A stretch of 64,000 nt of DNA, from the IMG/VR virus record IMGVR_UViG_3300003323_000851, positions 1 to 64,000 of that record; one strand, 5' to 3'. The notes below the pieces were generated by a model that saw nothing but the letters and a program-made list of their open reading frames with translations, had not been told where the DNA came from and made no database searches. Both the position numbers and the translations under genes were made by a program. Of this stretch, positions 1 through 64,000 are shown in pieces. The DNA comes from a virus. Numbering within the stretch: position 1 is the first letter of the stretch; each line of letters opens with the position of its first letter.

Positions 1-151
1 TCTCGTAGGTGGGCTGGGGTGTTTGTCGTCCGTTTGTAGGCAGCAATCCTTCTTCCCACATTTTATTATAATCGTAGCGAAGTTTAGCAACTTCAGTTTC
101 CAGGCGTTGCAATATCTGATGATGCCTTTCGAGCCGTTCTTCAGTTGTCAT
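1..151 (-). CDS. hypothetical protein, N-terminal part only (gene runs off the left edge)
   Basis: ATG at 149-151 on the minus strand, with the frame open to position 1. MTTEERLERHHQILQRLETEVAKL looks helical. Confidence 0.4.
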   Translation of the reverse strand, partial: MTTEERLERHHQILQRLETEVAKLRYDYNKMWEEGLLPTNGRQTPQPTYE

Positions 152-160
152 GGTTGGTGT

Positions 161-346
161 TTAGAGTTGATTAAACATTTTCTTTTTCTCCCGCTCCACA
201 TCCGCAGGGCGGTACTTAATATAGTATCCCTTGCGCACCGGCACAAGGCGTCCATTTTTTGCCCAATAGGTGAGCGTACGGCGTGATACTTCCAGTATCT
301 TTACCACCTCATCGGCCGTCAACATATTGTCCCAATTCTTAATCAT
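161..346 (-). CDS. excisionase-family helix-turn-helix DNA-binding protein
   Basis: 61 aa. LTADEVVKILEVSRRTLTYWAKNGRL matches the Xis/AlpA (HTH_17)-type HTH pattern. Confidence 0.65.
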   Translation of the reverse strand: MIKNWDNMLTADEVVKILEVSRRTLTYWAKNGRLVPVRKGYYIKYRPADVEREKKKMFNQL

Positions 347-628
347 ACAGCAAAAATAAAATAAATATTTGGCAATTTGCGCAATTATGGAATTTATTTT
401 ATTATCTTTGAATCCCTAACATAGGCGTTAGTCTATAACACAAAAATTTATTTTATGTAACATTCTTAAACTTCGTAGGTGCAGTTGGACTTAAGAAGGC
501 CGAGACGGCGCGCAAAACGAGCAGCAATCGTTAACTGTTGTGACACCTCGGAAAATTAGACAGGGCCAACGAGGGGCCGTTTAGCAGATCGTAAATCGCC
601 ACTTTCCGGTTCGTGCGTAACCGGGCTT

Positions 629-744
629 GAAGCGAACGCACATAGGTAGTGCCGGAGTAATTACCGCCGTGGGTTTCAAAGCCTGCTACTCAGCAATGAG
701 TACAGTTGGTCTGGGTGCAGGTTCGAGTCCTGCTCGCTTCGCCA
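629..744 (+). tRNA. tRNA-like gene, non-canonical length (116 nt), encoded CCA, isotype unassigned
   Basis: Perfect 7-bp acceptor stem: GAAGCGA 629-635 with TCGCTTC 734-740. D-arm GCAC-ATAGGTA-GTGC at 638-652. T-arm GCAGG-TTCGAGT-CCTGC at 717-733. G73 followed by CCA at 741-744. The 63 nt between the D and T arms do not fold as one 17-nt anticodon arm. Confidence 0.5.
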
Positions 745-820
745 CGGTTCATGCACGGGAGATTGAATTTGTTAATCGTGAGCTTTTATTTTCTATTTTA
801 TAAATCAAACAAAACGTAAA

Positions 821-2245
821 ATGAACAAACTTCAAAGAGAAGTAGCAATCCCTCGTGAGATTGCTCAGCTATTAAAAATGGTTGGCGTCGATGTACCCGA
901 CAACATGAAAGAAATTCAAACCCCTACAGAGTATTCCACAGAGACACAAAAGATTATCCTACCGAAAGGCATGGATAAACTTGTGGCGGCTAAAGAACTG
1001 GAGGCCCAATGGAAAAACGAAGAGTCTGTTAACGACTTTTCGACTAACTTCCAGGGATGGAACTGGCAGGATGTGCTTATTGCCGTGCGCAGAGTAACTG
1101 AACGCGAGTTCGGTTGGATGAATGGCAAGTCTGATTTTTGGAGCGGTGACCCAAAAGAGATTGACATTGTAGTAGATGTGAAGCATGGTAAGAAGGTCAA
1201 TGAAAAGGCGTTCTACGGCAATTTCAAAATCACAGGATGGGAAAACGCCCACGCCCAAATCGAGATCAACCGCGGCGGCGTGGCTATTATTAACATCAAT
1301 GCCAAGCGCAAGTTTTCGCAGCCTATCACGAATTATTTCAACATGATCCGTGAGCAATTAGAAACCGCTAGTATTTACAGGGGTAAAAACATTGTTGTCA
1401 CTCGCGAAGGCGATAACGGCCTTAATTTCGAGATCATCGAGAACAAGGGTAGTGACAAGATTGTTCTCAACCGCGGCGAACGACTTGTTGTTGATACTTT
1501 TGTATTAGGCTCCTTGGGTGAGCCTGGCAAAAGGTGCTACCTTTTCACAGGTGGCTATGGCACTGGTAAAACAGAGACCGCCATGCAGGTTGGTCGTGTG
1601 GCAGTGGCTGAACATGGCATGTCTTTCTTTTACCTGAAAGACGCTGTAGCCTTTGACCAATTGCTTAATCAGTGTAAAAAATATCAACCCTGCGTGATCT
1701 TCCTTGAAGATGTGGATGAGATCGCATCTGGCAATCAACGCGATTCGCAGATGAACAAGATACTGAACACCTTAGACGGCGTTCAAACGAAAGGCAACGA
1801 TCTTACTGTTATCTTTACCACCAACCACCCGGAGAAGATCAACAGCGCTCTGCGTCGCCCCGGTCGTATTGATGTGATGATTAAGTTCGAAAACTCCGAT
1901 CAGGAAGCAAAAGAAGAAATCTACAAGATTTATCTAAAGGATATTCCTGGGGCTGAAATGCTGGACTACAAGTCTTTGGCAAAAGTAACACCGGATGTAC
2001 AAGGTGCTGTAGTCGCTGAAATCGCTAAACGTTCTGTAAAACTGTCTCAGAAGCAAGGAACAGTCACCGATGACTTGGTAGAGTCCTGTATTCACAGCAT
2101 GAAGTACCAAATCGAACTGATGAACGACGAACTGAAAGAAGTGAATGAATCAGAGCAATTCATTCGCCTGCTCGGAAAACTTTTGGCTCCACATATATGG
2201 CAGACACAAGAGGCTCGTGATGTGGTTCATTATGTGAACAACTAA
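821..2245 (+). CDS. classical-clade AAA ATPase with an uncharacterised ~230-aa N-terminal domain
   Basis: Walker A GGYGTGKT and Walker B VIFLEDVDE. Second region of homology TTNHPEKINSALRRPGRID, as in FtsH/Cdc48-type AAA proteins. Confidence 0.85.
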   Translation: MNKLQREVAIPREIAQLLKMVGVDVPDNMKEIQTPTEYSTETQKIILPKGMDKLVAAKELEAQWKNEESVNDFSTNFQGWNWQDVLIAVRRVTEREFGWMNGKSDFWSGDPKEIDIVVDVKHGKKVNEKAFYGNFKITGWENAHAQIEINRGGVAIININAKRKFSQPITNYFNMIREQLETASIYRGKNIVVTREGDNGLNFEIIENKGSDKIVLNRGERLVVDTFVLGSLGEPGKRCYLFTGGYGTGKTETAMQVGRVAVAEHGMSFFYLKDAVAFDQLLNQCKKYQPCVIFLEDVDEIASGNQRDSQMNKILNTLDGVQTKGNDLTVIFTTNHPEKINSALRRPGRIDVMIKFENSDQEAKEEIYKIYLKDIPGAEMLDYKSLAKVTPDVQGAVVAEIAKRSVKLSQKQGTVTDDLVESCIHSMKYQIELMNDELKEVNESEQFIRLLGKLLAPHIWQTQEARDVVHYVNN

Positions 2246-2264
2246 CGGCGTTTTGTTTGATGAA

Positions 2265-2297
2265 AGGAAGTGGGGTTCACCCTGCTTCCTTATTTTT
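2265..2297 (+). terminator. intrinsic terminator after the AAA ATPase gene
   Basis: AGGAAG/CTTCCT outer stem with an inner GGG/CCC stem, followed by TATTTTT. Confidence 0.6.
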
Positions 2298-2317
2298 AAA
2301 CTTATTATACTACTAAA

Positions 2318-2632
2318 ATGGACATTAAACATCTCGAATTAACCGAACAGGACTTCGCGCTCTTACTGGAAGGTCTCGAATCTCTGCCCGAAAAAGGAAC
2401 AGCGGGCGAAATGATGGGTATGTTATTGGAGGGCATGATCACCGATAAATCCCCCGAAGCACAGGCTAAAATGAAATACGAGCGAGAACGGCGGTCAAAG
2501 GAATTGCAGAAAAAGAGAGACGATCAAAAAGAAGACATCCGCATCCTGCAAGGTAAGTTAATTATGCTGAAGCGCTGGTTGCAGACGCAGGGTGCGTTGA
2601 AAGCTGTGGATGATATTGTTAATCCACTCTGA
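2318..2632 (+). CDS. hypothetical charged, helical small protein
   Basis: 104 aa, Lys/Glu-rich (ERERRSKELQKKRDDQKEDIRILQGKL). Has its own terminator. Confidence 0.6.
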   Translation: MDIKHLELTEQDFALLLEGLESLPEKGTAGEMMGMLLEGMITDKSPEAQAKMKYERERRSKELQKKRDDQKEDIRILQGKLIMLKRWLQTQGALKAVDDIVNPL

Positions 2633-2637
2633 CCACC

Positions 2638-2664
2638 AGCCGCTTCCCACGAAGCGGCTTTTTT
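2638..2664 (+). terminator. intrinsic terminator
   Basis: 9-bp stem AGCCGCTTC/GAAGCGGCT with loop CCAC, followed by a T6 run. Confidence 0.8.
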
Positions 2665-2675
2665 AAACGATCAAC

Positions 2676-2975
2676 ATGAACTACTACCAGATAAATGAAG
2701 CTCTGCGCAAGGTATTCAACGAAAGGGTAAGCGATCTTTGCGGTCAGCCTGAGCGACGTATTATAGAAGGCGTTGGTGTGATGATAGAGATTTACAGGCA
2801 ATCTCCCTACGATTCCTATGGATGGCATTGTGTCAAATACTTTCCAGACCATAATGTTTACATTCGACTGAGTGGAAGGACAGACACTCGCCTTTATGAC
2901 GATAAGCCTTTATTCGAAAGATGGGATGAAGCGGTCAGGCAGACGTTTCCAACGACCAAAACTATATATGAGTAG
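2676..2975 (+). CDS. hypothetical protein
   Basis: 99-aa ORF in the plus-strand island. No motif recognised. Confidence 0.5.
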   Translation: MNYYQINEALRKVFNERVSDLCGQPERRIIEGVGVMIEIYRQSPYDSYGWHCVKYFPDHNVYIRLSGRTDTRLYDDKPLFERWDEAVRQTFPTTKTIYE

Positions 2976-3068
2976 GCTTGTCAGCTAAATCGCATTAGCA
3001 CAAACTATATACATCCCACCCGCACAAGTATCGAATTTAGCAGCCGTCCAACTGCGAAACACTTTTAC

Positions 3069-3356
3069 ATGTTAGCAATCCTCCTTTCAGTTGTGCTCAG
3101 TTCATTCAATGTATCAATTACTACAGCCGGTGGCAAAACCTTCGTAGCTATCGATGTGGCTTATTCTGAAACCCTGACAGATCCTTATCAGGCTACTTTT
3201 GACGTAGTGTTCTCGACGCCAAGCGGTCCAGAAACCAGAACCTATGTGGTGATCACCTCAGAAGGAATTAGCGGCAATACTGGGTTCTTCCGTATTCCCG
3301 CAGGGTACAATATTACCGGTTATGAAATGGTCAGTTACGGCCCGTATGTGGAGTAA
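3069..3356 (+). CDS. hypothetical protein with hydrophobic N-terminus
   Basis: 95 aa. MLAILLSVVLSSFNV looks like a signal or anchor segment and the rest is beta-rich. Confidence 0.5.
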   Translation: MLAILLSVVLSSFNVSITTAGGKTFVAIDVAYSETLTDPYQATFDVVFSTPSGPETRTYVVITSEGISGNTGFFRIPAGYNITGYEMVSYGPYVE

Positions 3357-3363
3357 AGAAACG

Positions 3364-3393
3364 AGCCCCTGGCGATCAGCTGGGGGCTTTTTT
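3364..3393 (+). terminator. intrinsic terminator closing the plus-strand island
   Basis: AGCCCC/GGGGCT stem followed by a T6 run. Confidence 0.7.
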
Positions 3394-3465
3394 AAAATCA
3401 AAAGAGCCTCCGGGTGCGCTGTTCGACGGGAAGCGTGGAGACTACTGTTGTTGCGAAGATACGAA

Positions 3466-3876
3466 TTATTCCATACTGACCACCCGTGCGCGCTCTTTGA
3501 TGGGTATAACAAGTAGTATAGTAGTAAGTGCGGCGCCGATCAGCAAACTGTAATATGTCCAGTAGGAACTTTTGTAGTTCCACCAGAACATCCACAGGTC
3601 AGCAAGATGAAAGAAAAACCACTGTGTAACTATCATAAAGAGCCGCTTTGAATACTTGCCAGAAAGCCACGCTGCAAAGAAGTAGGTAAAGATTAATAAC
3701 ACATCATCAAAGCTCATCTTTAAATACCATTGGATGGTGAGCATCCTTTTGTATATAGCAGAAAAGAATAAGTCCAGCTCCTGCAAAGCAATAGCCGGAC
3801 TTATCAGTGAATGAATTTCTGTCGCTACATGAAATAGCCACAGAGCAATAGCAATAACGGTTACTTTAGCCCTCAT
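3466..3876 (-). CDS. polytopic membrane protein (about 4 TM segments)
   Basis: 136 aa with several hydrophobic stretches rich in W and F. It is the last gene of the long minus-strand operon. Confidence 0.6.
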   Translation of the reverse strand: MRAKVTVIAIALWLFHVATEIHSLISPAIALQELDLFFSAIYKRMLTIQWYLKMSFDDVLLIFTYFFAAWLSGKYSKRLFMIVTQWFFFHLADLWMFWWNYKSSYWTYYSLLIGAALTTILLVIPIKERARVVSME

Positions 3877-4037
3877 GGTTTCGGCGGGCCGGGCGGCGGC
3901 GGTGGCGTTCCACCGGGATTAGAACTATCGTCACCATCGTCCTGTGCCGATATGTCAGACGGATCTATTTCCCGAATCAATTTATTGATCTCGCGGCGCC
4001 ACCTTTTAAGCTGCTTTACTATTTCCTCGTTGGTCAT
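3873..4037 (-). CDS. small hypothetical protein with Pro-rich tail
   Basis: 54 aa, below the ORF-track cutoff and read by hand: MTNEEIVKQLKRWRREINKL...GGTPPPPPGPPKP. ATGA overlap with the next gene. Confidence 0.4.
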   Translation of the reverse strand: MTNEEIVKQLKRWRREINKLIREIDPSDISAQDDGDDSSNPGGTPPPPPGPPKP

Positions 4038-4305
4038 TGCGTTTTATTTTTCGGTTTTGATAACGCTTTTTGAATCTCTGCCATTTTGGTTTTAGCCAGT
4101 ACTTCCACGCATCGTGAGCTATTACCGTAGCCAGACCAGAGGCAAAGGCTAATACACTCGTTGCGAACAACTTGGCAAAGAAAATGAATACTACATTCCC
4201 CTTAGCAAAAGAAGACCCAAAAAGAAAAGTAAAGCCTGCAATAGCCCCTGGTACAAATCCCCGGAAGAAAATTTTAATTTTTTCAGCCACGAAGAACTTC
4301 CACAT
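4006..4305 (-). CDS. small membrane protein with basic C-terminus (holin-like architecture)
   Basis: 99 aa with 2-3 TM segments, then KPKWQRFKKRYQNRKIKRNDQR. Confidence 0.55.
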   Translation of the reverse strand: MWKFFVAEKIKIFFRGFVPGAIAGFTFLFGSSFAKGNVVFIFFAKLFATSVLAFASGLATVIAHDAWKYWLKPKWQRFKKRYQNRKIKRNDQRGNSKAA

Positions 4306-4397
4306 GTTTTTGTGTAGGTTTTATAAGCCATGAACAATAGTGTTGTGGAGTTGCTAATCCCAGTTAAAAATAATACTATCATGGCGGTAATTGCAAT

Positions 4398-4700
4398 TTA
4401 TTTGCCGTCTTTCACCGGTGGAATGTTCACATCAATCTGGGCCTGTTGTTCCGCGGGCAGGTTTGACACGTAGTTATCATCCGTATCAACCAGCATCATG
4501 CCGATAAACTTCACGACAGCCACCAAGGCCACGTTGATTATCAGTGTGAGACGGACGGCTTTAAGCTCATCCTCGAACCCCCATGTCTGTATGATCGCCA
4601 CGGCGGCAGGAATCAGAACGATGAGTAAACCGCGCTCCAGGTTGCGCCACCATTTGGGAGCCGGCCTTGCGGCGCCGGCAGCCGATATTCTTGTTGCCAT
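4398..4700 (-). CDS. small membrane protein (2 TM segments)
   Basis: 100 aa. LLIVLIPAAVAIIQTW and LTLIINVALVAVVKFIGMML are hydrophobic spans. Confidence 0.55.
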   Translation of the reverse strand: MATRISAAGAARPAPKWWRNLERGLLIVLIPAAVAIIQTWGFEDELKAVRLTLIINVALVAVVKFIGMMLVDTDDNYVSNLPAEQQAQIDVNIPPVKDGK

Positions 4701-4757
4701 ATTCTACGATTTTAGTATCTTAGTTCCTTATAGTTGTTTATTATTGGTTTAGGGTAG

Positions 4758-4784
4758 GGCCGCCCGTTTTGGGCGGTCTTTTTT
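4758..4784 (+). terminator. intrinsic terminator with plus-strand polarity inside a minus-strand gene array
   Basis: 8-bp stem GGCCGCCC/GGGCGGTC (one G-U pair) followed by a T6 run on the plus strand only. Confidence 0.5.
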
Positions 4785-4851
4785 ATGCAAATAAGCCGAA
4801 ATATTTCTCCTTATCCGGCCATCTCCTAACAACTCCTAAGTTCTCCAAAAA

Positions 4852-5028
4852 TTAGGAGTTGCGTACCGCCCGCATGATCCCCCAGCCAATCACCAGGAAG
4901 CCTACCGCTACGAGCGCGCCACCGATCGGCTTGTTCTCATACCCATGCATCAGCATCGTAGACCGGATAGCCCAGCCCGCTGCAAACAGGATAACCCCAG
5001 TGATCAATATGGCGCGGGCCCGTTTCAT
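4852..5028 (-). CDS. small membrane protein (2 TM segments)
   Basis: 58 aa, read by hand: MKRARAILITGVILFAAGWAI...GGALVAVGFLVIGWGIM. ATGA overlap with the upstream gene. Confidence 0.5.
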   Translation of the reverse strand: MKRARAILITGVILFAAGWAIRSTMLMHGYENKPIGGALVAVGFLVIGWGIMRAVRNS

Positions 5029-5192
5029 TTGATAAGCTCTTTGGCCTCCTTGACCGTGATCAGGCCGAATATAAATGCCGCAACGACCAGCCCCACCGCG
5101 ATACCAATAGCAATGTTTTTGATCTGCTGCTGGGTGCGTTCGATCACTTCAAGCCGCTTCTCCATCCCGTCAAGGCGGTCGTCAGTGGTCAT
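5025..5192 (-). CDS. small C-terminally anchored membrane protein
   Basis: 55 aa, read by hand: MTTDDRLDGMEKRLEVIERTQQQIKNIAIGIAVGLVVAAFIFGLI. ATGA overlaps at both ends. Confidence 0.5.
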   Translation of the reverse strand: MTTDDRLDGMEKRLEVIERTQQQIKNIAIGIAVGLVVAAFIFGLITVKEAKELIK

Positions 5193-5386
5193 ACGTCCAG
5201 TTTTTCAAGGGTGCCGGGAATAGCGTCTCGGAAGGCCAAGAACTGCTCTTCTGTCATTTGGTAGAAGTTGACTCCCTCGTTAGCCTTGGTCAAGCGGTAC
5301 TGATCGAAAAGCGATACTGTTTGCAATATCTCTTTGCTTGAGCGCCGTCTGTACTTCACGCCGTCTTTTATAATGATGTCACTCAT
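5189..5386 (-). CDS. hypothetical protein
   Basis: 65-aa ORF overlapping both neighbouring genes by a few nt. Confidence 0.5.
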   Translation of the reverse strand: MSDIIIKDGVKYRRRSSKEILQTVSLFDQYRLTKANEGVNFYQMTEEQFLAFRDAIPGTLEKLDV

Positions 5387-6180
5387 ATATCATACGTTTT
5401 CCCGCCCGTGGTCGTCACGCTAATAATGGTTTCGGATGTACTGTCACTGAATTTCAGCAGCTTGCCAGCGTAGTCAATGCCGGTGACTGTGCGGGGTGGA
5501 GCGGGTTGCACCCCCGTCCTGCCTTGTGCCGCCAGCCAGGTGTATAGTTCGGGCATGTTATAAACCGCGCTCCACACACCATGCCCACCGGTACTCATCA
5601 GGGTGATCTTAGGGGCAATAGCGGGCGCAAACTTATTCACATCGTCTACATGCCACTGGGTAGCCATGTAGTTGACGTTTTTGTCGTCTTTGGCATGGAA
5701 CGCCCAGACTGGTACCCGCGCCTTGCCGATCAATGAGTAATCGCCTGGCTGCGTGAACGTGCCACAAATCGGAACGGCTGCAGCCACACGGGACGCATTG
5801 GCCAGACTGGAGGCAAGGTAATACCAAACGCTCCCGCCGCCCATTGACAGACCGGTCAGGTACATGTAGTTCGGATCAAGACCGTACGTTTTAAGGGCGT
5901 AATCAGCCACTTTATTGATGTGTTCCGGCTTGTGGATGTTCTCCCAGCCGTTGAGCTTCAGGACAACCTGAGGCATTACAACATACCAGCCCAGCCGCTC
6001 GCAGTTGGTCAGCAGGTTGGCGAAGTTCTTGTTGTCGATCAGCTTCTCTTGCACATCCTTATCACTCCCGTCTCCGATCTCACCCAGCCCGTGCAGGGCC
6101 ACAACCCATCGTTTGGTTGGTTTTGCAGGCGTCCAGATTACGGCTGGTATCTTGTCAACGAATACTTTGGTAGGTGTCAT
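5383..6180 (-). CDS. alpha/beta-hydrolase esterase (carbohydrate-esterase/PHB-depolymerase-like)
   Basis: Nucleophile elbow GLSMGG. Also AFHAKDD and GGHGVW, consistent with the Asp and His of a catalytic triad. Confidence 0.75.
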   Translation of the reverse strand: MTPTKVFVDKIPAVIWTPAKPTKRWVVALHGLGEIGDGSDKDVQEKLIDNKNFANLLTNCERLGWYVVMPQVVLKLNGWENIHKPEHINKVADYALKTYGLDPNYMYLTGLSMGGGSVWYYLASSLANASRVAAAVPICGTFTQPGDYSLIGKARVPVWAFHAKDDKNVNYMATQWHVDDVNKFAPAIAPKITLMSTGGHGVWSAVYNMPELYTWLAAQGRTGVQPAPPRTVTGIDYAGKLLKFSDSTSETIISVTTTGGKTYDI

Positions 6181-6186
6181 AACTGG

Positions 6187-9100
6187 CTATTTAAACCTGA
6201 TCGTCCGGCCCCGGATCACAGGGTTCGTCGGCAGATCGTTTTTTAAAGATACGAGAATATAGGCAGGCATTTCGGTAACAGTCGGAATAGTTACCGTTCC
6301 GTTTGTCACCGTCAGTGGCGTGCTCACCCCGTCTTCATCGCCGTTGGCCCATGTGATCAGGGTTGCCGATTCGGCATTGCCGACTGTCACGACCTGGTTG
6401 GAGGTGGTAGAGCCGTTGTAAGTGCCGCGCCAGATGGTGTAGGCTTTCTTCAGTCGGTCCGTGTTGTGATCACGGCGGACCAGGGTCACGCCGGTAGAAT
6501 CGCCGTCAAGGATTGTAGAGCTCCATGCCTTATAATTCCACAGGGTATTGACCCGTGTGGCATAGGCGTACCAGACCGGTCTGCGGTAATACTCACTTAC
6601 CGGGAACGCGAATTTAAAGGTTACCATGCTCATACCCCCGAAGTTGCCGGAGCCGTCAGAGGTGTGCTTGTAATGGTAGACAGTCGAAACGCTATTAGGT
6701 ACACGGGCCGCTTGTTCCAGTGTCCGGATCTGCATGTAGGCGGCTACGGCACTATCCGGGAAACCGGTTACCGCAAACACCTGGTAAGGCGATGTTGTGG
6801 TGCTGAAGCCGATCTCCGTCCACTTCATGTCTTTGCCAGGGAAAACCCTGTCGCGGAATTTAGCGAATAGATCCATCCTGCGCTTAACCTGAAATTGCTC
6901 AGGGCTCACCGCTTGGGCCGTTACGTTCTGTGGCTGGCCATCGTAGTAGGTAGACTGGTACATATTGAAGCAAAGGCCCTGAATTTCATCGTTTATCTTG
7001 CTACCTGTACGGAAAAACGATACAATCTTATAGCCTTTCCATTTCATGGTGTCGGCCGAGTAAGTGGCACCAAGATAAACCAGCATGTCAGGATCAACCA
7101 GATGCACCGTGTCCCAAATGCTGCGCGACCGTGCCCAAATATCCTCCGGGTGGTGATGACGCCTGCCAAAGGTGGGCGTGCCTACAAAATCCGCGTCCCA
7201 TTCGTTCTCGTTCTCCAGTATCTTGATCTTCTTCTGCCCGGCGGTGCGATCGGCACCAAACTGTGAACCAATTACATACCGGTTCAGCGGTGCATTTATA
7301 TTGTTGCCCCACAGCCCGGCCAGTGCGCCAAATACACGTGCCGTGTTCTTTGCCCATTCGGCCGGCTGCGTACTGTCCGATCCCTTCACAATGTCTTTGA
7401 TCAAGTTGAGGTTGGCGATATTCGGCGAATACGAGGAATCGGTTATAGCGGGATCGGCCGGGAAGGAAGCCCCATTGATGTATAGCATCCCCTGCACACC
7501 CAGCCGCTTGTTGAACCGCAACACAGCCTTGTCCATATCACCGTAGGTATCAAGCACCACACGTTGCGCATTGAACGCATCGGTCACCGTGTGATTCCAG
7601 ATGCCGCCATTGGTCGGGTGCCGGAAGGACGGGTAAAGCGGTTTATCGCTCTGCGTTTTAGCATAGGTCGTGTCCATATTGCCAATGTCAGAACCGCCAA
7701 TGTGGTAGATGCCAGGGTCGGGAATGATCGTTGCCGTTTGATTTGGATCAATAATAGTGCTGGCCTTTTGCGCCTGATCCCCGTAAATTTGTATCTCGTA
7801 CATGGACGATGCCGCTGAGTTTACCCGGAACCGCAGGTAGCGAACGGCCTTGGTAATCGTATCGGCATTTCCTGGTACTGTGAACCAATCATTTGTAGGT
7901 AGTATTGCCTGCGTGAACGAGGTGGTCCACACCTGCGTGCGCGTGCTGTCATAAGCCATGACGTCCCATGTCTGGGTGACCAAATTGCTCCCGTGAAACA
8001 TCTTGATCTGCACATTGTTCCACGTGGAATCTTTTAGTTCCACAACGGCATCGATTGGTAGCTCGTAGGAATACACCCCGTTCAGCGTGTCGATCTTCTT
8101 CCGATTTCCCGCCACAAAAAAGTTCTGCATCCGGCCATTCCCCGACCATGGCCAGTAATAATCAGCTGTATTGATCGTTAGCGGATTGGTGCTGGTTGTG
8201 CCGGTCCATTTATACACTTGTACGGTGTCGTCAGCAGTCGCGCCGGCATTGTCTGTTACTACCAGCCTATAGGAGTAGAGACCCGGCGTCAGCCCGGTAA
8301 TATTAGTCACAGCAGAGCTCGGCGAGGCTAAGGTGCCACCGGACGGCCCGGATAGCTTGGTCCAGGCATACGACGCAATCGTGCCGTCCGGATCAGATGA
8401 GCCGCCGCCGTTCAGGATGGTTGAGGTAAACGCGCCGCCGATCACCTGGTTGGCGCCGGCGTTGGCGATGGGCGGCAGGTTGGTGCCTGGCGTCTTGTAA
8501 GCAGTCATGGCCCAGATGAAGCCGTTGGTACTACTATCAGTGCCCACATCATTAAAGAATGCGTTGATATTACCCCTCTGGCTCCATGTATCGAATCCAT
8601 GCGTACCGGTAGGGTTCCACTTCAGGCGTTTGTCCACATTCGGTGTGCCTGGCAGATCACTATATAAAAACGAGCTGAACGAGAACGGGGTCAGGCAGTT
8701 ACCATCACCCCGGTACGACCCGCCACATGGCGCGCTGGTGCAATCAGGGCAGCCGTAATACAAGGAATTTTTAGACAGGGCGGCAGCGGCCTGCAAATCG
8801 CTGTTGTTCGCTACACTGATACCCGACATGCTTAATGTCATGCCCCAGATGTTCCGGTAACTATTGGCCAGCCCAAAAAGGTTTTGCTTGAACGACCACA
8901 TATTTCCTACGCCTGCGCTGACGCCTACGAGCAAGAACTTGGTGTGATCGGCGGTATCAGCAGGCATGTTGCCGAAGACAAACGACATTTCATTGGCATA
9001 TGAGTTATCAAAATAGCCTTGGTCACCGTTGACGATCACGCGGATGCGGCCAGTGCCACCGCCTGGTAGTGGCACAAGTCCGTTCCACCCGGCGTTTACC

Positions 9101-9348
9101 ATATTTAGAATAATGAACGACTTCAGGGTGGTAGTGTCAAATTCATTCTGGCCTGCGCCGCCAAACACGTAACAAGTTAATCCTGTATGGTAGTCAAAAC
9201 CGGGAGAATGATAATAAGCTACATATTTCCCACCACCTACAGCCCACGCCCTCACAGTGCCCTCAACATAATTTGTTGGTTGTCCGGATGCTTTCTGAAA
9301 AAGCATCAAAAGGGTGAGGGGCAAAAAATATTTAATTGATATGCCCAA
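6187..9348 (-). CDS. 1053-aa multidomain carbohydrate-active protein: signal peptide, esterase-like domain, PKD domain, discoidin/CBM-like domain, C-terminal glycosidase-like region
   Basis: N-terminus MGISIKYFLPLTLLMLFQKASG-QP looks like a Sec signal. GVSAG elbow. PKD-like SSDPDGTIASYAWTKLSGP...VVTDNAGATADDTV. YLRFRVNS...YEIQIYG is discoidin-like. Confidence 0.7.
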   Translation of the reverse strand: MGISIKYFLPLTLLMLFQKASGQPTNYVEGTVRAWAVGGGKYVAYYHSPGFDYHTGLTCYVFGGAGQNEFDTTTLKSFIILNMVNAGWNGLVPLPGGGTGRIRVIVNGDQGYFDNSYANEMSFVFGNMPADTADHTKFLLVGVSAGVGNMWSFKQNLFGLANSYRNIWGMTLSMSGISVANNSDLQAAAALSKNSLYYGCPDCTSAPCGGSYRGDGNCLTPFSFSSFLYSDLPGTPNVDKRLKWNPTGTHGFDTWSQRGNINAFFNDVGTDSSTNGFIWAMTAYKTPGTNLPPIANAGANQVIGGAFTSTILNGGGSSDPDGTIASYAWTKLSGPSGGTLASPSSAVTNITGLTPGLYSYRLVVTDNAGATADDTVQVYKWTGTTSTNPLTINTADYYWPWSGNGRMQNFFVAGNRKKIDTLNGVYSYELPIDAVVELKDSTWNNVQIKMFHGSNLVTQTWDVMAYDSTRTQVWTTSFTQAILPTNDWFTVPGNADTITKAVRYLRFRVNSAASSMYEIQIYGDQAQKASTIIDPNQTATIIPDPGIYHIGGSDIGNMDTTYAKTQSDKPLYPSFRHPTNGGIWNHTVTDAFNAQRVVLDTYGDMDKAVLRFNKRLGVQGMLYINGASFPADPAITDSSYSPNIANLNLIKDIVKGSDSTQPAEWAKNTARVFGALAGLWGNNINAPLNRYVIGSQFGADRTAGQKKIKILENENEWDADFVGTPTFGRRHHHPEDIWARSRSIWDTVHLVDPDMLVYLGATYSADTMKWKGYKIVSFFRTGSKINDEIQGLCFNMYQSTYYDGQPQNVTAQAVSPEQFQVKRRMDLFAKFRDRVFPGKDMKWTEIGFSTTTSPYQVFAVTGFPDSAVAAYMQIRTLEQAARVPNSVSTVYHYKHTSDGSGNFGGMSMVTFKFAFPVSEYYRRPVWYAYATRVNTLWNYKAWSSTILDGDSTGVTLVRRDHNTDRLKKAYTIWRGTYNGSTTSNQVVTVGNAESATLITWANGDEDGVSTPLTVTNGTVTIPTVTEMPAYILVSLKNDLPTNPVIRGRTIRFK

Positions 9349-10213
9349 AGGAGTACGATATTTGTTTTACTTCATTTTCAATCTGGCTTAGCGTGCCGGG
9401 TCTATTCTTTTGACTCAATGCCAAGTTTAGCGGCCATCCTTTTTTCAATCGAGCATGCAATTGTTTATAGTTGCAGCCATATAATTCACTCCACTGTATA
9501 AGAGACTTTTTCTTGCCTTGATAAGAGATCATTCGAGTAGTTCGCTTGTTTCTGTTTTGTTCTTTTCGAGTAGCCCATCTACAATTATCAGGACCGTAAG
9601 GACCATCATTATTGTTTCTTTCAAGGGTATGGCCGGGTGATGGGCGCGGGCCCATATCGGCAAAGAAATTATCAAAAGATTGAAGCCATCTTTCGCAAAT
9701 TTTTATTCCTCGTCCCCCATAATCAGGATAGGATTTAAAATCCGCCTTGAGGCATCTCGTTCTCATTCCGTGATATATATAATACTCTGGACGTTTTATT
9801 TTTGGACCAAACCCATTATGCCTAATAGCAAGTTTGCCTCTACAGCCACAGGAAGCGCCAGATTCCAGCCGGGAGATTCTATACTGGAACTCTTGACCGC
9901 AAGGGCACTTTACTTTAGCAATGGAATGCTTAGGATGAGGTATTTTTTCAAGGAAAGTACAAATACCAATTGTATCGCCCTGTGTATACATGCGACTACA
10001 ACCGCAGTCTTTACGCTTTCCGTTTTTTATTTTAGACATGACTGACCCAAACTCCTGGCCGCATTTGTTGCAAATGAAAAAGGCATAGCGTTCAGAATAT
10101 CCTTCAACTTCTCGAACAAATTGAAATCCAGCATATATATCTCCTGCTTGGTATATTCTTTTCTGACTGCCTTTATAGTTCCCTTTTCTTTTAGACATGC
10201 TTAAAATTAACAC
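9332..10213 (-). CDS. HNH-like homing-endonuclease-related DNA-binding protein with two Cys-rich repeats
   Basis: YGGRGIKICERW...FFADMGPRPSPGHTLERNNNDGPYGPDNCRWATRKEQNRN, plus duplicated C..CGQEF...CGC motifs. Visibly A+T-rich. Confidence 0.55.
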   Translation of the reverse strand: MLILSMSKRKGNYKGSQKRIYQAGDIYAGFQFVREVEGYSERYAFFICNKCGQEFGSVMSKIKNGKRKDCGCSRMYTQGDTIGICTFLEKIPHPKHSIAKVKCPCGQEFQYRISRLESGASCGCRGKLAIRHNGFGPKIKRPEYYIYHGMRTRCLKADFKSYPDYGGRGIKICERWLQSFDNFFADMGPRPSPGHTLERNNNDGPYGPDNCRWATRKEQNRNKRTTRMISYQGKKKSLIQWSELYGCNYKQLHARLKKGWPLNLALSQKNRPGTLSQIENEVKQISYSFGHIN

Positions 10214-10238
10214 TATATTGCGGTATATTTTGCTTCAT

Positions 10239-10269
10239 CCCCTGCTTCGTTCTCGTAGCGGGGTTTTTT
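10239..10269 (+). terminator. hairpin plus T-run with plus-strand polarity between two minus-strand genes
   Basis: CCCC(T)GC/GCGGGG stem followed by a T6 run on the plus strand. Confidence 0.4.
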
Positions 10270-11368
10270 ATTTTATCAGAGGGAGGTTTATATCAGCCCA
10301 TGAAGTGTATTCAGTCATAGCGGCAAGGTGGCCAATTTTAGACCAGTGAATCCGGTCACCGGGTGTGTCCTGATCGCTGTAGAATGATACGCTGCCGGAT
10401 GGATTTATCCCGCCGAAATTATGGTACCACAGTTTCTCGGCTCCCTGGTCGATCGCCGCCTGCACTCTGGCTGCCATGATCTGTCGTACCAACACGCAAC
10501 CGCCTTCCCGTACAGCCTCTTCGGCAGGCCCCGGCCCCATCACCAGCATATTGCTACCGGCCTGTATACCTTGCTGCCATTTGATGAGCGCATCGATGTT
10601 GGCGGCTACGGCCAGTTGCTCTGAATTGTTCAGCCCGCTTTGCGCATCGTTCACACCCATACAGTAGGTAATCAGGTCAGATTTCACGTCACAATACCCG
10701 TTTTTAATATGAGCCGCCATATCGCTTGTCGTGCGGCCGCCCTCCGCCTTGTTAACGATGCGCACATCCTGACCCTTGAACCGGTAGTAATCACGGATCA
10801 TCCAGCCATACATATCCGTACTAATGTAGGAATTGATGGCACCCAACGATCCTTTGCCGATGCTGTCTGCAATCAATAAGTAGGTGAAGTCTGCGTTCCA
10901 GTTCAGGTCATTGGTAAATTCCGTGGCGCCACAGCTCATCTGCACAAAGCCGGTTACGCCCGTTACCTGCACGTCCGTATATCTCAGTTTCAGTTGCGTG
11001 TTCTCGGGAATCCAGAAGGGGGATGAGAATTTGAAAATGCCTGTTTCTCCTGCCTTGATCTTTTTACGCTGCTCGTGGTTGTATGCAAATCCGGTATCCA
11101 CGCCGATGTAACCAGCCGCCCCAATTCCATTCTGCACCTCATACACTTGTAGTTGCAGGTCTTTATTCGTCTCATTCTGTACCTCTACCTGATCAATCCA
11201 CGCTGCCCTGCCCGCCAAGGTATACATCTGTGTGACCTGATCGCCGGTGTTCAGTGTTGCATTGGTATAGGCACGACCCTTTGAGCCGTCCGGGCCGAAT
11301 GCAAACGATTCCTGCGCGCATCGCTGCTGCCAGGTCTTCTCTCTGTCTTTGACTGGAAATCCTACCAT
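10268..11368 (-). CDS. SGNH/GDSL-family esterase with N-terminal beta-rich domain (tail-associated acetylesterase candidate)
   Basis: Block I LLIADSIGKGS, block III YCMGVNDA and block V GDRIHWS. Confidence 0.75.
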   Translation of the reverse strand: MVGFPVKDREKTWQQRCAQESFAFGPDGSKGRAYTNATLNTGDQVTQMYTLAGRAAWIDQVEVQNETNKDLQLQVYEVQNGIGAAGYIGVDTGFAYNHEQRKKIKAGETGIFKFSSPFWIPENTQLKLRYTDVQVTGVTGFVQMSCGATEFTNDLNWNADFTYLLIADSIGKGSLGAINSYISTDMYGWMIRDYYRFKGQDVRIVNKAEGGRTTSDMAAHIKNGYCDVKSDLITYCMGVNDAQSGLNNSEQLAVAANIDALIKWQQGIQAGSNMLVMGPGPAEEAVREGGCVLVRQIMAARVQAAIDQGAEKLWYHNFGGINPSGSVSFYSDQDTPGDRIHWSKIGHLAAMTEYTSWADINLPLIK

Positions 11369-11372
11369 AGCT

Positions 11373-11672
11373 TTAAGTTAGTACCTCCACTGGCTGTGAG
11401 GCTGTCCACATAATAATGTTTTCGCTCGGGATGTATTCAAAGATACGGTTCGGGCCGTAGCTGCTGTCTTTTACAAAAGCTCGCATAAACAAATCTTTGC
11501 CATCCGCCTTGTTCTGGGCAATGGTTGTCTTCAGGTCGTCATAGGTATTGAAAGTATCGGTAATGCCGGAGGTGACCATACGTAGCAAGATGCTGTTCAG
11601 GCGTAGATTCTGAAACGGATCTATGGCACTGTTGCGGACGTATTGGTTGATATCATCGGTGAGTTGGCTCAT
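11373..11672 (-). CDS. small tail-fibre-associated protein sharing an N-terminal module with the 994-aa fibre
   Basis: The ORF is open to 11744, but ATG 11670-11672 overlaps the upstream stop (ATGA). MSQLTDDINQYVRNSAIDPFQNLRLNSILLRMV. Confidence 0.55.
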   Translation of the reverse strand: MSQLTDDINQYVRNSAIDPFQNLRLNSILLRMVTSGITDTFNTYDDLKTTIAQNKADGKDLFMRAFVKDSSYGPNRIFEYIPSENIIMWTASQPVEVLT

Positions 11673-12421
11673 CAGTCCAGCACCTCCCGGCCACGTACAT
11701 AGGTGATTGTGGTAGTTCCTGAACTGGTTTGTGTCATACGGCACAGTGCATTTGGCGGCACTTCAAAGGCTATCACGCCAGTCTGTATGGTTACAGAGTT
11801 GAGCGCTACCGCTAAGGTCACCGTGTTTGAGTTCTGCACTTCTGGCCCATCAATCCAGTTGCTGCCGCCATCTGTACTGTATTGAAACAGTACAAGGCCT
11901 GATGATGCCGACCCGATTGTAGCCGTACAGGTAATGCGAATGGTATAGTAAACTCGCGCCCATCGGGTAGTACTGGGCGTATAAGTGGTGCCGGTAATTG
12001 ATCGGGTCACGGCACTTGATGACGGATTGTCGCCTGCACTGACGCGGCCTTGTGCATCTGTTGTAAGTGTATGGTAACTTCCCGCCGTACCCACATTCGG
12101 CATACTGATGGTGCCGGAACTGGTGATCGTGCCACCGGACAGGCCGGTGCCTGCTGTCACGCTCGTAACGGTGCCAGAACTGGGAGTCGGCCAGGCAAGC
12201 TGCCTCAGCCACCTGCCGTTTCCTACTGTATTTGTGGGCTTAACCACACCACCGGTGAAATTGTCGCTGGCGGAGCTACTGGCATTCCACAACCAGACCG
12301 AAGGGGGAATATCGCCTGCAACAGTATCCCACAATACCAGCATGGATTCTGTAGGACTGGGCGTATCGCGGGCGTAAATGTCCGCTTTACTATCAGCTTT
12401 GATCAGTAAGGTAACACTCAT
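11672..12421 (-). CDS. tail fibre protein
   Basis: Gly/Ser/Thr-rich fibre repeat GTVTSVTAGTGLSGGTITSSGTISMPNVGTAGSY, with a beta-rich C-terminal domain. Confidence 0.65.
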   Translation of the reverse strand: MSVTLLIKADSKADIYARDTPSPTESMLVLWDTVAGDIPPSVWLWNASSSASDNFTGGVVKPTNTVGNGRWLRQLAWPTPSSGTVTSVTAGTGLSGGTITSSGTISMPNVGTAGSYHTLTTDAQGRVSAGDNPSSSAVTRSITGTTYTPSTTRWARVYYTIRITCTATIGSASSGLVLFQYSTDGGSNWIDGPEVQNSNTVTLAVALNSVTIQTGVIAFEVPPNALCRMTQTSSGTTTITYVRGREVLD

Positions 12422-12424
12422 GAT

Positions 12425-12769
12425 TTAGTTTTTGAACACCCGGCAATTGAAAGTAGCGGATGATGGGTTTAAGGTGGTCAGGCTTTCGTAGTTAATGAAC
12501 TCAATATTGACCGTATTGGTTGTACAGTAGGCGCGCCATTGGTACATTCCCGTCACAATACCATTAGGCAGCCCGAGTGCTACAGGATCGCCCGCTGACG
12601 CTCCGTTTACCGTAATTGTAAGGACATTGACGCTAAGCGGGGATGTGGCCGGGAAATCGAGCGTATTGGAGCCTGACAAAGGCGGCAAATACGCCTTTTC
12701 CGAAAACGAAACGATCACAATAGCAATCAATAAAATGCAACAAGCGGTCAGTAAGATATTTTTTATCAT
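12425..12769 (-). CDS. small N-terminally anchored beta-rich protein
   Basis: 114 aa. MIKNILLTACCILLIAIVIVSF looks like an anchor or signal segment. Confidence 0.5.
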   Translation of the reverse strand: MIKNILLTACCILLIAIVIVSFSEKAYLPPLSGSNTLDFPATSPLSVNVLTITVNGASAGDPVALGLPNGIVTGMYQWRAYCTTNTVNIEFINYESLTTLNPSSATFNCRVFKN

Positions 12770-12781
12770 GTTGTATATTTT

Positions 12782-15766
12782 TTACTCCACCAGCCAGTAT
12801 GTGCCATCGTTTACCAATATAAACGCCTGACCGGGTGTTATGCTGAATGTATTTACGGCACTTGTATTATAAATATCATTTCCTCCTGCGTTCGAGTTGA
12901 GCGTGATGTTGCCGCTACCCCGGTTCTTGATGTAAATTTTCACGTTCGTATTACCGCTCACAGCAGGCAGTGTCCAGGTGGTCGTTGTGCCGCTGAACAC
13001 CCAATCGCTGTAAAGGTTGCTAATGGTGAGCGTGCCAGCAGAAGAAACATTGACGCGGGTCTTTTCAAGTACGCCCCGTACGGCGGTGCTGTTTGTCTGA
13101 TAAAAGTTATCATCAATGTATTCTATAGAACCAGCTAGCGGAGTAGTTGTTAACGCGCCTCCGCCAGTGAGATTAATCTGTGGCGTACCGGTGCTATTCG
13201 CCCGGATGCCAATTGATCCTGCAGGCGCATTCGTACCCACACCGAACCGTCCATTCCCCCGAATGCGCATTTGTTCGCTCATGGTGCCGCCTGTTGATGT
13301 CAAAAACGCTAAGTCGGTTCCTTCCGCGCTGCCGGCCGTAAATGCCTGTGTAGAAAACGCCCTTATGGCCGCCACCACATTGTCGTTAGTAGAGCCGTCG
13401 CGTGTGCCGTATTCTAAGCTACCCAGCAGGTGTCCCGAAGCCGTAGGAAGGTCGCGGGAGAACAGTTTCAACGCTGGACCAGATGTGGAACTGGGCGTGG
13501 TAGTGCTGGAAATCAAATGCACTGGTGCTGCATTCTCCTGTGTCACCTGCGTGCCGTTGTATTGGTAACTGCTGTATGAACCCAGTGCGCCGTTTACGCC
13601 CACACCGATCCTATTGGTTGTCAGCACTACGCTGTCCCTGATCGTGCTATCGGTAACAACCCGGCCAATCCCCGCACCGGCAATCAGTCCCTTCCACTGC
13701 ACTTGCGACGGACTGATCTGGCGCATCAGGGTGTCGCCGAGGTTGGCATTATCCAGCGTCAGCGCATTGGCAGTGAGCGAGTCGTGAATTTGGGCGGCAA
13801 CCTGGGATGAGTTGAGACCGCCACCGCCGAAAGCGGAGGGCGCTACCGCTTTGATCACCCCGTTATTTTTTACCAAGATACTGTCTGTGTTTGTGCCGGT
13901 AGTCAGATTTACCAGCCGTGTAGGTCCTGCAAGCCAGTTTGTATCTGCTGCACCAGCCTGATAAAGAGCATACTTTACGCCAATGGTGGTAGTGTTATGC
14001 GGCCGCATGTAGATCTGATAGCCTGTATCTATTCCCGAGTTGAGCGAATTTAATTGGCCGCCGCCCGTTTGCAGCCAAACAAAGTTCTTCAGATTGTTAT
14101 AAGAACTTAATAAAACGTCTGCACGAATGGCAGAGAACCATCCTGTGCCAATATTTTCATTACCCACCGTCGAAGCCCCTGATATGTCAAAAGTAGCAGC
14201 TATGGCAGCCAAACTGGTGTTTACAGTTGTACCGCCCTCGAAGGTAGTCGTACCCGTGTATCCGGCTTTCTTACGTAAGAGAACACGACCTACCAGTGCA
14301 TTTGCACCTACGCCTGAATTGTTGCTTGCGGTGTTTTGAGCGCTTCCTGCAGATAATGCCAATCGGAAGTCGCCCGCAGCCATGAATGATGTTGCAATAC
14401 TTGTATTCGCATCGAATACGTATTCATTGAGCGCCGCCAGCCCCCTGATGTATTTCCCAGTCATAGAGGTAACTCCTGTCTGGGAATTATACAAGGTCAT
14501 ATACGAGGTTGATGTATATGGCTTCCCGACCATCAGTGTACTGTCAATGTGCACCTGGTGGGTTTGAGCTGTTGCAGTTCCCGGCATCGTACCGCCCAAT
14601 TTTGTAAATCCCTGATACCAGTTGTAGTCTTTTGTTCCCTCCTGTACATAGCCATAACCGTTTTTTACCTCGTTGAAGTCTGTATAGGCAGGGCGTGCCC
14701 AGAAGTGCGCGAAAGTGTCAACGGTTGATACAGCCAGCGTCTTAGCCTTGGAGGGGCTGGAAGTATGTGGGATAATAGTACCATAGCCCATGAACCCTAC
14801 ATGCCGCTGCACATACGAGCCATATTCTGTTGTGCCGCTATTGATTGTGCCCTGATGAGAGCGCCAATCGGCAAGAAAGTTAACCATGCCATTACCATAC
14901 ACCTCCCGCTTAAACGCGTCACTACTGCGGGCGTAATCAATGCCTGAGCGGTAGACGGCCAATGGGTAGTATGGTATGTTTGTACTTGAAACTACATCAA
15001 TGCGATACTTGCTACTCTGCCCTATTCCAAAGTCACCGGCAAAAGCCGATCCTGTGGCGCCATAGGGGCTGGAGCGTATATAGGCTGTATCAGGCGGAAA
15101 CAATTGCGAAATACTATAAGCGCCGCCATACGGCCAGAAATAGGGGCTGGATGAAGACAAAAACGCCTTATTAGTGGTATTAAAAGTATTGCGCGTTTGG
15201 AATTGGGCTGCCCCGCCATATTGCCGTTGCGCTATAGCAGAATCACCGAAACCGCGGCTTACGTAAAGGTTAGCACGATCATAGATAGTATCACCTGGGG
15301 CGGTACCGAGACCTGAGTAATAATAATCATCCGCGCTGTCGGTATTGCTGATGGATAGATACCTGAACGGACCGGAGTACTTCTTGTTGACTGTTCGGAT
15401 TTGAGTGTTTTCCGTGAGGATGCCGCCGAGTTTTATCGAGTCTGCAAAACTGCGGATGCCGTTTTTAGCTATCGTGAACGTCCCTCCTCCCCCGCCCCCC
15501 GGCAGTGTCACCGCGAACGTATCCTTGCCGACGGTTATGATCCGCAAGGTAGTCCCACTTACCTCTACTTTCTTGATGCCCAGACTATCAGCCTGCGAAA
15601 CCATGCCGAGCAGGGCTGTGTTGAGCCGCAGGTTAGTGAACGCATCGACAGCGCTGTTCCTGATCCACTTGTTGATGAACTTTACCAGGCTGTCTTTGGT
15701 CGGAAACTGAGCCTGAGCCGCCGAAGCGGTGCAGGCCAGCAATAATATGAATAGTAGCTTTTTCAT
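12782..15766 (-). CDS. 994-aa tail-fibre-like protein with Sec-type signal peptide
   Basis: MKKLLFILLLACTASAAQA-Q at the N-terminus, a G6 tract, and long Gly/Ser/Thr-rich beta sequence. The C-terminal end TPGQAFILVNDGTYWLVE resembles a fibre knob. Confidence 0.7.
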   Translation of the reverse strand: MKKLLFILLLACTASAAQAQFPTKDSLVKFINKWIRNSAVDAFTNLRLNTALLGMVSQADSLGIKKVEVSGTTLRIITVGKDTFAVTLPGGGGGGTFTIAKNGIRSFADSIKLGGILTENTQIRTVNKKYSGPFRYLSISNTDSADDYYYSGLGTAPGDTIYDRANLYVSRGFGDSAIAQRQYGGAAQFQTRNTFNTTNKAFLSSSSPYFWPYGGAYSISQLFPPDTAYIRSSPYGATGSAFAGDFGIGQSSKYRIDVVSSTNIPYYPLAVYRSGIDYARSSDAFKREVYGNGMVNFLADWRSHQGTINSGTTEYGSYVQRHVGFMGYGTIIPHTSSPSKAKTLAVSTVDTFAHFWARPAYTDFNEVKNGYGYVQEGTKDYNWYQGFTKLGGTMPGTATAQTHQVHIDSTLMVGKPYTSTSYMTLYNSQTGVTSMTGKYIRGLAALNEYVFDANTSIATSFMAAGDFRLALSAGSAQNTASNNSGVGANALVGRVLLRKKAGYTGTTTFEGGTTVNTSLAAIAATFDISGASTVGNENIGTGWFSAIRADVLLSSYNNLKNFVWLQTGGGQLNSLNSGIDTGYQIYMRPHNTTTIGVKYALYQAGAADTNWLAGPTRLVNLTTGTNTDSILVKNNGVIKAVAPSAFGGGGLNSSQVAAQIHDSLTANALTLDNANLGDTLMRQISPSQVQWKGLIAGAGIGRVVTDSTIRDSVVLTTNRIGVGVNGALGSYSSYQYNGTQVTQENAAPVHLISSTTTPSSTSGPALKLFSRDLPTASGHLLGSLEYGTRDGSTNDNVVAAIRAFSTQAFTAGSAEGTDLAFLTSTGGTMSEQMRIRGNGRFGVGTNAPAGSIGIRANSTGTPQINLTGGGALTTTPLAGSIEYIDDNFYQTNSTAVRGVLEKTRVNVSSAGTLTISNLYSDWVFSGTTTTWTLPAVSGNTNVKIYIKNRGSGNITLNSNAGGNDIYNTSAVNTFSITPGQAFILVNDGTYWLVE

Positions 15767-17340
15767 TATGCGTTGCCTATTTGTCCTAAAATAAAGTAGT
15801 CGTTGCCATCTGCGGTATTGAACGATCCAACAGCAGATCCGTTGTTAGGTCCGTCTGTGAACACATTGGTAGCCGTAGTGCTGTTGTCCGCGCTGGCCGT
15901 TGCCGTGTATTCCAGTCCCCCCGGATTTACGATTACATCAATGTCATCTCCGTTGTTGGCACTGAACGACCCGGCATTATCGGACGATACAGAAACAACC
16001 GTTGAGCCATTGCGCGTGATGGTCATATCGCCAATGCCCCCGCCAGTCGAGAACTGCCATAGTATTTCGTTGGTCGTTCCTTCTGTTTCAAAGTCTACGC
16101 TGTTGTATCCGCTTTCGTTCCCCACAGCGCAAACCGATTTGACCCGGAACGTGTATGCCGTATCCGGATCGAGGCCGGTTAGATTCACGCTGAGCGACCC
16201 TGTTGTACCGGAATCAACAACCGTTACGCCTTCAAGGACCTGCCAAGCATAACCAGACCCTGGTGCAGGAGTTGGTGCCGTCCAGGTGGCTGTGGCCGTT
16301 GTCGTAGTTATCGAGCTCATCGACGGCGTTCCGGGCACATTACAACTTCCGGTCGTATTAAAATTGCCACTGCTGTAGCTGGATTCGCTCACCCCCGCCT
16401 CACACAGCGATTTTACCCGGAATGTATACGTCTCTCCGCCAATCAGACCCGTAAGGTTTACCGATGTGCTGCTGGTCGTGCCGGACGTAACCAGCACAGC
16501 GTCTTTGAACAGTTCCCATGCGTAGCCATCATCCGGCACAGGATCAGGCGGTGCCCAACTGGCGTTAGCCGTCGTAGCCGTAATGCTGGAGAAACTCACT
16601 GTACCCGGAGCGGTGCACGCTGGTGCAGGCTCGCCGCCGGGTTCTATTTCAAATACAAGATCGTTGCTTTCGCCGTCAATACCGTTTTCACACACCGCCC
16701 AGACGGTGACCGTATGCGGCCCTTCGGCCAGACCGCTCAGCGGAATATTACCGCTTGTACCGGGGCCGAATATCACCAGTCGCTCGCCGCCGTCAATACT
16801 GTATTCCAGCCTCGCCGCACCGCTCACGCCACTGTAGGCAATGAATGCCTGGATGCCGCTGTCGGGATCGCCGGCGGTGATTTCGATGGATTCGATGGTG
16901 GCTTCACAAATAGTGGTGCTGTCGGCAATGGTATAGGCGCCGTCCCCGGTCATTTCAAAGGCAGACGAGGCAAATCCCGTGGGAGCACCGGTCAGGGTGC
17001 TGGTTTCGATCAGGGCATTGCCAGTTATTGTGGTTACGAGTGCCGTCACGTCGTCAGTAAAGATCATCCGAAACGGAACGGCCAGCATTGGAAGTTGGTA
17101 TTCACGCAGCAGATAAATAGCCACCGGGCTTGTTTCCTGCAGTTCGATCAGTCCGTTCAGCGAAACAGAATACTGATGAGACTGGCCGCGCTTCTTTTTC
17201 CACACGCCGTCGCCCACAGTCCGCACGTCTTTCAGTTCGGTCGTGGTGGTTATGGAACAGGCAGTAGCGCACAGGAACGGGTAGTAGTCTCCGTCCTTTA
17301 GAATTGTAAGCAGTGCGTTTTTGCCTTTGATGTATGCCAT
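15766..17340 (-). CDS. tail-tip protein with tail-tube-like N-domain and Ig/FN3 repeats
   Basis: Two FN3 repeats: PGT.S.SSIT.TTA.A.W..P.P.P..GYAW......V..SGTT.S.SVNLTGL....YTFRVKS.C. The gene sits after the distal tail protein gene. Confidence 0.65.
   Translation of the reverse strand: MAYIKGKNALLTILKDGDYYPFLCATACSITTTTELKDVRTVGDGVWKKKRGQSHQYSVSLNGLIELQETSPVAIYLLREYQLPMLAVPFRMIFTDDVTALVTTITGNALIETSTLTGAPTGFASSAFEMTGDGAYTIADSTTICEATIESIEITAGDPDSGIQAFIAYSGVSGAARLEYSIDGGERLVIFGPGTSGNIPLSGLAEGPHTVTVWAVCENGIDGESNDLVFEIEPGGEPAPACTAPGTVSFSSITATTANASWAPPDPVPDDGYAWELFKDAVLVTSGTTSSTSVNLTGLIGGETYTFRVKSLCEAGVSESSYSSGNFNTTGSCNVPGTPSMSSITTTTATATWTAPTPAPGSGYAWQVLEGVTVVDSGTTGSLSVNLTGLDPDTAYTFRVKSVCAVGNESGYNSVDFETEGTTNEILWQFSTGGGIGDMTITRNGSTVVSVSSDNAGSFSANNGDDIDVIVNPGGLEYTATASADNSTTATNVFTDGPNNGSAVGSFNTADGNDYFILGQIGNA
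16081..16611 (-). repeat. tandem FN3-domain repeat (2 copies) inside the CDS
   Basis: aa 244-330 and aa 335-420 align over their whole length. Similarity is high by eye; identity was not computed. Confidence 0.7.
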
Positions 17341-19403
17341 TACCTTGCTTGACCGAATATGTAATTAAATTCTTGTGCGTCTGCATCCTGCGTCCCGTCG
17401 TCCTCACTTGCGTAAACCTCTTCAAATGTCGCTTTTATATCGCCTGTGCCCAAGTCCATAGACAGGGTTGTTAAGATGAATTGCCGCGGTGTGGATAAAT
17501 CGCTGAACAGGTAGTTCTTGTGGTAGCTAACTGGTTGTAGCGCTGTCGGCACGTTCACTGGACTGTACAAGAGTCCCGTAAAAGACCCCTCTATCCGGTA
17601 AAAGCGCCTGTAGCCCAGATTGAAACGCGCACGGTCTACATACTCTTTAAAGTGGTAGTATATCGGCATTGGCCCGCCCGGCTCCTGGTAATAATACCAC
17701 TGTGGCAAAGTAGCGGTTACTCCATCCGCATTGAACAGGCAGCCTTGCAGCACACGTATGATGGTGTCTGATATTTCAATATCTGCTTCGTCTTTGTCGA
17801 GCTGGTTGGCAGTCTGGGTGTGTTGCCAGTAGTCGCCGGAAACCGGGATGTAGCCGCCCCCCACGAACGGTATATACTCCATACTCAACCCTTTGTAAGC
17901 GGAATAAGTATTATCTCCCAAGGCCACCGAAGTCCACATGAGTATGTATAACGTACCTTGTACCGGGCTGACCGGCGACTCAACGCCTATGGACTGCGGC
18001 AACGTCAGGTCGCCATTGGGTGTGGTATAAATGCCAATCATGTCTACTCCGGCGGTTTCCCACTTTACCTCTGTCGTAAGGCCGCTTTTGCTACGTAGTG
18101 TATATTTTGTACCGGTGCCGTCTTCGATAATGTAGGGCGTAAGTTGTACGGGTACGGGATCGCCTGTGCCCAGATCAACCGATGCGCGCCAGTCAAAATT
18201 AAAACGTACTTTGTCGCCAATGTTGATCGGTATTCCTTCTGATTGCACGTAGCGGCCGCCGGCTGCTGTACCACGTTCAATAATCACCTCACGCTTCAAC
18301 TCTACCCCATAAATATTAAACGTAGATCTGCGATACCAGGGGTCCGGGTTGGCTACAGTCGTTGCGGGCAGGTTGGCAAATTCCGTAGGGTTACCCTGCC
18401 ACGTCCCGCTTGTCCAATCATCAATACTGTAATCCACATACGGGTTGCCATCCCCATCAGTCCCGCTGCCGATTTGTGTACCCCGCGAAAATTTGTTGTT
18501 TAGCGGAATCTCCGGCCATACCTTGTATTGGTAGTTTGTCTTTGCATATTTTATCGCAAACGATGACGACGCGAGTCCGTCCTCTTTGATCGGGTAAATA
18601 GCTTCCGCCTTTCCAACACTGGCATACCCTTCGGTATCTTCGGCACCACCGATCAACGTCCCATCGCTGGCGAAATCGGTATAGAACAGTCCATCCGGTG
18701 CGTATTGATGCTCCGGTGTGAAAAATACCACCCACATGCCGTTGAAGTAGAACAAGCGGCTATGTCTGAATAGCAGTTTTACGATAGTTTCGTAGCAGCT
18801 TATAAAGGTAGTGGGGTCTTTCTGTAACGTCCGGTGATCAATCTTCACCTGGTTCCAGTAGGTGGCGTCAATATCCGCTGCCCGGTCGACCATATCAATG
18901 TTGTACAGGCTGCCGTAGATCCTGACATTCAGCTCCAGTCCCGTCTTTAACAGAGCAGCGCACAGAACATCCGACAGCGTGTATTTCCCCTTGATTGTCT
19001 CGCCCGCCAAGCCGGTAAACGCCACGTCTTTCAGCAACTTCAGTCCGTTGGTGGCCCGTAGCGTTACCTCATAGGGCTTGGGCAAAAACGGGCTGCTGCC
19101 TTCTTCCGGCGTCAGATAACCTTCAAAGAATTTAAGTGTGTCAACAGTCACCAGCACTTGCCATTCATCGTAGCTGCCGGCCAGAAACGTTTCCCATGTG
19201 ATGGGCGTAGCATCATCGGCCCAAATAGACAGTTTTGCCTCGCGTGCAATCACTGTGTTTTCATCGCTGGAATCAGTCAGTTCCAACTTGCTCGTAATGA
19301 AAGTATCCGGATCGCCTACGTAGTCTTTTTGTGACAGGCTGACCGTAACAGTCTGTTCCTGCTCGTTGCTGAATATGCTTTGGTATCGTAGTCCGTAAGC
19401 CAT
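17340..19403 (-). CDS. distal tail / baseplate protein (large Dit-position protein)
   Basis: 687 aa, directly downstream of the tape measure gene, sharing 1 nt with the neighbouring gene at each end. Confidence 0.6.
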   Translation of the reverse strand: MAYGLRYQSIFSNEQEQTVTVSLSQKDYVGDPDTFITSKLELTDSSDENTVIAREAKLSIWADDATPITWETFLAGSYDEWQVLVTVDTLKFFEGYLTPEEGSSPFLPKPYEVTLRATNGLKLLKDVAFTGLAGETIKGKYTLSDVLCAALLKTGLELNVRIYGSLYNIDMVDRAADIDATYWNQVKIDHRTLQKDPTTFISCYETIVKLLFRHSRLFYFNGMWVVFFTPEHQYAPDGLFYTDFASDGTLIGGAEDTEGYASVGKAEAIYPIKEDGLASSSFAIKYAKTNYQYKVWPEIPLNNKFSRGTQIGSGTDGDGNPYVDYSIDDWTSGTWQGNPTEFANLPATTVANPDPWYRRSTFNIYGVELKREVIIERGTAAGGRYVQSEGIPINIGDKVRFNFDWRASVDLGTGDPVPVQLTPYIIEDGTGTKYTLRSKSGLTTEVKWETAGVDMIGIYTTPNGDLTLPQSIGVESPVSPVQGTLYILMWTSVALGDNTYSAYKGLSMEYIPFVGGGYIPVSGDYWQHTQTANQLDKDEADIEISDTIIRVLQGCLFNADGVTATLPQWYYYQEPGGPMPIYYHFKEYVDRARFNLGYRRFYRIEGSFTGLLYSPVNVPTALQPVSYHKNYLFSDLSTPRQFILTTLSMDLGTGDIKATFEEVYASEDDGTQDADAQEFNYIFGQAR

Positions 19404-21634
19404 TAAATCCGCCTCCTGCGGCCTCCTACGCGGTTGTAGCTCGTATAAATATCTTCGCCCCGTATTTCACTTGTTGCGATGAATACAGCGCCTGCGTTCA
19501 GCTCCCCCAGCCTGTTATTCGGTATCACATCACTGCCAGATGGTAGCCGCACCAGTTCCGGCCCGCGTTCGCCTACCAGGGCCAGGCCGCCGGTGAAGCC
19601 GGTAACGCCGTCGGCGAAGCCGGGAACATTAAACTTGATATTTTTTAGTAGTCCGCCAAAAGCAACCAAAGCCAAGCCGGCACCTATACCAGCAGAAGCG
19701 CCTCCGGGAGTAAACAACTTGTCCAGAATACCTTTTAGCGCTTTAACGAGTGTAGATGTAACGATTACTTTTTTGCCGACTTCTTGTAATACACCACCGA
19801 TAATTGAAAACAGATTTTGAGCGCCCGCGGCCAAAACGGCACCAAATCCTTCGCCGCCAAAAATACCGGCCACGACTGCGCCTAAAGTGTCTCCTACTGA
19901 CACTAATCCTTCTACGGCTCCGTTAAGAATCGTTTCTTTTATTGAGTTGGCGAGATCGATCTGTAAGCCCGCCAGTTTCAACGCCGCATTTTCTCGGATA
20001 GCCTTGATGATTGGGTCGAAGGCGTCGGCGGGGATTGTGTCACCAATAGCGCCTGCGACGTCAATAGGGGCCTGCTCGATTTCTATTGGCAATTGTAACT
20101 TCACTGCCTTAGCTTCACCGCCGGCAAATTCCTTTTCTATCAAGGCTTGCACCTGTTCTTCAATCTCGCTGGCCGTAAAACCCAGTTGTATGCCATCGCG
20201 CCGGGCCAGTTCTATTTGTAACCGTACAAGCTCTTCGCGCTGCAACAAACTAAGCCCGGTTAAATCCTTTAGTTCTTTCAATGCAGCAATGCGCTGTTTA
20301 AGGGCGTCTGTTTCTTTTTTCTGCGCATCCGCGCCGCGCGGGTCTCTGAATTTAAGCAACTCTATTTGTGCGTCTTCCAGTGAATTGCGCAACTCATTAA
20401 ATCGTTGAGAGAGCGGATCAAGTATTTCTTCTTGTGCTTTTAGGTCACGCTCCAGCCCCCGGAATTTTGATCGGGCCTTTTCAATAGCGCCGCCAAATTC
20501 AAATATTACCCTACCGTTGGCGTCCAATTTGCGTTCGAGGCCATTGTCTTTAGCAAATTGGTTCAGATTATCACGAAGCAACTGTACAGCCTGACGTTGT
20601 TTTATATAGGCTGCGCCTACTTTACCTATCTCGCTTACTAATTCTTGAACGATTGCCTGCTGCGTAATCGCCTTTACATATTCATTAGTAGCATCTGTCA
20701 GCGCCCTCAGCCCCTCTTCTGTTAGGGTAATCCCATTAAAATATTCCTTACTAATAGACTTCAGTTTCTCCAGTGCATTGCCTCGCTGTGTCTGTGACAG
20801 GGTTTCATCTCTTACGGCGGAAGCCAACGCCTGTATCTGAATAATATTTCCCTGTACGCCTCCTATGGCCGCGAAACCTGCTGCAGTAGCGTCTTTCGAT
20901 GCTTTTAGTGCTTCGGTAAATTCATCGGTCGCCTCCTTGGCTTCTTTGGTTTTTTTATTGAAACCGGCGATACCATTTTGATAGATGGTAAATGCAGACG
21001 TAACGATAGAAACCGCCAGACCCAATGCTCCAAAACCCTTTACAGATGACAATAGCAATGAGCCTACAGACTTACCGGATGCCTGTGCGGCAACAGAAAG
21101 ATTTTGTAATGAACCGGGAATCTGTTGAATGTTATTACCTATACCTACTAAGCCGAAAGGTAAGTCAGCTATGATCCTACTAAAATCGGTTACAACTGCG
21201 TTTGCAGAACTGCTGGCCTTTTTGAACTTATCCAAACCAGCGGCGGCAGCAGTAGCAGCAGGGCCGACGCCTTTTAATTGATCACCCAGTTCTATCTTTA
21301 TGCGTGGAATAGCAAAACCCGATTTGAGGTCGGCTTTTAGATTGGCAACCGCACTTTTTAGTTGCGAAATATCCTGCAACGGTGCGCGACCTGCGATGTT
21401 GGAAATACTTGCAGCAGCGGCATTACTTGCCGCATCCAGCGACCTGAATGTTTCCGCGGTCTGATCTACGTTTTTGCGTAAACGGTCTAATCCCGCACTG
21501 GCACGATCTGTAGCAGGGCCGAGCTTGCTCATGTCGGAACTGGTGGTACGCGCTTCATTGCCAAGATCGCGCAAGCCCTGCACCGCGCCCGCCACATCGG
21601 CCCCAACTGATATACGAAGTCCCGGATTTGCCAT
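19403..21634 (-). CDS. tail tape measure protein
   Basis: 743 aa, Ala-rich and helical. C-terminal GGLALVGERGPELVRLPSGSDVIPN motif. Located after the G/GT chaperone genes. Confidence 0.85.
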   Translation of the reverse strand: MANPGLRISVGADVAGAVQGLRDLGNEARTTSSDMSKLGPATDRASAGLDRLRKNVDQTAETFRSLDAASNAAAASISNIAGRAPLQDISQLKSAVANLKADLKSGFAIPRIKIELGDQLKGVGPAATAAAAGLDKFKKASSSANAVVTDFSRIIADLPFGLVGIGNNIQQIPGSLQNLSVAAQASGKSVGSLLLSSVKGFGALGLAVSIVTSAFTIYQNGIAGFNKKTKEAKEATDEFTEALKASKDATAAGFAAIGGVQGNIIQIQALASAVRDETLSQTQRGNALEKLKSISKEYFNGITLTEEGLRALTDATNEYVKAITQQAIVQELVSEIGKVGAAYIKQRQAVQLLRDNLNQFAKDNGLERKLDANGRVIFEFGGAIEKARSKFRGLERDLKAQEEILDPLSQRFNELRNSLEDAQIELLKFRDPRGADAQKKETDALKQRIAALKELKDLTGLSLLQREELVRLQIELARRDGIQLGFTASEIEEQVQALIEKEFAGGEAKAVKLQLPIEIEQAPIDVAGAIGDTIPADAFDPIIKAIRENAALKLAGLQIDLANSIKETILNGAVEGLVSVGDTLGAVVAGIFGGEGFGAVLAAGAQNLFSIIGGVLQEVGKKVIVTSTLVKALKGILDKLFTPGGASAGIGAGLALVAFGGLLKNIKFNVPGFADGVTGFTGGLALVGERGPELVRLPSGSDVIPNNRLGELNAGAVFIATSEIRGEDIYTSYNRVGGRRRRI

Positions 21635-21900
21635 TACGCTTGTGCATTAGGTTTTAAAAGCCCCATTCTTGTGTATTGTTCGATGGCTGCCAGTGCCTCT
21701 TTTTCCAGTTGTGCTACGTCTGTCACTTCATCACCTGGCAGCGGAAGGAAGTCAACGATAGAAAGGTTCTGATTCTTCAAGTGCGGCTTCAGCGCCATGA
21801 AGGCCATGAAACGCGCCTGCCGCCAATTTTCCAGGTTCAGCTCTTTCGTTAGTTCAGTCTTGCGCTCATGCCCCTGCCGCATCAAATCATACTGCCTCAT
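21634..21900 (-). CDS. T portion of the tail assembly chaperone GT (reached by -1 frameshift from 21927..22358)
   Basis: The -1 frame is open without stops from the slippery site at 21984-21990 into this ORF. Confidence 0.7.
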   Translation of the reverse strand: MRQYDLMRQGHERKTELTKELNLENWRQARFMAFMALKPHLKNQNLSIVDFLPLPGDEVTDVAQLEKEALAAIEQYTRMGLLKPNAQA

Positions 21901-21926
21901 GGTGAGTCGGTAATACTCCTGCGGCT

Positions 21927-22358
21927 TCAGCCCAAGTTCTCCGTAGCAGAAGGATTCGATGGCGTCCCAGTCAACTGGTTCGTCTTTTTTTTTATCTCTT
22001 CCGTAGCGGCCTCAATTTGTTTGATCTGCTTTTTAGTGTGGCGACTGTTGGCGTAGCATTGGGCTACTTCGTTCAGCGTCCGTTCGCCTTCCGGGTCACC
22101 TACACAATCCTCCACAAACGCAAAGAAGTAGTCAAACGTTTTGTCCGGTGCTTTATCGGACGCCATACAGGCGTTTACGTAGCCCGCATAAATCAGGTGC
22201 GTAATCCCCTGCTCGTTGATCGTTTCGCCAGTCAGCATTGCCGGGCTTTCGGCCAGTTTCGCTATGATCGCCCTGTTAGCCGGCATCCCAAACCGCAGCG
22301 GAATAGTAACGCCTTCCACAACAATATTGCAGATGCCCGTATCGTTGATATTGGTCAT
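21927..22358 (-). CDS. tail assembly chaperone G
   Basis: 143 aa, between the major tail and tape measure genes, with a slippery site near its 3' end. Confidence 0.75.
   Translation of the reverse strand: MTNINDTGICNIVVEGVTIPLRFGMPANRAIIAKLAESPAMLTGETINEQGITHLIYAGYVNACMASDKAPDKTFDYFFAFVEDCVGDPEGERTLNEVAQCYANSRHTKKQIKQIEAATEEIKKKTNQLTGTPSNPSATENLG
21984..21990 (-). other. programmed -1 ribosomal frameshift slippery heptamer A_AAA_AAG
   Basis: The minus strand reads ATA AAA AAA AAG ACG in the G frame. It lies within the T9 run at 21985-21993 on the plus strand. Confidence 0.7.
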
Positions 22359-22359
22359 A

Positions 22360-22785
22360 CTATGGGGTTATGTCAATAGTACCAATCCCGGTGAGGGTGA
22401 ACGTAAACTGTATCACTTGGGATGTTTGGAACTGAAGTTCCAGATCAGTTACATACGCTGAACCCTGGTGGTAGAAATGCACCCCGATTGAACCGGTACC
22501 CGGATATTGACAACGGAATAGCACGGTCTCTTCGTTTTTCCAGGCAGTTAGCAGCCGGTTATAGGTCACCTGCGAACTGGTTGGGTTCGTGCTACATACG
22601 GCTGTGCCATTGGGGTTGAATGTTTCTGATCCTAAGCCAACCTCTGTACCGCAGAATGTCTCTGTGACATTGGTTGCCTTCGACAGCGGCATGTTGTACT
22701 GGTTCAGACACACCAACGTCTGGTATGTGCTGCCGTTGTTAAAGGATAGTTCCAGGGGAACAAGTGTTGATTGTATGCCCGCCAT
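22360..22785 (-). CDS. major tail (tube) protein
   Basis: 141 aa and beta-rich, in the canonical position upstream of G/GT. Confidence 0.7.
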   Translation of the reverse strand: MAGIQSTLVPLELSFNNGSTYQTLVCLNQYNMPLSKATNVTETFCGTEVGLGSETFNPNGTAVCSTNPTSSQVTYNRLLTAWKNEETVLFRCQYPGTGSIGVHFYHQGSAYVTDLELQFQTSQVIQFTFTLTGIGTIDITP

Positions 22786-22788
22786 CTT

Positions 22789-23217
22789 TTATAGTTTTAT
22801 AAGTGTTTGACGAAATATTAATATCTTTTCTACGACTGTTCTGCTTTTAGCCAACGTCCATGTTGAATACTGCGCCGATTCCAACCGGCAGTTAAGTATC
22901 TGCCACCCTTCATACTCCACACCAGCAACGAGCGCTGTTGTAAGTAGGCCTTCAATTTGTTCACTCACATCATCGGTCGTATCCTTACTGATAGTATCCT
23001 GCTGCTTGTTCACAATCCGCAGCTGTATGGTCGTGTCCCACTGGTTGTTGCAGAAATTCTCCACGAACTGAGCCGTCTGATCTTCCAGCAACACATAGAT
23101 GTTATTGGTCTCATCTTCGGCCTTGTCGTCCCATATTGAAACCGGGGCGAGTTCATACGTCACATTGCCGTCGATGATCTCAAACACCTTCAGTCTTATG
23201 GCTTTTTCCCGGTTCAT
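22789..23217 (-). CDS. tail completion / tail terminator protein (DUF3168-like)
   Basis: 142 aa, positioned between the gp10-like protein and the tube protein. Confidence 0.55.
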   Translation of the reverse strand: MNREKAIRLKVFEIIDGNVTYELAPVSIWDDKAEDETNNIYVLLEDQTAQFVENFCNNQWDTTIQLRIVNKQQDTISKDTTDDVSEQIEGLLTTALVAGVEYEGWQILNCRLESAQYSTWTLAKSRTVVEKILIFRQTLIKL

Positions 23218-23762
23218 ATATCGTTGATCACTGCTTCAATATGTTTCAAAATGATCGGTTCTTCCTGCTTCAACCCGTCAAAGAAAAACGGCTGCGGTTT
23301 CACACCATACTTCAGGATATGGATCATAATAATGCGGGCCGTTTCGTCCAGCGTCAGGTTGCGACCGGCACCGCTGAATTTGATGGTATTCCTACGCACC
23401 CAACCGGTGATCGCTTTCAGGAAATCAGCCAGCGTGCCCCCTTTGTAACCTTTGAACTGCGCCGCGTAGGCTGCCAGTTCCGGCGGTATCTGTGCTTTGC
23501 TTTTCGTTCCCCACTCGACAAACGCGCTATAGAAAGCCGCTGACACTACATCGTACTGCGTCTTACTGATCTCCTGCACCGAGATGCTCCGGGCAATACC
23601 TCCTTCGCCTTTCGGCACCTTCCTGAGCGCCCTGCCTGCAATCCTGTCCGCGCCGTCTTTCAATTCACGCTGCACTTCCTGCACCAATGTTGACGGCGCT
23701 TTATCTAATCGGGCAAACAGTTCCCGAAATCCTTTCACGTCAAAGGTCAGCGTTTCTGCCAT
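23214..23762 (-). CDS. HK97 gp10-family neck/tail component
   Basis: MAETLTFDVKGFRELFARLDKAP...ELKDGADRIAGRALRKVP is the typical gp10-like N-terminus. Confidence 0.6.
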   Translation of the reverse strand: MAETLTFDVKGFRELFARLDKAPSTLVQEVQRELKDGADRIAGRALRKVPKGEGGIARSISVQEISKTQYDVVSAAFYSAFVEWGTKSKAQIPPELAAYAAQFKGYKGGTLADFLKAITGWVRRNTIKFSGAGRNLTLDETARIIMIHILKYGVKPQPFFFDGLKQEEPIILKHIEAVINDI

Positions 23763-24103
23763 CAGCGTTCTTCATTCAGCACAAAATAGTAATACCGTAA
23801 TTTTTGATCTATCAGTTCAAAGCTATCAATAGTAAAGAACATATTGTCGATCACTACCTTGACACTTTTCCCCAAGTCGTTGGTAAGTGTGTTTTCAAAC
23901 CGCACGAACAACTCCCACTGTGACTCCAGTAATGCCTCACCGAACGATTGCGACCGGTTGCCGCGCTTCTTACGCAGCATGCCACGGGTGGTGCACAGAA
24001 TGTCGTAGTCGTCTTTCTTACCTGCACCAAGCTGCGTCGGGCTGTTCTTCTCGAACCGCACGATCTGGCGTAGCTTCCCTATTTCCGGCGCTTTCACAGC
24101 CAT
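23762..24103 (-). CDS. head closure / head-tail adaptor protein
   Basis: 113 aa, called on size and position. IGKLRQIVRFEK...DDYDILCTTRGMLRKKRG resembles head-tail joining proteins. Confidence 0.6.
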   Translation of the reverse strand: MAVKAPEIGKLRQIVRFEKNSPTQLGAGKKDDYDILCTTRGMLRKKRGNRSQSFGEALLESQWELFVRFENTLTNDLGKSVKVVIDNMFFTIDSFELIDQKLRYYYFVLNEER

Positions 24104-24663
24104 GACATGACTTTATATTTTGATGCGAATAATTCCAGCGCCTCATCCAGCGATTTAGCCCGATCGGCCCCGTTTTGCAGGCTTGTCAGCGCCTCATCCC
24201 CCCGATGTTCGTACAGGTAGGCAATGATCCGGAGCAGGTCCAGCTTCAGCGATGCATTCGACACCATATCCATCGGACCCGCCGTATAAGTCACCCGGAA
24301 CCGGCCGGCCGCAGCCAGGCACAAAAGATTGCCGTCAAGCGTATAGTCAATATACGCCTCGTACACCGTTCCATTCCGGTAAGTAACGCCCGTAATAGCC
24401 GCAACTGGCCCGTACGGAAGTTCCTGATCGGTATATATGTCGGCCTGCATGACCAGCGTCTTGGCCACCATGCTGATGTTGCAGAACATCTCCACTCCGC
24501 TGCGTGCCTGGCTGATCAGGGCAGTGATCTTCGTGTCGTCGTCATTGAACGTAATGTTCAGCCAGTCTTTCACCTCGTCCAATGTCACCGGTTCTGTCAC
24601 ATCGGGCGCCACAGTAGGCGTAATGCTGTAGATGCAGTTGGGCTTATACCGGCAGCTATACAT
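24094..24663 (-). CDS. head-tail connector protein (gp6-like)
   Basis: VTLDEVKDWLNITFNDDDTKITALISQARSGVEMFCN is the typical gp6-like connector N-terminus. Confidence 0.65.
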   Translation of the reverse strand: MYSCRYKPNCIYSITPTVAPDVTEPVTLDEVKDWLNITFNDDDTKITALISQARSGVEMFCNISMVAKTLVMQADIYTDQELPYGPVAAITGVTYRNGTVYEAYIDYTLDGNLLCLAAAGRFRVTYTAGPMDMVSNASLKLDLLRIIAYLYEHRGDEALTSLQNGADRAKSLDEALELFASKYKVMSWL

Positions 24664-25723
24664 AGTTGATGCGGGGTTGAGGTTTCGGTATTTTGTTTCG
24701 GGCCGCGTTGATAATGAAATCTTCCAGATCGTTTAGCCGGTGCACGGGGTCAAGTTCACGCGACCTGTCACGGCACTTCGCCGACTGTTTGGCGTACCGT
24801 TTCAGGTCATCCAGCGCCCGGATTTGCTTCACCAGCGGCTCAATATCGTAGGAATCGCCATCGTCGCTCAGAACAGTCCCTGTGCGCTTGTCGCGGTCAA
24901 TAGGACCGCGTTCGGGGATGTACAGGCCTGCTTTGCCACAGTTTTCTTTCAGGCCGGATGTTGGCGTACAGATCACAGGGATACCGTTACACATAGCCTC
25001 TGTTGCTGTTCTACCCCACGATTCGTAGCGGGAGGGCATGATCAGGATACGGGTTTGCCGGTAAACATCCAGCACATTCGGGTCATTGGGTCTGATCGTT
25101 ACGTTGCTGGGTTGGTCCACCACCTGACCGATCTGCGCAGGTTCGCTGTAGGCGCCGCGGACGCCGAGGAACTTCTTATCAGGCATGGCTGAAGCCAACC
25201 GGCGCAGGATCTTACCGCCTTTGTTCTCATCCAGATTGATCAGGGTAATGTATTCATTCTTGCCGGGGTCGGAGCATACGTCGTATTTGCGCCAATCGCA
25301 GGGCGGCGTGAATACCATTGAAGGGTGCTTATAGTTCAGTTCCTTCGCAATCCACTCGCTGTTATACACCACATAATTGTGCCTGCGGGCGTTGATCACG
25401 CTATCGTAGGGGTACGAGTTGTGCACAAAGTTGATCACCGGCCGTTCAACGATCTGGCCCATCTGTATCGCGTGTTGCGTAAAGTCCAGGTGCGTCATGA
25501 TCACATCGGCCCAACGGTAACCATCAACCTGCGTGGCGGGGCCAACCACTTGCACGCCCTCGTATTCATAGGGAACACGGATATTGTGCATACCGGCCTG
25601 CATTAGCATGATACGGACTTGGTGGCCTTTGCTGATAAGGAATTTGTTGATCTCGTGCAGCATCGCCTCGCTTCCACAAGCGTGATGAGGCAAATACAGG
25701 TGTATGACGGCGAGTATTCTCAT
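24656..25723 (-). CDS. GT-B fold glycosyltransferase (GT4-like)
   Basis: MRILAVIHLYLPHHACGSE at the N-terminus. EX7E region LIMPSRYESWGRTATEAMCNGIPVICT. Confidence 0.8.
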   Translation of the reverse strand: MRILAVIHLYLPHHACGSEAMLHEINKFLISKGHQVRIMLMQAGMHNIRVPYEYEGVQVVGPATQVDGYRWADVIMTHLDFTQHAIQMGQIVERPVINFVHNSYPYDSVINARRHNYVVYNSEWIAKELNYKHPSMVFTPPCDWRKYDVCSDPGKNEYITLINLDENKGGKILRRLASAMPDKKFLGVRGAYSEPAQIGQVVDQPSNVTIRPNDPNVLDVYRQTRILIMPSRYESWGRTATEAMCNGIPVICTPTSGLKENCGKAGLYIPERGPIDRDKRTGTVLSDDGDSYDIEPLVKQIRALDDLKRYAKQSAKCRDRSRELDPVHRLNDLEDFIINAARNKIPKPQPRINYV

Positions 25724-26517
25724 GCTGTCTGTAGTTTGCTTTCCCAGTTGACAACCTGCCAGCCGGGGTTATAAATGTCATCACCGGTGATATTGGTGTA
25801 GGCCTTGCCGAACCAGGGTTTGGGAGCTACTATGATTTTGTCCGGTGCTTCTCCCAAAGTAGCGGCCATCGCACTGTATGAACTGTTGCCGATGATAAAG
25901 TGGCGGCAGGATTTCATGAGGCGGAAATCATCAAGATAATTGCCAGATGCTACATGCGCCACACCGCTGCTTATATCAAACATCTCATTTGCTGCAGCAG
26001 GATCATCACTAAAAACGATATATGCCGTTCCTTTAGGCATTATCTTCATAGCCGCTTTATAATATTCCATTCCTAAACGCGGGTGATACGCATTATCGTA
26101 GTCGCCAAGCCGCACGTGCACGGCGCAATAATCGTTCTGCGGATACTCATCCTTCATCTTAAAATACCATTTCACCTCATCCAGACAGTGCTCAAAGTAC
26201 TTCAGCGACTGCATGTGACCCGCCAGCGACACGCTTTGCTTTATCCGCACATCCTGATAGCCCCAATGGATGTTATATTCAGGCAGCACGGGGCCTTTGT
26301 AAACCGGTAACGGGTTGACGAAGTACTTTTGTACATCAATATCCTCCGTGCTACCAAACCGCTCCGCATGGTCGTAGTTCTTCCAGTAAGGGAATGCGAA
26401 ATCACAGCCGTTCCTGCGGGCAATACCGATCGTACCGGCAATCTGGTACATTTGGTTCGCCAGACGACCATAACGGCCGAGAGAGTTGAAGGTTAATATG
26501 GGGCGGCTGGAGGTCAT
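25720..26517 (-). CDS. GT11-like glycosyltransferase (alpha-1,2-fucosyltransferase family)
   Basis: Motifs GRLANQMYQIA, HVRLGDY, FSDDP and IGNSSYSAMAA match the four GT11 signature blocks. Confidence 0.75.
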   Translation of the reverse strand: MTSSRPILTFNSLGRYGRLANQMYQIAGTIGIARRNGCDFAFPYWKNYDHAERFGSTEDIDVQKYFVNPLPVYKGPVLPEYNIHWGYQDVRIKQSVSLAGHMQSLKYFEHCLDEVKWYFKMKDEYPQNDYCAVHVRLGDYDNAYHPRLGMEYYKAAMKIMPKGTAYIVFSDDPAAANEMFDISSGVAHVASGNYLDDFRLMKSCRHFIIGNSSYSAMAATLGEAPDKIIVAPKPWFGKAYTNITGDDIYNPGWQVVNWESKLQTA

Positions 26518-27146
26518 GCTGTCTGTTTTAACCAGTCCCTGCGAAAATATTCGCCCGCATTACTCACACCATCGCCCTCAATCTCCGGGAACTTCTTCCT
26601 GTACTTAGAATCTACCAACACAAGATTACCGGTATGGGCCAGGATAAAGTATCCTTTTTCGATGGCAGCTTTTGCCATGGTCAGGTACGAGGCGCCCTGC
26701 TGATCGCTTTCGTGCTCTACATCGGGCGGAAAACCGCTGTTAATTTCGACGATGATTACTGCGGGCTTTGCCTGCAAGGCTCGTAGTATCTGCACATCAA
26801 TACCGTCCGTGTCGATGGATAGCACATCGGTATCGGCCGGCACAAACGCATTCACATTGTCGGCTGTCACGAAGCTGCACGCGCATTTCACACGATCTTT
26901 GATATCCTGGTAATACTCGCAGGCCGCTACGTGCAAATCCCAGTCCGCTTCGATAAATTTTCCCGACCAGCCCAGTTCGCGGATGAGATAGGCGGTGTTA
27001 CTGCACCACTGGCCGTTATTGCCGCCAATCTCTACCGATTTTTTACCTGGTAGTTTGATGCGGTTCAGTATTTCAAGTAGTAAACCCTCCTCGCCATTCT
27101 GGCTCCAGGTAATGTTACGGGCGTACTTGTTGGTGAATGTCAGCAT
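26514..27146 (-). CDS. FkbM-like SAM-dependent methyltransferase
   Basis: SVEIGGNNGQWCSNT and LSIDTDGIDVQIL...VIIVEIN resemble FkbM-family blocks. Confidence 0.5.
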   Translation of the reverse strand: MLTFTNKYARNITWSQNGEEGLLLEILNRIKLPGKKSVEIGGNNGQWCSNTAYLIRELGWSGKFIEADWDLHVAACEYYQDIKDRVKCACSFVTADNVNAFVPADTDVLSIDTDGIDVQILRALQAKPAVIIVEINSGFPPDVEHESDQQGASYLTMAKAAIEKGYFILAHTGNLVLVDSKYRKKFPEIEGDGVSNAGEYFRRDWLKQTA

Positions 27147-27373
27147 TACTCCGTTTTATGATCCAGTGTTGTGATACCGTCGTTTGGGTCGTTGGTCGCC
27201 GGCTTCGTCTCCGCCTTCACATGCGTTGCCCCGGTCATGATCTTGCTTTCGTCCGGTTGTTTCTCAGGAACGGGCTCGGCAAGCAGTAACTTGTACTTAT
27301 CGTTGCTTTCAAGACGGCCTGAGCTGAAATAGTCCTGATCCTGGTGGACGCCTTCGTTTAATGCTGTGTGCAA
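27146..27373 (-). CDS. hypothetical protein
   Basis: 75-aa ORF sharing 1 nt with the downstream methyltransferase gene. Confidence 0.45.
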   Translation of the reverse strand: MHTALNEGVHQDQDYFSSGRLESNDKYKLLLAEPVPEKQPDESKIMTGATHVKAETKPATNDPNDGITTLDHKTE

Positions 27374-27458
27374 TTACATGCGCTCTTTAGCGGGCAGTTC
27401 GATGAATAATTTGATGATCTCTTGTTGTTTCGTGGTCATGATTATAAGTTTTGCGTGT

Positions 27459-28055
27459 TTATAACTTCTTCTTCCAGCTCTGCCACACGAACGGATAATC
27501 CCACATCAGTTCATGACTATTGTTCAATTTCTCTGCAATCTCATTGTACCACTCTTGGTAAGGTTGATTTTCCACGGTGTGAAACTGGATTTGCAGGAAC
27601 TGTACTCTTTCAATCGCCCCTGTTTCAATGAGGTGCGGTATAATGCTGTACTCGCTACCTTCCGCGTTGCATTTAAGCAACGCAATCGGTGGCAGCCTAA
27701 ACACCAACTCTGATGTGTCAATCTCCTCAAATTCGCGCCGGTTTTCCTGCTCATAGATAGAGGTAGCAAATGCACCGCCGCCCATCTCCATCTTGCCGTT
27801 TTTGGTTCCTGCCGCAGCCCGGATTATCTCACGGGCAAAGCCAAAACCCCTAATAGCGTCTGTAGGCTCCACGCAGACGGCCCACAATCCTTTCTCTTCA
27901 TTGCGCTGATGGCAGATAAGCCGTTGTACGAACTCTCCCTCGTACGCCCCGATATCGAGTATAACGCCGCCTTCCGGCAGATCATAGTCGTATCTCAGGT
28001 CTTCGAGCCCCTTATCATACCACGTCTGTAAATTTTGTTTGTCAAGTCCAATCAT
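27459..28055 (-). CDS. FkbM-family methyltransferase
   Basis: Start moved to ATG 28053-28055 (MIGLDKQNL). GGVILDIGAYEGEFV and LLKCNAEGSEYSIIPHL are FkbM blocks. Confidence 0.65.
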   Translation of the reverse strand: MIGLDKQNLQTWYDKGLEDLRYDYDLPEGGVILDIGAYEGEFVQRLICHQRNEEKGLWAVCVEPTDAIRGFGFAREIIRAAAGTKNGKMEMGGGAFATSIYEQENRREFEEIDTSELVFRLPPIALLKCNAEGSEYSIIPHLIETGAIERVQFLQIQFHTVENQPYQEWYNEIAEKLNNSHELMWDYPFVWQSWKKKL

Positions 28056-28071
28056 TTTTTTTCGTTTTGGG

Positions 28072-28773
28072 TTAGTATTCGCTATTTCTTTTCCTGTGGT
28101 GGTGAAATAAGGCTGGGTAGTTATCGCTGTACCCGTCCTTTGGATAGGTGAATGCGCCGTTGTTGTAGATGGCGGGCCACCAGTGCAATGGTATTCCATA
28201 CATATCAGCCAACACGGTTAAGATCGCTTGATCGTGCCGGTTATCTTTGAACTCCGGGTGATTTGGGGCCTTACTTGGCGAATCATCTATCAATCCTGGT
28301 ACCAGACACCAATGTAGCCACTTCTCAATTAAGTTCCTTGCCGTTGGTCGTACCAGTATTACACTTGCCTGACACTGTTTGCCATTGGGGTGACAGCCAA
28401 TTGCCTCCATGATATCCATCTTGCACCAGTGTTGATGATCGTACATATTCCCAAATAGCAAAATATTCCAGTTACCGGGCATGAGATAGTGAAGTGGTTT
28501 TATCAAATCAACCCCCACATCCATATAAATAAGCGTATCTCCTTCTTTTACCTGCTTCAGCGCTTCCAGTATCACAAACGCTTTCCAGGCCCAGTACCCT
28601 GATCCTCGTGGCTGATCCAGCAGTTCCTTGTTCTGTTCATAGAACTCTGTCTGCTCCAGTGCGGCCCGCGTCCACTGATACACCTTGTCAACGCCATGCT
28701 TTAGCGCCGATTCCTTGCACCGTTGCGCGCTGATAGACATGTCGGGGGTGTGGTAGGTTACCAGATGTATCAT
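28072..28773 (-). CDS. putative nucleotide-sugar-dependent glycosyltransferase (uncharacterised family)
   Basis: RGSGYWAWKAFVILEAL...GDTLIYMDVGVD resembles a family seen in LPS and capsule loci. Confidence 0.45.
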   Translation of the reverse strand: MIHLVTYHTPDMSISAQRCKESALKHGVDKVYQWTRAALEQTEFYEQNKELLDQPRGSGYWAWKAFVILEALKQVKEGDTLIYMDVGVDLIKPLHYLMPGNWNILLFGNMYDHQHWCKMDIMEAIGCHPNGKQCQASVILVRPTARNLIEKWLHWCLVPGLIDDSPSKAPNHPEFKDNRHDQAILTVLADMYGIPLHWWPAIYNNGAFTYPKDGYSDNYPALFHHHRKRNSEY

Positions 28774-29363
28774 ACCAACTTACCCTCGCTCTCTTTAAAA
28801 ACCTGTGAATAATCGGTGTAACATCCCCATATGCCGCTAACCCGTGACCGCTGAACGGCGCACATCGGTTTGCAGACGTACGCATTGAACCGGTGCAGGT
28901 TTGCCCCCAGCCAGTTGTCATACATCACCTCCGATTCGTTCGGGTAGTTCTCCAGTATCCATTTCACGATCGGACGGGTATAGGCCACTGCATGGGTCGT
29001 CCACGCATCGGTCACCTTCCACAGGTGGGACGAAACACGTGTTACGTCACCCCGGATATTGCAGCCCAGATAGAACACGTCCCAATCTTCGGGTAATTCG
29101 GTCAGGGCTGGCCACAGGTGATCCATGTTGACGAAATGTACGTCATCCTCCAGGAATAACAGGCTGTGTGCTCCGCTGTCAAAGAACTTCTGCAAGATGG
29201 CTTTTACGCCAAGATTGAACGACTGGTGCGGGCCTATCGCGGGCACCGCATTGAACTGTTCTGCATAGATTCCCCATATTTTAAACTCGACCTGCGCCTT
29301 TTGCCATTCCTGGCCGCCGGTCGTCAGGCATATTTTTAGGGGAAAGAAATCGAAAGCATTCAT
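28770..29363 (-). CDS. GT25-like glycosyltransferase
   Basis: SLLFLEDDVHF plus WDVFYLGCN resemble GT25 LPS-core glycosyltransferases. Confidence 0.6.
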   Translation of the reverse strand: MNAFDFFPLKICLTTGGQEWQKAQVEFKIWGIYAEQFNAVPAIGPHQSFNLGVKAILQKFFDSGAHSLLFLEDDVHFVNMDHLWPALTELPEDWDVFYLGCNIRGDVTRVSSHLWKVTDAWTTHAVAYTRPIVKWILENYPNESEVMYDNWLGANLHRFNAYVCKPMCAVQRSRVSGIWGCYTDYSQVFKESEGKLV

Positions 29364-29389
29364 GTGAGTAGTATTTGTGTCGAAGATAT

Positions 29390-29417
29390 AAAAAAAGGAC
29401 GGGCTTGCACCCGCCCC
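29390..29417 (-). terminator. intrinsic terminator immediately after the major capsid gene
   Basis: The minus strand reads GGGGCGGGTGCAAGCCCGTCC followed by a T7 run. Confidence 0.75.
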
Positions 29418-29448
29418 TTGCGATATATACTAACCCACTATGAAAAGA

Positions 29449-30678
29449 CTATGTGGTGCCAGCAGGCGTGTAGATGAACGCGTCTGTACGCAGGATAGCC
29501 AGACCTACGCGGGCTTCAGCTTTCACAGTGATCAAGTTACGGATCACGTTGTCCTGGTCCTGCTCGTACATGTTCACACTCAGTCCGTCCGTTTGGATAA
29601 TCTTGGCCTGTGTCCAATCGCCGATAATCATCTGGTTGGCGCCGATGTTGGTTGAGTTGGTGCGGAACAGCGGAATACCTACGATCATCACGTCGCCGCT
29701 TGGGCTGATGGTTACAGCGCCGCCGGCAGGCAGTGAGTAATCGTTGGGCTTGGTGTTCAGGATTTTGGCCCATACCTGGTTGGTAACAACCACACCGTTT
29801 GCTTCGTAGTCGTCTTCTGCCAGCGCAGCAATACCCTGAATTACTTTTTCTACGCTCACCGTAGAGGTTACGCCGCTCGTGTTGCCACTGGCCGCAGTGA
29901 TCAGCGCCTGGAAGAACTTGTAGTCCTCAGCACGCAGGTAATCTTCTACCAGCGAAGCGGGCAGGTAAGACTGCATGAAAGGCAAATCCTGCAGCATCTG
30001 CTTGGCGATACGGGCATAACCAGCGAGGTAGTCGGCGGTCACCGTTACTTCAGTCAGATCCTTGTCCACCTGAGACTTCAGTGCACCGGGAGTTTGGGTC
30101 AGGAAAGAGCCTTCACCGGTGGGCTTGTTCTCGCGGTAGAACTTCCAGATGCCGGTTTCGGAGTTGATCACATCCACCAGGTCGCGGAAGTGCAGTTTAC
30201 GACGGCCACGGATGGCGGGCGTCAGGCTGTAGGTAGCCACTGCATTACCGGTCAGGTTGTTGGCAACGGTCATGTCACCAGCAGCTTTGATATCGAAGCC
30301 GTAACGCACTTTGGCGCTGTTACCGGCGGCCTTAATTTCGGCTACGCGGTTGGTGAACTCCTGCTTCAGCAGGCTGACAGCGGTTACTATTTTCTCGCCG
30401 TCAACATTTGCCATGCGGCCGCCTTTGGCTTTCAGTTCGAGTACTTCGTCCTGAAGCTGCTTGATGGTCTGGCCATTGGTTTTGGCGTCTTCGTTCAGTT
30501 GGGTTACCTGCTTAACGTATTCAACGTTGGCTTTGGTAACTTCTTCCACCTGCGTTTCGAGTTTGCCGATCTGTTCTTTTGCCTCTTTCTCGATCTTGTC
30601 GAGTTGGGCCTTGTTGCTCTTTTTCAGATTGGCTACATCACTGGCCAACCCTTCGAGCACATCTAATTCATCTGCCAT
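29449..30678 (-). CDS. major capsid protein (HK97 fold) with N-terminal coiled-coil delta domain
   Basis: Start moved to ATG 30676-30678 (MADELDVLEGL). Helical delta region LKKSNKAQLDKIEKEAKEQIGKLETQVEE. Located after the protease gene. Confidence 0.85.
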   Translation of the reverse strand: MADELDVLEGLASDVANLKKSNKAQLDKIEKEAKEQIGKLETQVEEVTKANVEYVKQVTQLNEDAKTNGQTIKQLQDEVLELKAKGGRMANVDGEKIVTAVSLLKQEFTNRVAEIKAAGNSAKVRYGFDIKAAGDMTVANNLTGNAVATYSLTPAIRGRRKLHFRDLVDVINSETGIWKFYRENKPTGEGSFLTQTPGALKSQVDKDLTEVTVTADYLAGYARIAKQMLQDLPFMQSYLPASLVEDYLRAEDYKFFQALITAASGNTSGVTSTVSVEKVIQGIAALAEDDYEANGVVVTNQVWAKILNTKPNDYSLPAGGAVTISPSGDVMIVGIPLFRTNSTNIGANQMIIGDWTQAKIIQTDGLSVNMYEQDQDNVIRNLITVKAEARVGLAILRTDAFIYTPAGTT

Positions 30679-30703
30679 TGGAAATAAGTTTTTTGTTGAT
30701 TTG

Positions 30704-31717
30704 TTAATCCTCCATCGCCATCTTGATGCGGGCAATGAGGGCTGCTTTTCTTAACGCATCCTTACTTCTGCTGGCTTCCGGCTGACTGCCTGATTTGATC
30801 AGGTGGTTGCATTCTGCGCATTTAATGCTACCGTCCTCGCCGGTCTGTGCAACGGAGTGCGTGCCGCACTTTTTGCACTTGACCATAGACGAGGTGTCAG
30901 TGGTTGTAGCGGTATCAGAATTTATTTGTAAAAGAGAATTAAGCGATTTTTGAGCGTCCTTGATACATTCGTCGGACGCGGAAGAATTGCGGATGAAGCG
31001 CTTCAGTTTCGATACCTGGCTGTCCATTTGCTCCTTGTTGCCATAGCGCAGTTCACTACGCAGGCCGCCAACGATCTCGGCGTGTCGGGAGATGAACCAC
31101 ATAATCCAGGTGTACAGGTCGGAATCAGGATCGAGTTGGCTTGCAACAGCAAAAGCCTCTTGCAGGCTGTTCATACAGTTACCGATCAGCGTGGTCAGCA
31201 GACTTTGTTCGGTATCAGACAGGGATTTTATTTTGATAGGCGCTTTTTCAATCAGCGACTTCATAGTGGCTACCGGGCCGCTCTGCTCGTGCGCGCCCCA
31301 ATGGGTGAGCACAGACACTTCGTGGTGTTCTACTTCAAAAAAGTCAAGGCCCTTGCCTTTGATCTCTTTAAACTTCTTTGGCACAAAACCGAATGATGCG
31401 GCTACGATAGTGCCGTAATCCAGTTTTTCCAGAATATCATTACCCAGTGTGGACTTGTCATGGCCCACCTGTGCGTAGGCGTGCTCGCTGTCATCCCACA
31501 GGCGGATAATTTTACCCGGTGCCAGGTTCTTGTCATGGTTCAGGAAGTAGCGCACGCGCTTGCTGTTTTCCTTCCAGGATTTATCGAACATACCCCGGTT
31601 ACTGCGGTCTTGATCGCTGTCGAGCGATTTGTATGTAGCAAAAGCAATGACGGATTCCCGCTTTTGCAGGTCAAAATCCTTTAATTCCAGTTCAATTGCC
31701 TTTTTCTGCATGGTCAA
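30704..31717 (-). CDS. HK97-family prohead protease with long C-terminal extension ending in a zinc ribbon
   Basis: S78-like N-terminal half (FLNHDKN...ASFGF...EVSVLTHWGAHEQS). C-terminal VKCKKCGTHS...IKCAECNH. Confidence 0.75.
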   Translation of the reverse strand: MTMQKKAIELELKDFDLQKRESVIAFATYKSLDSDQDRSNRGMFDKSWKENSKRVRYFLNHDKNLAPGKIIRLWDDSEHAYAQVGHDKSTLGNDILEKLDYGTIVAASFGFVPKKFKEIKGKGLDFFEVEHHEVSVLTHWGAHEQSGPVATMKSLIEKAPIKIKSLSDTEQSLLTTLIGNCMNSLQEAFAVASQLDPDSDLYTWIMWFISRHAEIVGGLRSELRYGNKEQMDSQVSKLKRFIRNSSASDECIKDAQKSLNSLLQINSDTATTTDTSSMVKCKKCGTHSVAQTGEDGSIKCAECNHLIKSGSQPEASRSKDALRKAALIARIKMAMED

Positions 31718-32541
31718 TTTATTGAAGTTGTTACTTGTTGTTGTGTTTTTCGTATGAGCCTGCCGTTTGCATCGCGCGCGGCTCTATGGGCTTGACTACA
31801 GCGACAGTTGCAGACGTTTGCTGCACTTGCTGTTGGATCTCCGGGCCCTTCCATCATGTCAACACCTTTCGGATGTGGAACCTGGAACCGCGCATCATTG
31901 TCTATAACCTCACCGTCTACCTTGCGGTGTCCGTGACGGGTACGGTGATCATTTGCCGCTATCCACTCTTTAACCGTTTCCCATTCTGTGTCGCGGTTAG
32001 CCAATTGACGCCCTACAAAAGCGCCTTTGGCCGTTTCGGTGCGGGCTATCAACCTGGCACGGAATGCCAATAGATCAGGACTGGTTAACTGGTTCTCTAT
32101 CCATTCAAACGACTGTCCTTGTTCGGTTGCCTGCGTCAGGATAGCGAGTATCTGCTGCCGGGTGGTCTCGGTGATCTGCTGTACCAGTTGGAACAGGTCG
32201 GTCGTGAAATAGGCGATAATGTCCGCCGCCCATTGCAGGTTGAAACCAAAACCGGCTTTCTGAACACGTGCGCTACGAGCAATCTCCCGGTACGCCTTAC
32301 GGCCAAAGAACAAACCCGACTCCTTGTGCAAGTCGGATATAGCTTCGGCCAGTGCCTGGTTAGAGACCACGGTATATAAAGAACTTTTTGCGGCGGTCAG
32401 CCCGCGCTGTTTCGCATCCTCCACAAACTCCGTCACCATACTGCGCAGCGCTTGGTAAATCGGTTTGATATACTTACCAGCAATCCGGTTTTGTTGCCGG
32501 ATGGCGAGGGCGCTGTATTCGCGGCGTTGTTGCTGGGTCAT
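31714..32541 (-). CDS. head morphogenesis protein (SPP1 gp7 / Mu F-like)
   Basis: LIARTETAKGAFVGRQLAN...WIAANDHRTRHGHRKVDGEVI...CNCRCS. Confidence 0.8.
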   Translation of the reverse strand: MTQQQRREYSALAIRQQNRIAGKYIKPIYQALRSMVTEFVEDAKQRGLTAAKSSLYTVVSNQALAEAISDLHKESGLFFGRKAYREIARSARVQKAGFGFNLQWAADIIAYFTTDLFQLVQQITETTRQQILAILTQATEQGQSFEWIENQLTSPDLLAFRARLIARTETAKGAFVGRQLANRDTEWETVKEWIAANDHRTRHGHRKVDGEVIDNDARFQVPHPKGVDMMEGPGDPTASAANVCNCRCSQAHRAARDANGRLIRKTQQQVTTSIN

Positions 32542-32723
32542 TTTGGTAGCGTTACATGAATAGGCGGCTTATCCGGCGATTCGATGTAGGTAAACGCATC
32601 AATGCCATTGGCTACGATTGTCTCAAAGTCTGGCATGCGCTCATCAAGAATAGCCTTGGTTTTTGCCATTGCTTCAGGCGAACTACTATTGACGGCCCAA
32701 AATATGATTACAGGTTTTGCCAT
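32538..32723 (-). CDS. hypothetical protein
   Basis: Start moved to ATG 32721-32723 (MAKPVIIFW), because the GTG start in the ORF track lies inside the terminator hairpin. Confidence 0.45.
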   Translation of the reverse strand: MAKPVIIFWAVNSSSPEAMAKTKAILDERMPDFETIVANGIDAFTYIESPDKPPIHVTLPK

Positions 32724-32731
32724 ATACAAAC

Positions 32732-32770
32732 AAAAAAACGCCACCCACCTCTTGCGAGATAGATGGCGTT
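32732..32770 (-). terminator. intrinsic terminator
   Basis: AACGCCA/TGGCGTT 7-bp stem followed by a T7 run on the minus strand. Confidence 0.6.
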
Positions 32771-32825
32771 CGTGACGCTCTTAATTTATTTTAACGAACC
32801 GCTGGCGGTCTGGCCGCTCGGGGTT

Positions 32826-33221
32826 TTATTTTTTATCGTAAAGTTGGCTAATTGTATTATCAAGGTCCTTCTTGATTAATTGCATAGCCAATTCTGAATT
32901 AACTTTCAACTCCGGCCCACCGCACTCCCCAACTACCCCGTCCTTCTTCAAATACGGCCTTCTGATTGGGCCAACAGGGCCGCCACTCTCAACCGTTATC
33001 ATTTCCTTCTTCTTAAGTTCTTGCTGGATTTCCAGATGCTTATCGTTAATATCCTTCAGGGTGTAGTTTACCTTTTCCCCATACGGCACCTTTGGTTCAG
33101 CCTTGATCGTGTTCTTCGTCCCGCAGAACCGGCACTGTATTGTCACATCCCCCTGCTGTATACCCAAGTCGGTTTCGGCTATGATCTTCTGGCAGGAGCA
33201 ACAATGTATCGGTTTCGGCAT
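32826..33221 (-). CDS. Com-like zinc-ribbon protein with C-terminal extension
   Basis: IHCCSCQKIIAETDLGIQQGDVTIQCRFCGTKNTI resembles the Mu Com CxxC...CxxC finger. ATG at 33219-33221. Confidence 0.6.
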   Translation of the reverse strand: MPKPIHCCSCQKIIAETDLGIQQGDVTIQCRFCGTKNTIKAEPKVPYGEKVNYTLKDINDKHLEIQQELKKKEMITVESGGPVGPIRRPYLKKDGVVGECGGPELKVNSELAMQLIKKDLDNTISQLYDKK

Positions 33222-33561
33222 TATCAAAATAATTTGGGTAGGCTACCACCGCTATCTTCACGCGGTTCTGGAACTGCTTCATGTCCTTGCACACTTCCTG
33301 CGTTGACAGGCCCATCGAAACGCACTCTACGTACAACTGAGCCGGGTCAATAACACAGTAATGATCAGCATCTGCGTACAAAATAAATGATTTTTGCGAT
33401 GATATGGCCAAATTTATTTTGCCGATGGTGTTAATATCCCTATTGGATAGCACGCCGTTGATGTTGATCGTCAAATCAACACTGGCCGCAGCATCGCTAT
33501 TCCTGACCTTCTCGGCCAGTCTGTACGCCGCTTCGCTCCTGTATCCGCCGGTTGTATGCAA
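33097..33561 (-). CDS. hypothetical protein (3' end overlaps the Com-like gene by 125 nt)
   Basis: It is the only long ORF covering 33228-33500 on the operon strand. Confidence 0.45.
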   Translation of the reverse strand: MHTTGGYRSEAAYRLAEKVRNSDAAASVDLTININGVLSNRDINTIGKINLAISSQKSFILYADADHYCVIDPAQLYVECVSMGLSTQEVCKDMKQFQNRVKIAVVAYPNYFDNAETDTLLLLPEDHSRNRLGYTAGGCDNTVPVLRDEEHDQG

Positions 33562-33721
33562 GATTTTCCTGGTTTTGTTTGAATAGTTGGTTTCGCTTCC
33601 GTTGGCGTAGTTCGTTCATTATGCGCTTTTCAAACGCGCACTTCTTCTCACCGGGCCACACCGGGTATTCGGACATGACGAGGTGCTCGATTTCGGGGTC
33701 GGTTAGGATGGGGCGCTGCAT
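33497..33721 (-). CDS. hypothetical protein
   Basis: 74-aa ORF on the operon strand with a basic C-terminal half. Confidence 0.4.
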   Translation of the reverse strand: MQRPILTDPEIEHLVMSEYPVWPGEKKCAFEKRIMNELRQRKRNQLFKQNQENLAYNRRIQERSGVQTGREGQE

Positions 33722-34026
33722 CAGTCCTCGTATTGAACGGTTTTGGGGAATAAGAGTTCCCGCAAATTCTCTACACGCCTCAGCTTGCTTTGTTTGACAA
33801 TCTTTATCATGTTCCGGTTCTCTGTGTCAGATTCATAAAAGTTAACAGTTGGTACATCAGCATATATACCCAATGGGATATCATTAAGGGTTCTATCGAA
33901 ACTGGTATTCAGGTCACGTTCGATCTGCTGTAGCATAGTGCGAACCTCTTCAAGGTCGCTCGCGTCTATGTTGGCCCAACTGGCAAAAGTTAACAGGCGT
34001 GGTTTTGGTTCTATAAATTGGTTCAC
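33721..34026 (-). CDS. hypothetical protein
   Basis: 101-aa ORF overlapping the portal gene stop by 4 nt. Confidence 0.5.
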   Translation of the reverse strand: MNQFIEPKPRLLTFASWANIDASDLEEVRTMLQQIERDLNTSFDRTLNDIPLGIYADVPTVNFYESDTENRNMIKIVKQSKLRRVENLRELLFPKTVQYED

Positions 34027-35462
34027 ACCACCGGATTTTTAGTTCCATTTTTGCTCGGCTGCGGCGTCTTCGCCGGTACCGCATAATCACTCAGCCCAAT
34101 GTCGGTCATATCGAGGCCTGGGTCATCGAGCATACTAAGCGGCTGGCGACCGGATGGCGGCCACGGTTCATCCATGGTCGGGTCGCTGGACTTATCGTAA
34201 CCCATCATCTCCAGCGCCTGGTTAGGTGATATCCACCATGCCGTATCCAGCCACTCGGCGAGTTCCTTCATGTTATCCTGCATCTCAGGCAGTTCGCTAA
34301 AGTCGGAACAGATCACCGCTATACCCACCAGCTTGAACGCCTTCAGCAATTGCCGGTTCAGTTCGTCGTCCAGTTCTTTACAGGCCGGGATAATCTTGTT
34401 CGATACCCAACCTTTTTGGGCCTGCTCTTTATTGGCAAATGTAGTCTCGGTGTTATATAGTTCATACGGAACGCCCAGTAGTGCACACAGTTCCTGCCAG
34501 GACATTTTCTTGCCCTCCAACAGTTGCAGATCAACCGATGTACCGCCCAGATCAAGGTAGCCCAGTTTACCGGCACCGAAGATGGACGCCACGGCGCCCT
34601 TGATATCGTTGTTGTTGATCTTTCGGTCTACCACACTGCGTATCTGGCTTTCCTGCGTAGCCGTCACGCCCTTGGTTTCTTCCCCATACAACACGCCTTT
34701 GGCGCCATCGTTCTGGTACATCCGGGTAGCGCCCAGTGTCGCATCGTTGTTCTGTTGCAGGGTAGCCGTACCCGGTTTCAGCGGTGACATGCCGCGAAGG
34801 TGTTCTTTGGTCGAAGCGTCGAATTTCAGGTTGATCGACTTCCAGTGGATGATATCGTTCTTGCGGATTGGGATTTTCTGGCCGCCGGCATTCAGGATAT
34901 AACCAGCCACGCCGAACAGGTTTGCCGGGTCGGGCACTACATTCATCTGGTCAGATGGCAGCGGGTACATTTCCAGTACTGGCATCATATCCTGCTGCAG
35001 GTCGGTCTTACCCTCTACATCACCCCTGTTTAGCCAGATAAACGCCTCGCCCGTTACTTTGAAATATGCCCGCACCTGTTTGAAGAAAGCCGCCTGGCCC
35101 TGGTAGGGATTGGGGCGTTCGAGTAGTTTGGACAGGTCATTGGTCAGCCGCTCAGCGCCCGCCACGTCCTTCAACCGCATCGGGATACGCTTCTTGTTCT
35201 TGGCTGCAATGCTTTTCGCATCGTACACATACCGGGGGATAGACGCGAACTTATCCGCGTCGTCATTCACGATCGCATATACCGCCGCATTGGCATTGAA
35301 CCCGTCGTCGATCGCCCTGGTCTGCGTCATGTCCGGCAGCACCTCACGGGTGCCGATGTTGAGCAGGAAATTACGGCTGCGGGAAAACAGGCTGGTAAAC
35401 CAGTTCAGCGCCGCGCTCAGCGGGCCGGTTATCGGGCGTAGTATGCGTTCGGTTTGCGGCAT
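34023..35462 (-). CDS. portal protein
   Basis: 479 aa, directly downstream of TerL, with an acidic C-terminus. Size and position are typical of HK97-type portals. Confidence 0.8.
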   Translation of the reverse strand: MPQTERILRPITGPLSAALNWFTSLFSRSRNFLLNIGTREVLPDMTQTRAIDDGFNANAAVYAIVNDDADKFASIPRYVYDAKSIAAKNKKRIPMRLKDVAGAERLTNDLSKLLERPNPYQGQAAFFKQVRAYFKVTGEAFIWLNRGDVEGKTDLQQDMMPVLEMYPLPSDQMNVVPDPANLFGVAGYILNAGGQKIPIRKNDIIHWKSINLKFDASTKEHLRGMSPLKPGTATLQQNNDATLGATRMYQNDGAKGVLYGEETKGVTATQESQIRSVVDRKINNNDIKGAVASIFGAGKLGYLDLGGTSVDLQLLEGKKMSWQELCALLGVPYELYNTETTFANKEQAQKGWVSNKIIPACKELDDELNRQLLKAFKLVGIAVICSDFSELPEMQDNMKELAEWLDTAWWISPNQALEMMGYDKSSDPTMDEPWPPSGRQPLSMLDDPGLDMTDIGLSDYAVPAKTPQPSKNGTKNPVV

Positions 35463-35477
35463 AGTAGCCTAAAGGTA

Positions 35478-36653
35478 TTAAAAAGTAATTATTCTGCGCG
35501 CTTCGAGGTGTTTGGTGAATACGCCATACCTGATTGCGTCCATGCTATGGTCCATAAACTTCACCGGCTCGTCTGATGGTTTGACCTTGCCGTCGGTAAT
35601 GTCGGTTTTCGTTTTCCACTTGTAAGATCTGATCTCTTTCTGCACGTTGACCGACCGCCTAGTGATATACAACGGCATAGACTTCACCTTGCGGATGCCC
35701 TCGGTAACGTCCTTGTCCGCCGCCATCGCATTGTATCCGGCGCGGTTCAGTTCTTCAATGGTTTTAGGTTCTGCTGCATCACAGTATATCTCACCGGTTT
35801 TGGTCATACCCATTGCCTTGTACTGCTCAATCAAGTCGCTGGTGGTGAGCTTGGTTTCGTAGATCAGTTCGTCTACATAAATAGCGCCCTCGTAGAATTC
35901 TATCCGGACCAGGGCAGACGGAACGTTGTAACCAAAATCCTGCCCGTAAAACACTTCCCCTTTCATAGGTAGGTCATCGCACAACTTCCAGTGGGTATAT
36001 ACCGTTTCGGTAGACTTACCACGCAGGCCCAGGCCGTAGATATTCCAAAGATTCTCATCTGCATCCCGCAGGCTTTCTATTTCAGCAATGATCTCCGGCG
36101 TCAGATTGCCCCGATTGTTCTTGTAGGTAGAATGGATGATGCGGTTGCCCAGCTTATCTGCTTCCTCATATACCCAACTATACTCATCAGCAGGGTTGTA
36201 ATCAATGAAGATGGTTTCGTTGGTCCGGATAGCCAGTTGCTTATAGGTCTCATAGGGAATCAGGTTGGCTTCGTTGATGTACAAGATATCCCGACCGGGC
36301 CCGTGCACTTTACCAATGTCTTCAACCCCAAAAAACTCGACATAGCTGCCGGTCTTTGGGAAGTTATAAATGTTATCGGTCTTGTTGAAATGCTTGTCGT
36401 TATAAACACCCGTTTTTTGCAGGGCATTCAGAAAGTCGCGTCGGGCGCCACGCTTCAGGTGCGGTAGTGACGGACTGCAAACGGTGATGGTCTTGGTCGC
36501 AATGTTGGGGATATAAAGCGATAGGAGCTGCGTAAGACTTACTGTTTTGCTGGACCGGCTGCTGCCTTCGTTGGCGATCAGGCGGTGTTTACGGCCCTCC
36601 CAGGCGGCTTTATTCGCCTCGAATACTGGGGTGTATCTAACCCTCGCCTCCAT
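35478..36653 (-). CDS. terL: terminase large subunit
   Basis: ATPase motifs ANEGSSRSSKT (Walker A-like) and DILYINEAN (Walker B). Nuclease-half acidic motifs CDAAEP and DHSMDAIRY. Confidence 0.85.
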   Translation of the reverse strand: MEARVRYTPVFEANKAAWEGRKHRLIANEGSSRSSKTVSLTQLLSLYIPNIATKTITVCSPSLPHLKRGARRDFLNALQKTGVYNDKHFNKTDNIYNFPKTGSYVEFFGVEDIGKVHGPGRDILYINEANLIPYETYKQLAIRTNETIFIDYNPADEYSWVYEEADKLGNRIIHSTYKNNRGNLTPEIIAEIESLRDADENLWNIYGLGLRGKSTETVYTHWKLCDDLPMKGEVFYGQDFGYNVPSALVRIEFYEGAIYVDELIYETKLTTSDLIEQYKAMGMTKTGEIYCDAAEPKTIEELNRAGYNAMAADKDVTEGIRKVKSMPLYITRRSVNVQKEIRSYKWKTKTDITDGKVKPSDEPVKFMDHSMDAIRYGVFTKHLEARRIITF

Positions 36654-37206
36654 TCGGATCGTCTATTGGGTCACAGTTGGGGGCTTTCTCGAAAACAACC
36701 TGGATAGGACCACCACCATCGCCGACATGTTCGTGCTTGTCTGCCCACCGCTGAGCCCCGTCTTTGACCTTACCACGACGGTTTTTCAGCCAGATATTCT
36801 GGGCGGCTACGTCGGGGGAAACCTCCTTGGTAACAACCTTCTTTTTGTAGATATCTTGCTTAACTGACTCAATACCAGCCTCCCCGACTTCAACCTTGTC
36901 TTCACCAGGGCCGATTTTCTCGTAAGTGACTTCATCGTATTGGTATCCGTTCGCCCTCTTAAACAATGAGTTAGCCACTTCGGCATCAGCAGTTAGCTTG
37001 CCTCGTTTTATGGACTCAAAAAACTTTGGGTGGGCTATCTTCCAGTTGTTAATCGTTTGCTCCTCAACATCAAAGAAGTCGGCAATCTCCGCATCGGTTG
37101 CACCCAGCAGGCACAGCTTGTACACCTGCTCATTAAACTCCTCCCTGTAATCCGTTGGTCTTCCGCCTGCCATAGTCAACAACAAAAGGCCCCGTTTGAG
37201 AGCCAT
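36637..37206 (-). CDS. terS: terminase small subunit
   Basis: GGRPTDYREEFNEQVYKLCLLGATDAEIADFFDVEEQTINNWKIAHPKFFESIKRGK is the typical TerS HTH. The start may instead be M12 at 37173. Confidence 0.8.
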   Translation of the reverse strand: MALKRGLLLLTMAGGRPTDYREEFNEQVYKLCLLGATDAEIADFFDVEEQTINNWKIAHPKFFESIKRGKLTADAEVANSLFKRANGYQYDEVTYEKIGPGEDKVEVGEAGIESVKQDIYKKKVVTKEVSPDVAAQNIWLKNRRGKVKDGAQRWADKHEHVGDGGGPIQVVFEKAPNCDPIDDPNGGEG

Positions 37207-37243
37207 GGTGTGAAGGTAGGGAAAAAACCCACACCACCCCGAA

Positions 37244-37511
37244 CAAATCAGTTACAAACCAATAAATCAGGCTGATTTGAATCAAAAACACCATAACTTT
37301 ATGGATATCAATTATTTGAGTTGTTTCAAATCACCAAATCAAGTTTTTCAATTTTTTAGTGTTGTGTGTGTATGTGGTAGTTCTATACACGTATAAAAAA
37401 AATATACTTCTTCTTATTTATAGTGTTTGTGATTTGGATGATTTGAAGACCATTAACATATTGAATATCAACAATAATTAAAAATCAGGTCGTTATTTGG
37501 ATTCTGATTTG
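37244..37511. repeat. iteron field: at least 9 copies of TGATTTG/CAAATCA in both orientations
   Basis: CAAATCA at 37244, 37327 and 37335. TGATTTG at 37273, 37430, 37439 and 37505. Palindrome AAATCAGGCTGATTT at 37264-37278. AAATCAG at 37492. Confidence 0.7.
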
Positions 37512-37595
37512 TAAGTGCTAACAGTAATTGATTATCAATGTGTTATAATCATATAAAACAAACAACCATATATTCAGAAATCACCGAAAACAGAC

Positions 37596-37618
37596 AAAAA
37601 AGCCCCGAATATCGGGGC
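37596..37618 (-). terminator. intrinsic terminator ending the early-left operon
   Basis: The minus strand reads GCCCCGATATTCGGGGC followed by a T6 run. Confidence 0.75.
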
Positions 37619-37643
37619 CTATTATATTGATATATGTCAAATG

Positions 37644-38963
37644 TCAGGATTCCTTTTGGTAGACACCCCGTCCAACGCGCTTGATGAAGCCATGCCGGAA
37701 CTTGCGACGGAATACCACGTCGAAGTATTGATCCGTGGCTTTAAGGGCGGTACAAGCCCGTACAATATCTTCCCGGGTAAACTCGCCATCCGGCAATGCG
37801 TCGAGCAATGTGCGTTCGTTGGCGGTAAGGTCGTCGTCCTGCAGACTACTGAACACCATCTTGGCCTGCTGCCGGTAGTATTGATAGAGAAAATAGGCTT
37901 TATCTACATGCTGGTGATCAATGATCGGAGTGTCCAGGCTATCCAATAGGGCCAGAATAATCAGAAACCGGCCAAAATACTGGAATAGCTTACTGTCGTA
38001 CTGAATCATCAAAGCGGTAGTATCTCCGCGTTTCTTGGCATCCCTGAGCGCGTTAGAGCTGGTCAGGAAGCCACGGGTATACTCGTTGACCTTTTCACGG
38101 GCGGTTTGGGTGAAGGGAATGGTGTAGGGGTTATCATCCTTGAAGTAGTTGTAGGCACCCTTGCGGAACAGGGCAGTCACGATATTTCGCCATTGGCTGG
38201 CTGCCCCCCGACGGTCTTTGTTGAAGAAATCGATGTTGGTGTTGAGCTCCTTCTCATCGGCCAGGGTAAACAGGAAGCGAAAGGGCAAGCCGCTTTCAAC
38301 AGTATCTTGCGAGAAATAACGGCTTATGCGTTCGTCTTGCATACCCACCAGGACGGATATGGAAGTTTTGTCAATATACCGCTCCCGGCTGTTGTCTGCC
38401 CGCATCTCATCAAACGGTTGGCCGTTCCACATCTTGTTCCAGAAGTCTACCGATGAGGTGTCTTTCTTGTACTGGTTAGGGCTGCCAAGCATAACGCCAC
38501 CCTCGTCATAGAATAGGCCGAAACCTGCCGGCGAGGTCATAGAGTGCTTCATAATACCCTCCATAGTACCGCCTGTAGCGATCCGGACGCGGCGAATGGG
38601 CTCTTGCTCGGTGAATAACGCTTTAGCCAATCGGGCGGCTTCTTTCTTCTCCCGCCATTCCCGGTGTGCATTGTCGTAGTCCCGCCAAAGATCAGCATTC
38701 AGCGGCTCAATGATGTTACCGCAAAGCAGGTCGAAAGCAGGCGTCTTACCAGTGCCAGACGGGCCGACCAACATACCGAACAGGATGTTTTTGATAGATC
38801 CGTTCAGTTCCGTGCGGAACATATTGCCGGACAGGGCGGCAATCGTGAACAGCGCTGTTGTACCAAAGTAATCGACTGGGATCGAATACTCATCGGACAT
38901 TTCATGGAATGATCGGGCAATATCCGGGTGGAATATTTCAAAGGGGAATCCTTTTACAGCCAT
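37644..38963 (-). CDS. DUF3987-type P-loop ATPase (primase/helicase-associated replication protein)
   Basis: Walker A GPSGTGKT and Walker B GLFYDEGG. N-terminus FPFEIFHPDIARSFHEMS is typical of DUF3987. Confidence 0.7.
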   Translation of the reverse strand: MAVKGFPFEIFHPDIARSFHEMSDEYSIPVDYFGTTALFTIAALSGNMFRTELNGSIKNILFGMLVGPSGTGKTPAFDLLCGNIIEPLNADLWRDYDNAHREWREKKEAARLAKALFTEQEPIRRVRIATGGTMEGIMKHSMTSPAGFGLFYDEGGVMLGSPNQYKKDTSSVDFWNKMWNGQPFDEMRADNSRERYIDKTSISVLVGMQDERISRYFSQDTVESGLPFRFLFTLADEKELNTNIDFFNKDRRGAASQWRNIVTALFRKGAYNYFKDDNPYTIPFTQTAREKVNEYTRGFLTSSNALRDAKKRGDTTALMIQYDSKLFQYFGRFLIILALLDSLDTPIIDHQHVDKAYFLYQYYRQQAKMVFSSLQDDDLTANERTLLDALPDGEFTREDIVRACTALKATDQYFDVVFRRKFRHGFIKRVGRGVYQKES

Positions 38964-39679
38964 GCAACAGGTAGTTTTGTAGTCTTGTCGATCCAGTTTA
39001 TACCATTGAACAGGGCGTTTTCATTCAGCCGGGTCTTGCAGTTTTCATTGGTCATCAGCTCATCATGTTTACCTGCGCAGGTCCAGGTATATTTTGGCTC
39101 GATAGCCGACATCAGGAAAACCAGCAATGATGTCGATACGCCGAACTTGTAGGAGCACTTGCCAGTGATAGTCTTGGCGCCGTACAGGTTGATTCGGGTT
39201 TTTATATACCCCTTGTCGAGATAGGTAAGCAGGAACCGGTAGTGTTTGATCTTTGAAGTGTTTCGCGTAATGACAACCTGTGCTTTTTTAAGGTCATCCA
39301 CTGACTTTATATCGAGCCGGGCAATCTGCCGCTTCTGCCACATTTCCTTTAAGCACATACACCAGTGATGCAGGTGGGCGGAATGGATCACATCGTTAGT
39401 TAGCTTTGAAAGATACCAGGCAGTCAGATGCCGCTCGTAGCCGGGCAGCACAAGACCACATTGATCAATGTAGTAGGTAACTGTGATCAGATCTATGGGT
39501 ATTTTCTTGCGCTGCATTTCGGTGAGCACACCATACACAATAGCGTGCGCCTCGAAATAGAACATATCCCGATTGAGCATCGAGGTCTTCAGAATAGCAT
39601 CCGGTTCGAGCAGGCAGACGCCCAAAACATAGGTTTCAAGCGTATCGCTGTAGTCGATGTTGGGGATGAAAGGGGTCAT
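38954..39679 (-). CDS. DnaB N-terminal-domain protein (no RecA-like helicase domain)
   Basis: SDTLETYVLGVCLLEPDAILKTSMLNRDMFYFEAHAIVYGVLTEMQRKKIPIDLITV matches the DnaB_N pattern. Confidence 0.65.
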   Translation of the reverse strand: MTPFIPNIDYSDTLETYVLGVCLLEPDAILKTSMLNRDMFYFEAHAIVYGVLTEMQRKKIPIDLITVTYYIDQCGLVLPGYERHLTAWYLSKLTNDVIHSAHLHHWCMCLKEMWQKRQIARLDIKSVDDLKKAQVVITRNTSKIKHYRFLLTYLDKGYIKTRINLYGAKTITGKCSYKFGVSTSLLVFLMSAIEPKYTWTCAGKHDELMTNENCKTRLNENALFNGINWIDKTTKLPVAWL

Positions 39680-40491
39680 GATCCAATTCTAAATTGAGGT
39701 TCACTCCATGGTTGCTCCCAGTTTAGCTTTTCGCTCAACCCGAATATTTGATGATGTTCTTCCAGGTAAGAGTTAATAAAGGGATTTAAGCCGGATTTAT
39801 CCCTGAAAACGACGGCATTTTCAAGAGAATTTCCACCATTTAAAGTAAAGTTGAAGGAACCCGTCCATACAGCTTCCGGATAATACATTTCAACTCCGGG
39901 AATTTCTTTCTCGCCGCGAAAATAAGAGCCCTCAGCGCGGCAGAAAACCAAAAACTTATGATGTGATCGAGGATGGGCAGGCGATTTGTCAGTATTGTGA
40001 TTTCCTACACATCGCACAGCCTCTATACCCGGTTCCCATGCGTAAGACAATCTGCTGACTGATTCTCGCATGGTCATCTTATCCAAACCGCACTTCAGGT
40101 TATTATAACGTTGATGTAACCTCTTTTTCCAATGATTTTTAGAATTGAAATCGGGCCGTAGAAAATCCTCTTTTTGCACTATAATTTGCACGTGATTGCA
40201 CAAAGCTAAAGCATCAAGAATTTGAGGTGATGTTAGCCAAGCGACACATCCGAAAATGACCCCATCTTTGTACTCAGTAATCCACCTAATCAAGTGCTCT
40301 TCAAGGCTTTTAAATATCACCTCAAATTCTTCAAACTGAATATTTGTACCTCGAAAAGAATTATCCTTTAATGAGGTGTCTGGCTCAAATCCATCAGTTG
40401 GGATTCTCGATAAATTCAGGTTTTTATGCATGTTAAAACAAAAAAAATCCCGGAGAAAGCGGCTTAGGTAGAAACGGGCATCTTGCGACAC
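39676..40491 (-). CDS. phospholipase-D-family (HKD) nuclease
   Basis: HHKFLVF...WTGSFNFTLNGGNSLENAVVF is a single HKD motif, as in Nuc and BfiI. Alternative start at ATG 40431. Visibly A+T-rich. Confidence 0.75.
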   Translation of the reverse strand: MSQDARFYLSRFLRDFFCFNMHKNLNLSRIPTDGFEPDTSLKDNSFRGTNIQFEEFEVIFKSLEEHLIRWITEYKDGVIFGCVAWLTSPQILDALALCNHVQIIVQKEDFLRPDFNSKNHWKKRLHQRYNNLKCGLDKMTMRESVSRLSYAWEPGIEAVRCVGNHNTDKSPAHPRSHHKFLVFCRAEGSYFRGEKEIPGVEMYYPEAVWTGSFNFTLNGGNSLENAVVFRDKSGLNPFINSYLEEHHQIFGLSEKLNWEQPWSEPQFRIGS

Positions 40492-40662
40492 CCTCTAAGC
40501 CACCCCCACCGGGATGTTAAATAAGTTTATTTACACCGGGTTTCTACGTCCGGGTATCGGTACTGCTAAAATAGCAACTTGTGTGAAAAAGTGGCGATAT
40601 GTGGATAAAGAAAGAGTGTCGCGGTTCACGACCCCATAAGAGCAGCCCGCAATTTTACGCCG

Positions 40663-41385
40663 TCAAAACAACCGCTCCTGCACTCCGACTACCTGCCCCT
40701 TGCTGTCGAATACGACGCCCTGCATTTCTTTGAACCGCTTCTCCTGCGCCTCGAAGTAATCTGGATCAAGCTCATAGCCGGTAAAATCAAAACCCATTTT
40801 CCACGCTGCGATGCGGCTGGATCCGGAACCAAGGTGCGTGTCCAATATCTTGTCGCCGGGCTTGGCGTAGTTTTTCAGGAGCCAGGAGTATAAGGCGACG
40901 GGTTTTTGGGTCGGGTGGATGCGGGTTTCGTTGAGCGACTTGTTACCCTGCATTTTGGTCGGATTGTTTAGGCCTTCGCCTTGGTTCATACCGTTCCACA
41001 GGAACCGGAATATCCGCACGCTGTCATGCATACTGCAGGAGGCGATTTCGCACTGCGAGAACGGGGCGCCATCGTTGCACTTATCCCATACAATACGGCC
41101 CACACAATGGTGAAAGGTGAAATAGTTGATGCCCCAGATAATTTGGTTCTTTGATACGCGCACAACTTCGTCCAACCATTTTTGATCCGGTATTTGTTTG
41201 TCCCACTGGGGGATATTGTAATTGCCGCGTTTGACGCCTATTGACGACTGCTTATCACCAAAATAACCAAGTTTATCTACGCCCGGGAAATACGGCGGGT
41301 CACAAATAGCGAGATCAAAATAATGATCAGGGTACTCCCGCATCGCTTGAAGGCAGTCGCGGTTGTATGCGTTGCTTGTGCTCAT
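40663..41385 (-). CDS. DNA methyltransferase (N6-adenine/N4-cytosine, DPPY type)
   Basis: Motif IV ICDPPYF, then IHPTQKP and motif I ILDTHLGSGSS. Confidence 0.85.
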   Translation of the reverse strand: MSTSNAYNRDCLQAMREYPDHYFDLAICDPPYFPGVDKLGYFGDKQSSIGVKRGNYNIPQWDKQIPDQKWLDEVVRVSKNQIIWGINYFTFHHCVGRIVWDKCNDGAPFSQCEIASCSMHDSVRIFRFLWNGMNQGEGLNNPTKMQGNKSLNETRIHPTQKPVALYSWLLKNYAKPGDKILDTHLGSGSSRIAAWKMGFDFTGYELDPDYFEAQEKRFKEMQGVVFDSKGQVVGVQERLF

Positions 41386-42323
41386 GTAAAAAGGTTTTGT
41401 TGTTGTAGATTACTCCTCATATACCCCTCATACCACTGATAGAACTGATGCACACCGGTGATCACCATGTAAACACCGCCAGCCCGTTCTATTCGCTTGC
41501 GTTCCTTTTCTTGCTCCGGCCTTATCTTATCGTTGGTGTGGGCGTTCTTAACCTCCAGGGAGATCATCTTGCCGTTTATCAGCGCCGAAATATCAGAGCT
41601 ACCCCGCTTGGTACTCGACTTGATCCACTTACGATCATCGAACTTAGCGCCCGATTGCGTAGTCGTAATGCCACCGATCTGCCGGCCCATCACATTCTGC
41701 CGGTTACCGTAATGGCCGCGCCAGGTTAGAAAATTGATGATGATCGAGGTAATGCCGTTGGTTGTTCGGGGGTCAGGGTACTTGCATTCTACGTAAAATC
41801 CATCGCGAAAGCTTGCTGGGTATTCCCGCTGAAAATTCTCTTCGTGCGCAGCCCGGTACCATTTCTTCCAGGCGGGGTCTACTGGCGGGCCTTTGACTTT
41901 CTTAGGCTTTGTCTTCACGTCGGGGATAAGTTCTTCGCCTGCAACCACGATTGCCTTCCCCCGCTTCACCTTCGGCTGGTCCGGCAACGGCACATACGTC
42001 ACCACCTTGACCCGCTTTCCCCGCTCCCGACCCTCTGTGATCACCTTGGCAATACCAGCCCCGCCGTCACTGAACGCTACGATCGCGTCGCAGTCGCGTA
42101 GTTGGTTGTAGAGCCCCTTGAAGCCGCCGGGGTATTCAATGCACTGATACCCGTACCGCTCCGCGAACTTGCGGCCATAGGTCAGAGAGGCGTCGCTGAA
42201 GCCGATCAGCAGTTCCACATGCGGGTGTTTCTCGCTCAGCAAGGTATCCAGCTTCGATTCCATCAACTCGTAGTCGTTGAAGGAGGATGAGGTGGCGAGG
42301 AGTAACTTGAAGTTTACCGGCAT
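41382..42323 (-). CDS. fusion protein: SLOG/DUF2493-like N-domain plus VRR-NUC nuclease C-domain
   Basis: N-terminus LLLATSSSFNDYELM...IVAFSDGGAGIAKV. C-terminus SDISALINGKMISLEVKNAHTNDKIRPEQEKERKRIERAGGVYMVI (D...E.K...Q pattern). Confidence 0.6.
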   Translation of the reverse strand: MPVNFKLLLATSSSFNDYELMESKLDTLLSEKHPHVELLIGFSDASLTYGRKFAERYGYQCIEYPGGFKGLYNQLRDCDAIVAFSDGGAGIAKVITEGRERGKRVKVVTYVPLPDQPKVKRGKAIVVAGEELIPDVKTKPKKVKGPPVDPAWKKWYRAAHEENFQREYPASFRDGFYVECKYPDPRTTNGITSIIINFLTWRGHYGNRQNVMGRQIGGITTTQSGAKFDDRKWIKSSTKRGSSDISALINGKMISLEVKNAHTNDKIRPEQEKERKRIERAGGVYMVITGVHQFYQWYEGYMRSNLQQQNLFT

Positions 42324-42502
42324 CCCCTGAACGCCTCCCGCGTATTGGCAATGATTTCTTCAGCCGACATCGCACGTTCGTAGGCGAGAAGGCGTGCTTT
42401 GATCTCGGCCTTCATGATGAGCGTGAGGTCTTTGTCCTGGTACTTGCGCAGGAGTGTTTGGTAGTCTGTGTTCATATCGATAGTTGTTGGTTTCACATCC
42501 AT
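42314..42502 (-). CDS. hypothetical protein
   Basis: 62-aa ORF overlapping the downstream gene by 10 nt. Confidence 0.45.
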   Translation of the reverse strand: MDVKPTTIDMNTDYQTLLRKYQDKDLTLIMKAEIKARLLAYERAMSAEEIIANTREAFRGCR

Positions 42503-42548
42503 GGCCCGAACTGATTAGGGTGAGTGCTGCCGCCAGAAGGTGTTTTCA

Positions 42549-43097
42549 TTATTGAAAATATTTAGATTTGTATTGTCGTTTACCATTAATCAGCCTGCTG
42601 ATTGTAGGCTGACATACAGAAAAGTAGCTCGCTATTTGATTTTGTGTACATCCCTCTCTGATCATTTTATGAACCATAAATAAGTCGGCTTGTGTAAAAA
42701 TTTTTGGGTGCTTTATGGCGGAGGGGTTTGAAAATCCATATTCAATGGCGTGTAGGACGTTCTCTTGAGCAGTACTCCATTCTAAATTATCTTTAGCATT
42801 ATTGGTTTTATCACCGTCTTTATGATTAACGTATGGTTTGTTGTCTGGATTGAGATGAAAGGCAAGACAAATAAGCCTATTTACACGTCGCGTTTTAGTA
42901 ACCCCTTTTAAACAAAGATTTACACATAGGTAGCCATTCCTTTTATTGAGCGTAGGGGATAGTATACGCCCCTTCCTGAAGCACTTTAAATCGCCGCCTC
43001 GCGAATGGTTGATTGTTCTATCCACACTCCGGATTGCTCCTAATTCACTGGCCTCGTAAAAACCCTCGTAGCCGGGAATTGCCCTCCATTCTTCCAT
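42549..43097 (-). CDS. HNH homing endonuclease (NUMOD4 plus HNH_3 plus C-terminal HTH)
   Basis: Start moved to ATG 43095-43097. MEEWRAIPGYEGFYEASELGAIRS (NUMOD4) and VNHKDGDKTNNAKDNLEWSTAQEN (HNH). Visibly A+T-rich. Confidence 0.8.
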   Translation of the reverse strand: MEEWRAIPGYEGFYEASELGAIRSVDRTINHSRGGDLKCFRKGRILSPTLNKRNGYLCVNLCLKGVTKTRRVNRLICLAFHLNPDNKPYVNHKDGDKTNNAKDNLEWSTAQENVLHAIEYGFSNPSAIKHPKIFTQADLFMVHKMIREGCTQNQIASYFSVCQPTISRLINGKRQYKSKYFQ

Positions 43098-43277
43098 AAA
43101 TAAAAAATCCTGAAGCAGATGGCCAGGTAGATCGGCATGGCTTTCGCCATACTGCTGACCGCCCGCTTCAGGGCTTGAATGTGTTTGATCATAGGGATCT
43201 ACTCCTATGCTTATGTAGACTACAAGATACAATTTTTTAATCATGCTAAGGCACAATCTTTGCTATCTTTATTGGTC

Positions 43278-43601
43278 ATGGGACTAAATATACATGTCCA
43301 TATTCACCATCACAACTCGCCGGACTTAAGCCGGATTGAGGCAAAAATTGATAAACTCATGAGCATTTCAGAGCAACAATTTACCGAAGTTTTAGGCCGT
43401 ATTGACACGGCTACATCCACTATCGCAACTAAAATTACATCCCTGCAGGACGAAATCAAAGGCGCCGGCTTGCCCGAAACTGTAGAGCAGTCTGTGTTGA
43501 GTAAACTGGGCAATATCGCTACGACCCTGGAAGGTCTGGCAAAGGACCCTGAGAATCCTACTCCTGAAGAACCAACCGAGCCCACCGAACCGCAACCATA
43601 A
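43278..43601 (+). CDS. hypothetical helical protein with His-rich N-terminus and Pro/Glu-rich tail (lone plus-strand gene)
   Basis: MGLNIHVHIHHHNSPDL...PENPTPEEPTEPTEPQP, followed by a terminator. Confidence 0.5.
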   Translation: MGLNIHVHIHHHNSPDLSRIEAKIDKLMSISEQQFTEVLGRIDTATSTIATKITSLQDEIKGAGLPETVEQSVLSKLGNIATTLEGLAKDPENPTPEEPTEPTEPQP

Positions 43602-43624
43602 TCCTGCCACGGAAATTTCATATA

Positions 43625-43645
43625 CCCCCGGTTTGTAGCCGGGGG
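43625..43645 (+). terminator. hairpin terminator between convergent genes
   Basis: CCCCCGG/CCGGGGG 7-bp stem followed by ATTTGGTGTTTT. Confidence 0.6.
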
Positions 43646-43655
43646 ATTTGGTGTT

Positions 43656-44366
43656 TTACTTGTAGATGATAACCAGCCCTGCACAACGCTCCAGTTCACG
43701 CTTGAAGATGATCTCCTTCTCGATTTGCTCCAGTTCATGCAGTTCGATTGACTCAAACCAGAAAGTGGCGCCCGCATCGGTTACATCCAGACAGATTTCA
43801 ACCTTGAAGACCCGGGATTCCTCGCCCTTGTAGATAGGAACCATCAGAGAGAAGAACTTCGGTATGTTGGTATCAACCGCTTTTTGAATAGCCTGCGACT
43901 TATTGCCCTGGTTGTCACTATTGGCATGGCCTTCAAGATTGGTCTTGAAACTGAAAGCCATGTACTGCTTCAGCAGGTCTTCCTGAACAGCAGGATCAGA
44001 AAAGTGAAGTTTGTTGAACTTCAGTATCTTGATCAACTGCTTCTGGCTATAGGTTTTCTCCTTGTTGATTGAGAATTCCTTCAATTCATCGCTGCCTTGT
44101 AGGTTCGCCTGCACAGTGGTGCCAAACTGATCGTTGGGGTTGGTTTGTAGCACGATGGTGCCCTTCTCTTTGTCCACCGTGATCAGGGTTGTGTCAGGGT
44201 CAACCTTCTGTAGGTTATCAACCGACTTGCGGCCGGCGACAAAGTTGCCAACAGAGCGAATATCTCCACTGGTAGTGATGGCGTTGGGTTCATAAATCTT
44301 GGGGGCATAACCTTCCCGCAGGATCAGTTCGCCGGGTTGTTCAAGTTTTACTGTTAGATTTTCCAT
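43656..44366 (-). CDS. hypothetical protein
   Basis: 236-aa ORF in the early-left operon. No motif recognised. Confidence 0.55.
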   Translation of the reverse strand: MENLTVKLEQPGELILREGYAPKIYEPNAITTSGDIRSVGNFVAGRKSVDNLQKVDPDTTLITVDKEKGTIVLQTNPNDQFGTTVQANLQGSDELKEFSINKEKTYSQKQLIKILKFNKLHFSDPAVQEDLLKQYMAFSFKTNLEGHANSDNQGNKSQAIQKAVDTNIPKFFSLMVPIYKGEESRVFKVEICLDVTDAGATFWFESIELHELEQIEKEIIFKRELERCAGLVIIYK

Positions 44367-44782
44367 TAGTCGTTGACTGCTTTATTGATGAATAATCGGG
44401 CTTGCTTTTCTTCGGGCTTCAGCCGGCGGCTGGAAATGAACTCACCGTATTCGTCATACGTGGTCATGATGCCCTTGTCCTGATCATCCAGGTGGAACAG
44501 GGTGCCGTCGATCAGTTCCTTTTTCATCTTAATGTCGGTAAGCAGTTTCTTGTTGGCCTCAACCAGCGGCTTTACATCTGCCTTGTAGGCGTCCTTGACC
44601 ACTTTGAACTCATCTTCCTTGTGTGAAAGATCAATCAGGTTCTTAGACAACAGCTTGTGCTTGTCTACCAGTTCTTCTTCAGTCAGTTCGCGGTAGTACT
44701 TGGTTTGCTCGCTTGATACGCAGTTGTCCTGCAGCAGCCGTAACCGCTGCTCGTTCGATAAGTCGGGAAAGAACTTTTCCAT
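44366..44782 (-). CDS. hypothetical coiled-coil protein
   Basis: 138 aa, charged and helical. Shares 1 nt with the downstream gene. Confidence 0.55.
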   Translation of the reverse strand: MEKFFPDLSNEQRLRLLQDNCVSSEQTKYYRELTEEELVDKHKLLSKNLIDLSHKEDEFKVVKDAYKADVKPLVEANKKLLTDIKMKKELIDGTLFHLDDQDKGIMTTYDEYGEFISSRRLKPEEKQARLFINKAVND

Positions 44783-44805
44783 TTGTTATTGTTTTGTGAT
44801 TAAAA

Positions 44806-45246
44806 TTACTTGATCATTTTAACATCCACCGCCTGCCCGGACTCAATCAAGCCGTCAACATCCACGCCGCGCTGTCGTAAAGCAATCAGGGCTTGGTTGA
44901 CTAATGACCAATCAAAACGATATTGGGCAGTGCGCTTCATAAAATTATCTCTGATTCCATAGTACCCGAAAGCGTCTGGGGCTATAGATGTTTCTGCTTC
45001 AATTTCAAGCCACTCAGCGTCTCCTATATCCTCCAGTCGACGCAGAGCGAGTTGGAGCAAACAATCCTCCGGCCGATAAGTGATGTGCCATTCGGGTTCG
45101 TCAATAAGCGGAGTAGTTGCGATAGTTGCATGTTTGTTTTCACCTATATAGACCAGTCGGCCCATAAGCTGTTTTGGATCGTCTCTGTAGGGCTTATGAA
45201 GCACCTTCTGCCCAATGTAGTAGTGGAGAACTTGTGAAATTTTCAT
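44806..45246 (-). CDS. hypothetical protein
   Basis: Start moved to ATG 45244-45246, which overlaps the upstream stop (ATGA). Confidence 0.5.
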   Translation of the reverse strand: MKISQVLHYYIGQKVLHKPYRDDPKQLMGRLVYIGENKHATIATTPLIDEPEWHITYRPEDCLLQLALRRLEDIGDAEWLEIEAETSIAPDAFGYYGIRDNFMKRTAQYRFDWSLVNQALIALRQRGVDVDGLIESGQAVDVKMIK

Positions 45247-45485
45247 GAGTAAAAGTGTTTGCCAAAGAATAGGCCCGCACAATAAGAACAGAAGGCCAGC
45301 TCCTTTGAATTTTTAGCAAATGAGGCGCAGGATGCAATCAGTTCACCTGACATGAAAGGAATTGTTGACAACTCCATGCTTGCCAAAGTAAAGTTCATGG
45401 CAAATTCCAGATAAATAGCACGCTCATCTGGTATCAATAATTGATCCGGCGTGTTGGGCGAATTATTGGTAATGTGGATTTTCAT
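45243..45485 (-). CDS. hypothetical protein
   Basis: 80-aa ORF overlapping both neighbouring genes by 4 nt. Confidence 0.5.
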   Translation of the reverse strand: MKIHITNNSPNTPDQLLIPDERAIYLEFAMNFTLASMELSTIPFMSGELIASCASFAKNSKELAFCSYCAGLFFGKHFYS

Positions 45486-46183
45486 CTTGATTGTTTGAAG
45501 AGGGTGTAGAGTTGCAACTTATGGTACAGTTTCCCGTCCATCTGGAACATCTCACCGTATGGCGTCACACGTTCCTGGAACCACAAGGCGAAGTCAACGG
45601 CGCTTTCCGCATCGCTTTGTTCAGGGGCGGGGGAGTCGGAGAGCCATTCACAATACTCGTAATCCTTCCAGCATTTATGAATTTCTTCAGCGGTAAGATA
45701 AGAAATATCAATCCAGCCGGATCGAGGATCGTCCCCCTTTATGCGAAATGCAAATTTCGGAGGTTCATCGTACCAATCTTCAATAGGGGGTAAATGCTTA
45801 CCGCAAGCGACCCACCTAAGCCCCTGTACTGGTTGGGCGGCTTTGGCTGCACTAAGCGCGGGAGCGATGAGCAACTGCATCATTGCTTTAAACTTTGTTC
45901 CTGTTATTACTGTGCGGCCCGCAAAATTCGAAAGACTGTCAATGTCATCGTCAATGTATTCGGAATGTTCATCCCATAACTCGTCAATATCTATGCCTTC
46001 CACCTCTCCGGAATTTCCGGACTGTTGAGGGGTGGGTGGCACGTTTCGTGATAAGTATTCTTTAGCGGACATACCACCTGCAAAAGGCTCTCCGTCCCGA
46101 AATACTGTATTCTCCTGACAATGGACGGCATAGCCAAGTAAAAGCTGTTCGAGCTGATATTGGGATAGGGTGTACTGTTCCAT
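45482..46183 (-). CDS. hypothetical protein
   Basis: 233-aa ORF with an acidic central region. Confidence 0.55.
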   Translation of the reverse strand: MEQYTLSQYQLEQLLLGYAVHCQENTVFRDGEPFAGGMSAKEYLSRNVPPTPQQSGNSGEVEGIDIDELWDEHSEYIDDDIDSLSNFAGRTVITGTKFKAMMQLLIAPALSAAKAAQPVQGLRWVACGKHLPPIEDWYDEPPKFAFRIKGDDPRSGWIDISYLTAEEIHKCWKDYEYCEWLSDSPAPEQSDAESAVDFALWFQERVTPYGEMFQMDGKLYHKLQLYTLFKQSR

Positions 46184-46336
46184 TTATTGATTGTTTTGAG
46201 GGTGAGTGTTGAAAAGAGCATCGTAAAAGTGCTCATAAACTAACCAAAGAAGATACGGAAGAATGAAAATAATAAGCCCCATACACGTAACAGTCAATAG
46301 CATTCTTTTCACCTCCTTTGGTAGTTCTCTATTCAT
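46184..46336 (-). CDS. small membrane protein
   Basis: 50 aa, read by hand: MNRELPKEVKRMLLTVTCMGLIIFILPYLLWLVYEHF. ATGA overlap with the Dam-like gene. Confidence 0.4.
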   Translation of the reverse strand: MNRELPKEVKRMLLTVTCMGLIIFILPYLLWLVYEHFYDALFNTHPQNNQ

Positions 46337-46788
46337 TGGCGTGTAGGGTTATATATTGCGATCATAGACGAAAACGGCGCGGTGAACGGCGCTCCAACAA
46401 ACCTCACTCGCCGCTTAATGAAGCGGATTTCAGCCTTTCCCCATACCCAGTCATGAAACCAGGAGGATGAGGTGCTGACGGGCAGCAACGCAACTACAGT
46501 CGGGCCGTTTCGAGATTCCTCATAGCACTTGCGCACCCATTTGTCAATGTTACCACGACTATAAGGCGGATTGACATACACCACATGACCAGACCAGCTT
46601 TGTTTCAGGCCATCTTCAGCGGGTGTGAAATACTCCTTGCACTTAGCCGTTTCGGGCATACAACATGGATCAAGCGTGAAGTGAAACTCCGCATTTAGCG
46701 TGTTGAATAGCTTAGCGGGCGTTTCCCACAGATCCTTTGAGACATGACCTGTAGATGTTGCCAATTCGGTATTAACGATCACATTCAC
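46333..46788 (-). CDS. phage-type DNA N6-adenine methyltransferase (Dam family)
   Basis: LWETPAKLFNTLNAEFHFTLDPC...VYVNPPYSRG...ALLPVSTSSSWFHDWV...IRFIKRRVRF. Confidence 0.8.
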   Translation of the reverse strand: MNVIVNTELATSTGHVSKDLWETPAKLFNTLNAEFHFTLDPCCMPETAKCKEYFTPAEDGLKQSWSGHVVYVNPPYSRGNIDKWVRKCYEESRNGPTVVALLPVSTSSSWFHDWVWGKAEIRFIKRRVRFVGAPFTAPFSSMIAIYNPTRQ

Positions 46789-47024
46789 CTCCTTCTGTTT
46801 TGAAAGGGCTTGGGAGGCGATATAATTGGCCCCGGAATATTGCCACGTGCGATTTTATTCAGGGCGGCTTCATACCGCTCTACCTTCTCTCGCAGCGCCT
46901 GGTTTTCGACGGCGTAGGGGGTGGCACCGGCTTTATAACCGTATTGTGCGTCAGGATGCGAGAACTGCTCTCGCGCCTCCTTCTCTATCCTATCTACTAC
47001 TTCGGGTGGTAATCGGTGGGTCAT
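46785..47024 (-). CDS. hypothetical protein
   Basis: 79-aa ORF overlapping both neighbouring genes by 4 nt. Confidence 0.5.
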   Translation of the reverse strand: MTHRLPPEVVDRIEKEAREQFSHPDAQYGYKAGATPYAVENQALREKVERYEAALNKIARGNIPGPIISPPKPFQNRRR

Positions 47025-47236
47025 GGGTGGGTGGTTTCGTACTCAATAGTATGCGGGCAGCTATGCGTAATGAAGTGAAGGATATTATTATCCTCATCTT
47101 TTACTATATACCCGTCAACCGGAGTCTCATCAACATATTTCCGAACGGATTCAATAGAGTTTACAGAGGCATGTCCTACACGATACTCCCTAAAACCCTG
47201 AAGTGACACAATGGTCAAAATATTAATTTTACTCAT
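47021..47236 (-). CDS. hypothetical protein
   Basis: 71-aa ORF overlapping both neighbouring genes by 4 nt. Confidence 0.5.
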   Translation of the reverse strand: MSKINILTIVSLQGFREYRVGHASVNSIESVRKYVDETPVDGYIVKDEDNNILHFITHSCPHTIEYETTHP

Positions 47237-47427
47237 CTCTTATTCTTATTAGGTTTACTCAATATAAGTTTCTCCAACCCCTCGACGGGTACTGGCTGGA
47301 CTGATCCGCCAAAGTTGTTTGCGATTCTCAAAGCTGGAGCCTTAGCCCAGTAAATGGGAAGTTGTCCATTTATCACAAGAAGTTTCCCGTCTTCATTGTA
47401 GACTACAAAGTAGTTTCGTTGTGGCAT
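47233..47427 (-). CDS. hypothetical protein
   Basis: Start moved to the internal ATG at 47427 (MPQRNYFVVYNEDGK), which avoids overlap with the zinc-ribbon ORF. Confidence 0.45.
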   Translation of the reverse strand: MPQRNYFVVYNEDGKLLVINGQLPIYWAKAPALRIANNFGGSVQPVPVEGLEKLILSKPNKNKR

Positions 47428-47431
47428 GTTA

Positions 47432-47653
47432 TTAATCTTTATTTCTTGGTCCCCTTTTCTTGCATCTCTGCTCGTGGGCGGCCGCATTTTTCTTTGCTCT
47501 GCACTCTGGACACCAATCTTTACCATCCCCACGCGACCAACCTGCTGCTCGGGCGCGCAAGCGCTGCTCGGCAAACCCGTGCGACTTGTCATCCGTTCCG
47601 AAGGTCGCGCCGCAGCCGCCGTCACAGATCAGATATGTTTCTTTGATGAGCAT
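47432..47653 (-). CDS. small zinc-ribbon protein
   Basis: CDGGC...CPEC Cys4 arrangement with a basic C-terminus. Confidence 0.5.
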   Translation of the reverse strand: MLIKETYLICDGGCGATFGTDDKSHGFAEQRLRARAAGWSRGDGKDWCPECRAKKNAAAHEQRCKKRGPRNKD

Positions 47654-47657
47654 AGTG

Positions 47658-48119
47658 TTAACAGGAATATGATATTTTAAGATACTTGTTTGGTTTCAGT
47701 TTGATGCAGAAGTAACCAGCAAACGAATCTCCTTCAAGGTTTGTTGCTCGTTGATATCCCCATGATTCGGTAATGCTGCGGCCAAATTCATTTTCTTTTC
47801 GATGGGTACCCTGGGGCGCGTGAATGATTTGCATTTTATCGCTAAGGCTTATATCCTCGGTCATGTAGCAAAGATGAGTATAAAATGTGCGGCCTTTTAC
47901 CTTCTTAATAGCACGAAATAGCCTATCGTTACAGCGCTTTATATCTGCCTCATAAGCGGCAATATTTGCCCATGCCTTTGCTTCGGCATCCCTATCATCC
48001 AGATACTTATTAATAAGATCATCTTTACACAAGTCGGGGTTCTCTTTTCGGCGATAATCCATGGTGTCAAGAAAACCACTTAGTTCCCAATATTTTTGTT
48101 GACGGTCGTAGTTACTCAT
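47658..48119 (-). CDS. hypothetical protein
   Basis: 153-aa ORF in the operon. Confidence 0.55.
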   Translation of the reverse strand: MSNYDRQQKYWELSGFLDTMDYRRKENPDLCKDDLINKYLDDRDAEAKAWANIAAYEADIKRCNDRLFRAIKKVKGRTFYTHLCYMTEDISLSDKMQIIHAPQGTHRKENEFGRSITESWGYQRATNLEGDSFAGYFCIKLKPNKYLKISYSC

Positions 48120-48361
48120 CTTTTCACTTTTTTAACCGGCGTCGTAACCCCCTTCATATTCTTCGGCTGCCCGATCGATCCATCACCCCTGTAATGCTTC
48201 GGTATGACCTTGCCGCGGGTAACAGCGAAGTTGCGATCATACAAATCGGCCACAAATAACCGCCCACCTTCGCAACGATACATGCGTACGTCGTCTTCGT
48301 CGAAATATTCCCGGATGATGCGCGGTACCAGGGTGACGGGTTTGGAGATGGAGGTGATCAT
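48116..48361 (-). CDS. hypothetical protein
   Basis: 81-aa ORF overlapping both neighbouring genes by 4 nt. Confidence 0.5.
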   Translation of the reverse strand: MITSISKPVTLVPRIIREYFDEDDVRMYRCEGGRLFVADLYDRNFAVTRGKVIPKHYRGDGSIGQPKNMKGVTTPVKKVKR

Positions 48362-48606
48362 GGCGCTTGTTTTGTGGGTTTATTGAGGCGGCCATAGAGT
48401 TCCTTAACAAAGTGGTGGCATTCCATACTACTGCCGTGAATTGCCTTCAGTAAGGACATGATGACGTCGCCCGTCGGAAAGATTGCTTCTTCGCTGATAA
48501 CCCGCACATCTTCGGGGTTTTCCATAACGATAACGAAGTGACCGGCAGCCACTAAGGCCGCCTTGTCTGCATCGTTGATCGAACCGGGTTTCACTGCGAT
48601 GATCAT
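48358..48606 (-). CDS. hypothetical protein
   Basis: 82-aa ORF overlapping both neighbouring genes by 4 nt. Confidence 0.5.
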   Translation of the reverse strand: MIIAVKPGSINDADKAALVAAGHFVIVMENPEDVRVISEEAIFPTGDVIMSLLKAIHGSSMECHHFVKELYGRLNKPTKQAP

Positions 48607-48797
48607 ACAGCCTCCCCTTTTAAAATTGCGAGCTGCTTGGTGATCTCGACCTGACGCGCGTCGATTTCATCGCTGATTTGTTGTTTCAAGGCAATCAGTT
48701 CGGGGTGGCTCATTTTAAGAACGCCAGCCAGAATCGCATCATAAGTCAATGGTTTAGGAGTCCGGTTGCGCTTCTTGGGTTCTGTTGTTTTTGTCAT
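48603..48797 (-). CDS. hypothetical protein, first gene of the early-left operon
   Basis: 64 aa with a basic N-terminus (KKRNRTPKP). Confidence 0.5.
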   Translation of the reverse strand: MTKTTEPKKRNRTPKPLTYDAILAGVLKMSHPELIALKQQISDEIDARQVEITKQLAILKGEAV

Positions 48798-48881
48798 GGT
48801 GTGTGAGTTATTTCTAACAAACCTAAAACTAATAATTGATTTAATGAAATATTTTATCTACTATTGCATAAATATATTTGT
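48798..48881. promoter_or_regulatory. divergent early promoter / switch region
   Basis: 84-bp A+T-rich gap between divergent operons. TAGGTTTG on the minus strand (48818-48825) and TATATTTG on the plus strand (48873-48880) both fit the Bacteroidota -7 box TAnnTTTG. Confidence 0.4.
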
Positions 48882-49046
48882 ATGGCAGTTATAAAGAAAT
48901 CTAAAGCGGGCCGAAAGCCGCTGGACGACAAAAAGGTTCAGATCAACCTGTATGTGTTGCAATCAGTCATAAAGCAGATTGGCAAAGAAAAATGCAGGAG
49001 TTTGTGCTACAACGCATTAGATACGGCTACAAAAAAAAGTAGATAA
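48882..49046 (+). CDS. small basic protein, first gene of the early-right operon (possible regulator)
   Basis: The first ATG is at 48882 (MAVIKKSKAGRKPLDDKKV). The ORF-track start at 48864 is TTG. Confidence 0.45.
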   Translation: MAVIKKSKAGRKPLDDKKVQINLYVLQSVIKQIGKEKCRSLCYNALDTATKKSR

Positions 49047-49117
49047 AATCTATTACGGATTCAGAATAAGCATTATCTTCACACCAGCAACGGCACAAAA
49101 GCCAGAGCGATAATATC

Positions 49118-49306
49118 ATGAAAAAGATCAAGCTCTCTAAAGAAGATCGCGAAATTTCCGAAAGCATCAAGCGCCTCAATGGATATTACGAAAATTCTAC
49201 TTTTGATTATGACTCCCTGACCGAGGATCAAAAAGCCGATCTGTTTGATAATATGCTGACTGACGGACCGGAACAAACTGTGCAATACGGAATACAACAC
49301 TTATAA
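49118..49306 (+). CDS. hypothetical acidic protein
   Basis: 62-aa ORF. Confidence 0.45.
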   Translation: MKKIKLSKEDREISESIKRLNGYYENSTFDYDSLTEDQKADLFDNMLTDGPEQTVQYGIQHL

Positions 49307-49309
49307 CTC

Positions 49310-49951
49310 ATGCGTGTCCTCATTTCACACGAAGAATCTCAGGAAGTATGTAAGGCCTTCCGCGCTAAGGGTCACGAGGCTTTTAGTTGTGATTTGCAAG
49401 ACTGCTCCGGCGGTCATCCGGAATGGCACATTAAGGGAGATGCTCTGGCCGAGTTGCACAAATCTTCTCTTAGAAAATATCACACACAGGGGCCAGAGTG
49501 CTACGACCTTGTTCTATCATTCCAGCCCTGTACAGATCTCGCCGTCAGCGGTGCCCGTTGGTTTGACAAAAAGCGCCTTTCCGGCGAGCAGGAGGAGTCA
49601 ATAAAGCACTTCTTCAATGTGTGGTACTATAGCCACTGTTCTGAAAACCCCATTGGGATCATGAACGGAGGGGAGTATATTAAGAAGTGGTTCCCCAAAC
49701 TTCACAAAACTATGCTGGATAACGGGTTTCCGTTTAAGTCCTCTCAGATCATCCAGCCGTGGATGTTCGGTCATGGTGAAACCAAGGCAACGTGTCTATG
49801 GTTGAACGATCTGCCACCATTGAAACCAACCAATATAGTAGCGGGCAGAGAACAACGGATATGGAAGATGGCACCCGGTCCCGAACGCGCTAAACTAAGA
49901 TCAAAGACCTTCCCCGGAATTGCAAAAGCAATGAGTGAGCAATGGGGATAA
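49310..49951 (+). CDS. short C5-cytosine-methyltransferase-like protein
   Basis: FQPCTDLAVSG (PC motif IV-like) and SENP (ENV-like). GETKATCLWLNDLPPL and FPGIAKAMSEQW are typical of the short phage methyltransferase family. Confidence 0.55.
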   Translation: MRVLISHEESQEVCKAFRAKGHEAFSCDLQDCSGGHPEWHIKGDALAELHKSSLRKYHTQGPECYDLVLSFQPCTDLAVSGARWFDKKRLSGEQEESIKHFFNVWYYSHCSENPIGIMNGGEYIKKWFPKLHKTMLDNGFPFKSSQIIQPWMFGHGETKATCLWLNDLPPLKPTNIVAGREQRIWKMAPGPERAKLRSKTFPGIAKAMSEQWG

Positions 49952-50048
49952 AAACTAAAACAATGAAACACACCACCCACCTCTTCCGCGCCCTTTACAT
50001 CCTGCTGATCCTTGACGCCGCAGCCGTCATCACTTCAATCATTATGTT

Positions 50049-50471
50049 ATGCAGCAAGTAAACCACCCCACCCGCTCCCAGATGCAAAGGGTTATTGATA
50101 ACCTGAAGAAAGTGTTGCCCATGGCGACGATGGAGAAGTCGTTAAACATGAATCAAACGCGAGTTAACAATCACGGCCACATTTGCGGCACCGTACACTG
50201 CTTAGGCGGTTGGTATGCGGTAGGTGTGTGCAATCTCTCTGAGGAGATAGGCTACAGAGAAGGGGCGCGCAAAATGTCCCAAGACTTGGGATTTGAAGAT
50301 GACGATTCGCTTGAAGAGTGGTGCGAAGCAAACCCGGATATTTGGGGCAACAAAAATGGATATGGAATATTCTCCGACGAGCACGCCTTCACTTCCCCCT
50401 CCCGCCCCCACGGCGCCTTTACCCTGCAACACATCATCGACCACCTGGAAGAAGTGAGGGACAGGTTATGA
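50049..50471 (+). CDS. hypothetical protein
   Basis: 140-aa ORF with an ATGA overlap with the next gene. Confidence 0.5.
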   Translation: MQQVNHPTRSQMQRVIDNLKKVLPMATMEKSLNMNQTRVNNHGHICGTVHCLGGWYAVGVCNLSEEIGYREGARKMSQDLGFEDDDSLEEWCEANPDIWGNKNGYGIFSDEHAFTSPSRPHGAFTLQHIIDHLEEVRDRL

Positions 50472-50677
50472 GCAACTCTCGCTACTGCGACATGTGCGGC
50501 TACGAACTGCTGCCCGACGAAGCAGCCACATGCTACGATTGCCGCAACGAACTGGATGAGTACGTACTGTGTAGTATGTGCTCCGGCACCGGCGAACACC
50601 ACTCCGGCAGCCCGGCACCTTGTCCGAAGTGCAAGGGGAGTGGGGAGGTGAGGAACGAACCGGAACAAGATTACTAA
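50468..50677 (+). CDS. DnaJ-type zinc-finger mini-protein
   Basis: Start at ATG 50468. CDMCG...CYDC, then CSMCSGTGE and CPKCKGSGE (CxxCxGxG repeats). Confidence 0.55.
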   Translation: MSNSRYCDMCGYELLPDEAATCYDCRNELDEYVLCSMCSGTGEHHSGSPAPCPKCKGSGEVRNEPEQDY

Positions 50678-50694
50678 ACAATAAACAACCCATA

Positions 50695-51957
50695 ATGCCA
50701 AAAGTAAAACGGATTGAGATCACCAACATTAAAGCGATCTCCAGCCAGGTAGCAGACTTCAACGGGCTGACCGCCATTATCACCGGCGGTAACAACAAAG
50801 GCAAGACAAGTTTTCTTCGTAGCCTCCCAGATAGGTTGCGCGGTATCAAGCCGGATGTTATTATTAAGACCGGTGAGAAAGAAGGTGAAGCAACTTGGGA
50901 ACTGACTACCGGCGAGAAATTCATTTGGCGGCTGTCCAAGAATGCTGAAGGTGAAGTAAAAGAAAAGCTAACCTACATAAGCGAACGCGACATTAAGTCG
51001 GCGGTTAGCAAAGAATTGATGAACCGGTATTTCCCAGCTACGTTTGACGTTGACAAATTCCTGCAAGACGGCCCGGCCAAACAACGTGCAGCCCTGCAGA
51101 AGCTGGCGGGCATTGACTTCACCGCCATTGACGCCCGGTACAAATCGGCGTATGAAGAACGCACTTGGGCGAACCGGAAAGCGGCTGATGAACAGGCAAA
51201 GGTGACCACTGTTGACATGAGCTTGCCAGAAGAAACGACACCTAAAGACGACCTGTTGGCGCAGATCAATGCGATTGATGCCCACAATCAGAAGGTCAAG
51301 ACTGTTCAGGATGGTATAGCCCTGCGCAAGGCTACTGTTGATGGAAACAACCAGACAATTGAACTCCTTCAGGCACAAATCAAGGAACTGGAAGAAAAGA
51401 ATGCTGTGCTGCAAAAGGCAGTCACCGATGGTAACGAATGGCTGGATAAACCACATAATGCATCCAAGACCGATGCCGACCGCGCGGCCCTGAATGAAAA
51501 GCTGACAGCCCTGGAGCAGCAGAATGCCAAGATCGAGAACAACAACAAAGCCCGACTGCAAGCAAAGACCTATGCCGAAGCACAGGAGGCCGCTACGAAA
51601 GCGGACGAACTGGTCAAAAGCATTGAGAAGGAGAAAGACGATCTGATACGGTCTGCAAATCTGCCGGAAGGTTTTGGCTTCAGTGACGAGGGTATTACCT
51701 ATAAGGGTCTTCCGTTTACCAAAGAGCAACTTTCTTCATCCGGTATATACATTGCCGCCCTGAAGCTGGCTGCTATGACTTTGGGTGAGGTAAAGACCCT
51801 GCACTTCGATGCGAGTTTTCTGGATAAGGCCTCTTTGCTGGAGATTGAACAGTGGGCAAACGGCCAGGACCTCCAACTTTTGATCGAACGTCCTGCATAC
51901 GAGGGTGGTGAAATTCATTACGAACTGATTCAAGGCAATGAAACGCAAAAAGTGTAA
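50695..51957 (+). CDS. SMC/RecF/SbcC-like ATPase with central coiled coil
   Basis: Start at ATG 50695 (MPKVKRIEITNIKAIS). P-loop GGNNKGKTS, a long coiled coil, and C-terminal LHFDASFLD (Walker B/D-loop). Confidence 0.7.
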   Translation: MPKVKRIEITNIKAISSQVADFNGLTAIITGGNNKGKTSFLRSLPDRLRGIKPDVIIKTGEKEGEATWELTTGEKFIWRLSKNAEGEVKEKLTYISERDIKSAVSKELMNRYFPATFDVDKFLQDGPAKQRAALQKLAGIDFTAIDARYKSAYEERTWANRKAADEQAKVTTVDMSLPEETTPKDDLLAQINAIDAHNQKVKTVQDGIALRKATVDGNNQTIELLQAQIKELEEKNAVLQKAVTDGNEWLDKPHNASKTDADRAALNEKLTALEQQNAKIENNNKARLQAKTYAEAQEAATKADELVKSIEKEKDDLIRSANLPEGFGFSDEGITYKGLPFTKEQLSSSGIYIAALKLAAMTLGEVKTLHFDASFLDKASLLEIEQWANGQDLQLLIERPAYEGGEIHYELIQGNETQKV

Positions 51958-52624
51958 TGAGTGTGGCAGGGTGCGTGAAGTTCTTTTCTTCTCTAAGGAA
52001 AAGCGAGCGTTGAATGGTTATAAGCCAAGATGCAAGGATTGCCTTAATGCTTATTATAGAAAGCGTTACCCCGTCTTTAGGGATAAGAAGCTTAAGGCGG
52101 CCAAGCACTATGCAGATGTTAATAAAGCAGTTATACGAGAGCGAAGGGTTTTTCATAATGTAGACCTGTCGCGGAAGGCCTTAAATAATAAAAACTGGCG
52201 TCTAAGGAACGCAGAGACACTTCGTGTTAAGGCTAACGAATACGAAAAAGGGCGAATAAAAAACAATCCAGATCACAGGTTTAGAAGGAATGTCCGTAAG
52301 CTACTATATAGATTAAGGTGTGATAAAAGAGGTCATACCGCTGATATATTGGGATATTCTATTGCCGACCTTCACAACCATTTCACTCGCTATCCAAAAG
52401 TGGACGAAAGCATAGATCACAAAATTCCTGTAAGTTGGTTCAATAAGGGTACGCCGCCGTGGGTTATTAATCATCTTGATAATCTGCAACTGTTATCCCG
52501 ATCAGAAAACAGTTGCAAAAACAATACGTTTTGCCATCCTGTGACAATCATATATTATCTGATTTGTATTCCTTTCATAAAGCTAAAGTACTCTAACCGA
52601 ATAATTTTTAAACATGGAAAATAA
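51938..52624 (+). CDS. HNH endonuclease
   Basis: CNECG...CKDC zinc finger, then IDHKIPVSWF...NLQLLSRSENSCKNN. Visibly A+T-rich. Confidence 0.75.
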   Translation: MKRKKCNECGRVREVLFFSKEKRALNGYKPRCKDCLNAYYRKRYPVFRDKKLKAAKHYADVNKAVIRERRVFHNVDLSRKALNNKNWRLRNAETLRVKANEYEKGRIKNNPDHRFRRNVRKLLYRLRCDKRGHTADILGYSIADLHNHFTRYPKVDESIDHKIPVSWFNKGTPPWVINHLDNLQLLSRSENSCKNNTFCHPVTIIYYLICIPFIKLKYSNRIIFKHGK

Positions 52625-53126
52625 GACTCATTGGCGTAAGCTGCACAATCCTGACTATATCGGGGCGTACACCCTGATGACCGGCGACAAACCGATTGAT
52701 CTGGTCGTTACGATCAAGTCGGTAGCGGTGCAGGAAGTGAAAGGGGAGGATGGCAAGGGTGAAAGCTGCACCGTGGCCCAACTGGTTGGTCAGAAGCCTT
52801 TCATTATCAACGCAACAAATGCCAAGATGCTCACTAAGATACTGGGCAGCCCTTACATTGAGGACTGGGCGGGTAAGTCTGTGACGCTTTATGTGGCTAA
52901 GATCAAAGCATTCGGCGATACGGTCGATGCGCTTCGAATCAGGCCGCAATTACCGGCGCCAAAGCAATTACCTGATCTCAATCCGCAACACGCCAAGTGG
53001 CAGGGCGCGGTTGATGCACTGAAAGCCGGCAATACAACCCTGGAAGCGATCAAGAAAAATTACACCCTCACCACTCAAAACGAACAGGAACTATGCAGAC
53101 TTTCAAAGTCCGATGCAGTGCAATAA
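52614..53126 (+). CDS. hypothetical protein (recombination-module position)
   Basis: 170-aa ORF between the HNH endonuclease and exonuclease genes. Confidence 0.5.
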   Translation: MENKTHWRKLHNPDYIGAYTLMTGDKPIDLVVTIKSVAVQEVKGEDGKGESCTVAQLVGQKPFIINATNAKMLTKILGSPYIEDWAGKSVTLYVAKIKAFGDTVDALRIRPQLPAPKQLPDLNPQHAKWQGAVDALKAGNTTLEAIKKNYTLTTQNEQELCRLSKSDAVQ

Positions 53127-53791
53127 GTAAGATTATGACTAACCCACGCAGCGGCGGTGGGTTAAGCGAAACTTGTAAGTCTTACCTGGAATCATGGATC
53201 AAGGAACAACCGGAATTTTACAACCGACGCCATGAAATAAAGTCGAAGTACCTTGATAAGGGCACCGACTGCGAAACCGGAAGCATTGAACTGGCCGCCC
53301 GCGTGTACGGCTGGGGGCTGGTCAGCAAGAACACGGAACGAAAGGCTAACGATTACATTGAGGGGGAATGCGACCTTGATCTGGCCGAACTGGTGGCCGA
53401 CATTAAGAATTCATGGTCAGACAAAACATTTCCTTTATTCGACACAGAAGTGCCGGAAAAGGGCTATGATCAGCAACTACAGGGTTATATGGAACTGTGG
53501 GATAAGCCCGCCGCCTCATTAATCTATACGCTGATGGACGCCCCGGAATACCTGGTGGAGCGAGAGGCTAAATCCCGCATGTACGAAATTGGGCTGGATG
53601 AAATACCTATCGAACTGTATGATCAGGTTAAGGCCGAAATGACCTATTCGCACCTGCCCGATAAACTGCGCATCAAGCGGTTCAATATCATACGGGATCG
53701 CAAGTTTATTGAATCGGTGAATAAGCGGGTGGGAGAGTGCCGGAAGTGGATTGCTTCTGTGGTGGACGATTTTAATACTTCGGAATTATGA
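53093..53791 (+). CDS. PD-(D/E)XK-family exonuclease (YqaJ/lambda-Exo-like)
   Basis: GECDL...VADIKNSW (D...D/E.K) and QLQGYMELW. Confidence 0.6.
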   Translation: MQTFKVRCSAISKIMTNPRSGGGLSETCKSYLESWIKEQPEFYNRRHEIKSKYLDKGTDCETGSIELAARVYGWGLVSKNTERKANDYIEGECDLDLAELVADIKNSWSDKTFPLFDTEVPEKGYDQQLQGYMELWDKPAASLIYTLMDAPEYLVEREAKSRMYEIGLDEIPIELYDQVKAEMTYSHLPDKLRIKRFNIIRDRKFIESVNKRVGECRKWIASVVDDFNTSEL

Positions 53792-54204
53792 CCCTCCTCA
53801 CCGCCTTCACCACCCGCCTGAACGCCTCGAACCTGCGTGGTAAGCCCCGCATCATCCAGATGCTGAAGGACGCTATGGCCGACTGCAAGCGGACCACCGA
53901 CTCGCTCGAACGCTACCCGGATGCTATGGTAATCATCGACCGGGTATGCAAGGTATCGGGCCTGACCGATCAGGAGCTACAGGCGCCAGGCAGACAGCGC
54001 CGGTCGTGTATGGCCCGTCAGGTTTGTATGTACCTCATCCGGCAGTGGTATGGTAGCGAAGTGCCGCTGGTCGTTATCGGCGACTGGTTCGGTGGCCGGG
54101 ATCATAGTACGGTGCTGAGTGCGATAAGGACGGTTCGCAGTCTGCTGGCGGCGGGTGATCGGGGTGTGGTGGAGTTGGTTAGGGAGTGTAAACAGGAACC
54201 TTAA
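53788..54204 (+). CDS. DnaA C-terminal-domain (HTH) DNA-binding protein
   Basis: RSCMARQVCMYLIRQWYGSEVPLVVIGDWFGGRDHSTVLSAIRTV matches DnaA domain IV. Confidence 0.7.
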   Translation: MTLLTAFTTRLNASNLRGKPRIIQMLKDAMADCKRTTDSLERYPDAMVIIDRVCKVSGLTDQELQAPGRQRRSCMARQVCMYLIRQWYGSEVPLVVIGDWFGGRDHSTVLSAIRTVRSLLAAGDRGVVELVRECKQEP

Positions 54205-54214
54205 ATAAACAACA

Positions 54215-54493
54215 ATGAAAGACGAAAAACGACTACTGACCGCCGACGAGGCGATAGGGCTGCTGCCGGCACGTGATCGCATTCACACATTTGCGAATCC
54301 CGGCGGTATGTTACTGGGGGCTGATCATGACCGCGAGGGTTTGATTGAAGACTTGCGACGTGAAGGAGCAGTTATTGAGATTGCCGGCGGCACGGCACGG
54401 GGAATGAACCACGGGTTGGTACTATGGCGTGGTAACGATCCGCTTTTTATTGAAACCCACAAAGCCGCTCTGGATCAATTCGACCCGCTATGA
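54215..54493 (+). CDS. hypothetical protein
   Basis: 92-aa ORF. Confidence 0.5.
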   Translation: MKDEKRLLTADEAIGLLPARDRIHTFANPGGMLLGADHDREGLIEDLRREGAVIEIAGGTARGMNHGLVLWRGNDPLFIETHKAALDQFDPL

Positions 54494-54578
54494 CCCCACA
54501 CCGAGCACACAAACTATCTATTCACCTGGCCATCGTCAGCGGGCTGTTGTGCCTGCTGGCGTGGCTGATAAATTATGC

Positions 54579-55028
54579 ATGATGACGAAACACCAAGCAC
54601 TTGCCGAACAGATAAACGGCATCGAATACGGCACCGATCCTGTATGTAAAGAACCCGGACTGGTAGTATTGTATGGCGCTTCTGATGATCTACTGGAGCT
54701 TAATGGCGCTATTTACGATGAACTGGGCGCTTACAATGGAGGCGAATATTACTTATGTAAAAAGAAAAAAGGATGGCAGGCATTGAACGAAGAAGATTTT
54801 GAAGACGATCAGGAAAAAGCGTCCGAATATGATGTCGCTATTCCGCACATAAAGATAAAAATGTCATGGGATGTTGATACGCCCGACGGCCGTTTCTCGT
54901 GGCTCCTGACTACCGACTATCCCCATCACTCTCACTTCGATATCATGGAAGACGGGGAAGTATTCTGCCGTGGCCTTGTTATTGACCTAAATCAATTCAC
55001 GCCGGTATGGGAGGGGCGGAAGGTATGA
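54579..55028 (+). CDS. hypothetical protein
   Basis: Start moved to ATG 54579 (MMTKHQALAEQ). Confidence 0.5.
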   Translation: MMTKHQALAEQINGIEYGTDPVCKEPGLVVLYGASDDLLELNGAIYDELGAYNGGEYYLCKKKKGWQALNEEDFEDDQEKASEYDVAIPHIKIKMSWDVDTPDGRFSWLLTTDYPHHSHFDIMEDGEVFCRGLVIDLNQFTPVWEGRKV

Positions 55029-55189
55029 AAATAATAAACGGATTTCTATTCTGGGCTATGACCATTTCGGGTATATCGTTTTGCATTTATGGTTTATTTC
55101 TTTCGGCGCCTATGTGTTGGGTCATCTGGGGCATTGGTATGGCTCTACTTGGCATTGCCGGCATTATTCTAAACACTTGTGACCTATGA
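55007..55189 (+). CDS. small membrane protein (2 TM segments)
   Basis: FLFWAMTISGISFCIYGLFL and VIWGIGMALLGIAGIIL are hydrophobic spans. Confidence 0.5.
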   Translation: MGGAEGMKIINGFLFWAMTISGISFCIYGLFLSAPMCWVIWGIGMALLGIAGIILNTCDL

Positions 55190-55467
55190 CCCTCCGCGAC
55201 CTCCAATCACTCATTATCGCTTACCAGATCGATACAGCGCGCCTGCGCTCAAAATACCCCGCCCTGACCGAACTATCCTGGCAGATCCCTAACCTTGATC
55301 CCGAACTGATTCTGCAGGCCATGCACCATTACAAAGCGGCATGGTACAGATCCACTAACTGCATGGCGCTGCTGATCTACGATAGTGAAGCAGGTTATAG
55401 CATTGAATGTAGGAGTCGGGAGATGGAAAATGCGGAGATGATGGGGTATTTAAACATGAAGAAATGA
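55186..55467 (+). CDS. hypothetical protein
   Basis: 93-aa ORF overlapping both neighbouring genes by 4 nt. Confidence 0.5.
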   Translation: MTLRDLQSLIIAYQIDTARLRSKYPALTELSWQIPNLDPELILQAMHHYKAAWYRSTNCMALLIYDSEAGYSIECRSREMENAEMMGYLNMKK

Positions 55468-55814
55468 AAGTCACAAACTGGATAGAATACGATGAAGATA
55501 ATATGCCGCCAGAATCAATCGGTTCTATGGGCGGCTGGTTTAATGCGAATAAGTATGATAACCATACATGGAAAGACTACGAGGCAATTTGGCCGCAAGA
55601 TAAGCTGCCTTATGTATTGGCATTGAAGGAAGAAATTCTACGCGAAAAAATTCGTACTACAGGCCAGCAGCATCAGTATTCGGACGGCGGCGTTCCTGTG
55701 TTTGAAGATAATACTATAGCTTTCTTTAGCTACCGTGGATGGGGTGATCTGATGGCTGCTATCTGGAGCGAGGCCGATGGGAAGCGATATTGGTATATGG
55801 ATTTTTATTGCTGA
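55464..55814 (+). CDS. hypothetical protein
   Basis: 116-aa ORF. Confidence 0.5.
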   Translation: MKVTNWIEYDEDNMPPESIGSMGGWFNANKYDNHTWKDYEAIWPQDKLPYVLALKEEILREKIRTTGQQHQYSDGGVPVFEDNTIAFFSYRGWGDLMAAIWSEADGKRYWYMDFYC

Positions 55815-55829
55815 TTAAAAACACATACG

Positions 55830-56051
55830 ATGAGACAATACAAAACCATATCGCAGCTAACTGGCGATCAGAAAGCCCATCTGGCGTGGCGCCTTGATCA
55901 TAAAACCCCATGTGGCTATTTAACGGCTTGTCGAGTATCTCGTGGCGAGAATGGCAACCTTCGCTTAGACGAAGTATTTAAGGCATACGGCAACTGTACG
56001 CCTCATGCTGCTAAGATACATGCTACCAAAGTTGAGAAGTATATCAAGTAG
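55830..56051 (+). CDS. hypothetical protein
   Basis: 73-aa ORF, the last gene of the early-right operon. Confidence 0.5.
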   Translation: MRQYKTISQLTGDQKAHLAWRLDHKTPCGYLTACRVSRGENGNLRLDEVFKAYGNCTPHAAKIHATKVEKYIK

Positions 56052-56068
56052 GGTTATCCATATGCCCC

Positions 56069-56091
56069 GCCCGCTACACAGCGGGCTTTTT
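56069..56091 (+). terminator. intrinsic terminator at the convergence point
   Basis: GCCCGC/GCGGGC stem followed by a T5 run. It overlaps the last codons of the sigma gene. Confidence 0.65.
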
Positions 56092-56553
56092 CATGCCCAG
56101 TAGTTGCTGCAGGATTCCTATAGCCTTCGTCTTTTGATTTCTGGCCGTTTGTTCACTTATTTTCAGCGAGTTTGTAATTTGCCTGGTAGTAAACCCCTTC
56201 AGATACATTTCAAATACCTCCCGGCACCGCAGCGGCAGTTGGGGTAGCCTTTTGTGCAGTTCGGTAATGTACTCTGTGTACATCATGTTGTAATCATCAG
56301 CCTCGTTCTGATCGGGCGGCGGTATTTGCTCGTGGATGCGCCGGTGTATGCCTATAGATCTCAGGTGATCATAGCAAGCATTGCGACAGGTTACGTATAG
56401 GAACGCCTTGGGGTTATCGTGATGCCTTGCATTGTATAGCTTAATAAAGGTCTCTTCCACTATGTCCTCGGCTACATCCTGTTGACCGACTACCCGGCAG
56501 CAGTAGAAGTATAGCGGCTTGTAATAAGCATCCCACCACGGTTTAATATCCAT
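56074..56553 (-). CDS. ECF-type sigma-70 family sigma factor
   Basis: Region 2 DVAEDIVEETFIKLY. Region 4 LPLRCREVFEMYLKGFTTRQITNSLKISEQTARNQKTKAI. Confidence 0.8.
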   Translation of the reverse strand: MDIKPWWDAYYKPLYFYCCRVVGQQDVAEDIVEETFIKLYNARHHDNPKAFLYVTCRNACYDHLRSIGIHRRIHEQIPPPDQNEADDYNMMYTEYITELHKRLPQLPLRCREVFEMYLKGFTTRQITNSLKISEQTARNQKTKAIGILQQLLGMKKPAV

Positions 56554-56635
56554 ACAGATAGGTTTTAAAGCGAAAGCCCTACGTGGATACGCAGGGCCTG
56601 AAAAACCGATTCCATGAAAAAAGACCCGTTAAGTC

Positions 56636-56699
56636 TGGTCGGAAGGACAGGATTCGAACCTGAAGAAGCTGACCCGGAACCATGGATGGCCACCTTCCG
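56636..56699 (-). ncRNA. truncated tRNA-like RNA (64 nt) with encoded CCA
   Basis: Minus strand: CGGAAGG...(T)CAGG-TTCGAAT-CCTG(T)-CCTTCCG-A-CCA. It has a 7-bp acceptor stem and a T-arm, but only 27 nt where the D and anticodon arms should be. A T6 run follows. Confidence 0.45.
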
Positions 56700-56707
56700 A
56701 TAAGAGG

Positions 56708-56845
56708 CCCATGTAGAAACACAGGCCGTACTAATCAAAAAAACGTTTAGCCATTTTACCGATTCCGGTAAAACAGGGCCCCGCATTCTACGCCCCAGAG
56801 CCGTCAGGGCGGTGTCTAAAAACAGATCCCATGTAGAGACACAGG
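56708..56845 (-). repeat. two copies of an 18-nt direct repeat, 120 nt apart
   Basis: Plus strand CCCATGTAGA(A/G)ACACAGG at 56708-56725 and 56828-56845. It forms a hairpin with G-U pairs only as minus-strand RNA. A perfect 8-bp hairpin, TTTTACCG-loop-CGGTAAAA, lies at 56754-56773. Confidence 0.6.
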
Positions 56846-56892
56846 ACGCGGTACCGACACGAGCAACCATTTAAACCTTGCTCTATCCTATG

Positions 56893-56928
56893 AAAAAAGG
56901 CCCTCTACTTTCAACTGCTGCGAGGGCC
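56893..56928 (-). terminator. intrinsic terminator after the 122-nt tRNA-like gene
   Basis: GGCCCTC/GAGGGCC 7-bp stem followed by a T6 run on the minus strand. Confidence 0.7.
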
Positions 56929-56950
56929 AGACAGCAGTTATGTTGATTTG

Positions 56951-57072
56951 TCGGGATGGCAGGACTCGAACCTGCAAAAACGATGTATGGATTTATGCTG
57001 CCATGTCAAGTCTCCGAATCGAACGGTTTGCTACCTCGGTCATCGCTTGTCTACCAATTCCAACACATCCCG
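56951..57072 (-). tRNA. tRNA-like gene, non-canonical length (122 nt), tRNA-Leu-like D-arm, no encoded CCA
   Basis: Minus strand: acceptor CGGGATG/CATCCCG (7 bp). D-arm TTG-GAATTGGTAGA-CAA. T-arm GCAGG-TTCGAGT-CCTGC. A 5-bp stem CGATG/CATCG sits at the anticodon-stem position but encloses 55 nt instead of 7. Confidence 0.5.
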
Positions 57073-57073
57073 G

Positions 57074-57099
57074 TTAAAAGCACCCGTAGAAACGGGCGC
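57074..57099 (-). terminator. hairpin plus T-run just upstream of the tRNA-like gene
   Basis: The minus strand reads GCGCCCGT-TTCT-ACGGGTGC followed by TTTTAA. Confidence 0.45.
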
Positions 57100-57395
57100 T
57101 GTGATTGAACCTTATCCTTTTTTTAAAACACAAGCGGCGGCTACAGTGTCGAACTGCCACGGCTCAACCGGGCCGCCAAAGTACGGGTTAAAAAATATCG
57201 GTTGGATCACGCTGCTGAACCGGCCCACACAACCACTGGCCGATGCGGTAGATCCAGTAGTCTCGCCGTAAGTATTTACTCTTGATCATCGGGATCGGGG
57301 TTTGCATCCTGCTTGGACGCCATGATCCAGCAGAACAGGGTTACTAAAGTTAAGACAATAATCATATCACACGGTTTAAAGCCGTGGATCAGAGG

Positions 57396-57665
57396 TTAGG
57401 CTTTATTATTCTGTCTCTCACCGCACCAAGGGCAATAATTATGCATAAGCGATATTCTTTTATTAATCGACTTCATTAATGTACCATCTTTCTTTCGACG
57501 CTTCAATTTATACTCCAACTCATTATAACTGGCAACTCTTATCGGCGTCGAAAATATAATACCTGTGTTAGATATCTCAACATCATCACCAATCACATCA
57601 TTGGGATGATTCTCTCTAAGCTTAGTGAGACTTTTATCTTTTAGTTCTTTTATACAATTACACAT
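57396..57665 (-). CDS. small zinc-ribbon protein
   Basis: CNC at the N-terminus and CPWC at the C-terminus. A+T-rich. Confidence 0.5.
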   Translation of the reverse strand: MCNCIKELKDKSLTKLRENHPNDVIGDDVEISNTGIIFSTPIRVASYNELEYKLKRRKKDGTLMKSINKRISLMHNYCPWCGERQNNKA

Positions 57666-58020
57666 GATTGCATATTTGTTGGTTAATCAATTCGTTGTGA
57701 ATAGACTCGAAGATTTCTGTGGCCGCCTCTGCCCGTCCCATTGCCTTCAACTCTTCGTCTCCAGACGAGACGGATAGTTGCGCACCATACTTCTCCATTT
57801 TCTGCTTCAGGATGGTTTCGACGCGGAATAGGGGCGTCATTACCCGTTTATTCAGATCAGCCCAATAGTCTATACCTTCAGCCGAATAGCCCCAATCAAA
57901 CGCCCAATAAATTGCCTGTTGTAGCGTTGCAACTACTTGGTTGGGCCTTACACAATTCTTCACCGCTTGACTACGATACGGTTCGGGCAGGGACTGGAGC
58001 CAGGTGAGGATGGGTTTCAT
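57658..58020 (-). CDS. hypothetical protein
   Basis: 120-aa ORF. Confidence 0.5.
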   Translation of the reverse strand: MKPILTWLQSLPEPYRSQAVKNCVRPNQVVATLQQAIYWAFDWGYSAEGIDYWADLNKRVMTPLFRVETILKQKMEKYGAQLSVSSGDEELKAMGRAEAATEIFESIHNELINQQICNHV

Positions 58021-58199
58021 GGTTGTTTAGGTTTGATGTGGAAGATGGCGACGGTTTCAAGACAGGGAGCCAAAGTGTACCAATAGTAAAAAGAAATAAC
58101 GCCCCCAAATCTCTCTTGTGTAATAAAATTAGGCAACCTGTCAGGTGCTGGGCCGTAATGAACTCTTAACTGGTCATTAACTGCAAGTATAAACGCCAT
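58017..58199 (-). CDS. hypothetical protein
   Basis: 60-aa ORF overlapping the downstream gene by 4 nt. Confidence 0.4.
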   Translation of the reverse strand: MAFILAVNDQLRVHYGPAPDRLPNFITQERFGGVISFYYWYTLAPCLETVAIFHIKPKQP

Positions 58200-58250
58200 A
58201 CAATCTTAATTTAAGGGCCAGCCGAGACCGGCCCTGTGAGGAATGGGAGC

Positions 58251-58607
58251 CTAAACCAGAATATTTTGTCGAAGGTTTTTAACCGCTGCCGTTGGGTCTG
58301 TACCAAATCCGGATGGGCTTTCCTGAAGATTAACAAAGTCGTCAAGGTGTGCGCACCATAAATGGCCATCTTCTTTCACAACGATATTTGTATTCCACCA
58401 ATCTGGTGCAGCCCCGACGTTAGGGGCAGGATTATTGGCTGATCTAAAACAACGATAATCTAAACAACGCCATCCGCCCCCATAATCGAAACAGGGCGAA
58501 CCACAGTCAGGGCATGGCCCCAGATATTTATGCCATTCGTTATAGCCGGGCATTTTTTCTCCAAACTGCCAGCTAAATTTACCCGTGGGATTATAAGTCG
58601 TATTCAT
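58251..58607 (-). CDS. Cys/Trp-rich hypothetical protein
   Basis: CPDCGSPCFDYGGGWRCLDYRC. Confidence 0.5.
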   Translation of the reverse strand: MNTTYNPTGKFSWQFGEKMPGYNEWHKYLGPCPDCGSPCFDYGGGWRCLDYRCFRSANNPAPNVGAAPDWWNTNIVVKEDGHLWCAHLDDFVNLQESPSGFGTDPTAAVKNLRQNILV

Positions 58608-58679
58608 GATGTTATATTTTTTTTAAACAATCCCCTACGCTGGGCGAACCATGCCGGGGTGAAGTTGATCGTACGAAAA

Positions 58680-58958
58680 TTATTTTGTCAGCGGCAACCC
58701 TTGACATTGCTGATACTCATTAGTATAATGCACATAAATACGCCGAGCTTGCAGGTATTTCATGGTAGCTTTGGCATTAAAGATGTTACCATTGTTTAGA
58801 ATGTGCTTCATCTTCTCGTAATAGAAACGCCCCTTATCTTCTGCAAACGAGCGGCGGCTGTGCGCCTCTTTCCTGACCGGCTGCAACATCATCACTCTCT
58901 CACACGCCTTCTTCGCCTGCTCTGCTGTGAGGGTGGTTTGACCGGTTTTGTTGCTCAT
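58680..58958 (-). CDS. hypothetical protein tightly coupled to the RHH gene
   Basis: 92 aa. Its start lies 1 nt after the RHH gene stop. Confidence 0.5.
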   Translation of the reverse strand: MSNKTGQTTLTAEQAKKACERVMMLQPVRKEAHSRRSFAEDKGRFYYEKMKHILNNGNIFNAKATMKYLQARRIYVHYTNEYQQCQGLPLTK

Positions 58959-58959
58959 A

Positions 58960-59121
58960 TTATGCGGTTTTAATGCGTGCCTTATTGATACGACTACGCA
59001 GGGTCTTTTCTACAAATTCAGAAATAGGTGTTTCATGTTGCGCGCAGAACGCCTTCAATTCCTTGTGCAATTCCTTGCTAACCTTTAGCGATTTGATCTC
59101 TTTTTGTTTGCCGTTGCTCAT
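58960..59121 (-). CDS. ribbon-helix-helix (Arc/CopG-like) DNA-binding protein
   Basis: 53 aa, read by hand: MSNGKQKEIKSLKVSKELHKELKAFCAQHETPISEFVEKTLRSRINKARIKTA. Confidence 0.65.
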   Translation of the reverse strand: MSNGKQKEIKSLKVSKELHKELKAFCAQHETPISEFVEKTLRSRINKARIKTA

Positions 59122-59135
59122 GATGTAAACCTACG

Positions 59136-59179
59136 GTAGATTATTCTACTTTCCAAATATTTTACGTAGAATTTTCTAC
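59136..59179. promoter_or_regulatory. two 14-bp palindromic operators GTAGAwwwwTCTAC, 30 bp apart centre to centre
   Basis: GTAGATTATTCTAC at 59136-59149 and GTAGAATTTTCTAC at 59166-59179. A third CGTAGA half-site lies at 59213-59218. Confidence 0.65.
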
Positions 59180-59197
59180 TTCTTGATTTACGTCAAC

Positions 59198-59230
59198 AAA
59201 AAATCCCGGCACCGTAGAAACGATCCGGGA
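59198..59230 (-). terminator. intrinsic terminator after the endolysin gene
   Basis: TCCCGG/CCGGGA stem followed by a T6 run on the minus strand. Confidence 0.6.
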
Positions 59231-59257
59231 TATAACGTACCCTTACCTAAGAAAGCG

Positions 59258-59635
59258 TTACCACCTCGCTTTAGTTCCCCGGACGTCGGTATGTACGAAA
59301 CCAGGGTAAATTCCCAAGCCACCTTGCTTCATGGCGCCCGACGCAATAAGTTTCTCAATGATAGCGGCGAGCTGCTTAGGTGTCTTGCTTTTGCAGGTAA
59401 TATCTGCCGCCTGTGCCAGCATGTGCTTGCTTGCTGATTTTCCTCCTACCTTCTTATTGTAGGCTGGTGAGCGGTAGCCGCTGTTGACGTGGATCGGTTC
59501 GCCCAGATAGTCCCGCAGGACCTGGAGGTTTGCGGCCAATGCTTTGATGTTCGCCATGTACATATTTGGTACTGGCGTGCCGTCGTGACAGGCAAATTCT
59601 TCGAGTGTGAAATTGGGGGTGAGTTGTGTTGGCAT
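59258..59635 (-). CDS. endolysin, peptidase M15 family (zinc D-Ala-D-Ala / L-Ala-D-Glu peptidase fold)
   Basis: VNSGYRSPAYN, SKHMLAQAADI and GFVHTDVR are the M15 metal-binding blocks. Confidence 0.85.
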   Translation of the reverse strand: MPTQLTPNFTLEEFACHDGTPVPNMYMANIKALAANLQVLRDYLGEPIHVNSGYRSPAYNKKVGGKSASKHMLAQAADITCKSKTPKQLAAIIEKLIASGAMKQGGLGIYPGFVHTDVRGTKARW

Positions 59636-59638
59636 ATG

Positions 59639-59914
59639 TTATGTGTGTTTTAATCGTCCAAATACAGATTCCTGAACAGCTGTAATGCCGGCGCTGCTCA
59701 AAGCCGGGGAAAACGCCTCTGCATCCCAAGCCCGTCCCGGAAAGTCTTTGAGCAGGTAACACAGATCACCTTGGTATTCTACTACCGTTCCTTCATATAC
59801 CACTATGTCACCGTATAGCGGCCCATTGACTTCTGATGGTCTGGGTCCCAGGAACATGAAGGCGTTGTCTTTGTCCAGATACCAGCCGTTTTTATTAATG
59901 CAAACAAGATACAT
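59639..59914 (-). CDS. hypothetical protein
   Basis: 91-aa ORF. Confidence 0.5.
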   Translation of the reverse strand: MYLVCINKNGWYLDKDNAFMFLGPRPSEVNGPLYGDIVVYEGTVVEYQGDLCYLLKDFPGRAWDAEAFSPALSSAGITAVQESVFGRLKHT

Positions 59915-60162
59915 CAGTCTGTTATTTTTCTAATCAATTTCCAAACCTGCGCTACCCTTGCCCGCCACCTGGTCGAGTAATAATGCAGCCCTACCTCGCA
60001 TTCCATGTCGAACAGGTAGATGGCGTGCAGCTCATCCGTAACGATCAGCCCGTCCCGGTAAACCCGCTGACACGGCTCACATGTACATAACCCGCGTGTA
60101 CGGTATAGCCGCTTACCTACTTTCGATTTAAACCATGCCTGTCGGCATTGCCATTTCTTCAT
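59914..60162 (-). CDS. hypothetical Cys-containing protein
   Basis: 82-aa ORF containing CTCEPC. Confidence 0.5.
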   Translation of the reverse strand: MKKWQCRQAWFKSKVGKRLYRTRGLCTCEPCQRVYRDGLIVTDELHAIYLFDMECEVGLHYYSTRWRARVAQVWKLIRKITD

Positions 60163-60356
60163 GACTGATATTTATGTTTAACCCAGTATTCATGCTCTGC
60201 TTGCTTGTGGCCGCTCAACCACCACCTAATCCACTCGCTGATCTCTTGGTTGTTGCCGAAGTTGCGGTACGAATTGCACATTTCGACAATATCGTCTTCG
60301 GGGATCTTGCCGTTGATCATCGATAGCACGGTGTCGCGGAAGTGGGAGTAGGTCAT
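60159..60356 (-). CDS. hypothetical protein
   Basis: 65-aa ORF overlapping both neighbouring genes by 4 nt. Confidence 0.45.
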   Translation of the reverse strand: MTYSHFRDTVLSMINGKIPEDDIVEMCNSYRNFGNNQEISEWIRWWLSGHKQAEHEYWVKHKYQS

Positions 60357-60673
60357 ATGCCGTATTTAAAGAACGCACCTACTAATGCAAGCAGTTCATG
60401 TTGACAATCATAACAAAGACGATATGCAGTAGATATGTTTTTATACCCACCGCCCCATTGAAAGACTACTTCCTGCGCTTCGTTTTTGACCATCGCAGGA
60501 TGCCCCTTATGCCAAGCATCAAATTCTTTTTGCCCTGCAATATTTTCGCCGCATAGATGTGCAAATGCTTGCGAGGCTGCCCCTAATTCAATCATGCCGT
60601 AATTAGGCCATCCAGTATGCCATGCAGGCGTATCTATTTCTTTGCTGCCGCACCGGCCACATGTTTTGCTCAT
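60353..60673 (-). CDS. hypothetical zinc-binding-like protein
   Basis: CGRCG near the N-terminus and CYDC near the C-terminus. Confidence 0.5.
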   Translation of the reverse strand: MSKTCGRCGSKEIDTPAWHTGWPNYGMIELGAASQAFAHLCGENIAGQKEFDAWHKGHPAMVKNEAQEVVFQWGGGYKNISTAYRLCYDCQHELLALVGAFFKYGI

Positions 60674-60674
60674 T

Positions 60675-61496
60675 TTATCTCTTTTTTCTTAAACTGATCG
60701 TTTTCAAAATCCCGCCACCCCAGTACATCCCCCGCGTATTCGCCGGCCCAACATGAACCTGATACTGCACACCCTTGCGCGTCTGGAGCGCTCCGGCAAT
60801 GCCAGCCCATGCAAACCCCGGCGACACACCACCCGACACGCCCAGCAGAATCTTAGCCCGTGGCTTCGCCTGTGAGGCAGCGGCTTGGTACAGCGAATCC
60901 AGCCGGTTGAACCGTTTCGTCGCATCCTGCAGCAACCCTGCCTGCGCGTCGATCATACCGGTGGCGATGGATAGTTGCGTGTTGAAGGCAACGTCCTTCA
61001 CGCTGTCAGCCGCTATGAGGGAGTCGGATTTGTTGGCGAGTAAGGCTCCCAACCGGCAGCATTCGGGGTCGAGCCGGACGACGCCGGTATCGGTCTTTAC
61101 CCAGTATACACGGTTGTCCTGCGTCCAGATGGTGCCGGTTGCCACCGTATCGGGCACAGCATCCGCAATACCGGCCAGTAATCGCAAGCGGGCACCCAGT
61201 TCCCGCACCTCCCGTTTCAGGCGGTTGCTGCTGTCCTGTGCGCGTCTGGTAGCGGCTGCGGCTACCTGCGCGTTATTGCGGTAGTCGAACGCCTGTTCGT
61301 TGGCCTGCTTGGTCGCCCGCGCCTGGTCCAGCACGACCGAATCGTACCACTGGCGCTGCGTTTTCCACGCGGTCACATCGTTACGGTACTTATTGCCGCA
61401 GTAGCCAAACGCCAGCAGGACGGCTACGAGTAAGATCCAGGGGAGGAGGCGGGAGAAGGTGATCTTACCAGCCAGATTCTTTAAAGTCATATACAT
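60675..61496 (-). CDS. N-terminally membrane-anchored coiled-coil protein (spanin-like architecture, unproven)
   Basis: LLPWILLVAVLLAFGYC anchor, then a helical region, then a Gly-rich C-terminus. Confidence 0.5.
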   Translation of the reverse strand: MYMTLKNLAGKITFSRLLPWILLVAVLLAFGYCGNKYRNDVTAWKTQRQWYDSVVLDQARATKQANEQAFDYRNNAQVAAAATRRAQDSSNRLKREVRELGARLRLLAGIADAVPDTVATGTIWTQDNRVYWVKTDTGVVRLDPECCRLGALLANKSDSLIAADSVKDVAFNTQLSIATGMIDAQAGLLQDATKRFNRLDSLYQAAASQAKPRAKILLGVSGGVSPGFAWAGIAGALQTRKGVQYQVHVGPANTRGMYWGGGILKTISLRKKR

Positions 61497-61818
61497 TTTT
61501 TAAAGTGTCTTGTTTATTAGGTGCCAATAACTTGATGAGCGTGTATAGGCGACGCCGTTCTGAGCGGCCATCGAATCCAGGATCAATATCGTACGGATCG
61601 TACCGGACAGAATAAACTGCATATCCTTTCACAATGGTAGCTACATGGTATGTAGTATCCTTGGTCTCAATTTTGATATTGTGTGTGATCGCCTTGATCT
61701 TCACCGTGTCGTTGCGCAACAATTGCGCCGTCGCCTTTCCACTCCACAGCAGGCTCCCTCCCAAGATCAGTAGAGCCAGCGTATTCGTAAACGTCCGGTG
61801 CGATTTGTTTGTAGTCAT
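61465..61818 (-). CDS. small secreted protein
   Basis: LALLILGGSLLWSGKATA-Q signal-peptide-like N-terminus. Confidence 0.5.
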   Translation of the reverse strand: MTTNKSHRTFTNTLALLILGGSLLWSGKATAQLLRNDTVKIKAITHNIKIETKDTTYHVATIVKGYAVYSVRYDPYDIDPGFDGRSERRRLYTLIKLLAPNKQDTLKNVYDFKESGW

Positions 61819-61920
61819 GTCGAATGTTTTTTGTGTCTATTATGCTGTATGTGTTGCCTTCGTATACCCGGCGCTTCTGGCCGTGGTAGGGGCCGAGGGA
61901 GAGGATGATGAGGCGGGCGG

Positions 61921-62283
61921 TCATGACATATTGTATTGATCATCATCATCGTAGTTGTAGAAAGCAGTATGGTTGTAATCTTCAAGGGCTTTTACTTTCG
62001 CCTTGTCCAGAACAGTCCATTCCTTTTCATCTTTTAGCCGGATGCTACGCACCTCTCTTTCCAGTTGATCTCTTTCATAGGAGTTGCCCACTCTTTTATT
62101 TTCTTCCGTTTTAGCAGTCTTGTACTGGCCGACTGCCTTGTCTGCAAGGCGCTGGCAATCCTTCCGGGCTTCGTCAATGTCTTGTTGTGTAATGTTGTCA
62201 CCTTCGATTTGCTTGCTTACTTCAAAATGACAGTAGTTGTAAGAGAGCATTACTTTTACGTTGGCTTGTGTTGTTTTACTCAT
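61921..62283 (-). CDS. hypothetical charged protein
   Basis: 120-aa ORF. Confidence 0.5.
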   Translation of the reverse strand: MSKTTQANVKVMLSYNYCHFEVSKQIEGDNITQQDIDEARKDCQRLADKAVGQYKTAKTEENKRVGNSYERDQLEREVRSIRLKDEKEWTVLDKAKVKALEDYNHTAFYNYDDDDQYNMS

Positions 62284-62291
62284 ATAGTTGT

Positions 62292-62510
62292 TTATTTAAT
62301 TAACTCTACAGGGTAGCAGTCTCTGATGGAATCTTTGTCTACAACACCTTCAAAATCCACATACACATCTTCCGCTGCCGCTTCCAGAATAGCTTCTCTG
62401 TGCAGGCGGGCGTATTCGATCATCAGGTCTGCTACATGCTTCGCAGATAGCCTGCGTGTGGTAATGAGCTTGCTGTTTATCAAGGCCTCAGCCGTTGGTA
62501 CTGGTTTCAT
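62292..62510 (-). CDS. hypothetical protein
   Basis: 72-aa ORF. Confidence 0.45.
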   Translation of the reverse strand: MKPVPTAEALINSKLITTRRLSAKHVADLMIEYARLHREAILEAAAEDVYVDFEGVVDKDSIRDCYPVELIK

Positions 62511-62797
62511 GACATATTATTATAACAGTGATTGACACGGCCTTGCGCATAAAATTTGCGAATCTCTTTCTGCACAAATCCATCTTTATTTACTTCCGGA
62601 TTTTCCAAAGCTACGTGAGCGCGAGAAAGTTCGGCATTCAGGTCTGTAACCAACTTACCATTTTCATGTCGTTCAGTATCGAGCATCCTCATAACCATCG
62701 GAATGGCGTTTTTGTCTTTAGCGATCTCCTCCAGCAGCATGTTCTCCCAGTTAGGCAGCCCGGAGTTGACAATCGCTTTAATGTCTTGCAGATTCAT
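62507..62797 (-). CDS. hypothetical protein
   Basis: 96-aa ORF overlapping both neighbouring genes by 4 nt. Confidence 0.5.
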   Translation of the reverse strand: MNLQDIKAIVNSGLPNWENMLLEEIAKDKNAIPMVMRMLDTERHENGKLVTDLNAELSRAHVALENPEVNKDGFVQKEIRKFYAQGRVNHCYNNMS

Positions 62798-62991
62798 CGT
62801 CCAACAGTTTTATTATTTACTCTCAACCAATCGTAACACCGGTTCCTGACGCTCACGCGCTTCCACATTTCCCGGTCTGCTTCGGTCTCGAATATCATCA
62901 GCGGTTCGTCGTCAAGGACTCCCGCAACGATCTCGTTCGCTACGGCGGTGTCGTTTACCATGTAGAAGGCGAAGGTGTGGAGGGGGGTCAT
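62794..62991 (-). CDS. hypothetical protein
   Basis: 65-aa ORF. Confidence 0.45.
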   Translation of the reverse strand: MTPLHTFAFYMVNDTAVANEIVAGVLDDEPLMIFETEADREMWKRVSVRNRCYDWLRVNNKTVGR

Positions 62992-63518
62992 TAGCTCTGA
63001 TCTTTGATTTGTTCGCTAATAGTCTTGATAGACGGGTTGAGGTTTTCTTTATTGCACACGCCTATGCAGAATAGTTTAACGCGCTTGTAATGCTTACCGG
63101 TAGGCGTTTCCTCCCATTCAACTACTTCAAATCCGATAGCAGGGTAAAGATCCAGGTGCTTAATATTAAGTTCCGCTTTGCACCATAATTGGCCTTCTTT
63201 AACCCAAACATACCCGCGACCGACAACATCTTTTATATCCCTGCCGAAGTTGAGGCAGATGGGCACGGTTTCTTTGTGCTCAATACCATCAAGATCAATA
63301 ACAGTTCCTTCGCTATCGGCATCCTCGGTCTCAATAACGAATACGCATTCTTGTGCGTAATGGTTAAAGGCATTTCGGTTGGCTACGTCTTCAAGATAGG
63401 TGTGCTTAGACGTCCATTCGCCCATGTTGACGTAGCAATAAAATACCTGCTGGTCGTCGTACTCTATCGCTCTGATATCTTCGTTTAGTGGGCCACCGTG
63501 AAATTGTACTGTTTTCAT
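62991..63518 (-). CDS. hypothetical protein
   Basis: 175-aa ORF. Confidence 0.55.
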   Translation of the reverse strand: MKTVQFHGGPLNEDIRAIEYDDQQVFYCYVNMGEWTSKHTYLEDVANRNAFNHYAQECVFVIETEDADSEGTVIDLDGIEHKETVPICLNFGRDIKDVVGRGYVWVKEGQLWCKAELNIKHLDLYPAIGFEVVEWEETPTGKHYKRVKLFCIGVCNKENLNPSIKTISEQIKDQS

Positions 63519-63964
63519 TTCAATTGCTTTTTACTCCACTCCAATAATTGTTCGTGCGATAGGGATTCGAGAACGGCGGCGGGGGTGGAGTAGTAGGGAG
63601 GATTCATATGCTCGTTGACGCCGAAATCCATCAAACCTTTATCATACCACCACACCTTCTCGCCCTCCTTCACCTTGACGCCATCGGCTGTGGTGTAGGT
63701 GGTGGGGCGGGTGAGTTCTGTAAGAAGCGCCCGTCTCGCATTGCAATCAATAAACATCACCCCTTCGCGTATATCAAACTTATCGATAGGGCCGTAGTTG
63801 GTATCATCCCCTACAGCCCAGACCTCGCCGGTGGGCAAAAATTCCACGACATCAATAGTGAATCCCTGCTGCAAGGCTTCTTCAACGGTAAAGGTTTGTA
63901 TTTGGAGATCGCAGATTGTTATCTTGCCGTCTGCAACTCTTACCTTGAGAGGAAAACGGCTCAT
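63515..63964 (-). CDS. hypothetical protein
   Basis: The ORF-track start at 63973 is GTG. The first ATG is at 63962-63964 (MSRFPLKV). Confidence 0.5.
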   Translation of the reverse strand: MSRFPLKVRVADGKITICDLQIQTFTVEEALQQGFTIDVVEFLPTGEVWAVGDDTNYGPIDKFDIREGVMFIDCNARRALLTELTRPTTYTTADGVKVKEGEKVWWYDKGLMDFGVNEHMNPPYYSTPAAVLESLSHEQLLEWSKKQLK

Positions 63965-63966
63965 TT

Positions 63967-64000
63967 TCAGCACCTCCCAGTCTCTGGCGGGGGCGAGTGG
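63967..64000 (-). CDS. 3' end of a gene entering from the right edge
   Basis: Open minus-strand frame ending at TGA 63967-63969, 2 nt before the next ATG. Confidence 0.3.
   Translation of the reverse strand, partial: HSPPPETGRC

Follow-up and report, generated by a model that had tools for sequence, protein, structure and literature searches.

Phage T4 encodes, among its tRNA genes, the stable RNAs C and D, of about 120–140 nt. YrlA, a Y RNA that is also found on phages, carries tRNA-like D, T and acceptor modules recognisable by tRNA enzymes, while its ends form a Ro60-binding stem and its "acceptor" is a closed stem-loop (Chen et al. 2014, PMC4201824). Three further papers report that phage tRNAs counter host defence systems that target tRNA (PMC10264068, PMC11464382, PMC11555353).

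The locus described here lies in a window of 64,000 nucleotides from IMG/VR record IMGVR_UViG_3300003323_000851, which makes up nearly the whole of that 64,408-bp record, rated 100% complete. An exact direct repeat of 151 bp occupies the two ends (window 1–151; genome 64258–64408) and runs through an ORF; this overlap could stem from the assembly of a genome that is circular or circularly permuted, in which case the record ends would not be true termini. At positions 629–744 of the plus strand a tRNA-shaped element of 116 nt, here called E1, can be read from the sequence. As judged from its sequence and from one homologue, E1 is a conserved phage gene for a predicted RNA of 116 bases in which the top half of a tRNA is preserved, with a conserved linker and three hairpins in place of the codon-reading arm. 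The probable reading is that of a tRNA look-alike, in preference to a functional tRNA or the remnant of an integration site. The element and its surroundings comprise the following features.

161–346, minus strand: gene for a 61-aa HTH_17/MerR-type DNA-binding protein ("excisionase-like"; Pfam PF12728, 37.9 bits)
376–410, plus strand: candidate Bacteroidota-type promoter, TTTG ... TAnnTTTG, upstream of E1, read from the sequence
606–624, plus strand: GC-rich hairpin in the 5′ leader of E1, 6-bp stem and 7-nt loop, 4 nt ahead of the predicted mature 5′ end
629–635, plus strand: acceptor stem of E1, 5′ strand, pairing 7/7 by Watson-Crick pairs with 734–740
638–652, plus strand: D-arm, 4-bp stem and 7-nt loop with GG; stem identical in the homologue, one change in the loop
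653–668, plus strand: conserved linker of 16 nt, 15/16 positions identical in the homologue
669–686, plus strand: hairpin A, 5-bp stem (669–673/682–686) with the invariant 8-nt loop UUUCAAAG (674–681)
687–702, plus strand: hairpin B, 6-bp stem and GCAA loop; in the homologue, three pairs differ on both sides
703–713, plus strand: hairpin C, 3-bp stem and invariant loop UUGGU, placed where a class-II tRNA has its variable arm
714–716, plus strand: junction GGU preceding the T stem, invariant in the homologue
717–733, plus strand: T-arm, 5-bp stem (717–721/729–733) and loop UUCGAGU; in the homologue, two pairs differ on both sides
734–744, plus strand: acceptor 3′ strand (734–740), discriminator G741 and encoded CCA (742–744)
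746–792, plus strand: weak hairpin followed by the U-rich tract TTTTATTTT, a possible terminator (RNAfold, −8.2 kcal/mol)
821–2245, plus strand: gene for an AAA ATPase (Pfam PF00004)

The upper part of E1 is that of a canonical tRNA: a 7-bp acceptor stem, a discriminator base and a 3′ CCA form the top end, and the GG of the D loop together with a T loop of UUCRA type provides for the elbow. The only departure here is position 8, which is A where U is usual. The lower half differs altogether. A tRNA has a single 5-bp anticodon stem beside the D stem, with a 7-nt loop and U33; E1 has instead the 16-nt linker, the stem with the 8-nt loop and two further hairpins, with no closing helix. These elements had been picked out by a first-pass annotation made from the letters alone, and re-reading the sequence found them where it had placed them: the textbook-like T-arm, acceptor 3′ strand, G73 and CCA, the 7/7 pairing of 629–635 followed by a good D-arm, the GCAA hairpin, the mini-hairpin at 703–713, the 8-nt loop on a 5-bp stem that includes two G-U pairs, and the hairpin at 606–624.

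Signals flanking the element are weak. We liken the segment 376–410 to the published Bacteroides promoter consensus, and the tract at 746–792 was not called as a terminator by a consensus terminator scan; overall, the consensus scans found no strong promoter or terminator belonging to E1 itself. The leader 470–628 gave no support for structure (z = +0.47), and no significant complementary site for the linker, considered as an antisense sequence, was found on a phage target.

Standard tools do not see the element. ARAGORN returned 0 tRNA or tmRNA genes across the whole window, Rfam gave nothing for E1 at the gathering score, and the tRNA model RF00005 had no match to it even at E up to 10. Only a permissive Rfam scan produced a hit, to tRNA-Sec alone, at the chance level of 17.5 bits, where the cut-off is 47 (E = 1). 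The first-pass annotation had proposed ARAGORN and covariance models as checks on its reading, and neither returned a standard tRNA fold. Searches by blastn with E1 and with a second tRNA-like region (E2 and E3, described below) gave no match among 50,697 cultured-phage records, and pattern scans of IMG/VR found no further members of the family. A single pattern match in JGI metagenomes was discarded as a chance match, since it lies inside a long open reading frame. Full-text literature searches found no description of the architecture.

The neighbouring AAA ATPase, which has many relatives at 65–77% identity, was then used as an anchor for the homologue search. A single ATPase relative is present in IMG/VR; with 12 others, this made 13 loci examined. 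Among them was one homologue of E1, of 127 nt, at L015:4450–4576 on the contig of a related phage, with 86% mean column identity to E1. A covariance model (R1) found only generic tRNA-frame matches elsewhere. The arrangement of a linker and three hairpins has, as far as sequence searches reach, only two known members, and the covariation described below rests on one pairwise comparison.

Six helices (acceptor, D, hairpins A, B and C, and T) were written onto the pairwise alignment and their pairs counted. All 30 of 30 pairs are standard in both sequences; in 8 of them both partners differ between the two, and in 3 only one partner does. 0 of 500 shuffles reached these values of pairing and compensation, and sliding the partner strand by 1–3 columns lowered pairing to 33–44%. 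Compensatory changes are found in five of the six helices, all but the D stem: three pairs in hairpin B, two in the T stem, and one each in the acceptor, hairpin A and hairpin C. The structure therefore goes beyond what chance pairing would give. In the acceptor, pair 2–71 changes from A-U to G-C and pair 3–70 from A-U to G-U; hairpin A differs in 3/5 pairs, all still paired and one changed on both sides, while its loop is 8/8 identical; in hairpin C, a C-G pair of E1 is A-U in the homologue. RNAalifold, run unguided, returned the same helices. The minimum-energy fold of the homologue equals the model, and in E1 the model lies 1.6 kcal/mol above the sequence's own minimum. The claim of the first-pass annotation that a 116-nt tRNA-like gene without a canonical anticodon arm lies here is thus borne out by the covariation of the homologue.

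Conservation is not confined to the stems. Columns changed in 19/60 paired and in 6/56 unpaired positions (P = 0.007), and because unpaired columns change less than paired ones, the linker (15/16) and the 8-nt loop (8/8) are constrained in sequence. The exception is the loop of hairpin B: the homologue has a 15-nt loop there in place of the one in E1, so that this loop, including CAGCAA (691–696), is not conserved and the stem alone is kept. Within the linker, RNAalifold offers a possible 3-bp hairpin (653–655/664–666), the pairs of which are invariant. Decay of a tRNA gene into a pseudogene would explain why tRNA finders reject E1 and why ordinary tRNAs occupy the same slot in related phages, but all 19 changed stem positions keep their pairing, and unpaired regions more conserved than stems are the opposite of what decay leaves; we hold this explanation to be highly improbable.

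The alignment also disposes of several other readings of the same letters. An ORF at 627–803 overlaps the element, but the 11-nt indel in the loop of hairpin B shifts its frame between the two phages, which excludes a protein-coding reading; this spurious ORF has no relatives in the protein database. The segment GGAGTAA (654–660) had been put forward as a second acceptor 5′ strand competing with 629–635. Its pairing with the acceptor 3′ strand, 6/7 including two wobbles, is real, and it is the sole interior 7-mer that pairs at least 6/7 with that strand, in E1 and in the homologue alike; by our own estimate, about 1.2 such 7-mers would be expected by chance (0.013 per position over about 90 positions), and the competing role is therefore not supported. 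The strand at 629–635, by comparison, is backed by one compensatory and one wobble-compatible change. A proposed competition of GGAGTA and TGAGTA for the partner TACTCA is not supported either: in the homologue, GGAGTA:TACTCA acquires an A-A mismatch at its centre, in contrast to the hairpin at 687–702, which is kept through three double changes. A helix resembling an anticodon stem, between 653–655 and 711–713, was rejected because the covariation of hairpin C breaks it. The lower half of E1 is therefore an open junction of short hairpins, not the anticodon limb of a tRNA.

Hairpin A is nevertheless probably the descendant of an anticodon arm, and E1 could in principle work as a non-canonical tRNA: as a suppressor of UGA (anticodon UCA), or as a decoder of Leu type or of four-base codons (CAA or UCAA), its extra hairpins being tolerated as arms. 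We consider this unlikely. The loop UUUCAAAG does stay invariant while the stem of hairpin A changes, and it looks like an anticodon loop (UCA or CAA) enlarged by a single base; the weak tRNA-Sec alignment likewise places it on the anticodon loop, and the acceptor, D and T arms and CCA are complete. The arrangement below them, however, does not resemble a decoding limb: no helix of anticodon type joins the D-stem side to the T-stem side, the D stem and hairpin A lie 16 nt apart, and hairpin A is followed by two more hairpins. Position 8 is A instead of U, ARAGORN and Rfam reject the element, and in RNA folding the loop of hairpin A can close to give a 7-bp stem with a 4-nt loop. UGA suppression in particular lacks support, since TGA serves this phage as an ordinary stop: the standard code applies, TGA ends 35/83 ORFs, and ORF coverage of the genome does not rise when TGA is read as sense.

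The acceptor ends of the two members also differ. E1 has A3-U70 and G73 followed by CCA. The homologue has A73 followed by CAA, together with G1-C72, G2-C71 and G3-U70, and so possesses the full alanine identity set (G1-C72, G2-C71, G3-U70, A73), which E1 does not; the two would be charged differently, if charged at all. For a stop suppressor this difference would be irrelevant and is thus compatible with a decoding role, but it does mean that a role needing charging with one particular amino acid is not common to both members.

The position of E1 beside an "excisionase" had led the first-pass annotation to favour a link to integration, with the element as a phage attP core carrying tRNA sequence or, put otherwise, as a host-tRNA remnant left by integration. 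E1 does lie 283 nt from the small HTH_17 gene, and its 3′ part is that of a textbook tRNA. The protein, however, is a 61-aa HTH_17/MerR-type protein with no integrase partner: neither a tyrosine nor a serine integrase (PF00589, PF00239) is present in the complete genome. The 3′ 25 nt with CCA, or 23 nt without it, had 0 exact matches in 185,579 species (one genome each, exact matches only), so the identical host tRNA 3′ end that an attB site would supply did not turn up in that set. Moreover, E1 is of full length, with covariation in its 5′ acceptor strand and interior helices; its homologue sits elsewhere relative to the ATPase, with no HTH gene called within the 4.6 kb of contig; and the closest relative of the HTH protein (89% identity, on a soil contig) has no E1-like element beside it. 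An att site is accordingly a very remote prospect. Of the three options that had been offered, an attP core, a suppressor or frameshift-type tRNA and a tRNA mimic, the last fits the evidence and the first does not. A false signal of lysogeny is thereby removed, the combination of a tRNA-like element and an "excisionase" having suggested an att site in a genome without an integrase.

Between the HTH_17 gene and E1 lies a near-palindrome around TTGCGCAA (371–392), partly conserved beside the HTH relative in L024, which may be an operator of the HTH protein.

The placement of the element relative to the ATPase gene bears on whether it acts as an RNA in its own right. E1 lies 76 nt upstream of the ATPase gene, whereas the homologue lies 27 nt downstream of the ATPase stop, each time on the same strand as the ATPase. 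This switch of sides points to an independent gene acting in trans, not to a UTR element. It also speaks against a processing or stability signal whose fold would recruit RNase P and 3′-end enzymes to cut or protect the ATPase mRNA, the RNA having no role of its own. The shared strand in both phages and the lack of a strong promoter or terminator for E1 would suit such a signal, but acceptor and T arms would suffice for it, yet conservation in E1 is highest in the interior linker and the 8-nt loop. On balance, we think a processing signal improbable, somewhat more so than a decoding role.

The surroundings of the ATPase form a slot for tRNA genes in this group of phages. tRNA or tRNA-like genes flank the ATPase orthologue in 8 of the 13 loci examined. 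Some are ordinary (Met, Glu, Gln, Tyr), and many are odd, in that their anticodon loops are enlarged, they contain large inserts or they lack an anticodon arm; the T-arm side of E1 resembles the slot tRNAs of L022 and L013. Enlarged 9-nt loops occur in the slot tRNAs of L010 and L022, a likeness to the 8-nt loop of E1 that can be counted in favour of decoding.

More widely, the ATPase-adjacent genes at L010:4642–4719, L022:1680–1756, L012:1164–1239, L013:2897–2970 and L011:11056–11144 have 9-nt anticodon loops or are assigned A34 anticodons by ARAGORN (aat, aaa, aca). Both features are abnormal for bacteria, and the anticodon loops of this phage group look systematically altered.

E1 is not the only tRNA-shaped gene of its phage. 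The T-loop word GGTTCRANTCC has 3 copies in the window against 0.23 expected, and the 18-nt T-arm of E1 recurs on the minus strand at 56959–56976. A scan for a T-arm with a complementary acceptor stem found, besides E1, two further genes on the minus strand.

57072–56948, minus strand: E2, a 125-nt tRNA-shaped gene; D-arm of leucine type, T-arm identical to that of E1, A73, CCA not encoded
56699–56636, minus strand: E3, a 64-nt mini tRNA-like gene with a 7-bp acceptor stem, a T-arm and an ACCA end

In E2, which ARAGORN and Rfam both miss, a 5-bp stem encloses about 54 nt at the place of the anticodon loop; the middle of E3 is 29 nt long and has no anticodon arm. Both genes are followed by terminator-like hairpins, that of E2 being strong (about 56925–56893). 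By ARAGORN and the T-arm/acceptor scan combined, the phage thus carries three tRNA-shaped genes but lacks a canonical tRNA. Most of the tRNA-like genes listed here, in the phage and its relatives, have a GC-rich hairpin ahead of them, typically 5–15 nt upstream.

An RNA of 62 nt built like E3 is present in a related phage (L003:1021–1082). On the minus strand, GC-rich hairpins with the loop GT(T/C)TCTAC stand a few nucleotides ahead of tRNA-like genes (57081–57093, 56828–56840 and 56708–56720), and such hairpins occur in L003, L010, L011 and L024 as well; they may serve as terminators, processing signals or protein sites. The one at 56828–56840 precedes about 100 nt of structured non-coding sequence without a T-arm.

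Taken together, the 30/30 pairs kept, the constrained loop and linker, the placement suggesting action in trans, the lack of a canonical tRNA and the odd tRNA genes in the slot favour reading E1 as a tRNA mimic. We put the probability at roughly 0.6 that E1 is under selection for a structured RNA derived from tRNA which acts in trans as a non-decoding mimic. Such an RNA has probably arisen from an ordinary phage tRNA gene in the slot by the AAA ATPase gene. It would be cut from a longer transcript in the manner of a tRNA, by RNase P and 3′-end enzymes: the parts that E1 has kept (acceptor, D-arm, T-arm and CCA) are those recognised by RNase P, by CCA and other 3′-end enzymes and by proteins gripping the elbow and acceptor. 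The mature RNA could then act in trans on a factor that recognises tRNA, without reading codons. A candidate target would be a host defence enzyme directed against tRNA, for which E1 would serve as a decoy, or another tRNA-binding protein. No partner gene for E1 was found in the phage, nor were genes for RNA repair, a Ro60-like protein or tRNA enzymes.

We also entertain, as a tentative and on present evidence doubtful extension, that E1 represents a class of phage RNAs not yet described, combining a chargeable or processable tRNA top half with an anticodon-loop look-alike on a multi-hairpin base. Three such RNAs would replace normal tRNA in this phage, acting as decoys or inhibitors of tRNA-targeting immunity, or else as UGA or four-base decoders with extra arms. 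Taken alone, E1 is a compact fold with covariation behind it, and two of its single-stranded parts, the linker and the 8-nt loop, are sharply conserved. It suggests that some phages keep tRNA-shaped RNAs that probably cannot decode, and since standard annotation misses RNAs of this type completely, phage genomes may hold many more of them.

Among the described RNAs, tRNA-Sec (RF01852) was rejected as an identity for E1: besides the score of 17.5 bits against 47, the acceptor/T geometry is 7/5, not 8/5, and TGA is a normal stop. The tRNA-like domain of tmRNA resembles E1 in combining an acceptor and a T arm without a normal anticodon arm, and the alanine set of tmRNA (G3-U70, A73) is present in the homologue, whereas E1 has A3-U70 and G73. 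A tmRNA was rejected because E1 has no G3-U70, no conserved tag frame (short reading frames differ between E1 and the homologue), no pseudoknots and no ARAGORN call; E2 was likewise rejected as a mini-tmRNA for want of G3-U70. The RNAs in a recent preprint on bacterial tRNA mimics have a connectivity different from that of E1.

YrlA Y RNA (RF02553) is comparable as a non-coding phage RNA with tRNA-like D, T and acceptor modules, but in E1 it is the ends that form the acceptor itself. Identity with a Y RNA was rejected on this ground, together with the lack of a Ro60/TROVE gene (PF05731) in the complete genome and of an Rfam match; DUF2828 (PF11443) also had no match in the complete genome. The likeness to T4 RNAs C and D is one of description. 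From the canonical tRNA (RF00005), E1 differs in its length of 116 nt, its lower half without a closing anticodon stem, its linker and three hairpins, its 8-nt loop and its A8; it shares with that tRNA the 7-bp acceptor, the 4-bp D stem with a GG loop, the 5-bp T stem with a loop of UUCGA type, the discriminator and CCA, and a genomic slot occupied in related phages by ordinary tRNA genes.

Follow-up and report, generated by a model that had tools for sequence, protein, structure and literature searches.

A glycosyltransferase and methyltransferase cassette in the head-tail module of an uncultivated phage, with virion proteins as its candidate acceptors

To our knowledge, a few mycobacteriophages are the only phages for which glycosylation of virion proteins has been demonstrated to date. 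According to PMC11600133, PMC11256854 and PMC12619734, through which we cite Freeman et al. (2023), these are Corndog (Cluster O), Che8 (Cluster F1) and Myrna. In Cluster O, glycosylation is reported for both the capsid and the tail tube (PMC11600133), whose subunits are said to bear the glycans at their C-termini (PMC12619734). The Corndog genes for soluble glycosyltransferases (gp36-38) and an O-methyltransferase (gp35) belong to the head-assembly module and lie two genes upstream of the major head gene, and the Cluster F1 glycosylation genes lie near the right genome end (PMC11256854). Among eukaryotic viruses, the chlorovirus PBCV-1 makes its capsid glycan with soluble virus-encoded glycosyltransferases and two sequentially acting methyltransferases (PMC9614988). 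Its cytoplasmic enzymes (A064R, A061L and A111/114R) combine galactosyl-, xylosyl- and fucosyl-transferase activities and modify the capsid without host ER-type machinery, and the two methyltransferases act in a fixed order on the terminal sugar (PMC9614988).

Here, we describe a larger set of such genes in a 64,000-nt stretch of an uncultivated phage genome (the window), whose host phylum is probably Bacteroidota and thus probably unlike that of the mycobacteriophages. The major capsid gene and a gp6-like connector gene flank six minus-strand enzyme genes, which encode a GT25-like GT-A enzyme, a GT6/GT8-like retaining-type GT-A enzyme, two FkbM-like methyltransferases, a GT11 enzyme and a GT4 enzyme. 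In order of transcription, the features are as follows.

29449..30678, minus strand: major capsid protein gene, HK97 type (PF05065, E 4e-21; 409 aa)
29394..29419, minus strand: intrinsic terminator or attenuator, after the capsid gene and before the cassette (stem and T-run)
28770..29363, minus strand: ORF1, GT-A glycosyltransferase, GT25-like (model, Foldseek; invariant E72-D-D74 motif; 197 aa)
28072..28773, minus strand: ORF2, GT-A glycosyltransferase of the retaining GT6/GT8 type, with IYMDVG (model; 233 aa)
27459..28055, minus strand: ORF3, FkbM-like SAM methyltransferase (PF05050 matches in orthologues; 198 aa)
27146..27439, minus strand: broken small accessory gene (ATG 27439; in-frame TAA 27374-27376)
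26514..27146, minus strand: ORF5, FkbM-like SAM methyltransferase (PF05050 matches in orthologues; 210 aa)
25720..26517, minus strand: ORF6, GT11-type glycosyltransferase of the alpha-1,2-fucosyltransferase family, with HVRLGDY (PF01531, E 1.7e-13; phrog_2644, E 5.9e-45; 265 aa)
24656..25723, minus strand: ORF7, GT4 glycosyltransferase, GT-B, retaining (PF00534, E 3e-11; invariant EX7E motif; 355 aa)
24094..24663, minus strand: gp6-like head-tail connector (adaptor) gene (PF05135, E 3e-10; phrog_442)
22360..22785, minus strand: putative tail tube protein gene, product ending ...TIDITP (weak Pfam marks in orthologues)

The first-pass annotation had counted seven co-oriented genes in this interval. 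All seven minus-strand ORFs are found where it placed them, but the count is too high: the 75-aa ORF (27146-27373) is the 3' part of a small, non-conserved gene that starts at ATG 27439 and is cut by the TAA at 27374-27376, and whose sole homologue is a 95-aa ORF in one relative. The cassette therefore consists of six enzymes and a broken accessory ORF that stands outside the conserved pathway. Because the six enzyme genes are 40-73% identical in five relatives, chance ORFs can be ruled out. Two starts are corrected: the capsid gene begins at ATG 30678 and stops at 29449, with the capsid of P0001 being 100% identical over the 409 aa, and ORF3 begins at ATG 28055 rather than 28199, since alignments to relatives begin at residues 45-50 of the longer form. 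The GT4 and connector genes do overlap by 8 nt (24656-24663), and the strong terminator ahead of the cassette is likewise real, as described earlier. The terminator stem is GGGGCGGG/CCCGTCC followed by T7; at 32 of 66 related loci, a hairpin with a T-run, of differing stem sequence, also comes after the capsid gene.

The previous call of four glycosyltransferases and two FkbM-like methyltransferases is borne out by Pfam, by structure models with Foldseek, and by profile matches of orthologues. ORF1 and ORF2 have no Pfam match. The ORF1 model (pLDDT 95) is nearest to the GT25 enzyme COLGALT1 (Foldseek E 2.7e-10), with LFLEDD aligned to the COLGALT1 motif, and the ORF2 model (pLDDT 95) is a GT-A fold of the GT8/GT6 retaining type. 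Both models match domain 1 of PBCV-1 A064R, and close structural relatives of ORF2 are encoded by chloroviruses and further giant viruses; the likeness to PBCV-1 holds at the level of predicted fold only. PBCV-1 also differs from the window phage in being a giant virus of eukaryotes, in having multi-domain fusion enzymes, and in carrying its glycans by N-linkage on a capsid protein of double-jelly-roll type. The FkbM calls on the window proteins themselves fall under the Pfam cut-off (16.0 and 22.4 bits vs 22.7), although PF05050 is matched by all 5 and all 6 orthologues of the two ORFs and by 25 of 40 wider ORF5 homologues. None of the six enzymes has a membrane segment or signal peptide.

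Like Corndog, the window phage is a siphophage with an HK97-type capsid and soluble phage-encoded glycosyltransferases and methyltransferases, but no homology of its enzymes to Corndog gp35-38 is detectable. The positions also differ, with the Corndog set lying between the portal region and the capsid gene and the window cassette following the capsid gene and joined to the connector gene. The predicted window pathway is larger than those of the mycobacteriophages (4 glycosyltransferases and 2 methyltransferases).

To what extent the cassette belongs to the head-tail module can be judged from its relatives. A GT4 relative occurs on 311 IMG/VR contigs, of which we read 80 loci. In 80/80, the GT4 gene follows the capsid gene and precedes the connector gene, wherever those are on the contig, and it lies at most about 150 nt from the connector, often overlapping it, in all except L029 and L044; on the MAG contig L089, the gap is 849 nt. 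Five long contigs with capsid relatives all carry the cassette (tested: P0002, P0004, P0015, P0043, P0112, P0114). All relatives examined, down to 31% capsid identity, have it, and only distant cultured outgroups lack it. Thus, the possibility of a presence/absence indel, raised earlier for testing, does not hold within the clade, whereas its membership of the head-tail module holds both physically and evolutionarily. In 54 of 57 loci, conservation is higher for GT4 than for the capsid protein (median 50% vs 36%). The divergence of GT4 follows that of the capsid (rho 0.51), a pattern that fits vertical inheritance together with the structural module.

Among the 66 loci with both capsid and GT4 genes, cassette content is strictly nested with 0 exceptions: GT4 (with a class-I methyltransferase) is joined by the GT25-like gene, then the GT6/8-like and GT11 genes, then one FkbM gene, and then a second. 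ORF2 and GT11 always occur together, ORF5 only with that pair, and ORF3 only with ORF5; ORF3 is dispensable, being missing from L003 and several other loci. GT4 is the universal core of the module, and the cassette is not a sporadic insertion. A comparable arrangement is found in the Streptomyces sp. NBC_01590 prophage (capsid, then a 34% identical GT4, then tail genes) and in Streptomyces phage TurkishDelight, whose gp20 is a related glycosyltransferase between the capsid and major tail genes. These GT4s are homologous to that of the window over the full length (28-34% identity), and their genes lie directly or three genes after an HK97-type capsid gene and before the tail genes. Unlike the window GT4, each is the single predicted glycosyltransferase, which TurkishDelight carries as a duplication inside one protein, and accessory GT-A, GT11 or FkbM genes are absent. 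This is an independent recurrence of the arrangement.

We somewhat favor the reading that the cassette serves late, cytoplasmic glycosylation of virion proteins, primed by GT4. The pathway would assemble a short oligosaccharide that is methylated and probably also fucosylated. Its acceptor would be phage-encoded, most likely a virion protein (capsid and/or tail tube) that receives the glycan before assembly or while it proceeds; an acceptor conserved across such divergent phages argues for a phage-encoded target. In the order that we infer from the nested gene content, GT4, common to every variant and the proposed priming enzyme, would put the first sugar on the acceptor, and the GT25-like enzyme would extend the glycan, probably with a beta-linked hexose. 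GT11 and the GT6/GT8-like retaining enzyme would then work as a coupled pair, and ORF5 followed by ORF3 would O-methylate the sugars. Nucleotide sugars and SAM would come from host pools; no sugar-nucleotide synthesis gene is present among the approximately 50 larger ORFs scanned. The terminator may cut expression of the enzymes and low-copy connector proteins relative to the capsid protein. If this reading is correct, the virion carries a methylated sugar chain, for which a few mycobacteriophages are the only phage precedent known to us.

The main rival, which we consider unlikely, is that the enzymes remodel a host envelope glycan late in infection (LPS O-antigen or core, capsule, or a cytoplasmic-face lipid-linked intermediate), with the possible effect of hiding receptors on lysing cells or keeping other phages out. 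GT4, GT11, GT25 and GT8-type enzymes are typical of LPS and capsule synthesis, and the SGNH/GDSL and alpha/beta-hydrolase domains in the window tail genes suggest a polysaccharide receptor. The T4-like cyanophages S-SM2, P-SSM2 and S-SRM01 have a homologous GT11 (31-37% identity) adjoining a GT25 gene, and S-SRM01 and P-TIM68 also have ORF2 relatives. A host-LPS role is usually assumed for these islands, and the S-SM2 pair sits among heptose and nucleotide-sugar genes, but these auxiliary-metabolism islands, which also carry sugar-nucleotide synthesis genes, pstS, phoA and hli, lie outside the head-tail module and have no GT4 linked to a capsid gene. In 'Gratiaviridae' Bacteroides phages, a glycosyltransferase between the portal and capsid genes has likewise been read as remodeling host envelope glycans (PMC8008677). 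This rival is weakened by the lack of membrane segments in the enzymes and of a flippase, polymerase or Gtr-type partner among the larger ORFs scanned, and by expression that would be late, from the structural operon. Host-glycan genes would also be expected to be patchy, following host serotype, whereas this module is conserved better than the capsid over 31-75% capsid identity and recurs at the same position across phyla.

A lysogenic-conversion type of insert is rejected. The Gtr and Oac O-antigen cassettes are also phage-encoded glycan-modifying enzymes, but those systems work through integral membrane proteins, lie beside attachment and integrase genes, and are prophage-expressed. The window cassette was found to have none of these hallmarks: it encodes no membrane protein, the ORFs scanned do not include an integrase, and the region has no GC anomaly.

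Less probable still is another soluble target, be it a non-virion phage protein, a small molecule, or a host protein modified, for example, to disarm a defense or take over a process. The GT4 does match PF20706 ('GT4 in conflict systems') above cut-off, yet defense-system models gave no matches. Its nearest named NCBIfam relatives, in the donor domain only, are the small-molecule enzymes BshA and MshA, no informative relatives were found for its acceptor-binding N-terminal half, and a Nocardioidaceae MAG has a GT4 relative amid cellular genes. Such a target would nonetheless leave unexplained why the cassette is strictly linked to the capsid and connector genes at every locus, and a multi-step methylated oligosaccharide would be an unusual means of inactivating a host protein.

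Glycan hypermodification of the phage's own DNA, as known from T4 and from the 5hmC-glycan pathways that metagenomic phages encode, is very improbable: successive phage GT-A enzymes, some resembling PBCV-1 A064R, are known to build multi-sugar DNA glycans, but their genes cluster with C5-methyltransferase/5mYOX or thymidylate-synthase-like genes (bioRxiv 10.1101/2023.12.21.572611), whereas the ORFs scanned include neither these nor a DNA hydroxymethylation gene, the genome's two DNA methyltransferases are of Dam and N6/N4 types, the cassette lies in the head-tail module far from replication genes, and GT11, GT25 and GT6/8-type enzymes use sugar acceptors.

For virion glycosylation, the candidate acceptors are the capsid protein, ending ...TPAGTT, and, second, the putative tail tube protein. 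The capsid C-termini of cassette-bearing relatives vary (AGTT, YGSAS and YGTTGT, but also LVGGA, FLYV, YGAI and FIYN) and are not uniformly Ser/Thr-rich, and outgroups without the cassette also have Thr near the capsid C-terminus; hence, no acceptor signature in these C-termini correlates with the cassette, and we identified no sequence feature marking an acceptor site. A C-terminal AGTT is present in 72 of 120 capsid homologues. The tail tube orthologues, which carry faint or weak Pfam Phage_tail_2 marks, keep a C-terminal D-I-T-P/A motif across cassette types.

The window covers almost the whole of a 64.4-kb JGI metagenome contig: a capsid protein 100% identical to that of the window (P0001) is encoded on a contig of 64,408 bases. 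The late operon on the minus strand of the window is of the siphophage type, running from terminase through portal, head genes, cassette and connector to tail.

35478-36653, minus strand: terminase
34023-35462, minus strand: portal
31714-32541, minus strand: MuF-like protein
30704-31717, minus strand: S78 prohead protease
29449-30678, minus strand: HK97-type major capsid protein
between the capsid gene and the gp6-like connector gene, minus strand: cassette, made up of the next seven entries
28770-29363, minus strand: ORF1, GT25-like
28072-28773, minus strand: ORF2, GT6/GT8-like
27459-28055, minus strand: ORF3, FkbM-like
27146-27373, minus strand: ORF4, 75-aa ORF
26514-27146, minus strand: ORF5, FkbM-like
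25720-26517, minus strand: ORF6, predicted GT11
24656-25723, minus strand: ORF7, predicted GT4
24094-24663, minus strand: gp6-like connector, followed by head-closure and HK97-gp10-like proteins
downstream of the head-closure and HK97-gp10-like genes, minus strand: tail tube, tape measure and tail proteins

Each of the seven ORFs that the first-pass annotation had placed between the capsid and connector genes is found at its coordinates, and the GT4 and connector genes share 8 nt, as it had said. This part of the annotation is confirmed, subject to three corrections. One concerns the capsid gene, whose start is at 30678. The start of ORF3 is moved to the ATG at 28055, giving a protein of 198 aa, since four orthologues align from this point onwards and the upstream start would create a 128-nt overlap with ORF2. 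Finally, the 75-aa ORF is the 3' portion of a small gene (27146-27439, minus strand) whose reading frame opens at ATG 27439 and runs into an in-frame TAA at 27374-27376. The sole relative of this gene is an intact 95-aa ORF on a related contig (L003:13159-13446), with 44% identity over 54 residues spanning the stop, and no conservation is seen in the other relatives. The interruption may reflect a pseudogene, an error of assembly or a site of read-through; a homing endonuclease remnant was rejected, as the match is to a small non-endonuclease ORF.

Between the capsid stop codon and ORF1, we observe a hairpin (GGGGCGGG-TGCA-AGCCCGTCC) followed by seven T residues (29394-29419), and terminator-like hairpins with other stem sequences occupy the same position in 32/66 relatives. 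A second strong terminator-like hairpin (32736-32771, minus strand), with a 16-bp stem and a T-run, lies ~200 nt upstream of the MuF-like gene and overlaps the start of a 68-aa ORF (32538-32744). Among the head proteins, the S78 prohead protease (30704-31717, minus strand) carries a zinc-ribbon-like CxxC...CxxC segment in a long C-terminal extension. The N-terminal ~115 residues of the capsid protein are a coiled-coil region that may serve as a scaffold. The cassette region shows no GC anomaly, and a nucleotide search of 50,697 phage records returned no match to the window. Searches for exact copies of its GT4 and capsid proteins likewise recovered no stored contig.

For ORF1-ORF5, searching Pfam, NCBIfam, PHROGs and the PDB by sequence alone returned little or nothing, and structure prediction was therefore used for ORF1 and ORF2. 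Both fall in large families that lack annotation and whose members are mostly on contigs of phage size, one family for each ORF. The AlphaFold model of ORF1 (36-sequence alignment, pLDDT 95.4) has a GT-A fold, and its top eight Foldseek matches are to COLGALT1/GLT25D1 of family GT25 (E 2.7e-10, TM 0.71), with further matches to POMGNT1, bacterial beta-1,4-galactosyltransferases, PBCV-1 A064R and STIV A197. A sequence profile of the 36 homologues also reaches COLGALT1 (E 0.003), aligning an invariant L-E-D-D with LVFEDD. Because no Pfam, NCBIfam or PHROG family, the Pfam GT25 model included, is matched at E values up to 0.1, we refer to ORF1 as GT25-like rather than as a demonstrated GT25 member. 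The model of ORF2 (38-sequence alignment, pLDDT 94.8) has a GT-A fold of the retaining type that matches GT8 (XXYLT1 and LARGE1 at E 1.8e-7, and also LgtC) and GT6 (BoGT6a, alpha-1,3-galactosyltransferase and ABO transferases; E 7e-7, TM 0.62-0.63) about equally, and the fold does not discriminate between the two families. The invariant motif of ORF2 is Y-x-D-x-G, with glycine in place of the second aspartate of the canonical DXD. ORF2 matches no Pfam, NCBIfam or PHROG family and no PDB sequence, and its close structural relatives (TM ~0.8) come from uncultured phages, cyanophages, chloroviruses and other giant viruses.

The two remaining transferases are assigned from family models. ORF6 is a predicted GT11-family enzyme, scoring 50.9 bits against PF01531 (cut-off 23.9, E 1.7e-13, model positions 163-296) and matching phrog_2644 over its full length (E 5.9e-45). 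Its translation contains HVRLGDY, in agreement with motif I of alpha-1,2-fucosyltransferases (HxRxGD[YF]). ORF7 is a predicted GT4 enzyme that scores 43.5 bits against PF00534 (cut-off 26.4) and 43.8 bits, also above cut-off, against PF13692, and it matches phrog_26352 at E 2e-58. Its EX7E motif (E234-x7-E242) is invariant in six orthologues, and its PDB profile matches cover the donor domain only.

ORF3 and ORF5 score just under the Pfam cut-off for PF05050 (16.0 and 22.4 bits, respectively, versus 22.7) and have no match in a PDB sequence search. Matches to PF05050 are found for all ORF3 orthologues (5/5, best E 3.4e-7), all ORF5 orthologues (6/6, best E 6.7e-5) and the majority of wider ORF5 homologues (25/40, best E 6.2e-9). 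Near the N-terminus, both carry a SAM-binding glycine-rich motif, which is an invariant D-x-G-A-Y-x-G-E in ORF3 and an invariant E-x-G-x-x-N-G in ORF5. Both are predicted FkbM-like methyltransferases; a paralogous relationship between them was not detectable (BLASTP E 7.5, hhalign E 0.14). None of the six enzymes has a membrane segment or signal peptide (the highest 19-residue hydropathy does not exceed 1.2 in any cassette protein), and defence-system models gave no match to them.

On the long contigs reached through capsid relatives (74, 68, 59, 57, 49 and 48% identity), the order is always capsid, cassette, GT11, GT4 and connector. A pattern search built on the GT4 alignment yielded 311 IMG/VR contigs with relatives, and among the best 80 of these, which were read, the GT4 gene follows the capsid gene and precedes the connector gene in every case where these genes are on the contig (80/80 loci). 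The distance to the connector gene in these best 80 of 311 is within ~150 nt, often with overlap, in all but L029 and L044; a MAG contig (L089) has a gap of 849 nt. Among loci with both capsid and GT4 genes, the content upstream of GT4 forms a nested series.

Gene content upstream of GT4, and number of loci
class-I SAM methyltransferase (PF13489, E 2.6e-8), or nothing in one locus (L037): ~29 loci
ORF1: 6 loci
ORF1, ORF2 and GT11: 10 loci
ORF1, ORF2, GT11 and ORF5: 6 loci
ORF1, ORF2, GT11, ORF5 and ORF3: 15 loci, plus the window

The nesting is strict: ORF2 and GT11 always occur together, ORF5 only with ORF2 and GT11, and ORF3 only with ORF5. For the GT4-only loci, we considered whether the ~600 nt that follow the capsid gene might encode a diverged ORF1; this was rejected, the gene in this gap being the class-I SAM methyltransferase. 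This gene is unrelated to the FkbM-like genes; it precedes GT4 in the relatives L031, L055, L053, L088 and ~25 others, and L053 has two copies in tandem.

GT4 is the best-conserved protein of the neighbourhood, with a median identity to the window of 50%; the corresponding medians are 36% (capsid), 31% (connector) and 39% (tube). Its identity exceeds that of the capsid in 54/57 loci, and its divergence follows capsid divergence (Spearman 0.51, the points not being independent). The six enzymes share 40-73% identity with their counterparts in the five closest relatives and are at least as conserved as the structural proteins. The cassette is not a sporadic presence/absence indel, as it is present in all loci read and lacking only in the distant cultured outgroups, Cellulophaga phage phi10:1 and Flavobacterium phage 11b. 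Because these outgroups carry only small unknown ORFs between capsid and connector, we infer that the cassette is a clade-defining acquisition at a permissive junction. In several relatives, homing-endonuclease genes (GIY-YIG, NUMOD) are inserted in the cassette while the enzymes are kept, the exception being ORF3 in L003. These genes (NUMOD3, NUMOD4 and GIY-YIG types) have differing insertion points (L002:7447-8157; L003:12626-13159; L004:11336-12325, 13618-14307; L005:11329-12132), and an HNH/NUMOD4 gene of the window (42549-43256) is 32% identical to that of L003.

Full-length GT4 relatives with 34-38% identity are also found in actinobacteria. A prophage of Streptomyces sp. NBC_01590 has the order terminase, SPP1-type portal, VG15, HK97-type capsid, GT4 and tail tube, and its capsid stop abuts the start of a GT4 gene whose product is 34% identical to that of the window (L092:9000-11050). 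The only cultured-phage match to GT4 is gp20 of Streptomyces phage TurkishDelight, which lies between the major capsid and major tail genes. A Nocardioidaceae relative has a cellular gene context, and thus the GT4 subfamily is not exclusive to phages. GT11 and GT25-type genes are also paired away from structural genes: the Synechococcus cyanomyophage S-SM2 (L123, record positions 159988-163289) carries two GT11 genes and one GT25 gene consecutively, with heptose and nucleotide-sugar genes, pstS and phoA as neighbours.

We lean towards reading the cassette as a virion glycosylation system. Its six soluble enzymes are encoded in the same orientation as the capsid and connector genes, overlapping or abutting, and are inherited with the structural module. 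The first-pass annotation had proposed decoration of capsid or tail proteins with a methylated oligosaccharide or, alternatively, late remodelling of the host envelope; its enzyme kinds and head-tail linkage stand, and its interpretation is partly supported overall. The acceptor would be phage-encoded, because only a conserved substrate would suit a module that is kept better than the capsid across divergent phages and at the same position in another phylum; conservation of this kind is not a property of host surface glycans. As the sole universal member, and one that can occur alone, GT4 would prime the glycan, which the remaining enzymes would extend step by step as the nesting indicates. 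GT11 and the GT6/GT8-like ORF2 are always paired, which suggests that one may make the acceptor of the other; ABO-type GT6 enzymes, offered as an analogy only, need an alpha-1,2-fucosylated H structure. The two methyltransferases may act in sequence, as do A064R domain 3 and A061L on the PBCV-1 capsid glycan (PMC9614988). The terminator would let the enzymes and the low-copy connector proteins be expressed below the capsid protein.

The main rival is that the cassette remodels the host envelope, as would fit the usual roles of these enzyme families, the occurrence of GT11 with GT25 in metabolic islands of cyanophages and the interpretation published for a glycosyltransferase in 'Gratiaviridae' Bacteroides phages (PMC8008677). 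However, the cassette has no membrane component, sits in a late structural operon and belongs to a deeply conserved module, and we consider this reading doubtful. Slightly more doubtful is glycosylation of a different soluble target, which is raised by the match of GT4 to PF20706 ('GT4 in conflict systems'). DNA glycosylation is unlikely. Phage pathways of this kind are accompanied by base-hydroxymethylation genes (bioRxiv 10.1101/2023.12.21.572611), whereas the ~50 larger window ORFs scanned yielded only Dam and N6/N4 methyltransferases and no ThyS-like, TET/5mYOX or C5-methyltransferase gene, an absence that is not absolute as several of these ORFs have no Pfam match; the cassette enzymes are also of sugar-acceptor types. 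Lysogenic-conversion glycan modification of the Gtr/Oac type was rejected, there being no integral membrane components and no integrase among the ORFs scanned. A sugar-nucleotide synthesis gene was likewise not found among the ~50 larger window ORFs.

For virion glycosylation, the candidate acceptors are the capsid and tail tube, by analogy with Cluster O and F1 mycobacteriophages, in which glycans are reported at the C-termini of both proteins (PMC11600133, PMC12619734, PMC11256854). The window capsid ends in ...TPAGTT and the tube in ...TIDITP. AGTT was rejected as an acceptor tail correlated with the cassette: cassette-bearing relatives end in LVGGA, FLYV, YGAI or FIYN, and the cassette-free outgroups also have Thr near the capsid end. 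The comparison of capsid and tube sequences found no C-terminal signature correlated with the cassette, and we regard the capsid C-terminal tail as a weak lead. AGTT (29452-29463 in the window, minus strand) forms the last four residues in 72/120 capsid homologues (P0001-P0120), the four preceding residues varying freely. Actinophage capsids adjoining GT4 genes end in ...PAGS or ...GSTS, that of NBC_01590 (...APAGS) recalling the ...TPAGTT of the window.

To our knowledge, virion glycosylation has been demonstrated in no phages other than a few mycobacteriophages, in which the glycan shields the particle from antibodies. As in the Corndog-type system, the window has a methyltransferase and several glycosyltransferases in the head module, and the mycobacteriophage-type linkage of such genes to structural genes is found here; in contrast to Corndog, the window module is larger, lies at another junction and is probably from a phage of another host phylum. 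No homology to Corndog gp35-38 was found by BLASTP (no match below E 0.01) or with five profiles. The module is also like chlorovirus capsid glycosylation in logic and fold. The host is probably a member of the Bacteroidota, given the nearest cultured capsids (phi10:1, 38%; 11b, 34%) and the binning of related contigs with a Taibaiella MAG and a Cyclobacteriaceae MAG. We found no paper on virion glycosylation or the capsid-GT4-connector order in Bacteroidota phages within an incomplete coverage of the literature.

The arrangement is widespread and cleanly structured, and the finding is computational. If the module does the job of the mycobacteriophage systems, virion glycosylation would be widespread in environmental phages (311 IMG/VR contigs with the core GT4). 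A second bacterial phylum would then have phages that acquired it with unrelated enzymes, and it would offer a natural series of rising complexity in which each step can be assigned genetically. The stability and adhesion of phages, their recognition by hosts, grazers or immune systems, and phage engineering would all be affected, and a GT4 gene between capsid and connector genes would be a simple genomic marker for such phages. A more ambitious reading, improbable as a whole, is that a large, uncultivated siphophage clade, probably of Bacteroidota, has a vertically inherited, capsid-linked virion-glycosylation module in which GT4 is a new protein-priming type shared with Streptomyces phages and the glycan was lengthened by successive gene additions to a blood-group-antigen-like form. 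The six-enzyme form would then make a fucosylated, O-methylated structure resembling histo-blood-group antigens, with a beta-hexose added by the GT25-like enzyme, alpha-1,2-fucose by GT11 and an alpha-hexose by a GT6-like enzyme that requires prior fucosylation of its acceptor. Virion glycosylation would then be documented for the first time outside actinobacteriophages, with a natural series in which to follow the evolution of a viral glycan coat.

Elsewhere in the window, the replication region encodes a DUF3987 primase-helicase-type protein and a DnaB N-terminal domain protein, as well as Dam and N6/N4 methyltransferases, an HNH/NUMOD4 endonuclease and an ECF-type sigma factor. The two DNA methyltransferase genes, one of N6/N4 and one of Dam type, lie at 40663-41385 and 46333-46788 (minus strand), and the sigma factor is encoded at 56074-56553 (minus strand). 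The gene at 53788-54204 (plus strand) specifies a protein that contains the C-terminal helix-turn-helix domain of DnaA. Tail-region proteins (5383-6180, 6187-9348, 10268-11368 and 15766-17340, minus strand) contain alpha/beta-hydrolase, PKD, GDSL/SGNH esterase and fibronectin-III domains, which suggests polysaccharide receptor binding or deacylation. At the contig end, an AAA / nSTAND-type NTPase gene (821-2245, plus strand) may function in defence or counter-defence.

Follow-up and report, generated by a model that had tools for sequence, protein, structure and literature searches.

The tRNA genes of phages are usually explained by codon supply and, more recently, by escape from tRNA-cleaving immunity. 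Phage T4 additionally encodes species 1 (rnaC, 139 nt) and species 2 (rnaD, 119 nt), which are matured together with the tRNAs and whose function, to our knowledge, has remained unknown for about 50 years. The bacterial Y RNA YrlA, also found in phages, is a non-coding RNA with a tRNA-like domain (T-arm and D-arm) that does not serve decoding; its topology is permuted, the RNA ends lying at the 'anticodon' side and the acceptor being closed by a loop. In MALAT1 mascRNA and the MHV68 tRNA-miRNA transcripts, the tRNA fold lets RNase P, RNase Z and the CCA enzyme set the ends and stabilise the attached RNA, and in engineered tRNA scaffolds a cargo RNA replaces the anticodon arm. In Lak megaphages, whose hosts are Bacteroidota, tRNA genes are lengthened by short inserts that match no Rfam family, and one such insert may itself resemble a tRNA (PMC6784885). 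Moreover, phage-borne tRNA copies counter immunity nucleases whose cleavage site lies in the variable loop of class II tRNA-Tyr (PMC13096335).

Here, we analysed a 64,000-nt stretch of viral DNA (the window), in which default ARAGORN reports no standard tRNA and Rfam gives no match at gathering thresholds, yet which carries three tRNA-shaped genes without a working anticodon arm. A strict acceptor plus T-arm detector returned three matches in the window against 0.02 expected, and the T-loop motif GGTTCRANTCC occurs three times in the 64 kb (0.23 expected). All three elements combine a 7-bp acceptor, a TPsiC-type T-arm and a discriminator base, the T-stem of element 2 having four pairs and a U.U:

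629..744, plus strand: element 3, a 113-nt tRNA-like RNA plus CCA (T-loop motif, strict detector, ARAGORN intron mode)
56636..56699, minus strand: element 2, a 61-nt mini tRNA-like RNA plus encoded CCA (sequence reading, strict detector)
56951..57072, minus strand: element 1, a 122-nt tRNA-like RNA (sequence reading, ARAGORN intron mode, strict detector)

The initial annotation held that elements 1 and 2 are not ordinary decoding tRNAs, which agrees with the lack of default ARAGORN calls and with Rfam/Infernal, where no element is called as a standard tRNA at gathering thresholds. Element 3 and the wide spread of the family described below had been missed. A 45-nt minihelix at 57134-57178 was found by a loose detector only, and since this detector gives 1.6 matches per random window, the minihelix was not counted as an element.

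The architecture of element 1, which had been described previously, was borne out when the sequence was re-read, from the acceptor stem and the D-arm to the 55-nt interior and the T-arm, and is established:

57072-57066, minus strand: acceptor 5' strand, followed by U8 G9
57063-57047, minus strand: D-arm TTGGAATTGGTAGACAA (sequence reading)
57045-57041 with 56985-56981, minus strand: stem CGATG/CATCG (sequence reading)
57040-56986, minus strand: 55-nt interior, either cargo or an intron plus a split loop
56980-56976, minus strand: variable region TTTTT, 5 nt
56975-56959, minus strand: T-arm GCAGG-TTCGAGT-CCTGC
56958-56952, minus strand: acceptor 3' strand, with A73 at 56951

The acceptor stem (CGGGATG/CATCCCG) is a perfect 7-bp helix, and the CGATG/CATCG stem encloses exactly 55 nt where a 7-nt anticodon loop is expected. 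This interior holds a T-loop-like hairpin, CCG-TTCGATT-CGG, and a second hairpin, ATGG-N10-CCAT, within which GGCAGCA lies; the fold of the interior does not exceed shuffles in stability, either for the 55 nt alone (z +0.9) or together with the stem (z +0.46). No homologue of the interior was found, exact-pattern scans for element 1 returned nothing from IMG/VR or the JGI metagenomes, and element 1 has no match to RF00005 or any other Rfam family even at E<=10. Over their whole length, too, elements 1 and 2 have folding energies no better than those of shuffles (z -0.76 and z -0.47, respectively); the signal is one of tRNA-specific architecture and not of thermodynamic stability.

Element 2 also stood up to re-reading, with its acceptor stem CGGAAGG/CCTTCCG, A73, an encoded CCA and a T-arm whose stem (TCAGG/CCTGT) has only four Watson-Crick pairs plus the U.U. 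The acceptor 5' strand is separated from the T-arm by 29 nt, which may form a D-arm-like hairpin (ATCC-ATGGTTCC-GGGT), and an anticodon arm is absent altogether. RF00005 scores element 2 at 20.8 bits (cut-off 29), the match being limited to the acceptor and the T-arm. A 59-nt analogue, also without an anticodon arm, is present at 8533-8591 of the related phage locus L242. Element 3 has the acceptor GAAGCGA/TCGCTTC, the D-arm GCAC-ATAGGTA-GTGC, G73, an interior of about 63 nt and a T-arm identical to that of element 1, with which it has 18 nt (TGCAGGTTCGAGTCCTGC) in common; an AAA-ATPase gene lies 77 nt downstream. An anticodon arm is obtained in element 3 only by forcing a 20-nt intron in ARAGORN intron mode, where [629,744] becomes 'tRNA-Arg(CCT)' with a long variable region (25 nt) that is unpaired.

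Each of the described systems resembles these elements in part. The T4 RNAs are, similarly, phage-encoded small stable RNAs from a tRNA gene region, and their sizes are close to those of elements 1 and 3 (113-122 nt); close to the 3' end of rnaC there is a canonical T-arm (CCGGG-TTCGAAT-CCCGG), and the last nucleotides of rnaD are CACCA. However, they show no sequence similarity to the elements and are not described as a shell-plus-cargo family, and in our reading of its sequence rnaC has no clear D-arm and only weak acceptor-like pairing. The likeness to the Lak tRNAs lies in the T-arm-like hairpin within the insert of element 1; compared by description, the Lak tRNAs are decodable without the insert, whereas element 2 and most family members have no anticodon. 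As in tmRNA, an acceptor and a T-arm are retained, other RNA replaces the anticodon arm and the RNA would act without reading codons, but elements 1 and 3 have a true D-stem, the elements lack G3.U70, a tag frame and the pseudoknot set, and they are about three times shorter. Engineered scaffolds carry their cargo in the place of the anticodon arm, as the elements do; they and the mascRNA and MHV68 transcripts differ in being synthetic, eukaryotic or viral-eukaryotic, and our literature searches found no description of a natural bacterial or phage tRNA scaffold with diverse cargo. YrlA differs in its permuted topology, and the elements have no Rfam match to it and no Ro/Rsr gene among the scanned open reading frames (ORFs).

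To place element 1, we collected sequences with a Leu-type D-loop, 60-90 nt and a T-loop from IMG/VR and bacterial genomes; this pattern matches at least 120 IMG/VR viral contigs and 117 stretches in bacterial genomes, many of them Bacteroidota. The family is defined by a 7-bp acceptor, U8, a Leu-type D-arm (NNG-GAATTGGTAGA-CNN), a canonical T-arm, Y48 preceding the T-stem, and 30-95 nt of interior that lacks an anticodon arm. Element 1 shows all of these features and clearly belongs to a large and widespread, almost undescribed family of 'tRNA shells' in uncultured phages and Bacteroidota genomes, of which our literature searches found no description beyond the note on Lak phages. Membership is established for this element alone: elements 2 and 3 resemble the family in acceptor and T-arm but not in the D-arm, which is different or absent, and neither a Leu-type D-loop nor a scaffold relative was found for them. 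The initial annotation's hint at tRNA-Pro, taken from C1-G72, leads nowhere, the D-arm and the nearest relatives being Leu-type. Standard pipelines (default ARAGORN, Rfam thresholds) miss such genes or label them ordinary tRNAs; RF00005 scores seven family members at 33-43 bits despite their length of 110-136 nt.

Across the family, the shell is constant and covarying, and the interior, 32-95 nt long, is hypervariable between types and conserved within each type. Covariation of the shell is established across 179 distinct shells with 122 distinct acceptor strands, in which each acceptor pair is formed in 85-91% of cases vs 41-73% when shuffled, with each of the four Watson-Crick pair types represented. 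Of the 179, 171 have U8 G9 and 134 have A73; the conservation of the D-loop and the T-loop is partly built in, since the collecting pattern fixes both. Compensatory changes are also seen within sub-families (e.g., L005/L008/L146, L266/L268, L097/L129 and L242/L244). The very same 49-nt shell recurs around at least 83 different interiors, 32-82 nt in length. Conservation within cargo types is equally established: of 159 element pairs whose interiors reach 80% identity or more, 86 have no relationship in either 400-nt flank, and particular interiors stay 98-100% conserved from one unrelated genomic context to another. This persistence amid unrelated flanks led us to reject neutral drift of the interior. 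Compared with control DNA, family interiors have no more than a modest excess of structure (mean z -0.89 vs -0.38).

The absence of anticodon arms across the family is an observation of the same kind. A hairpin resembling an anticodon arm (5-bp stem, YU-NNN-R loop) was found in 3 of 166 viral interiors, vs 3.5 in shuffles, and the anticodon calls that ARAGORN forces across the family scatter over most amino acids. As these hairpins occur only at chance level, the interiors were rejected as anticodon-loop decoys; they were rejected as antisense RNAs as well, because complementarity to their own loci is no more than chance and none is in excess within the window. Among the matches listed, no gene family is common to the 120 loci that could be a conserved partner. 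Scaffold relatives of element 1 include L122, L152, which is identical to it over nucleotides 8-27, and L170, which agrees with it in the T-arm, the 3' trailer ACAAAT and C1-G72, with two compensatory acceptor pairs (5-68 and 6-67) and an unrelated interior. The stretch CCGAGGTAGCA, common to element 1 and L097, is not recurrent and was therefore taken as chance. In related phages, whose AAA-ATPase is 65-77% identical, normal and aberrant tRNA-like genes are mixed in the same slots, which adjoin the ATPase and sigma genes.

Our preferred reading, which we consider quite possible and advance tentatively, is that each of the three elements encodes a tRNA-like small RNA without a decoding role, a 'tRNA shell' that acts by mimicry. 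Each keeps what the maturation machinery reads, namely a 7-bp acceptor on a canonical T-arm and a discriminator base. In place of the anticodon arm, element 1 has 55 nt and element 3 about 63 nt of unrelated interior, and element 2 has no such arm at all. An elbow is expected in elements 1 and 3, as their D-arm retains G18 G19. The initial annotation had offered two options, an insert-bearing tRNA that needs processing or a tRNA mimic; the evidence leans to the mimic because element 2 is armless, the rebuilt loop of element 1 is abnormal (see below) and so few family interiors are anticodon-like. The elements on the leftward strand would be transcribed between leaky hairpin terminators, their 5' ends would be cut by host RNase P and their 3' ends finished by host trimming and the CCA-adding enzyme, giving stable RNAs of about 60-125 nt. 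Instead of decoding, such RNAs may mimic tRNA as decoys or sponges of host proteins that bind the body of a tRNA; alternatively, they may be carriers that display a conserved cargo RNA. Our guess is that tRNA-directed host immunity or toxins are the leading candidate target. Should such RNAs indeed be produced and processed, engineered tRNA scaffolds would have a natural counterpart and phage small RNAs a new class, which could help to approach the function of T4 species 1 and 2 as well as the 'enigmatic introns' in megaphage tRNAs.

A wider reading of the family is more speculative, and we regard it as rather doubtful: in phages, especially those of Bacteroidota, the shell might be a natural display and processing platform for hundreds of different conserved cargo RNAs, excised, given a CCA tail and possibly leucylated by the host, which would form a diversifying arsenal of decoys or effectors aimed at tRNA-directed immunity or translation control. 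A73, A14, the A15-U48 pair and G18 G19 are sufficient for recognition by LeuRS; it is similarly conjectural that the shell keeps these features and that the parts LeuRS ignores are those replaced. It is no less doubtful that the window carries three such platform genes before a phage sigma factor.

Among the alternatives, element 1, and perhaps element 3, could be true tRNA genes with a short non-group-I intron in the anticodon loop that decode after excision and ligation, which we consider unlikely; it is just as unlikely that element 1 thereby becomes a 74-nt tRNA with anticodon CCA. ARAGORN in intron mode does call elements 1 and 3 at its default threshold, forcing c[56950,57072] to tRNA-Trp(CCA) with a 48-nt intron after nucleotide 32. 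L152, which matches element 1 exactly in the D-arm region, is a clean tRNA-Leu(UAA) in which 24 nt interrupt the loop (C|TTAAAA) between 32 and 33, where ARAGORN also puts the intron of element 1; L110, L099, L029 and L202 also rebuild CTTAAAA, with normal variable arms, and the inserts of L110 and L202 are homologous, with covarying helices. The presence of such cleanly split tRNA-Leu(UAA) genes among the nearest scaffold relatives of element 1 favours an intron origin and possibly an intron function, as do the 'enigmatic introns' in the tRNAs of Lak megaphages with Bacteroidota hosts (Devoto et al., 2019; PMC6784885). However, removal of the insert leaves element 1 with the loop AUCCAUA, in which A32 and U37 are abnormal, and enumeration of junctions gave no alternative that yields U33, so that element 1 has no anticodon arm by the test of a 5-bp stem, a 7-nt loop, U33 and purine 37. 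Moreover, the body of element 1 is Leu-type without a long variable arm, yet the anticodon would be that of Trp; the ARAGORN model of element 3 leaves its 25-nt 'variable arm' unpaired; element 2 cannot be accounted for at all; and a split anticodon loop is absent from most family members. Inserts of 48 and 20 nt are far below group I size, and no Intron_gpI or other ribozyme is matched in Rfam, even at E<=10 in 56400-57400. By inspection, there is no bulge-helix-bulge at the element 1 junction, where 3-nt bulges beside the CGATG/CATCG stem place GAGG opposite AUCC without pairing. Finally, no RtcB, RNA ligase, endonuclease, integrase or Ro/Rsr gene was found among the 40 window ORFs scanned with Pfam (about 54 of the 65 long ORFs; the scan lay outside the 21.9-33.6 kb block), in keeping with the earlier remark that no RtcB or RNA-ligase gene is visible.

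Elements 1 and 2 lie on the same strand as, and upstream of, a sigma factor gene, as had been noted, and Pfam domains assign this gene to the ECF type. Hairpins line the stretch from just upstream of element 1 to this gene:

57079..57100, minus strand: 9-bp hairpin with loop UUCU, then UUUUAA (-16.0 kcal/mol, z -6.3)
56893..56928, minus strand: terminator-like GGCCCUC-N16-GAGGGCC, then U6, after element 1 (z -0.43)
56826..56847, minus strand: repeat copy 1, hairpin with G.U pairs, then CUGUUUUU (-9.1 kcal/mol)
56751..56776, minus strand: 11-bp spacer hairpin, core UUUUACCG-GAAU-CGGUAAAA (-11.7 kcal/mol, z -4.3)
56706..56727, minus strand: repeat copy 2, 9-bp hairpin with loop UUCU (-14.2 kcal/mol, z -3.9)
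56574..56599, minus strand: 11-bp hairpin, then UUUCGCUUU (-17.7 kcal/mol, z -4.9)
56074..56553, minus strand: ECF-type sigma factor gene, 159 aa (Pfam Sigma70_r2, Sigma70_r4_2)

The 18-nt direct repeat reported previously is present in two copies vs 0.10 expected, and both fold better on the minus strand, as had been proposed (-9.1 vs -3.3 and -14.2 vs -8.9 kcal/mol); copy 1 looks like a terminator. The hairpin first placed at 56754-56773 is also present and lengthens to 11 pairs (56776-56751). The two ORFs that overlap the elements had been judged spurious, and neither has a Pfam match. The nearest homologues of the sigma factor, about 50% identical, are cellular sigma factors, including that of Paraflavitalea (Chitinophagaceae); no homologue of the protein was found in IMG/VR, and no contig with the exact product is on record. 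The 89-aa gene upstream has no homologue apart from itself, and no locus orthologous to that of elements 1 and 2 turned up, blastn and megablast against 50,697 phage records also being negative.

This arrangement raises the possibility, a rather remote one in our judgement, that the tRNA-like structures and hairpins are a cis-acting processing or attenuation leader of the sigma gene and the tRNA-like pieces its by-products. Several leaky terminators would then limit read-through to the sigma gene, and an RNase P cut 6 nt past a strong hairpin would protect the 3' end of the upstream RNA and free the downstream mRNA; both parts are as improbable as the whole. MALAT1-mascRNA and mitochondrial tRNA punctuation offer parallels. 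Elements 1 and 2 each begin exactly 6 nt past a 9-bp UUCU-loop hairpin (57100-57079 and 56727-56706, respectively), and five or six strong or terminator-like hairpins on the coding strand run from 57100 to 56574, the last of them (56574-56599) immediately preceding the sigma start codon. Sigma genes also have tRNA(-like) neighbours in related phages (L241, L243), and GC-rich hairpins lie 3-10 nt upstream of tRNA(-like) genes (L240, L242, L243). Against this, a leader does not explain why whole elements, interiors included, are conserved amid unrelated flanks; most IMG/VR family members, among the matches listed, are not beside sigma genes, and element 3 sits elsewhere in the genome. A terminator scan found two, no enrichment over the 2.0 expected from shuffles.

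Less probable still, in our opinion, is that the elements have no function today and are decaying tRNA pseudogenes, or insertion or recombination scars left in what were once phage tRNA genes. Consistent with this, equivalent slots of related phages hold normal tRNAs (e.g., a tRNA-Met directly before the ATPase gene in L242, and pairs of orthologues in L241 and L243 whose anticodon regions differ), many bacterial tRNA-Leu genes carry duplicated fragments from integration events, and the element 1 interior lacks a significant fold; but three perfect 7-bp acceptors with canonical T-loops (three strict matches vs 0.02 expected), a shell that covaries across the family and interiors 98-100% conserved in unrelated contexts, which neutral decay would not produce, argue against it, as do the lack of an integrase in the scanned ORFs and of duplicated tRNA fragments near the three elements.

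The remaining candidates were rejected: a group I intron-containing tRNA on the size of the inserts (about 200 nt or more vs 48 and 20 nt); an archaeal or eukaryotic tRNA intron, for want of the bulge-helix-bulge at the element 1 junction and of the enzymes among the scanned ORFs; tmRNA, since ARAGORN -m at a relaxed threshold returned nothing in the whole window and Rfam gave no match; YrlA and known ribozymes, which are without Rfam support; and an attP site or integration scar, with no integrase in the scanned ORFs and no duplicated D-loop or acceptor fragments near the elements, whose complete 5' and 3' halves are 29-71 nt apart. ARAGORN -m on the 1-kb region at -ps80 gave one spurious permuted call only. 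Promoters of the Bacteroidota type (TTTG-N-TAnnTTTG) are not enriched in the window; a single match lies upstream of element 3, at 376-410. The terminator after element 1, initially called clean, keeps its 7-bp GC stem and U6, but has a 16-nt loop and folds no better than shuffles; at this hairpin (56893-56928), an overlapping alternative stem, CUGCUG/CAGCAG, is possible.

The initial annotation had placed two aberrant tRNA-like RNAs upstream of a phage sigma factor gene, and all of the features named for them were found on the minus strand. A third element, which it did not report, was located through the third copy of GGTTCRANTCC, a string present three times in the window versus 0.23 expected. 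The three elements are built as follows:

Element 1, 57072 to 56951, minus strand: CGGGATG-UG-UUGGAAUUGGUAGACAA-G-CGAUG-[55 nt]-CAUCG-UUUUU-GCAGG-UUCGAGU-CCUGC-CAUCCCG-A
Element 2, 56699 to 56636, minus strand: CGGAAGG-[29 nt]-UCAGG-UUCGAAU-CCUGU-CCUUCCG-A-CCA
Element 3, 629 to 744, plus strand: acceptor stem GAAGCGA/TCGCTTC; D-arm GCAC-AUAGGUA-GUGC; interior of 63 nt; G73; CCA

Element 1 possesses a perfect 7-bp acceptor stem followed by U8, a 3-bp D-stem with a tRNA-Leu-like D-loop (A14, A15, G18 G19), a canonical T-arm, A73 as the discriminator and a 5-nt variable region whose final U could pair with A15. At the position of the anticodon stem, a 5-bp stem encloses 55 nt that include the hairpin CCG-UUCGAUU-CGG. 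Element 2 has no space for an anticodon arm. Element 3 carries the T-arm of element 1 (common string, 18 nt) and lies 77 nt upstream of the AAA-ATPase gene, in a slot that related phages fill with normal or aberrant tRNA genes. Our own detector, which required a T-arm and then 7-bp acceptor pairing, returned exactly these three elements as strict matches (mean of 0.02 in 60 Markov-random windows). A 45-nt minihelix-like hairpin (57178-57134, minus strand; UGGCGGC ... GGCAG-UUCGACA-CUGU ... GCCGCCG) is situated just upstream of element 1; since the loose detector yields 1.6 matches per random window, it may be due to chance and was left uncounted.

Default ARAGORN reported neither tRNA nor tmRNA in the whole 64 kb, and Rfam gave no match at gathering thresholds. 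At E<=10, the Rfam tRNA model aligned element 2 over the acceptor and T-arm only (20.8 bits; cut-off, 29) and did not report element 1. In intron mode at the default threshold, ARAGORN called element 1 a 'tRNA-Trp(CCA)' in which a 48-nt intron follows nucleotide 32; this mode also called element 3 a 'tRNA-Arg(CCU)' whose intron is 20 nt and whose variable region is long and unpaired. When all end-joinings of the 55-nt loop of element 1 were enumerated, U33 appeared only in AUCCAUA, whose A32 and U37 are each abnormal for a decoding tRNA. Given these results, the elements fold as a standard tRNA in no model, and the earlier claim that they are not standard tRNAs is supported. Canonical tRNA, group I intron tRNA, BHB-intron tRNA and tmRNA were each rejected on defining features.

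Element 1 is a member of a family, not an isolated case. IMG/VR was scanned for a Leu-type D-loop followed by a T-loop 60-90 nt on, a gap too long for a normal tRNA-Leu; at least 120 viral contigs matched. Nearly all of the matches listed share the build of element 1 (7-bp acceptor, U8 G9, GCGGAAUUGGUAGACGC D-arm and T-arm), with 55-85 nt of interior, i.e., RNA at the anticodon-arm position, and usually A73. Among these listed matches, approximately one quarter of the viral elements lie within tRNA arrays and the others are solitary, their orientation is always that of the neighbouring genes, and no conserved partner gene was found nearby. Seven family members (110-136 nt) scored 33-43 bits with the Rfam tRNA model. 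The same pattern found 117 stretches when bacterial genomes, one for each species, were scanned; part of these are artefacts here (complete tRNA-Leu genes that bear fragments duplicated in integration events), and many are genuine long elements, mostly from Bacteroidota, including two in Chitinophagaceae MAGs. L170, from a Bacteroidia MAG, has the T-arm, trailer ACAAAU and C1-G72 in common with element 1; two acceptor pairs differ in a compensatory manner, and the interiors are unrelated.

The upper part of the tRNA (acceptor stem, D-arm and T-arm; hereafter, the shell) was compared among 179 distinct shells with 122 different acceptor strands. Depending on the position, 85-91% of them form the acceptor pair (41-73% in shuffled sequences). 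All four Watson-Crick pair types are represented in the acceptor stems, and U8 G9 is almost invariant; conservation of the D-loop and T-loop was not counted as evidence, since both are fixed by the search pattern. Judged from these comparisons of sequence, the shell is under selection. Forced ARAGORN anticodon calls on family members are spread over most amino acids, and a 5-bp stem with a YU-NNN-R loop occurs in 3 of 166 viral interiors (3.5 in shuffles). One exact 49-nt shell (AGUCAGG... ...CCUGACU) surrounds at least 83 unrelated interiors of 32-82 nt, with a continuous range of lengths. Interiors at least 80% identical were found in 159 element pairs, in 86 of which both 400-nt flanks are at the unrelated baseline, and these 86 include interiors that are 100% identical. 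Compensatory changes in hairpins and a likely pseudoknot were seen among related loci (L005/L008/L146, L266/L268, L097/L129 and L242/L244), interior stability is only modestly above that of control DNA (mean z -0.89 vs. -0.38), and the loci show no antisense relation to the interiors they carry. The interior is not junk, nor is it an anticodon arm, and each interior type is conserved.

Of four readings, we tentatively rank first that elements 1-3 are non-decoding tRNA-mimic RNAs, a view with which each of the three and the family data agree. The shell would draw host maturation enzymes, and the matured RNA would act as a decoy or as the carrier of a conserved cargo. The LeuRS of E. coli depends on A73 and on the D/T tertiary core, and both the anticodon and the long variable arm are dispensable to it. 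Leu-type shells keep exactly the features required by LeuRS, hence their leucylation is a possibility. Recent work shows that immune nucleases cleave class II tRNA-Tyr in its variable loop and are countered by phage tRNA copies (PMC13096335); this makes it plausible, while being no evidence, that the variable region arose in an arms race.

That the elements are intron-bearing tRNAs, ranked second, seems unlikely. It is favoured by the report on Lak phages (PMC6784885) and by split tRNA-Leu relatives. In a Sediminibacterium MAG, L152, whose nucleotides 8-27 are identical to element 1, is a clean tRNA-Leu(UAA) with the loop C|UUAAAA split by 24 nt between positions 32/33; in L110, L099, L029 and L202, too, a tRNA-Leu(UAA) gene is split in a similar way. 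Phage L110 and L202 (Acetatifactor MAG, Firmicutes) carry homologous inserts of 49-51 nt that share a covarying outer helix, CCAGUG, a hairpin with the loop GGCAGCA and an NCCA end, at seemingly different sites (32/33 vs. 34/35). The abnormal loop of element 1, element 2 and the anticodon-less majority of the family speak against introns. With these split relatives, the family shows an intron-like wing beside a far larger one that lacks the anticodon, and element 1 lies between the two.

That the region serves the sigma gene as a leader for processing or attenuation, ranked third, is improbable. Elements 1 and 2 each start exactly 6 nt past a strong 9-bp hairpin (57100-57079, loop UUCU, and the similar 56727-56706, both minus strand) with the common apical sequence GU-UUCU-AC, and the first repeat, at 56826-56847, is a third such hairpin, with the loop CUCU. 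This layout would be compatible with RNase P cleavage leaving hairpin-protected upstream ends; GC-rich hairpins also stand 3-10 nt ahead of tRNA(-like) genes at loci L240, L242 and L243. From 57100 to the sigma start codon, five or six strong or terminator-like hairpins lie on the same strand, a series that would fit transcription in short units or a cascade of read-through that reaches the sigma gene. The previously described spacer hairpin and the hairpin with U6 after element 1 were recovered, as was the 18-nt direct repeat (two copies vs. 0.10 expected), both copies of which fold better on the minus strand, as had been proposed. Pseudogenes or insertion scars, ranked last, are more doubtful still.

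The closest known cases are T4 rnaC and rnaD, the 'enigmatic introns' of Lak phages, the tRNA-like domain of tmRNA, YrlA and tRNA-like processing modules. tRNA-like non-coding RNAs of phages are already known; for the family-level pattern, in which the shell is constant and the conserved interiors are diverse, we found no description in the literature.

The genome in the window is that of a tailed phage (portal, terminase, endolysin, exonuclease, DnaB-like and DUF3987 helicase-primase genes, methylases) with no nucleotide match to cultured phages. The Pfam scan took in 40 ORFs, roughly 54 of 65 ORFs of at least 110 aa, with the 21.9-33.6 kb block outside it; among the scanned ORFs there was no integrase, CCA enzyme or splicing endonuclease, nor, in agreement with the initial annotation, RtcB or RNA ligase, and the two ORFs overlapping the elements, regarded there as spurious, had no Pfam match. 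The gene downstream of elements 1 and 2 (56074-56553, minus strand) encodes an ECF-type sigma factor of 159 aa versus ~205 aa in its homologues, which are only cellular sigma factors, ~50% identical. The sole organism-named one is from Paraflavitalea (Chitinophagaceae), hence the host is likely a member of Bacteroidota. The protein weakly resembles Q-type antiterminators (Pfam E 0.0076; PHROG 79 E 1.5e-5), and none of 5.8 billion proteins is closely related to it. The region around 57-58 kb was found in this phage alone. Related phages with a 65-77% identical AAA-ATPase have no orthologue of elements 1-3; in slots next to their ATPase and sigma genes they possess normal tRNAs, tRNA-like genes of greater length and a mini element of 59 nt that, like element 2, lacks an anticodon.

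Several further loci were observed. L243 11690-11765 and L241 16056-16141 are orthologous tRNA-like genes of two related phages whose acceptor and T-stems covary and whose anticodon regions differ, one being an ARAGORN 'tRNA-Stop(UUA)' and the other having an 11-nt anticodon-region insert. Cyanobacteria (Trichormus, Prochloron, Aliinostoc and relatives; L124, L144, L166, L186, L193) carry a tRNA-Leu-like gene that is conserved and whose interior, at ~82 nt, is much shorter than the known tRNA-Leu(UAA) group I intron. In tRNA-Leu-like genes of Dehalococcoidia and other genomes (L131/L208, L127, L070, L171, L232, L168), a long, near-perfect hairpin extends the anticodon stem, which looks like the insertion of a palindromic element in the loop. 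The 4.2-kb contig of L152, the split tRNA-Leu(UAA) closest to element 1, carries a TnpB/IS605 OrfB-like gene (175-1350, read from translation) and, by our reading, a tRNA-Tyr(GUA) together with a further T-arm-like hairpin. On L099, a full-length ROOL RNA (3837-4428; 312 bits) ends 6 nt upstream of the long insert-bearing tRNA-Leu(UAA) at 4435-4570, within a phage tRNA array. The only full window match to the Bacteroidota promoter consensus TTTG-N23-TAnnTTTG (376-410, plus strand; 1.6 expected, within chance) sits in intergenic 347-628, from which an HTH gene and element 3 diverge. The motif GGATAAGGTTTAATGGTTA directly follows tRNA(-like) genes at L240 11555, L242 9454, L244 1707 and L241 15965, with GATTAGTG often coming next in related phages; a diverged copy, AGGATAGAGCAAGGTTTAAATGGTT, lies after the element 1 terminator (56865-56889, minus strand), and motifs of this type may be a phage promoter or processing signal.
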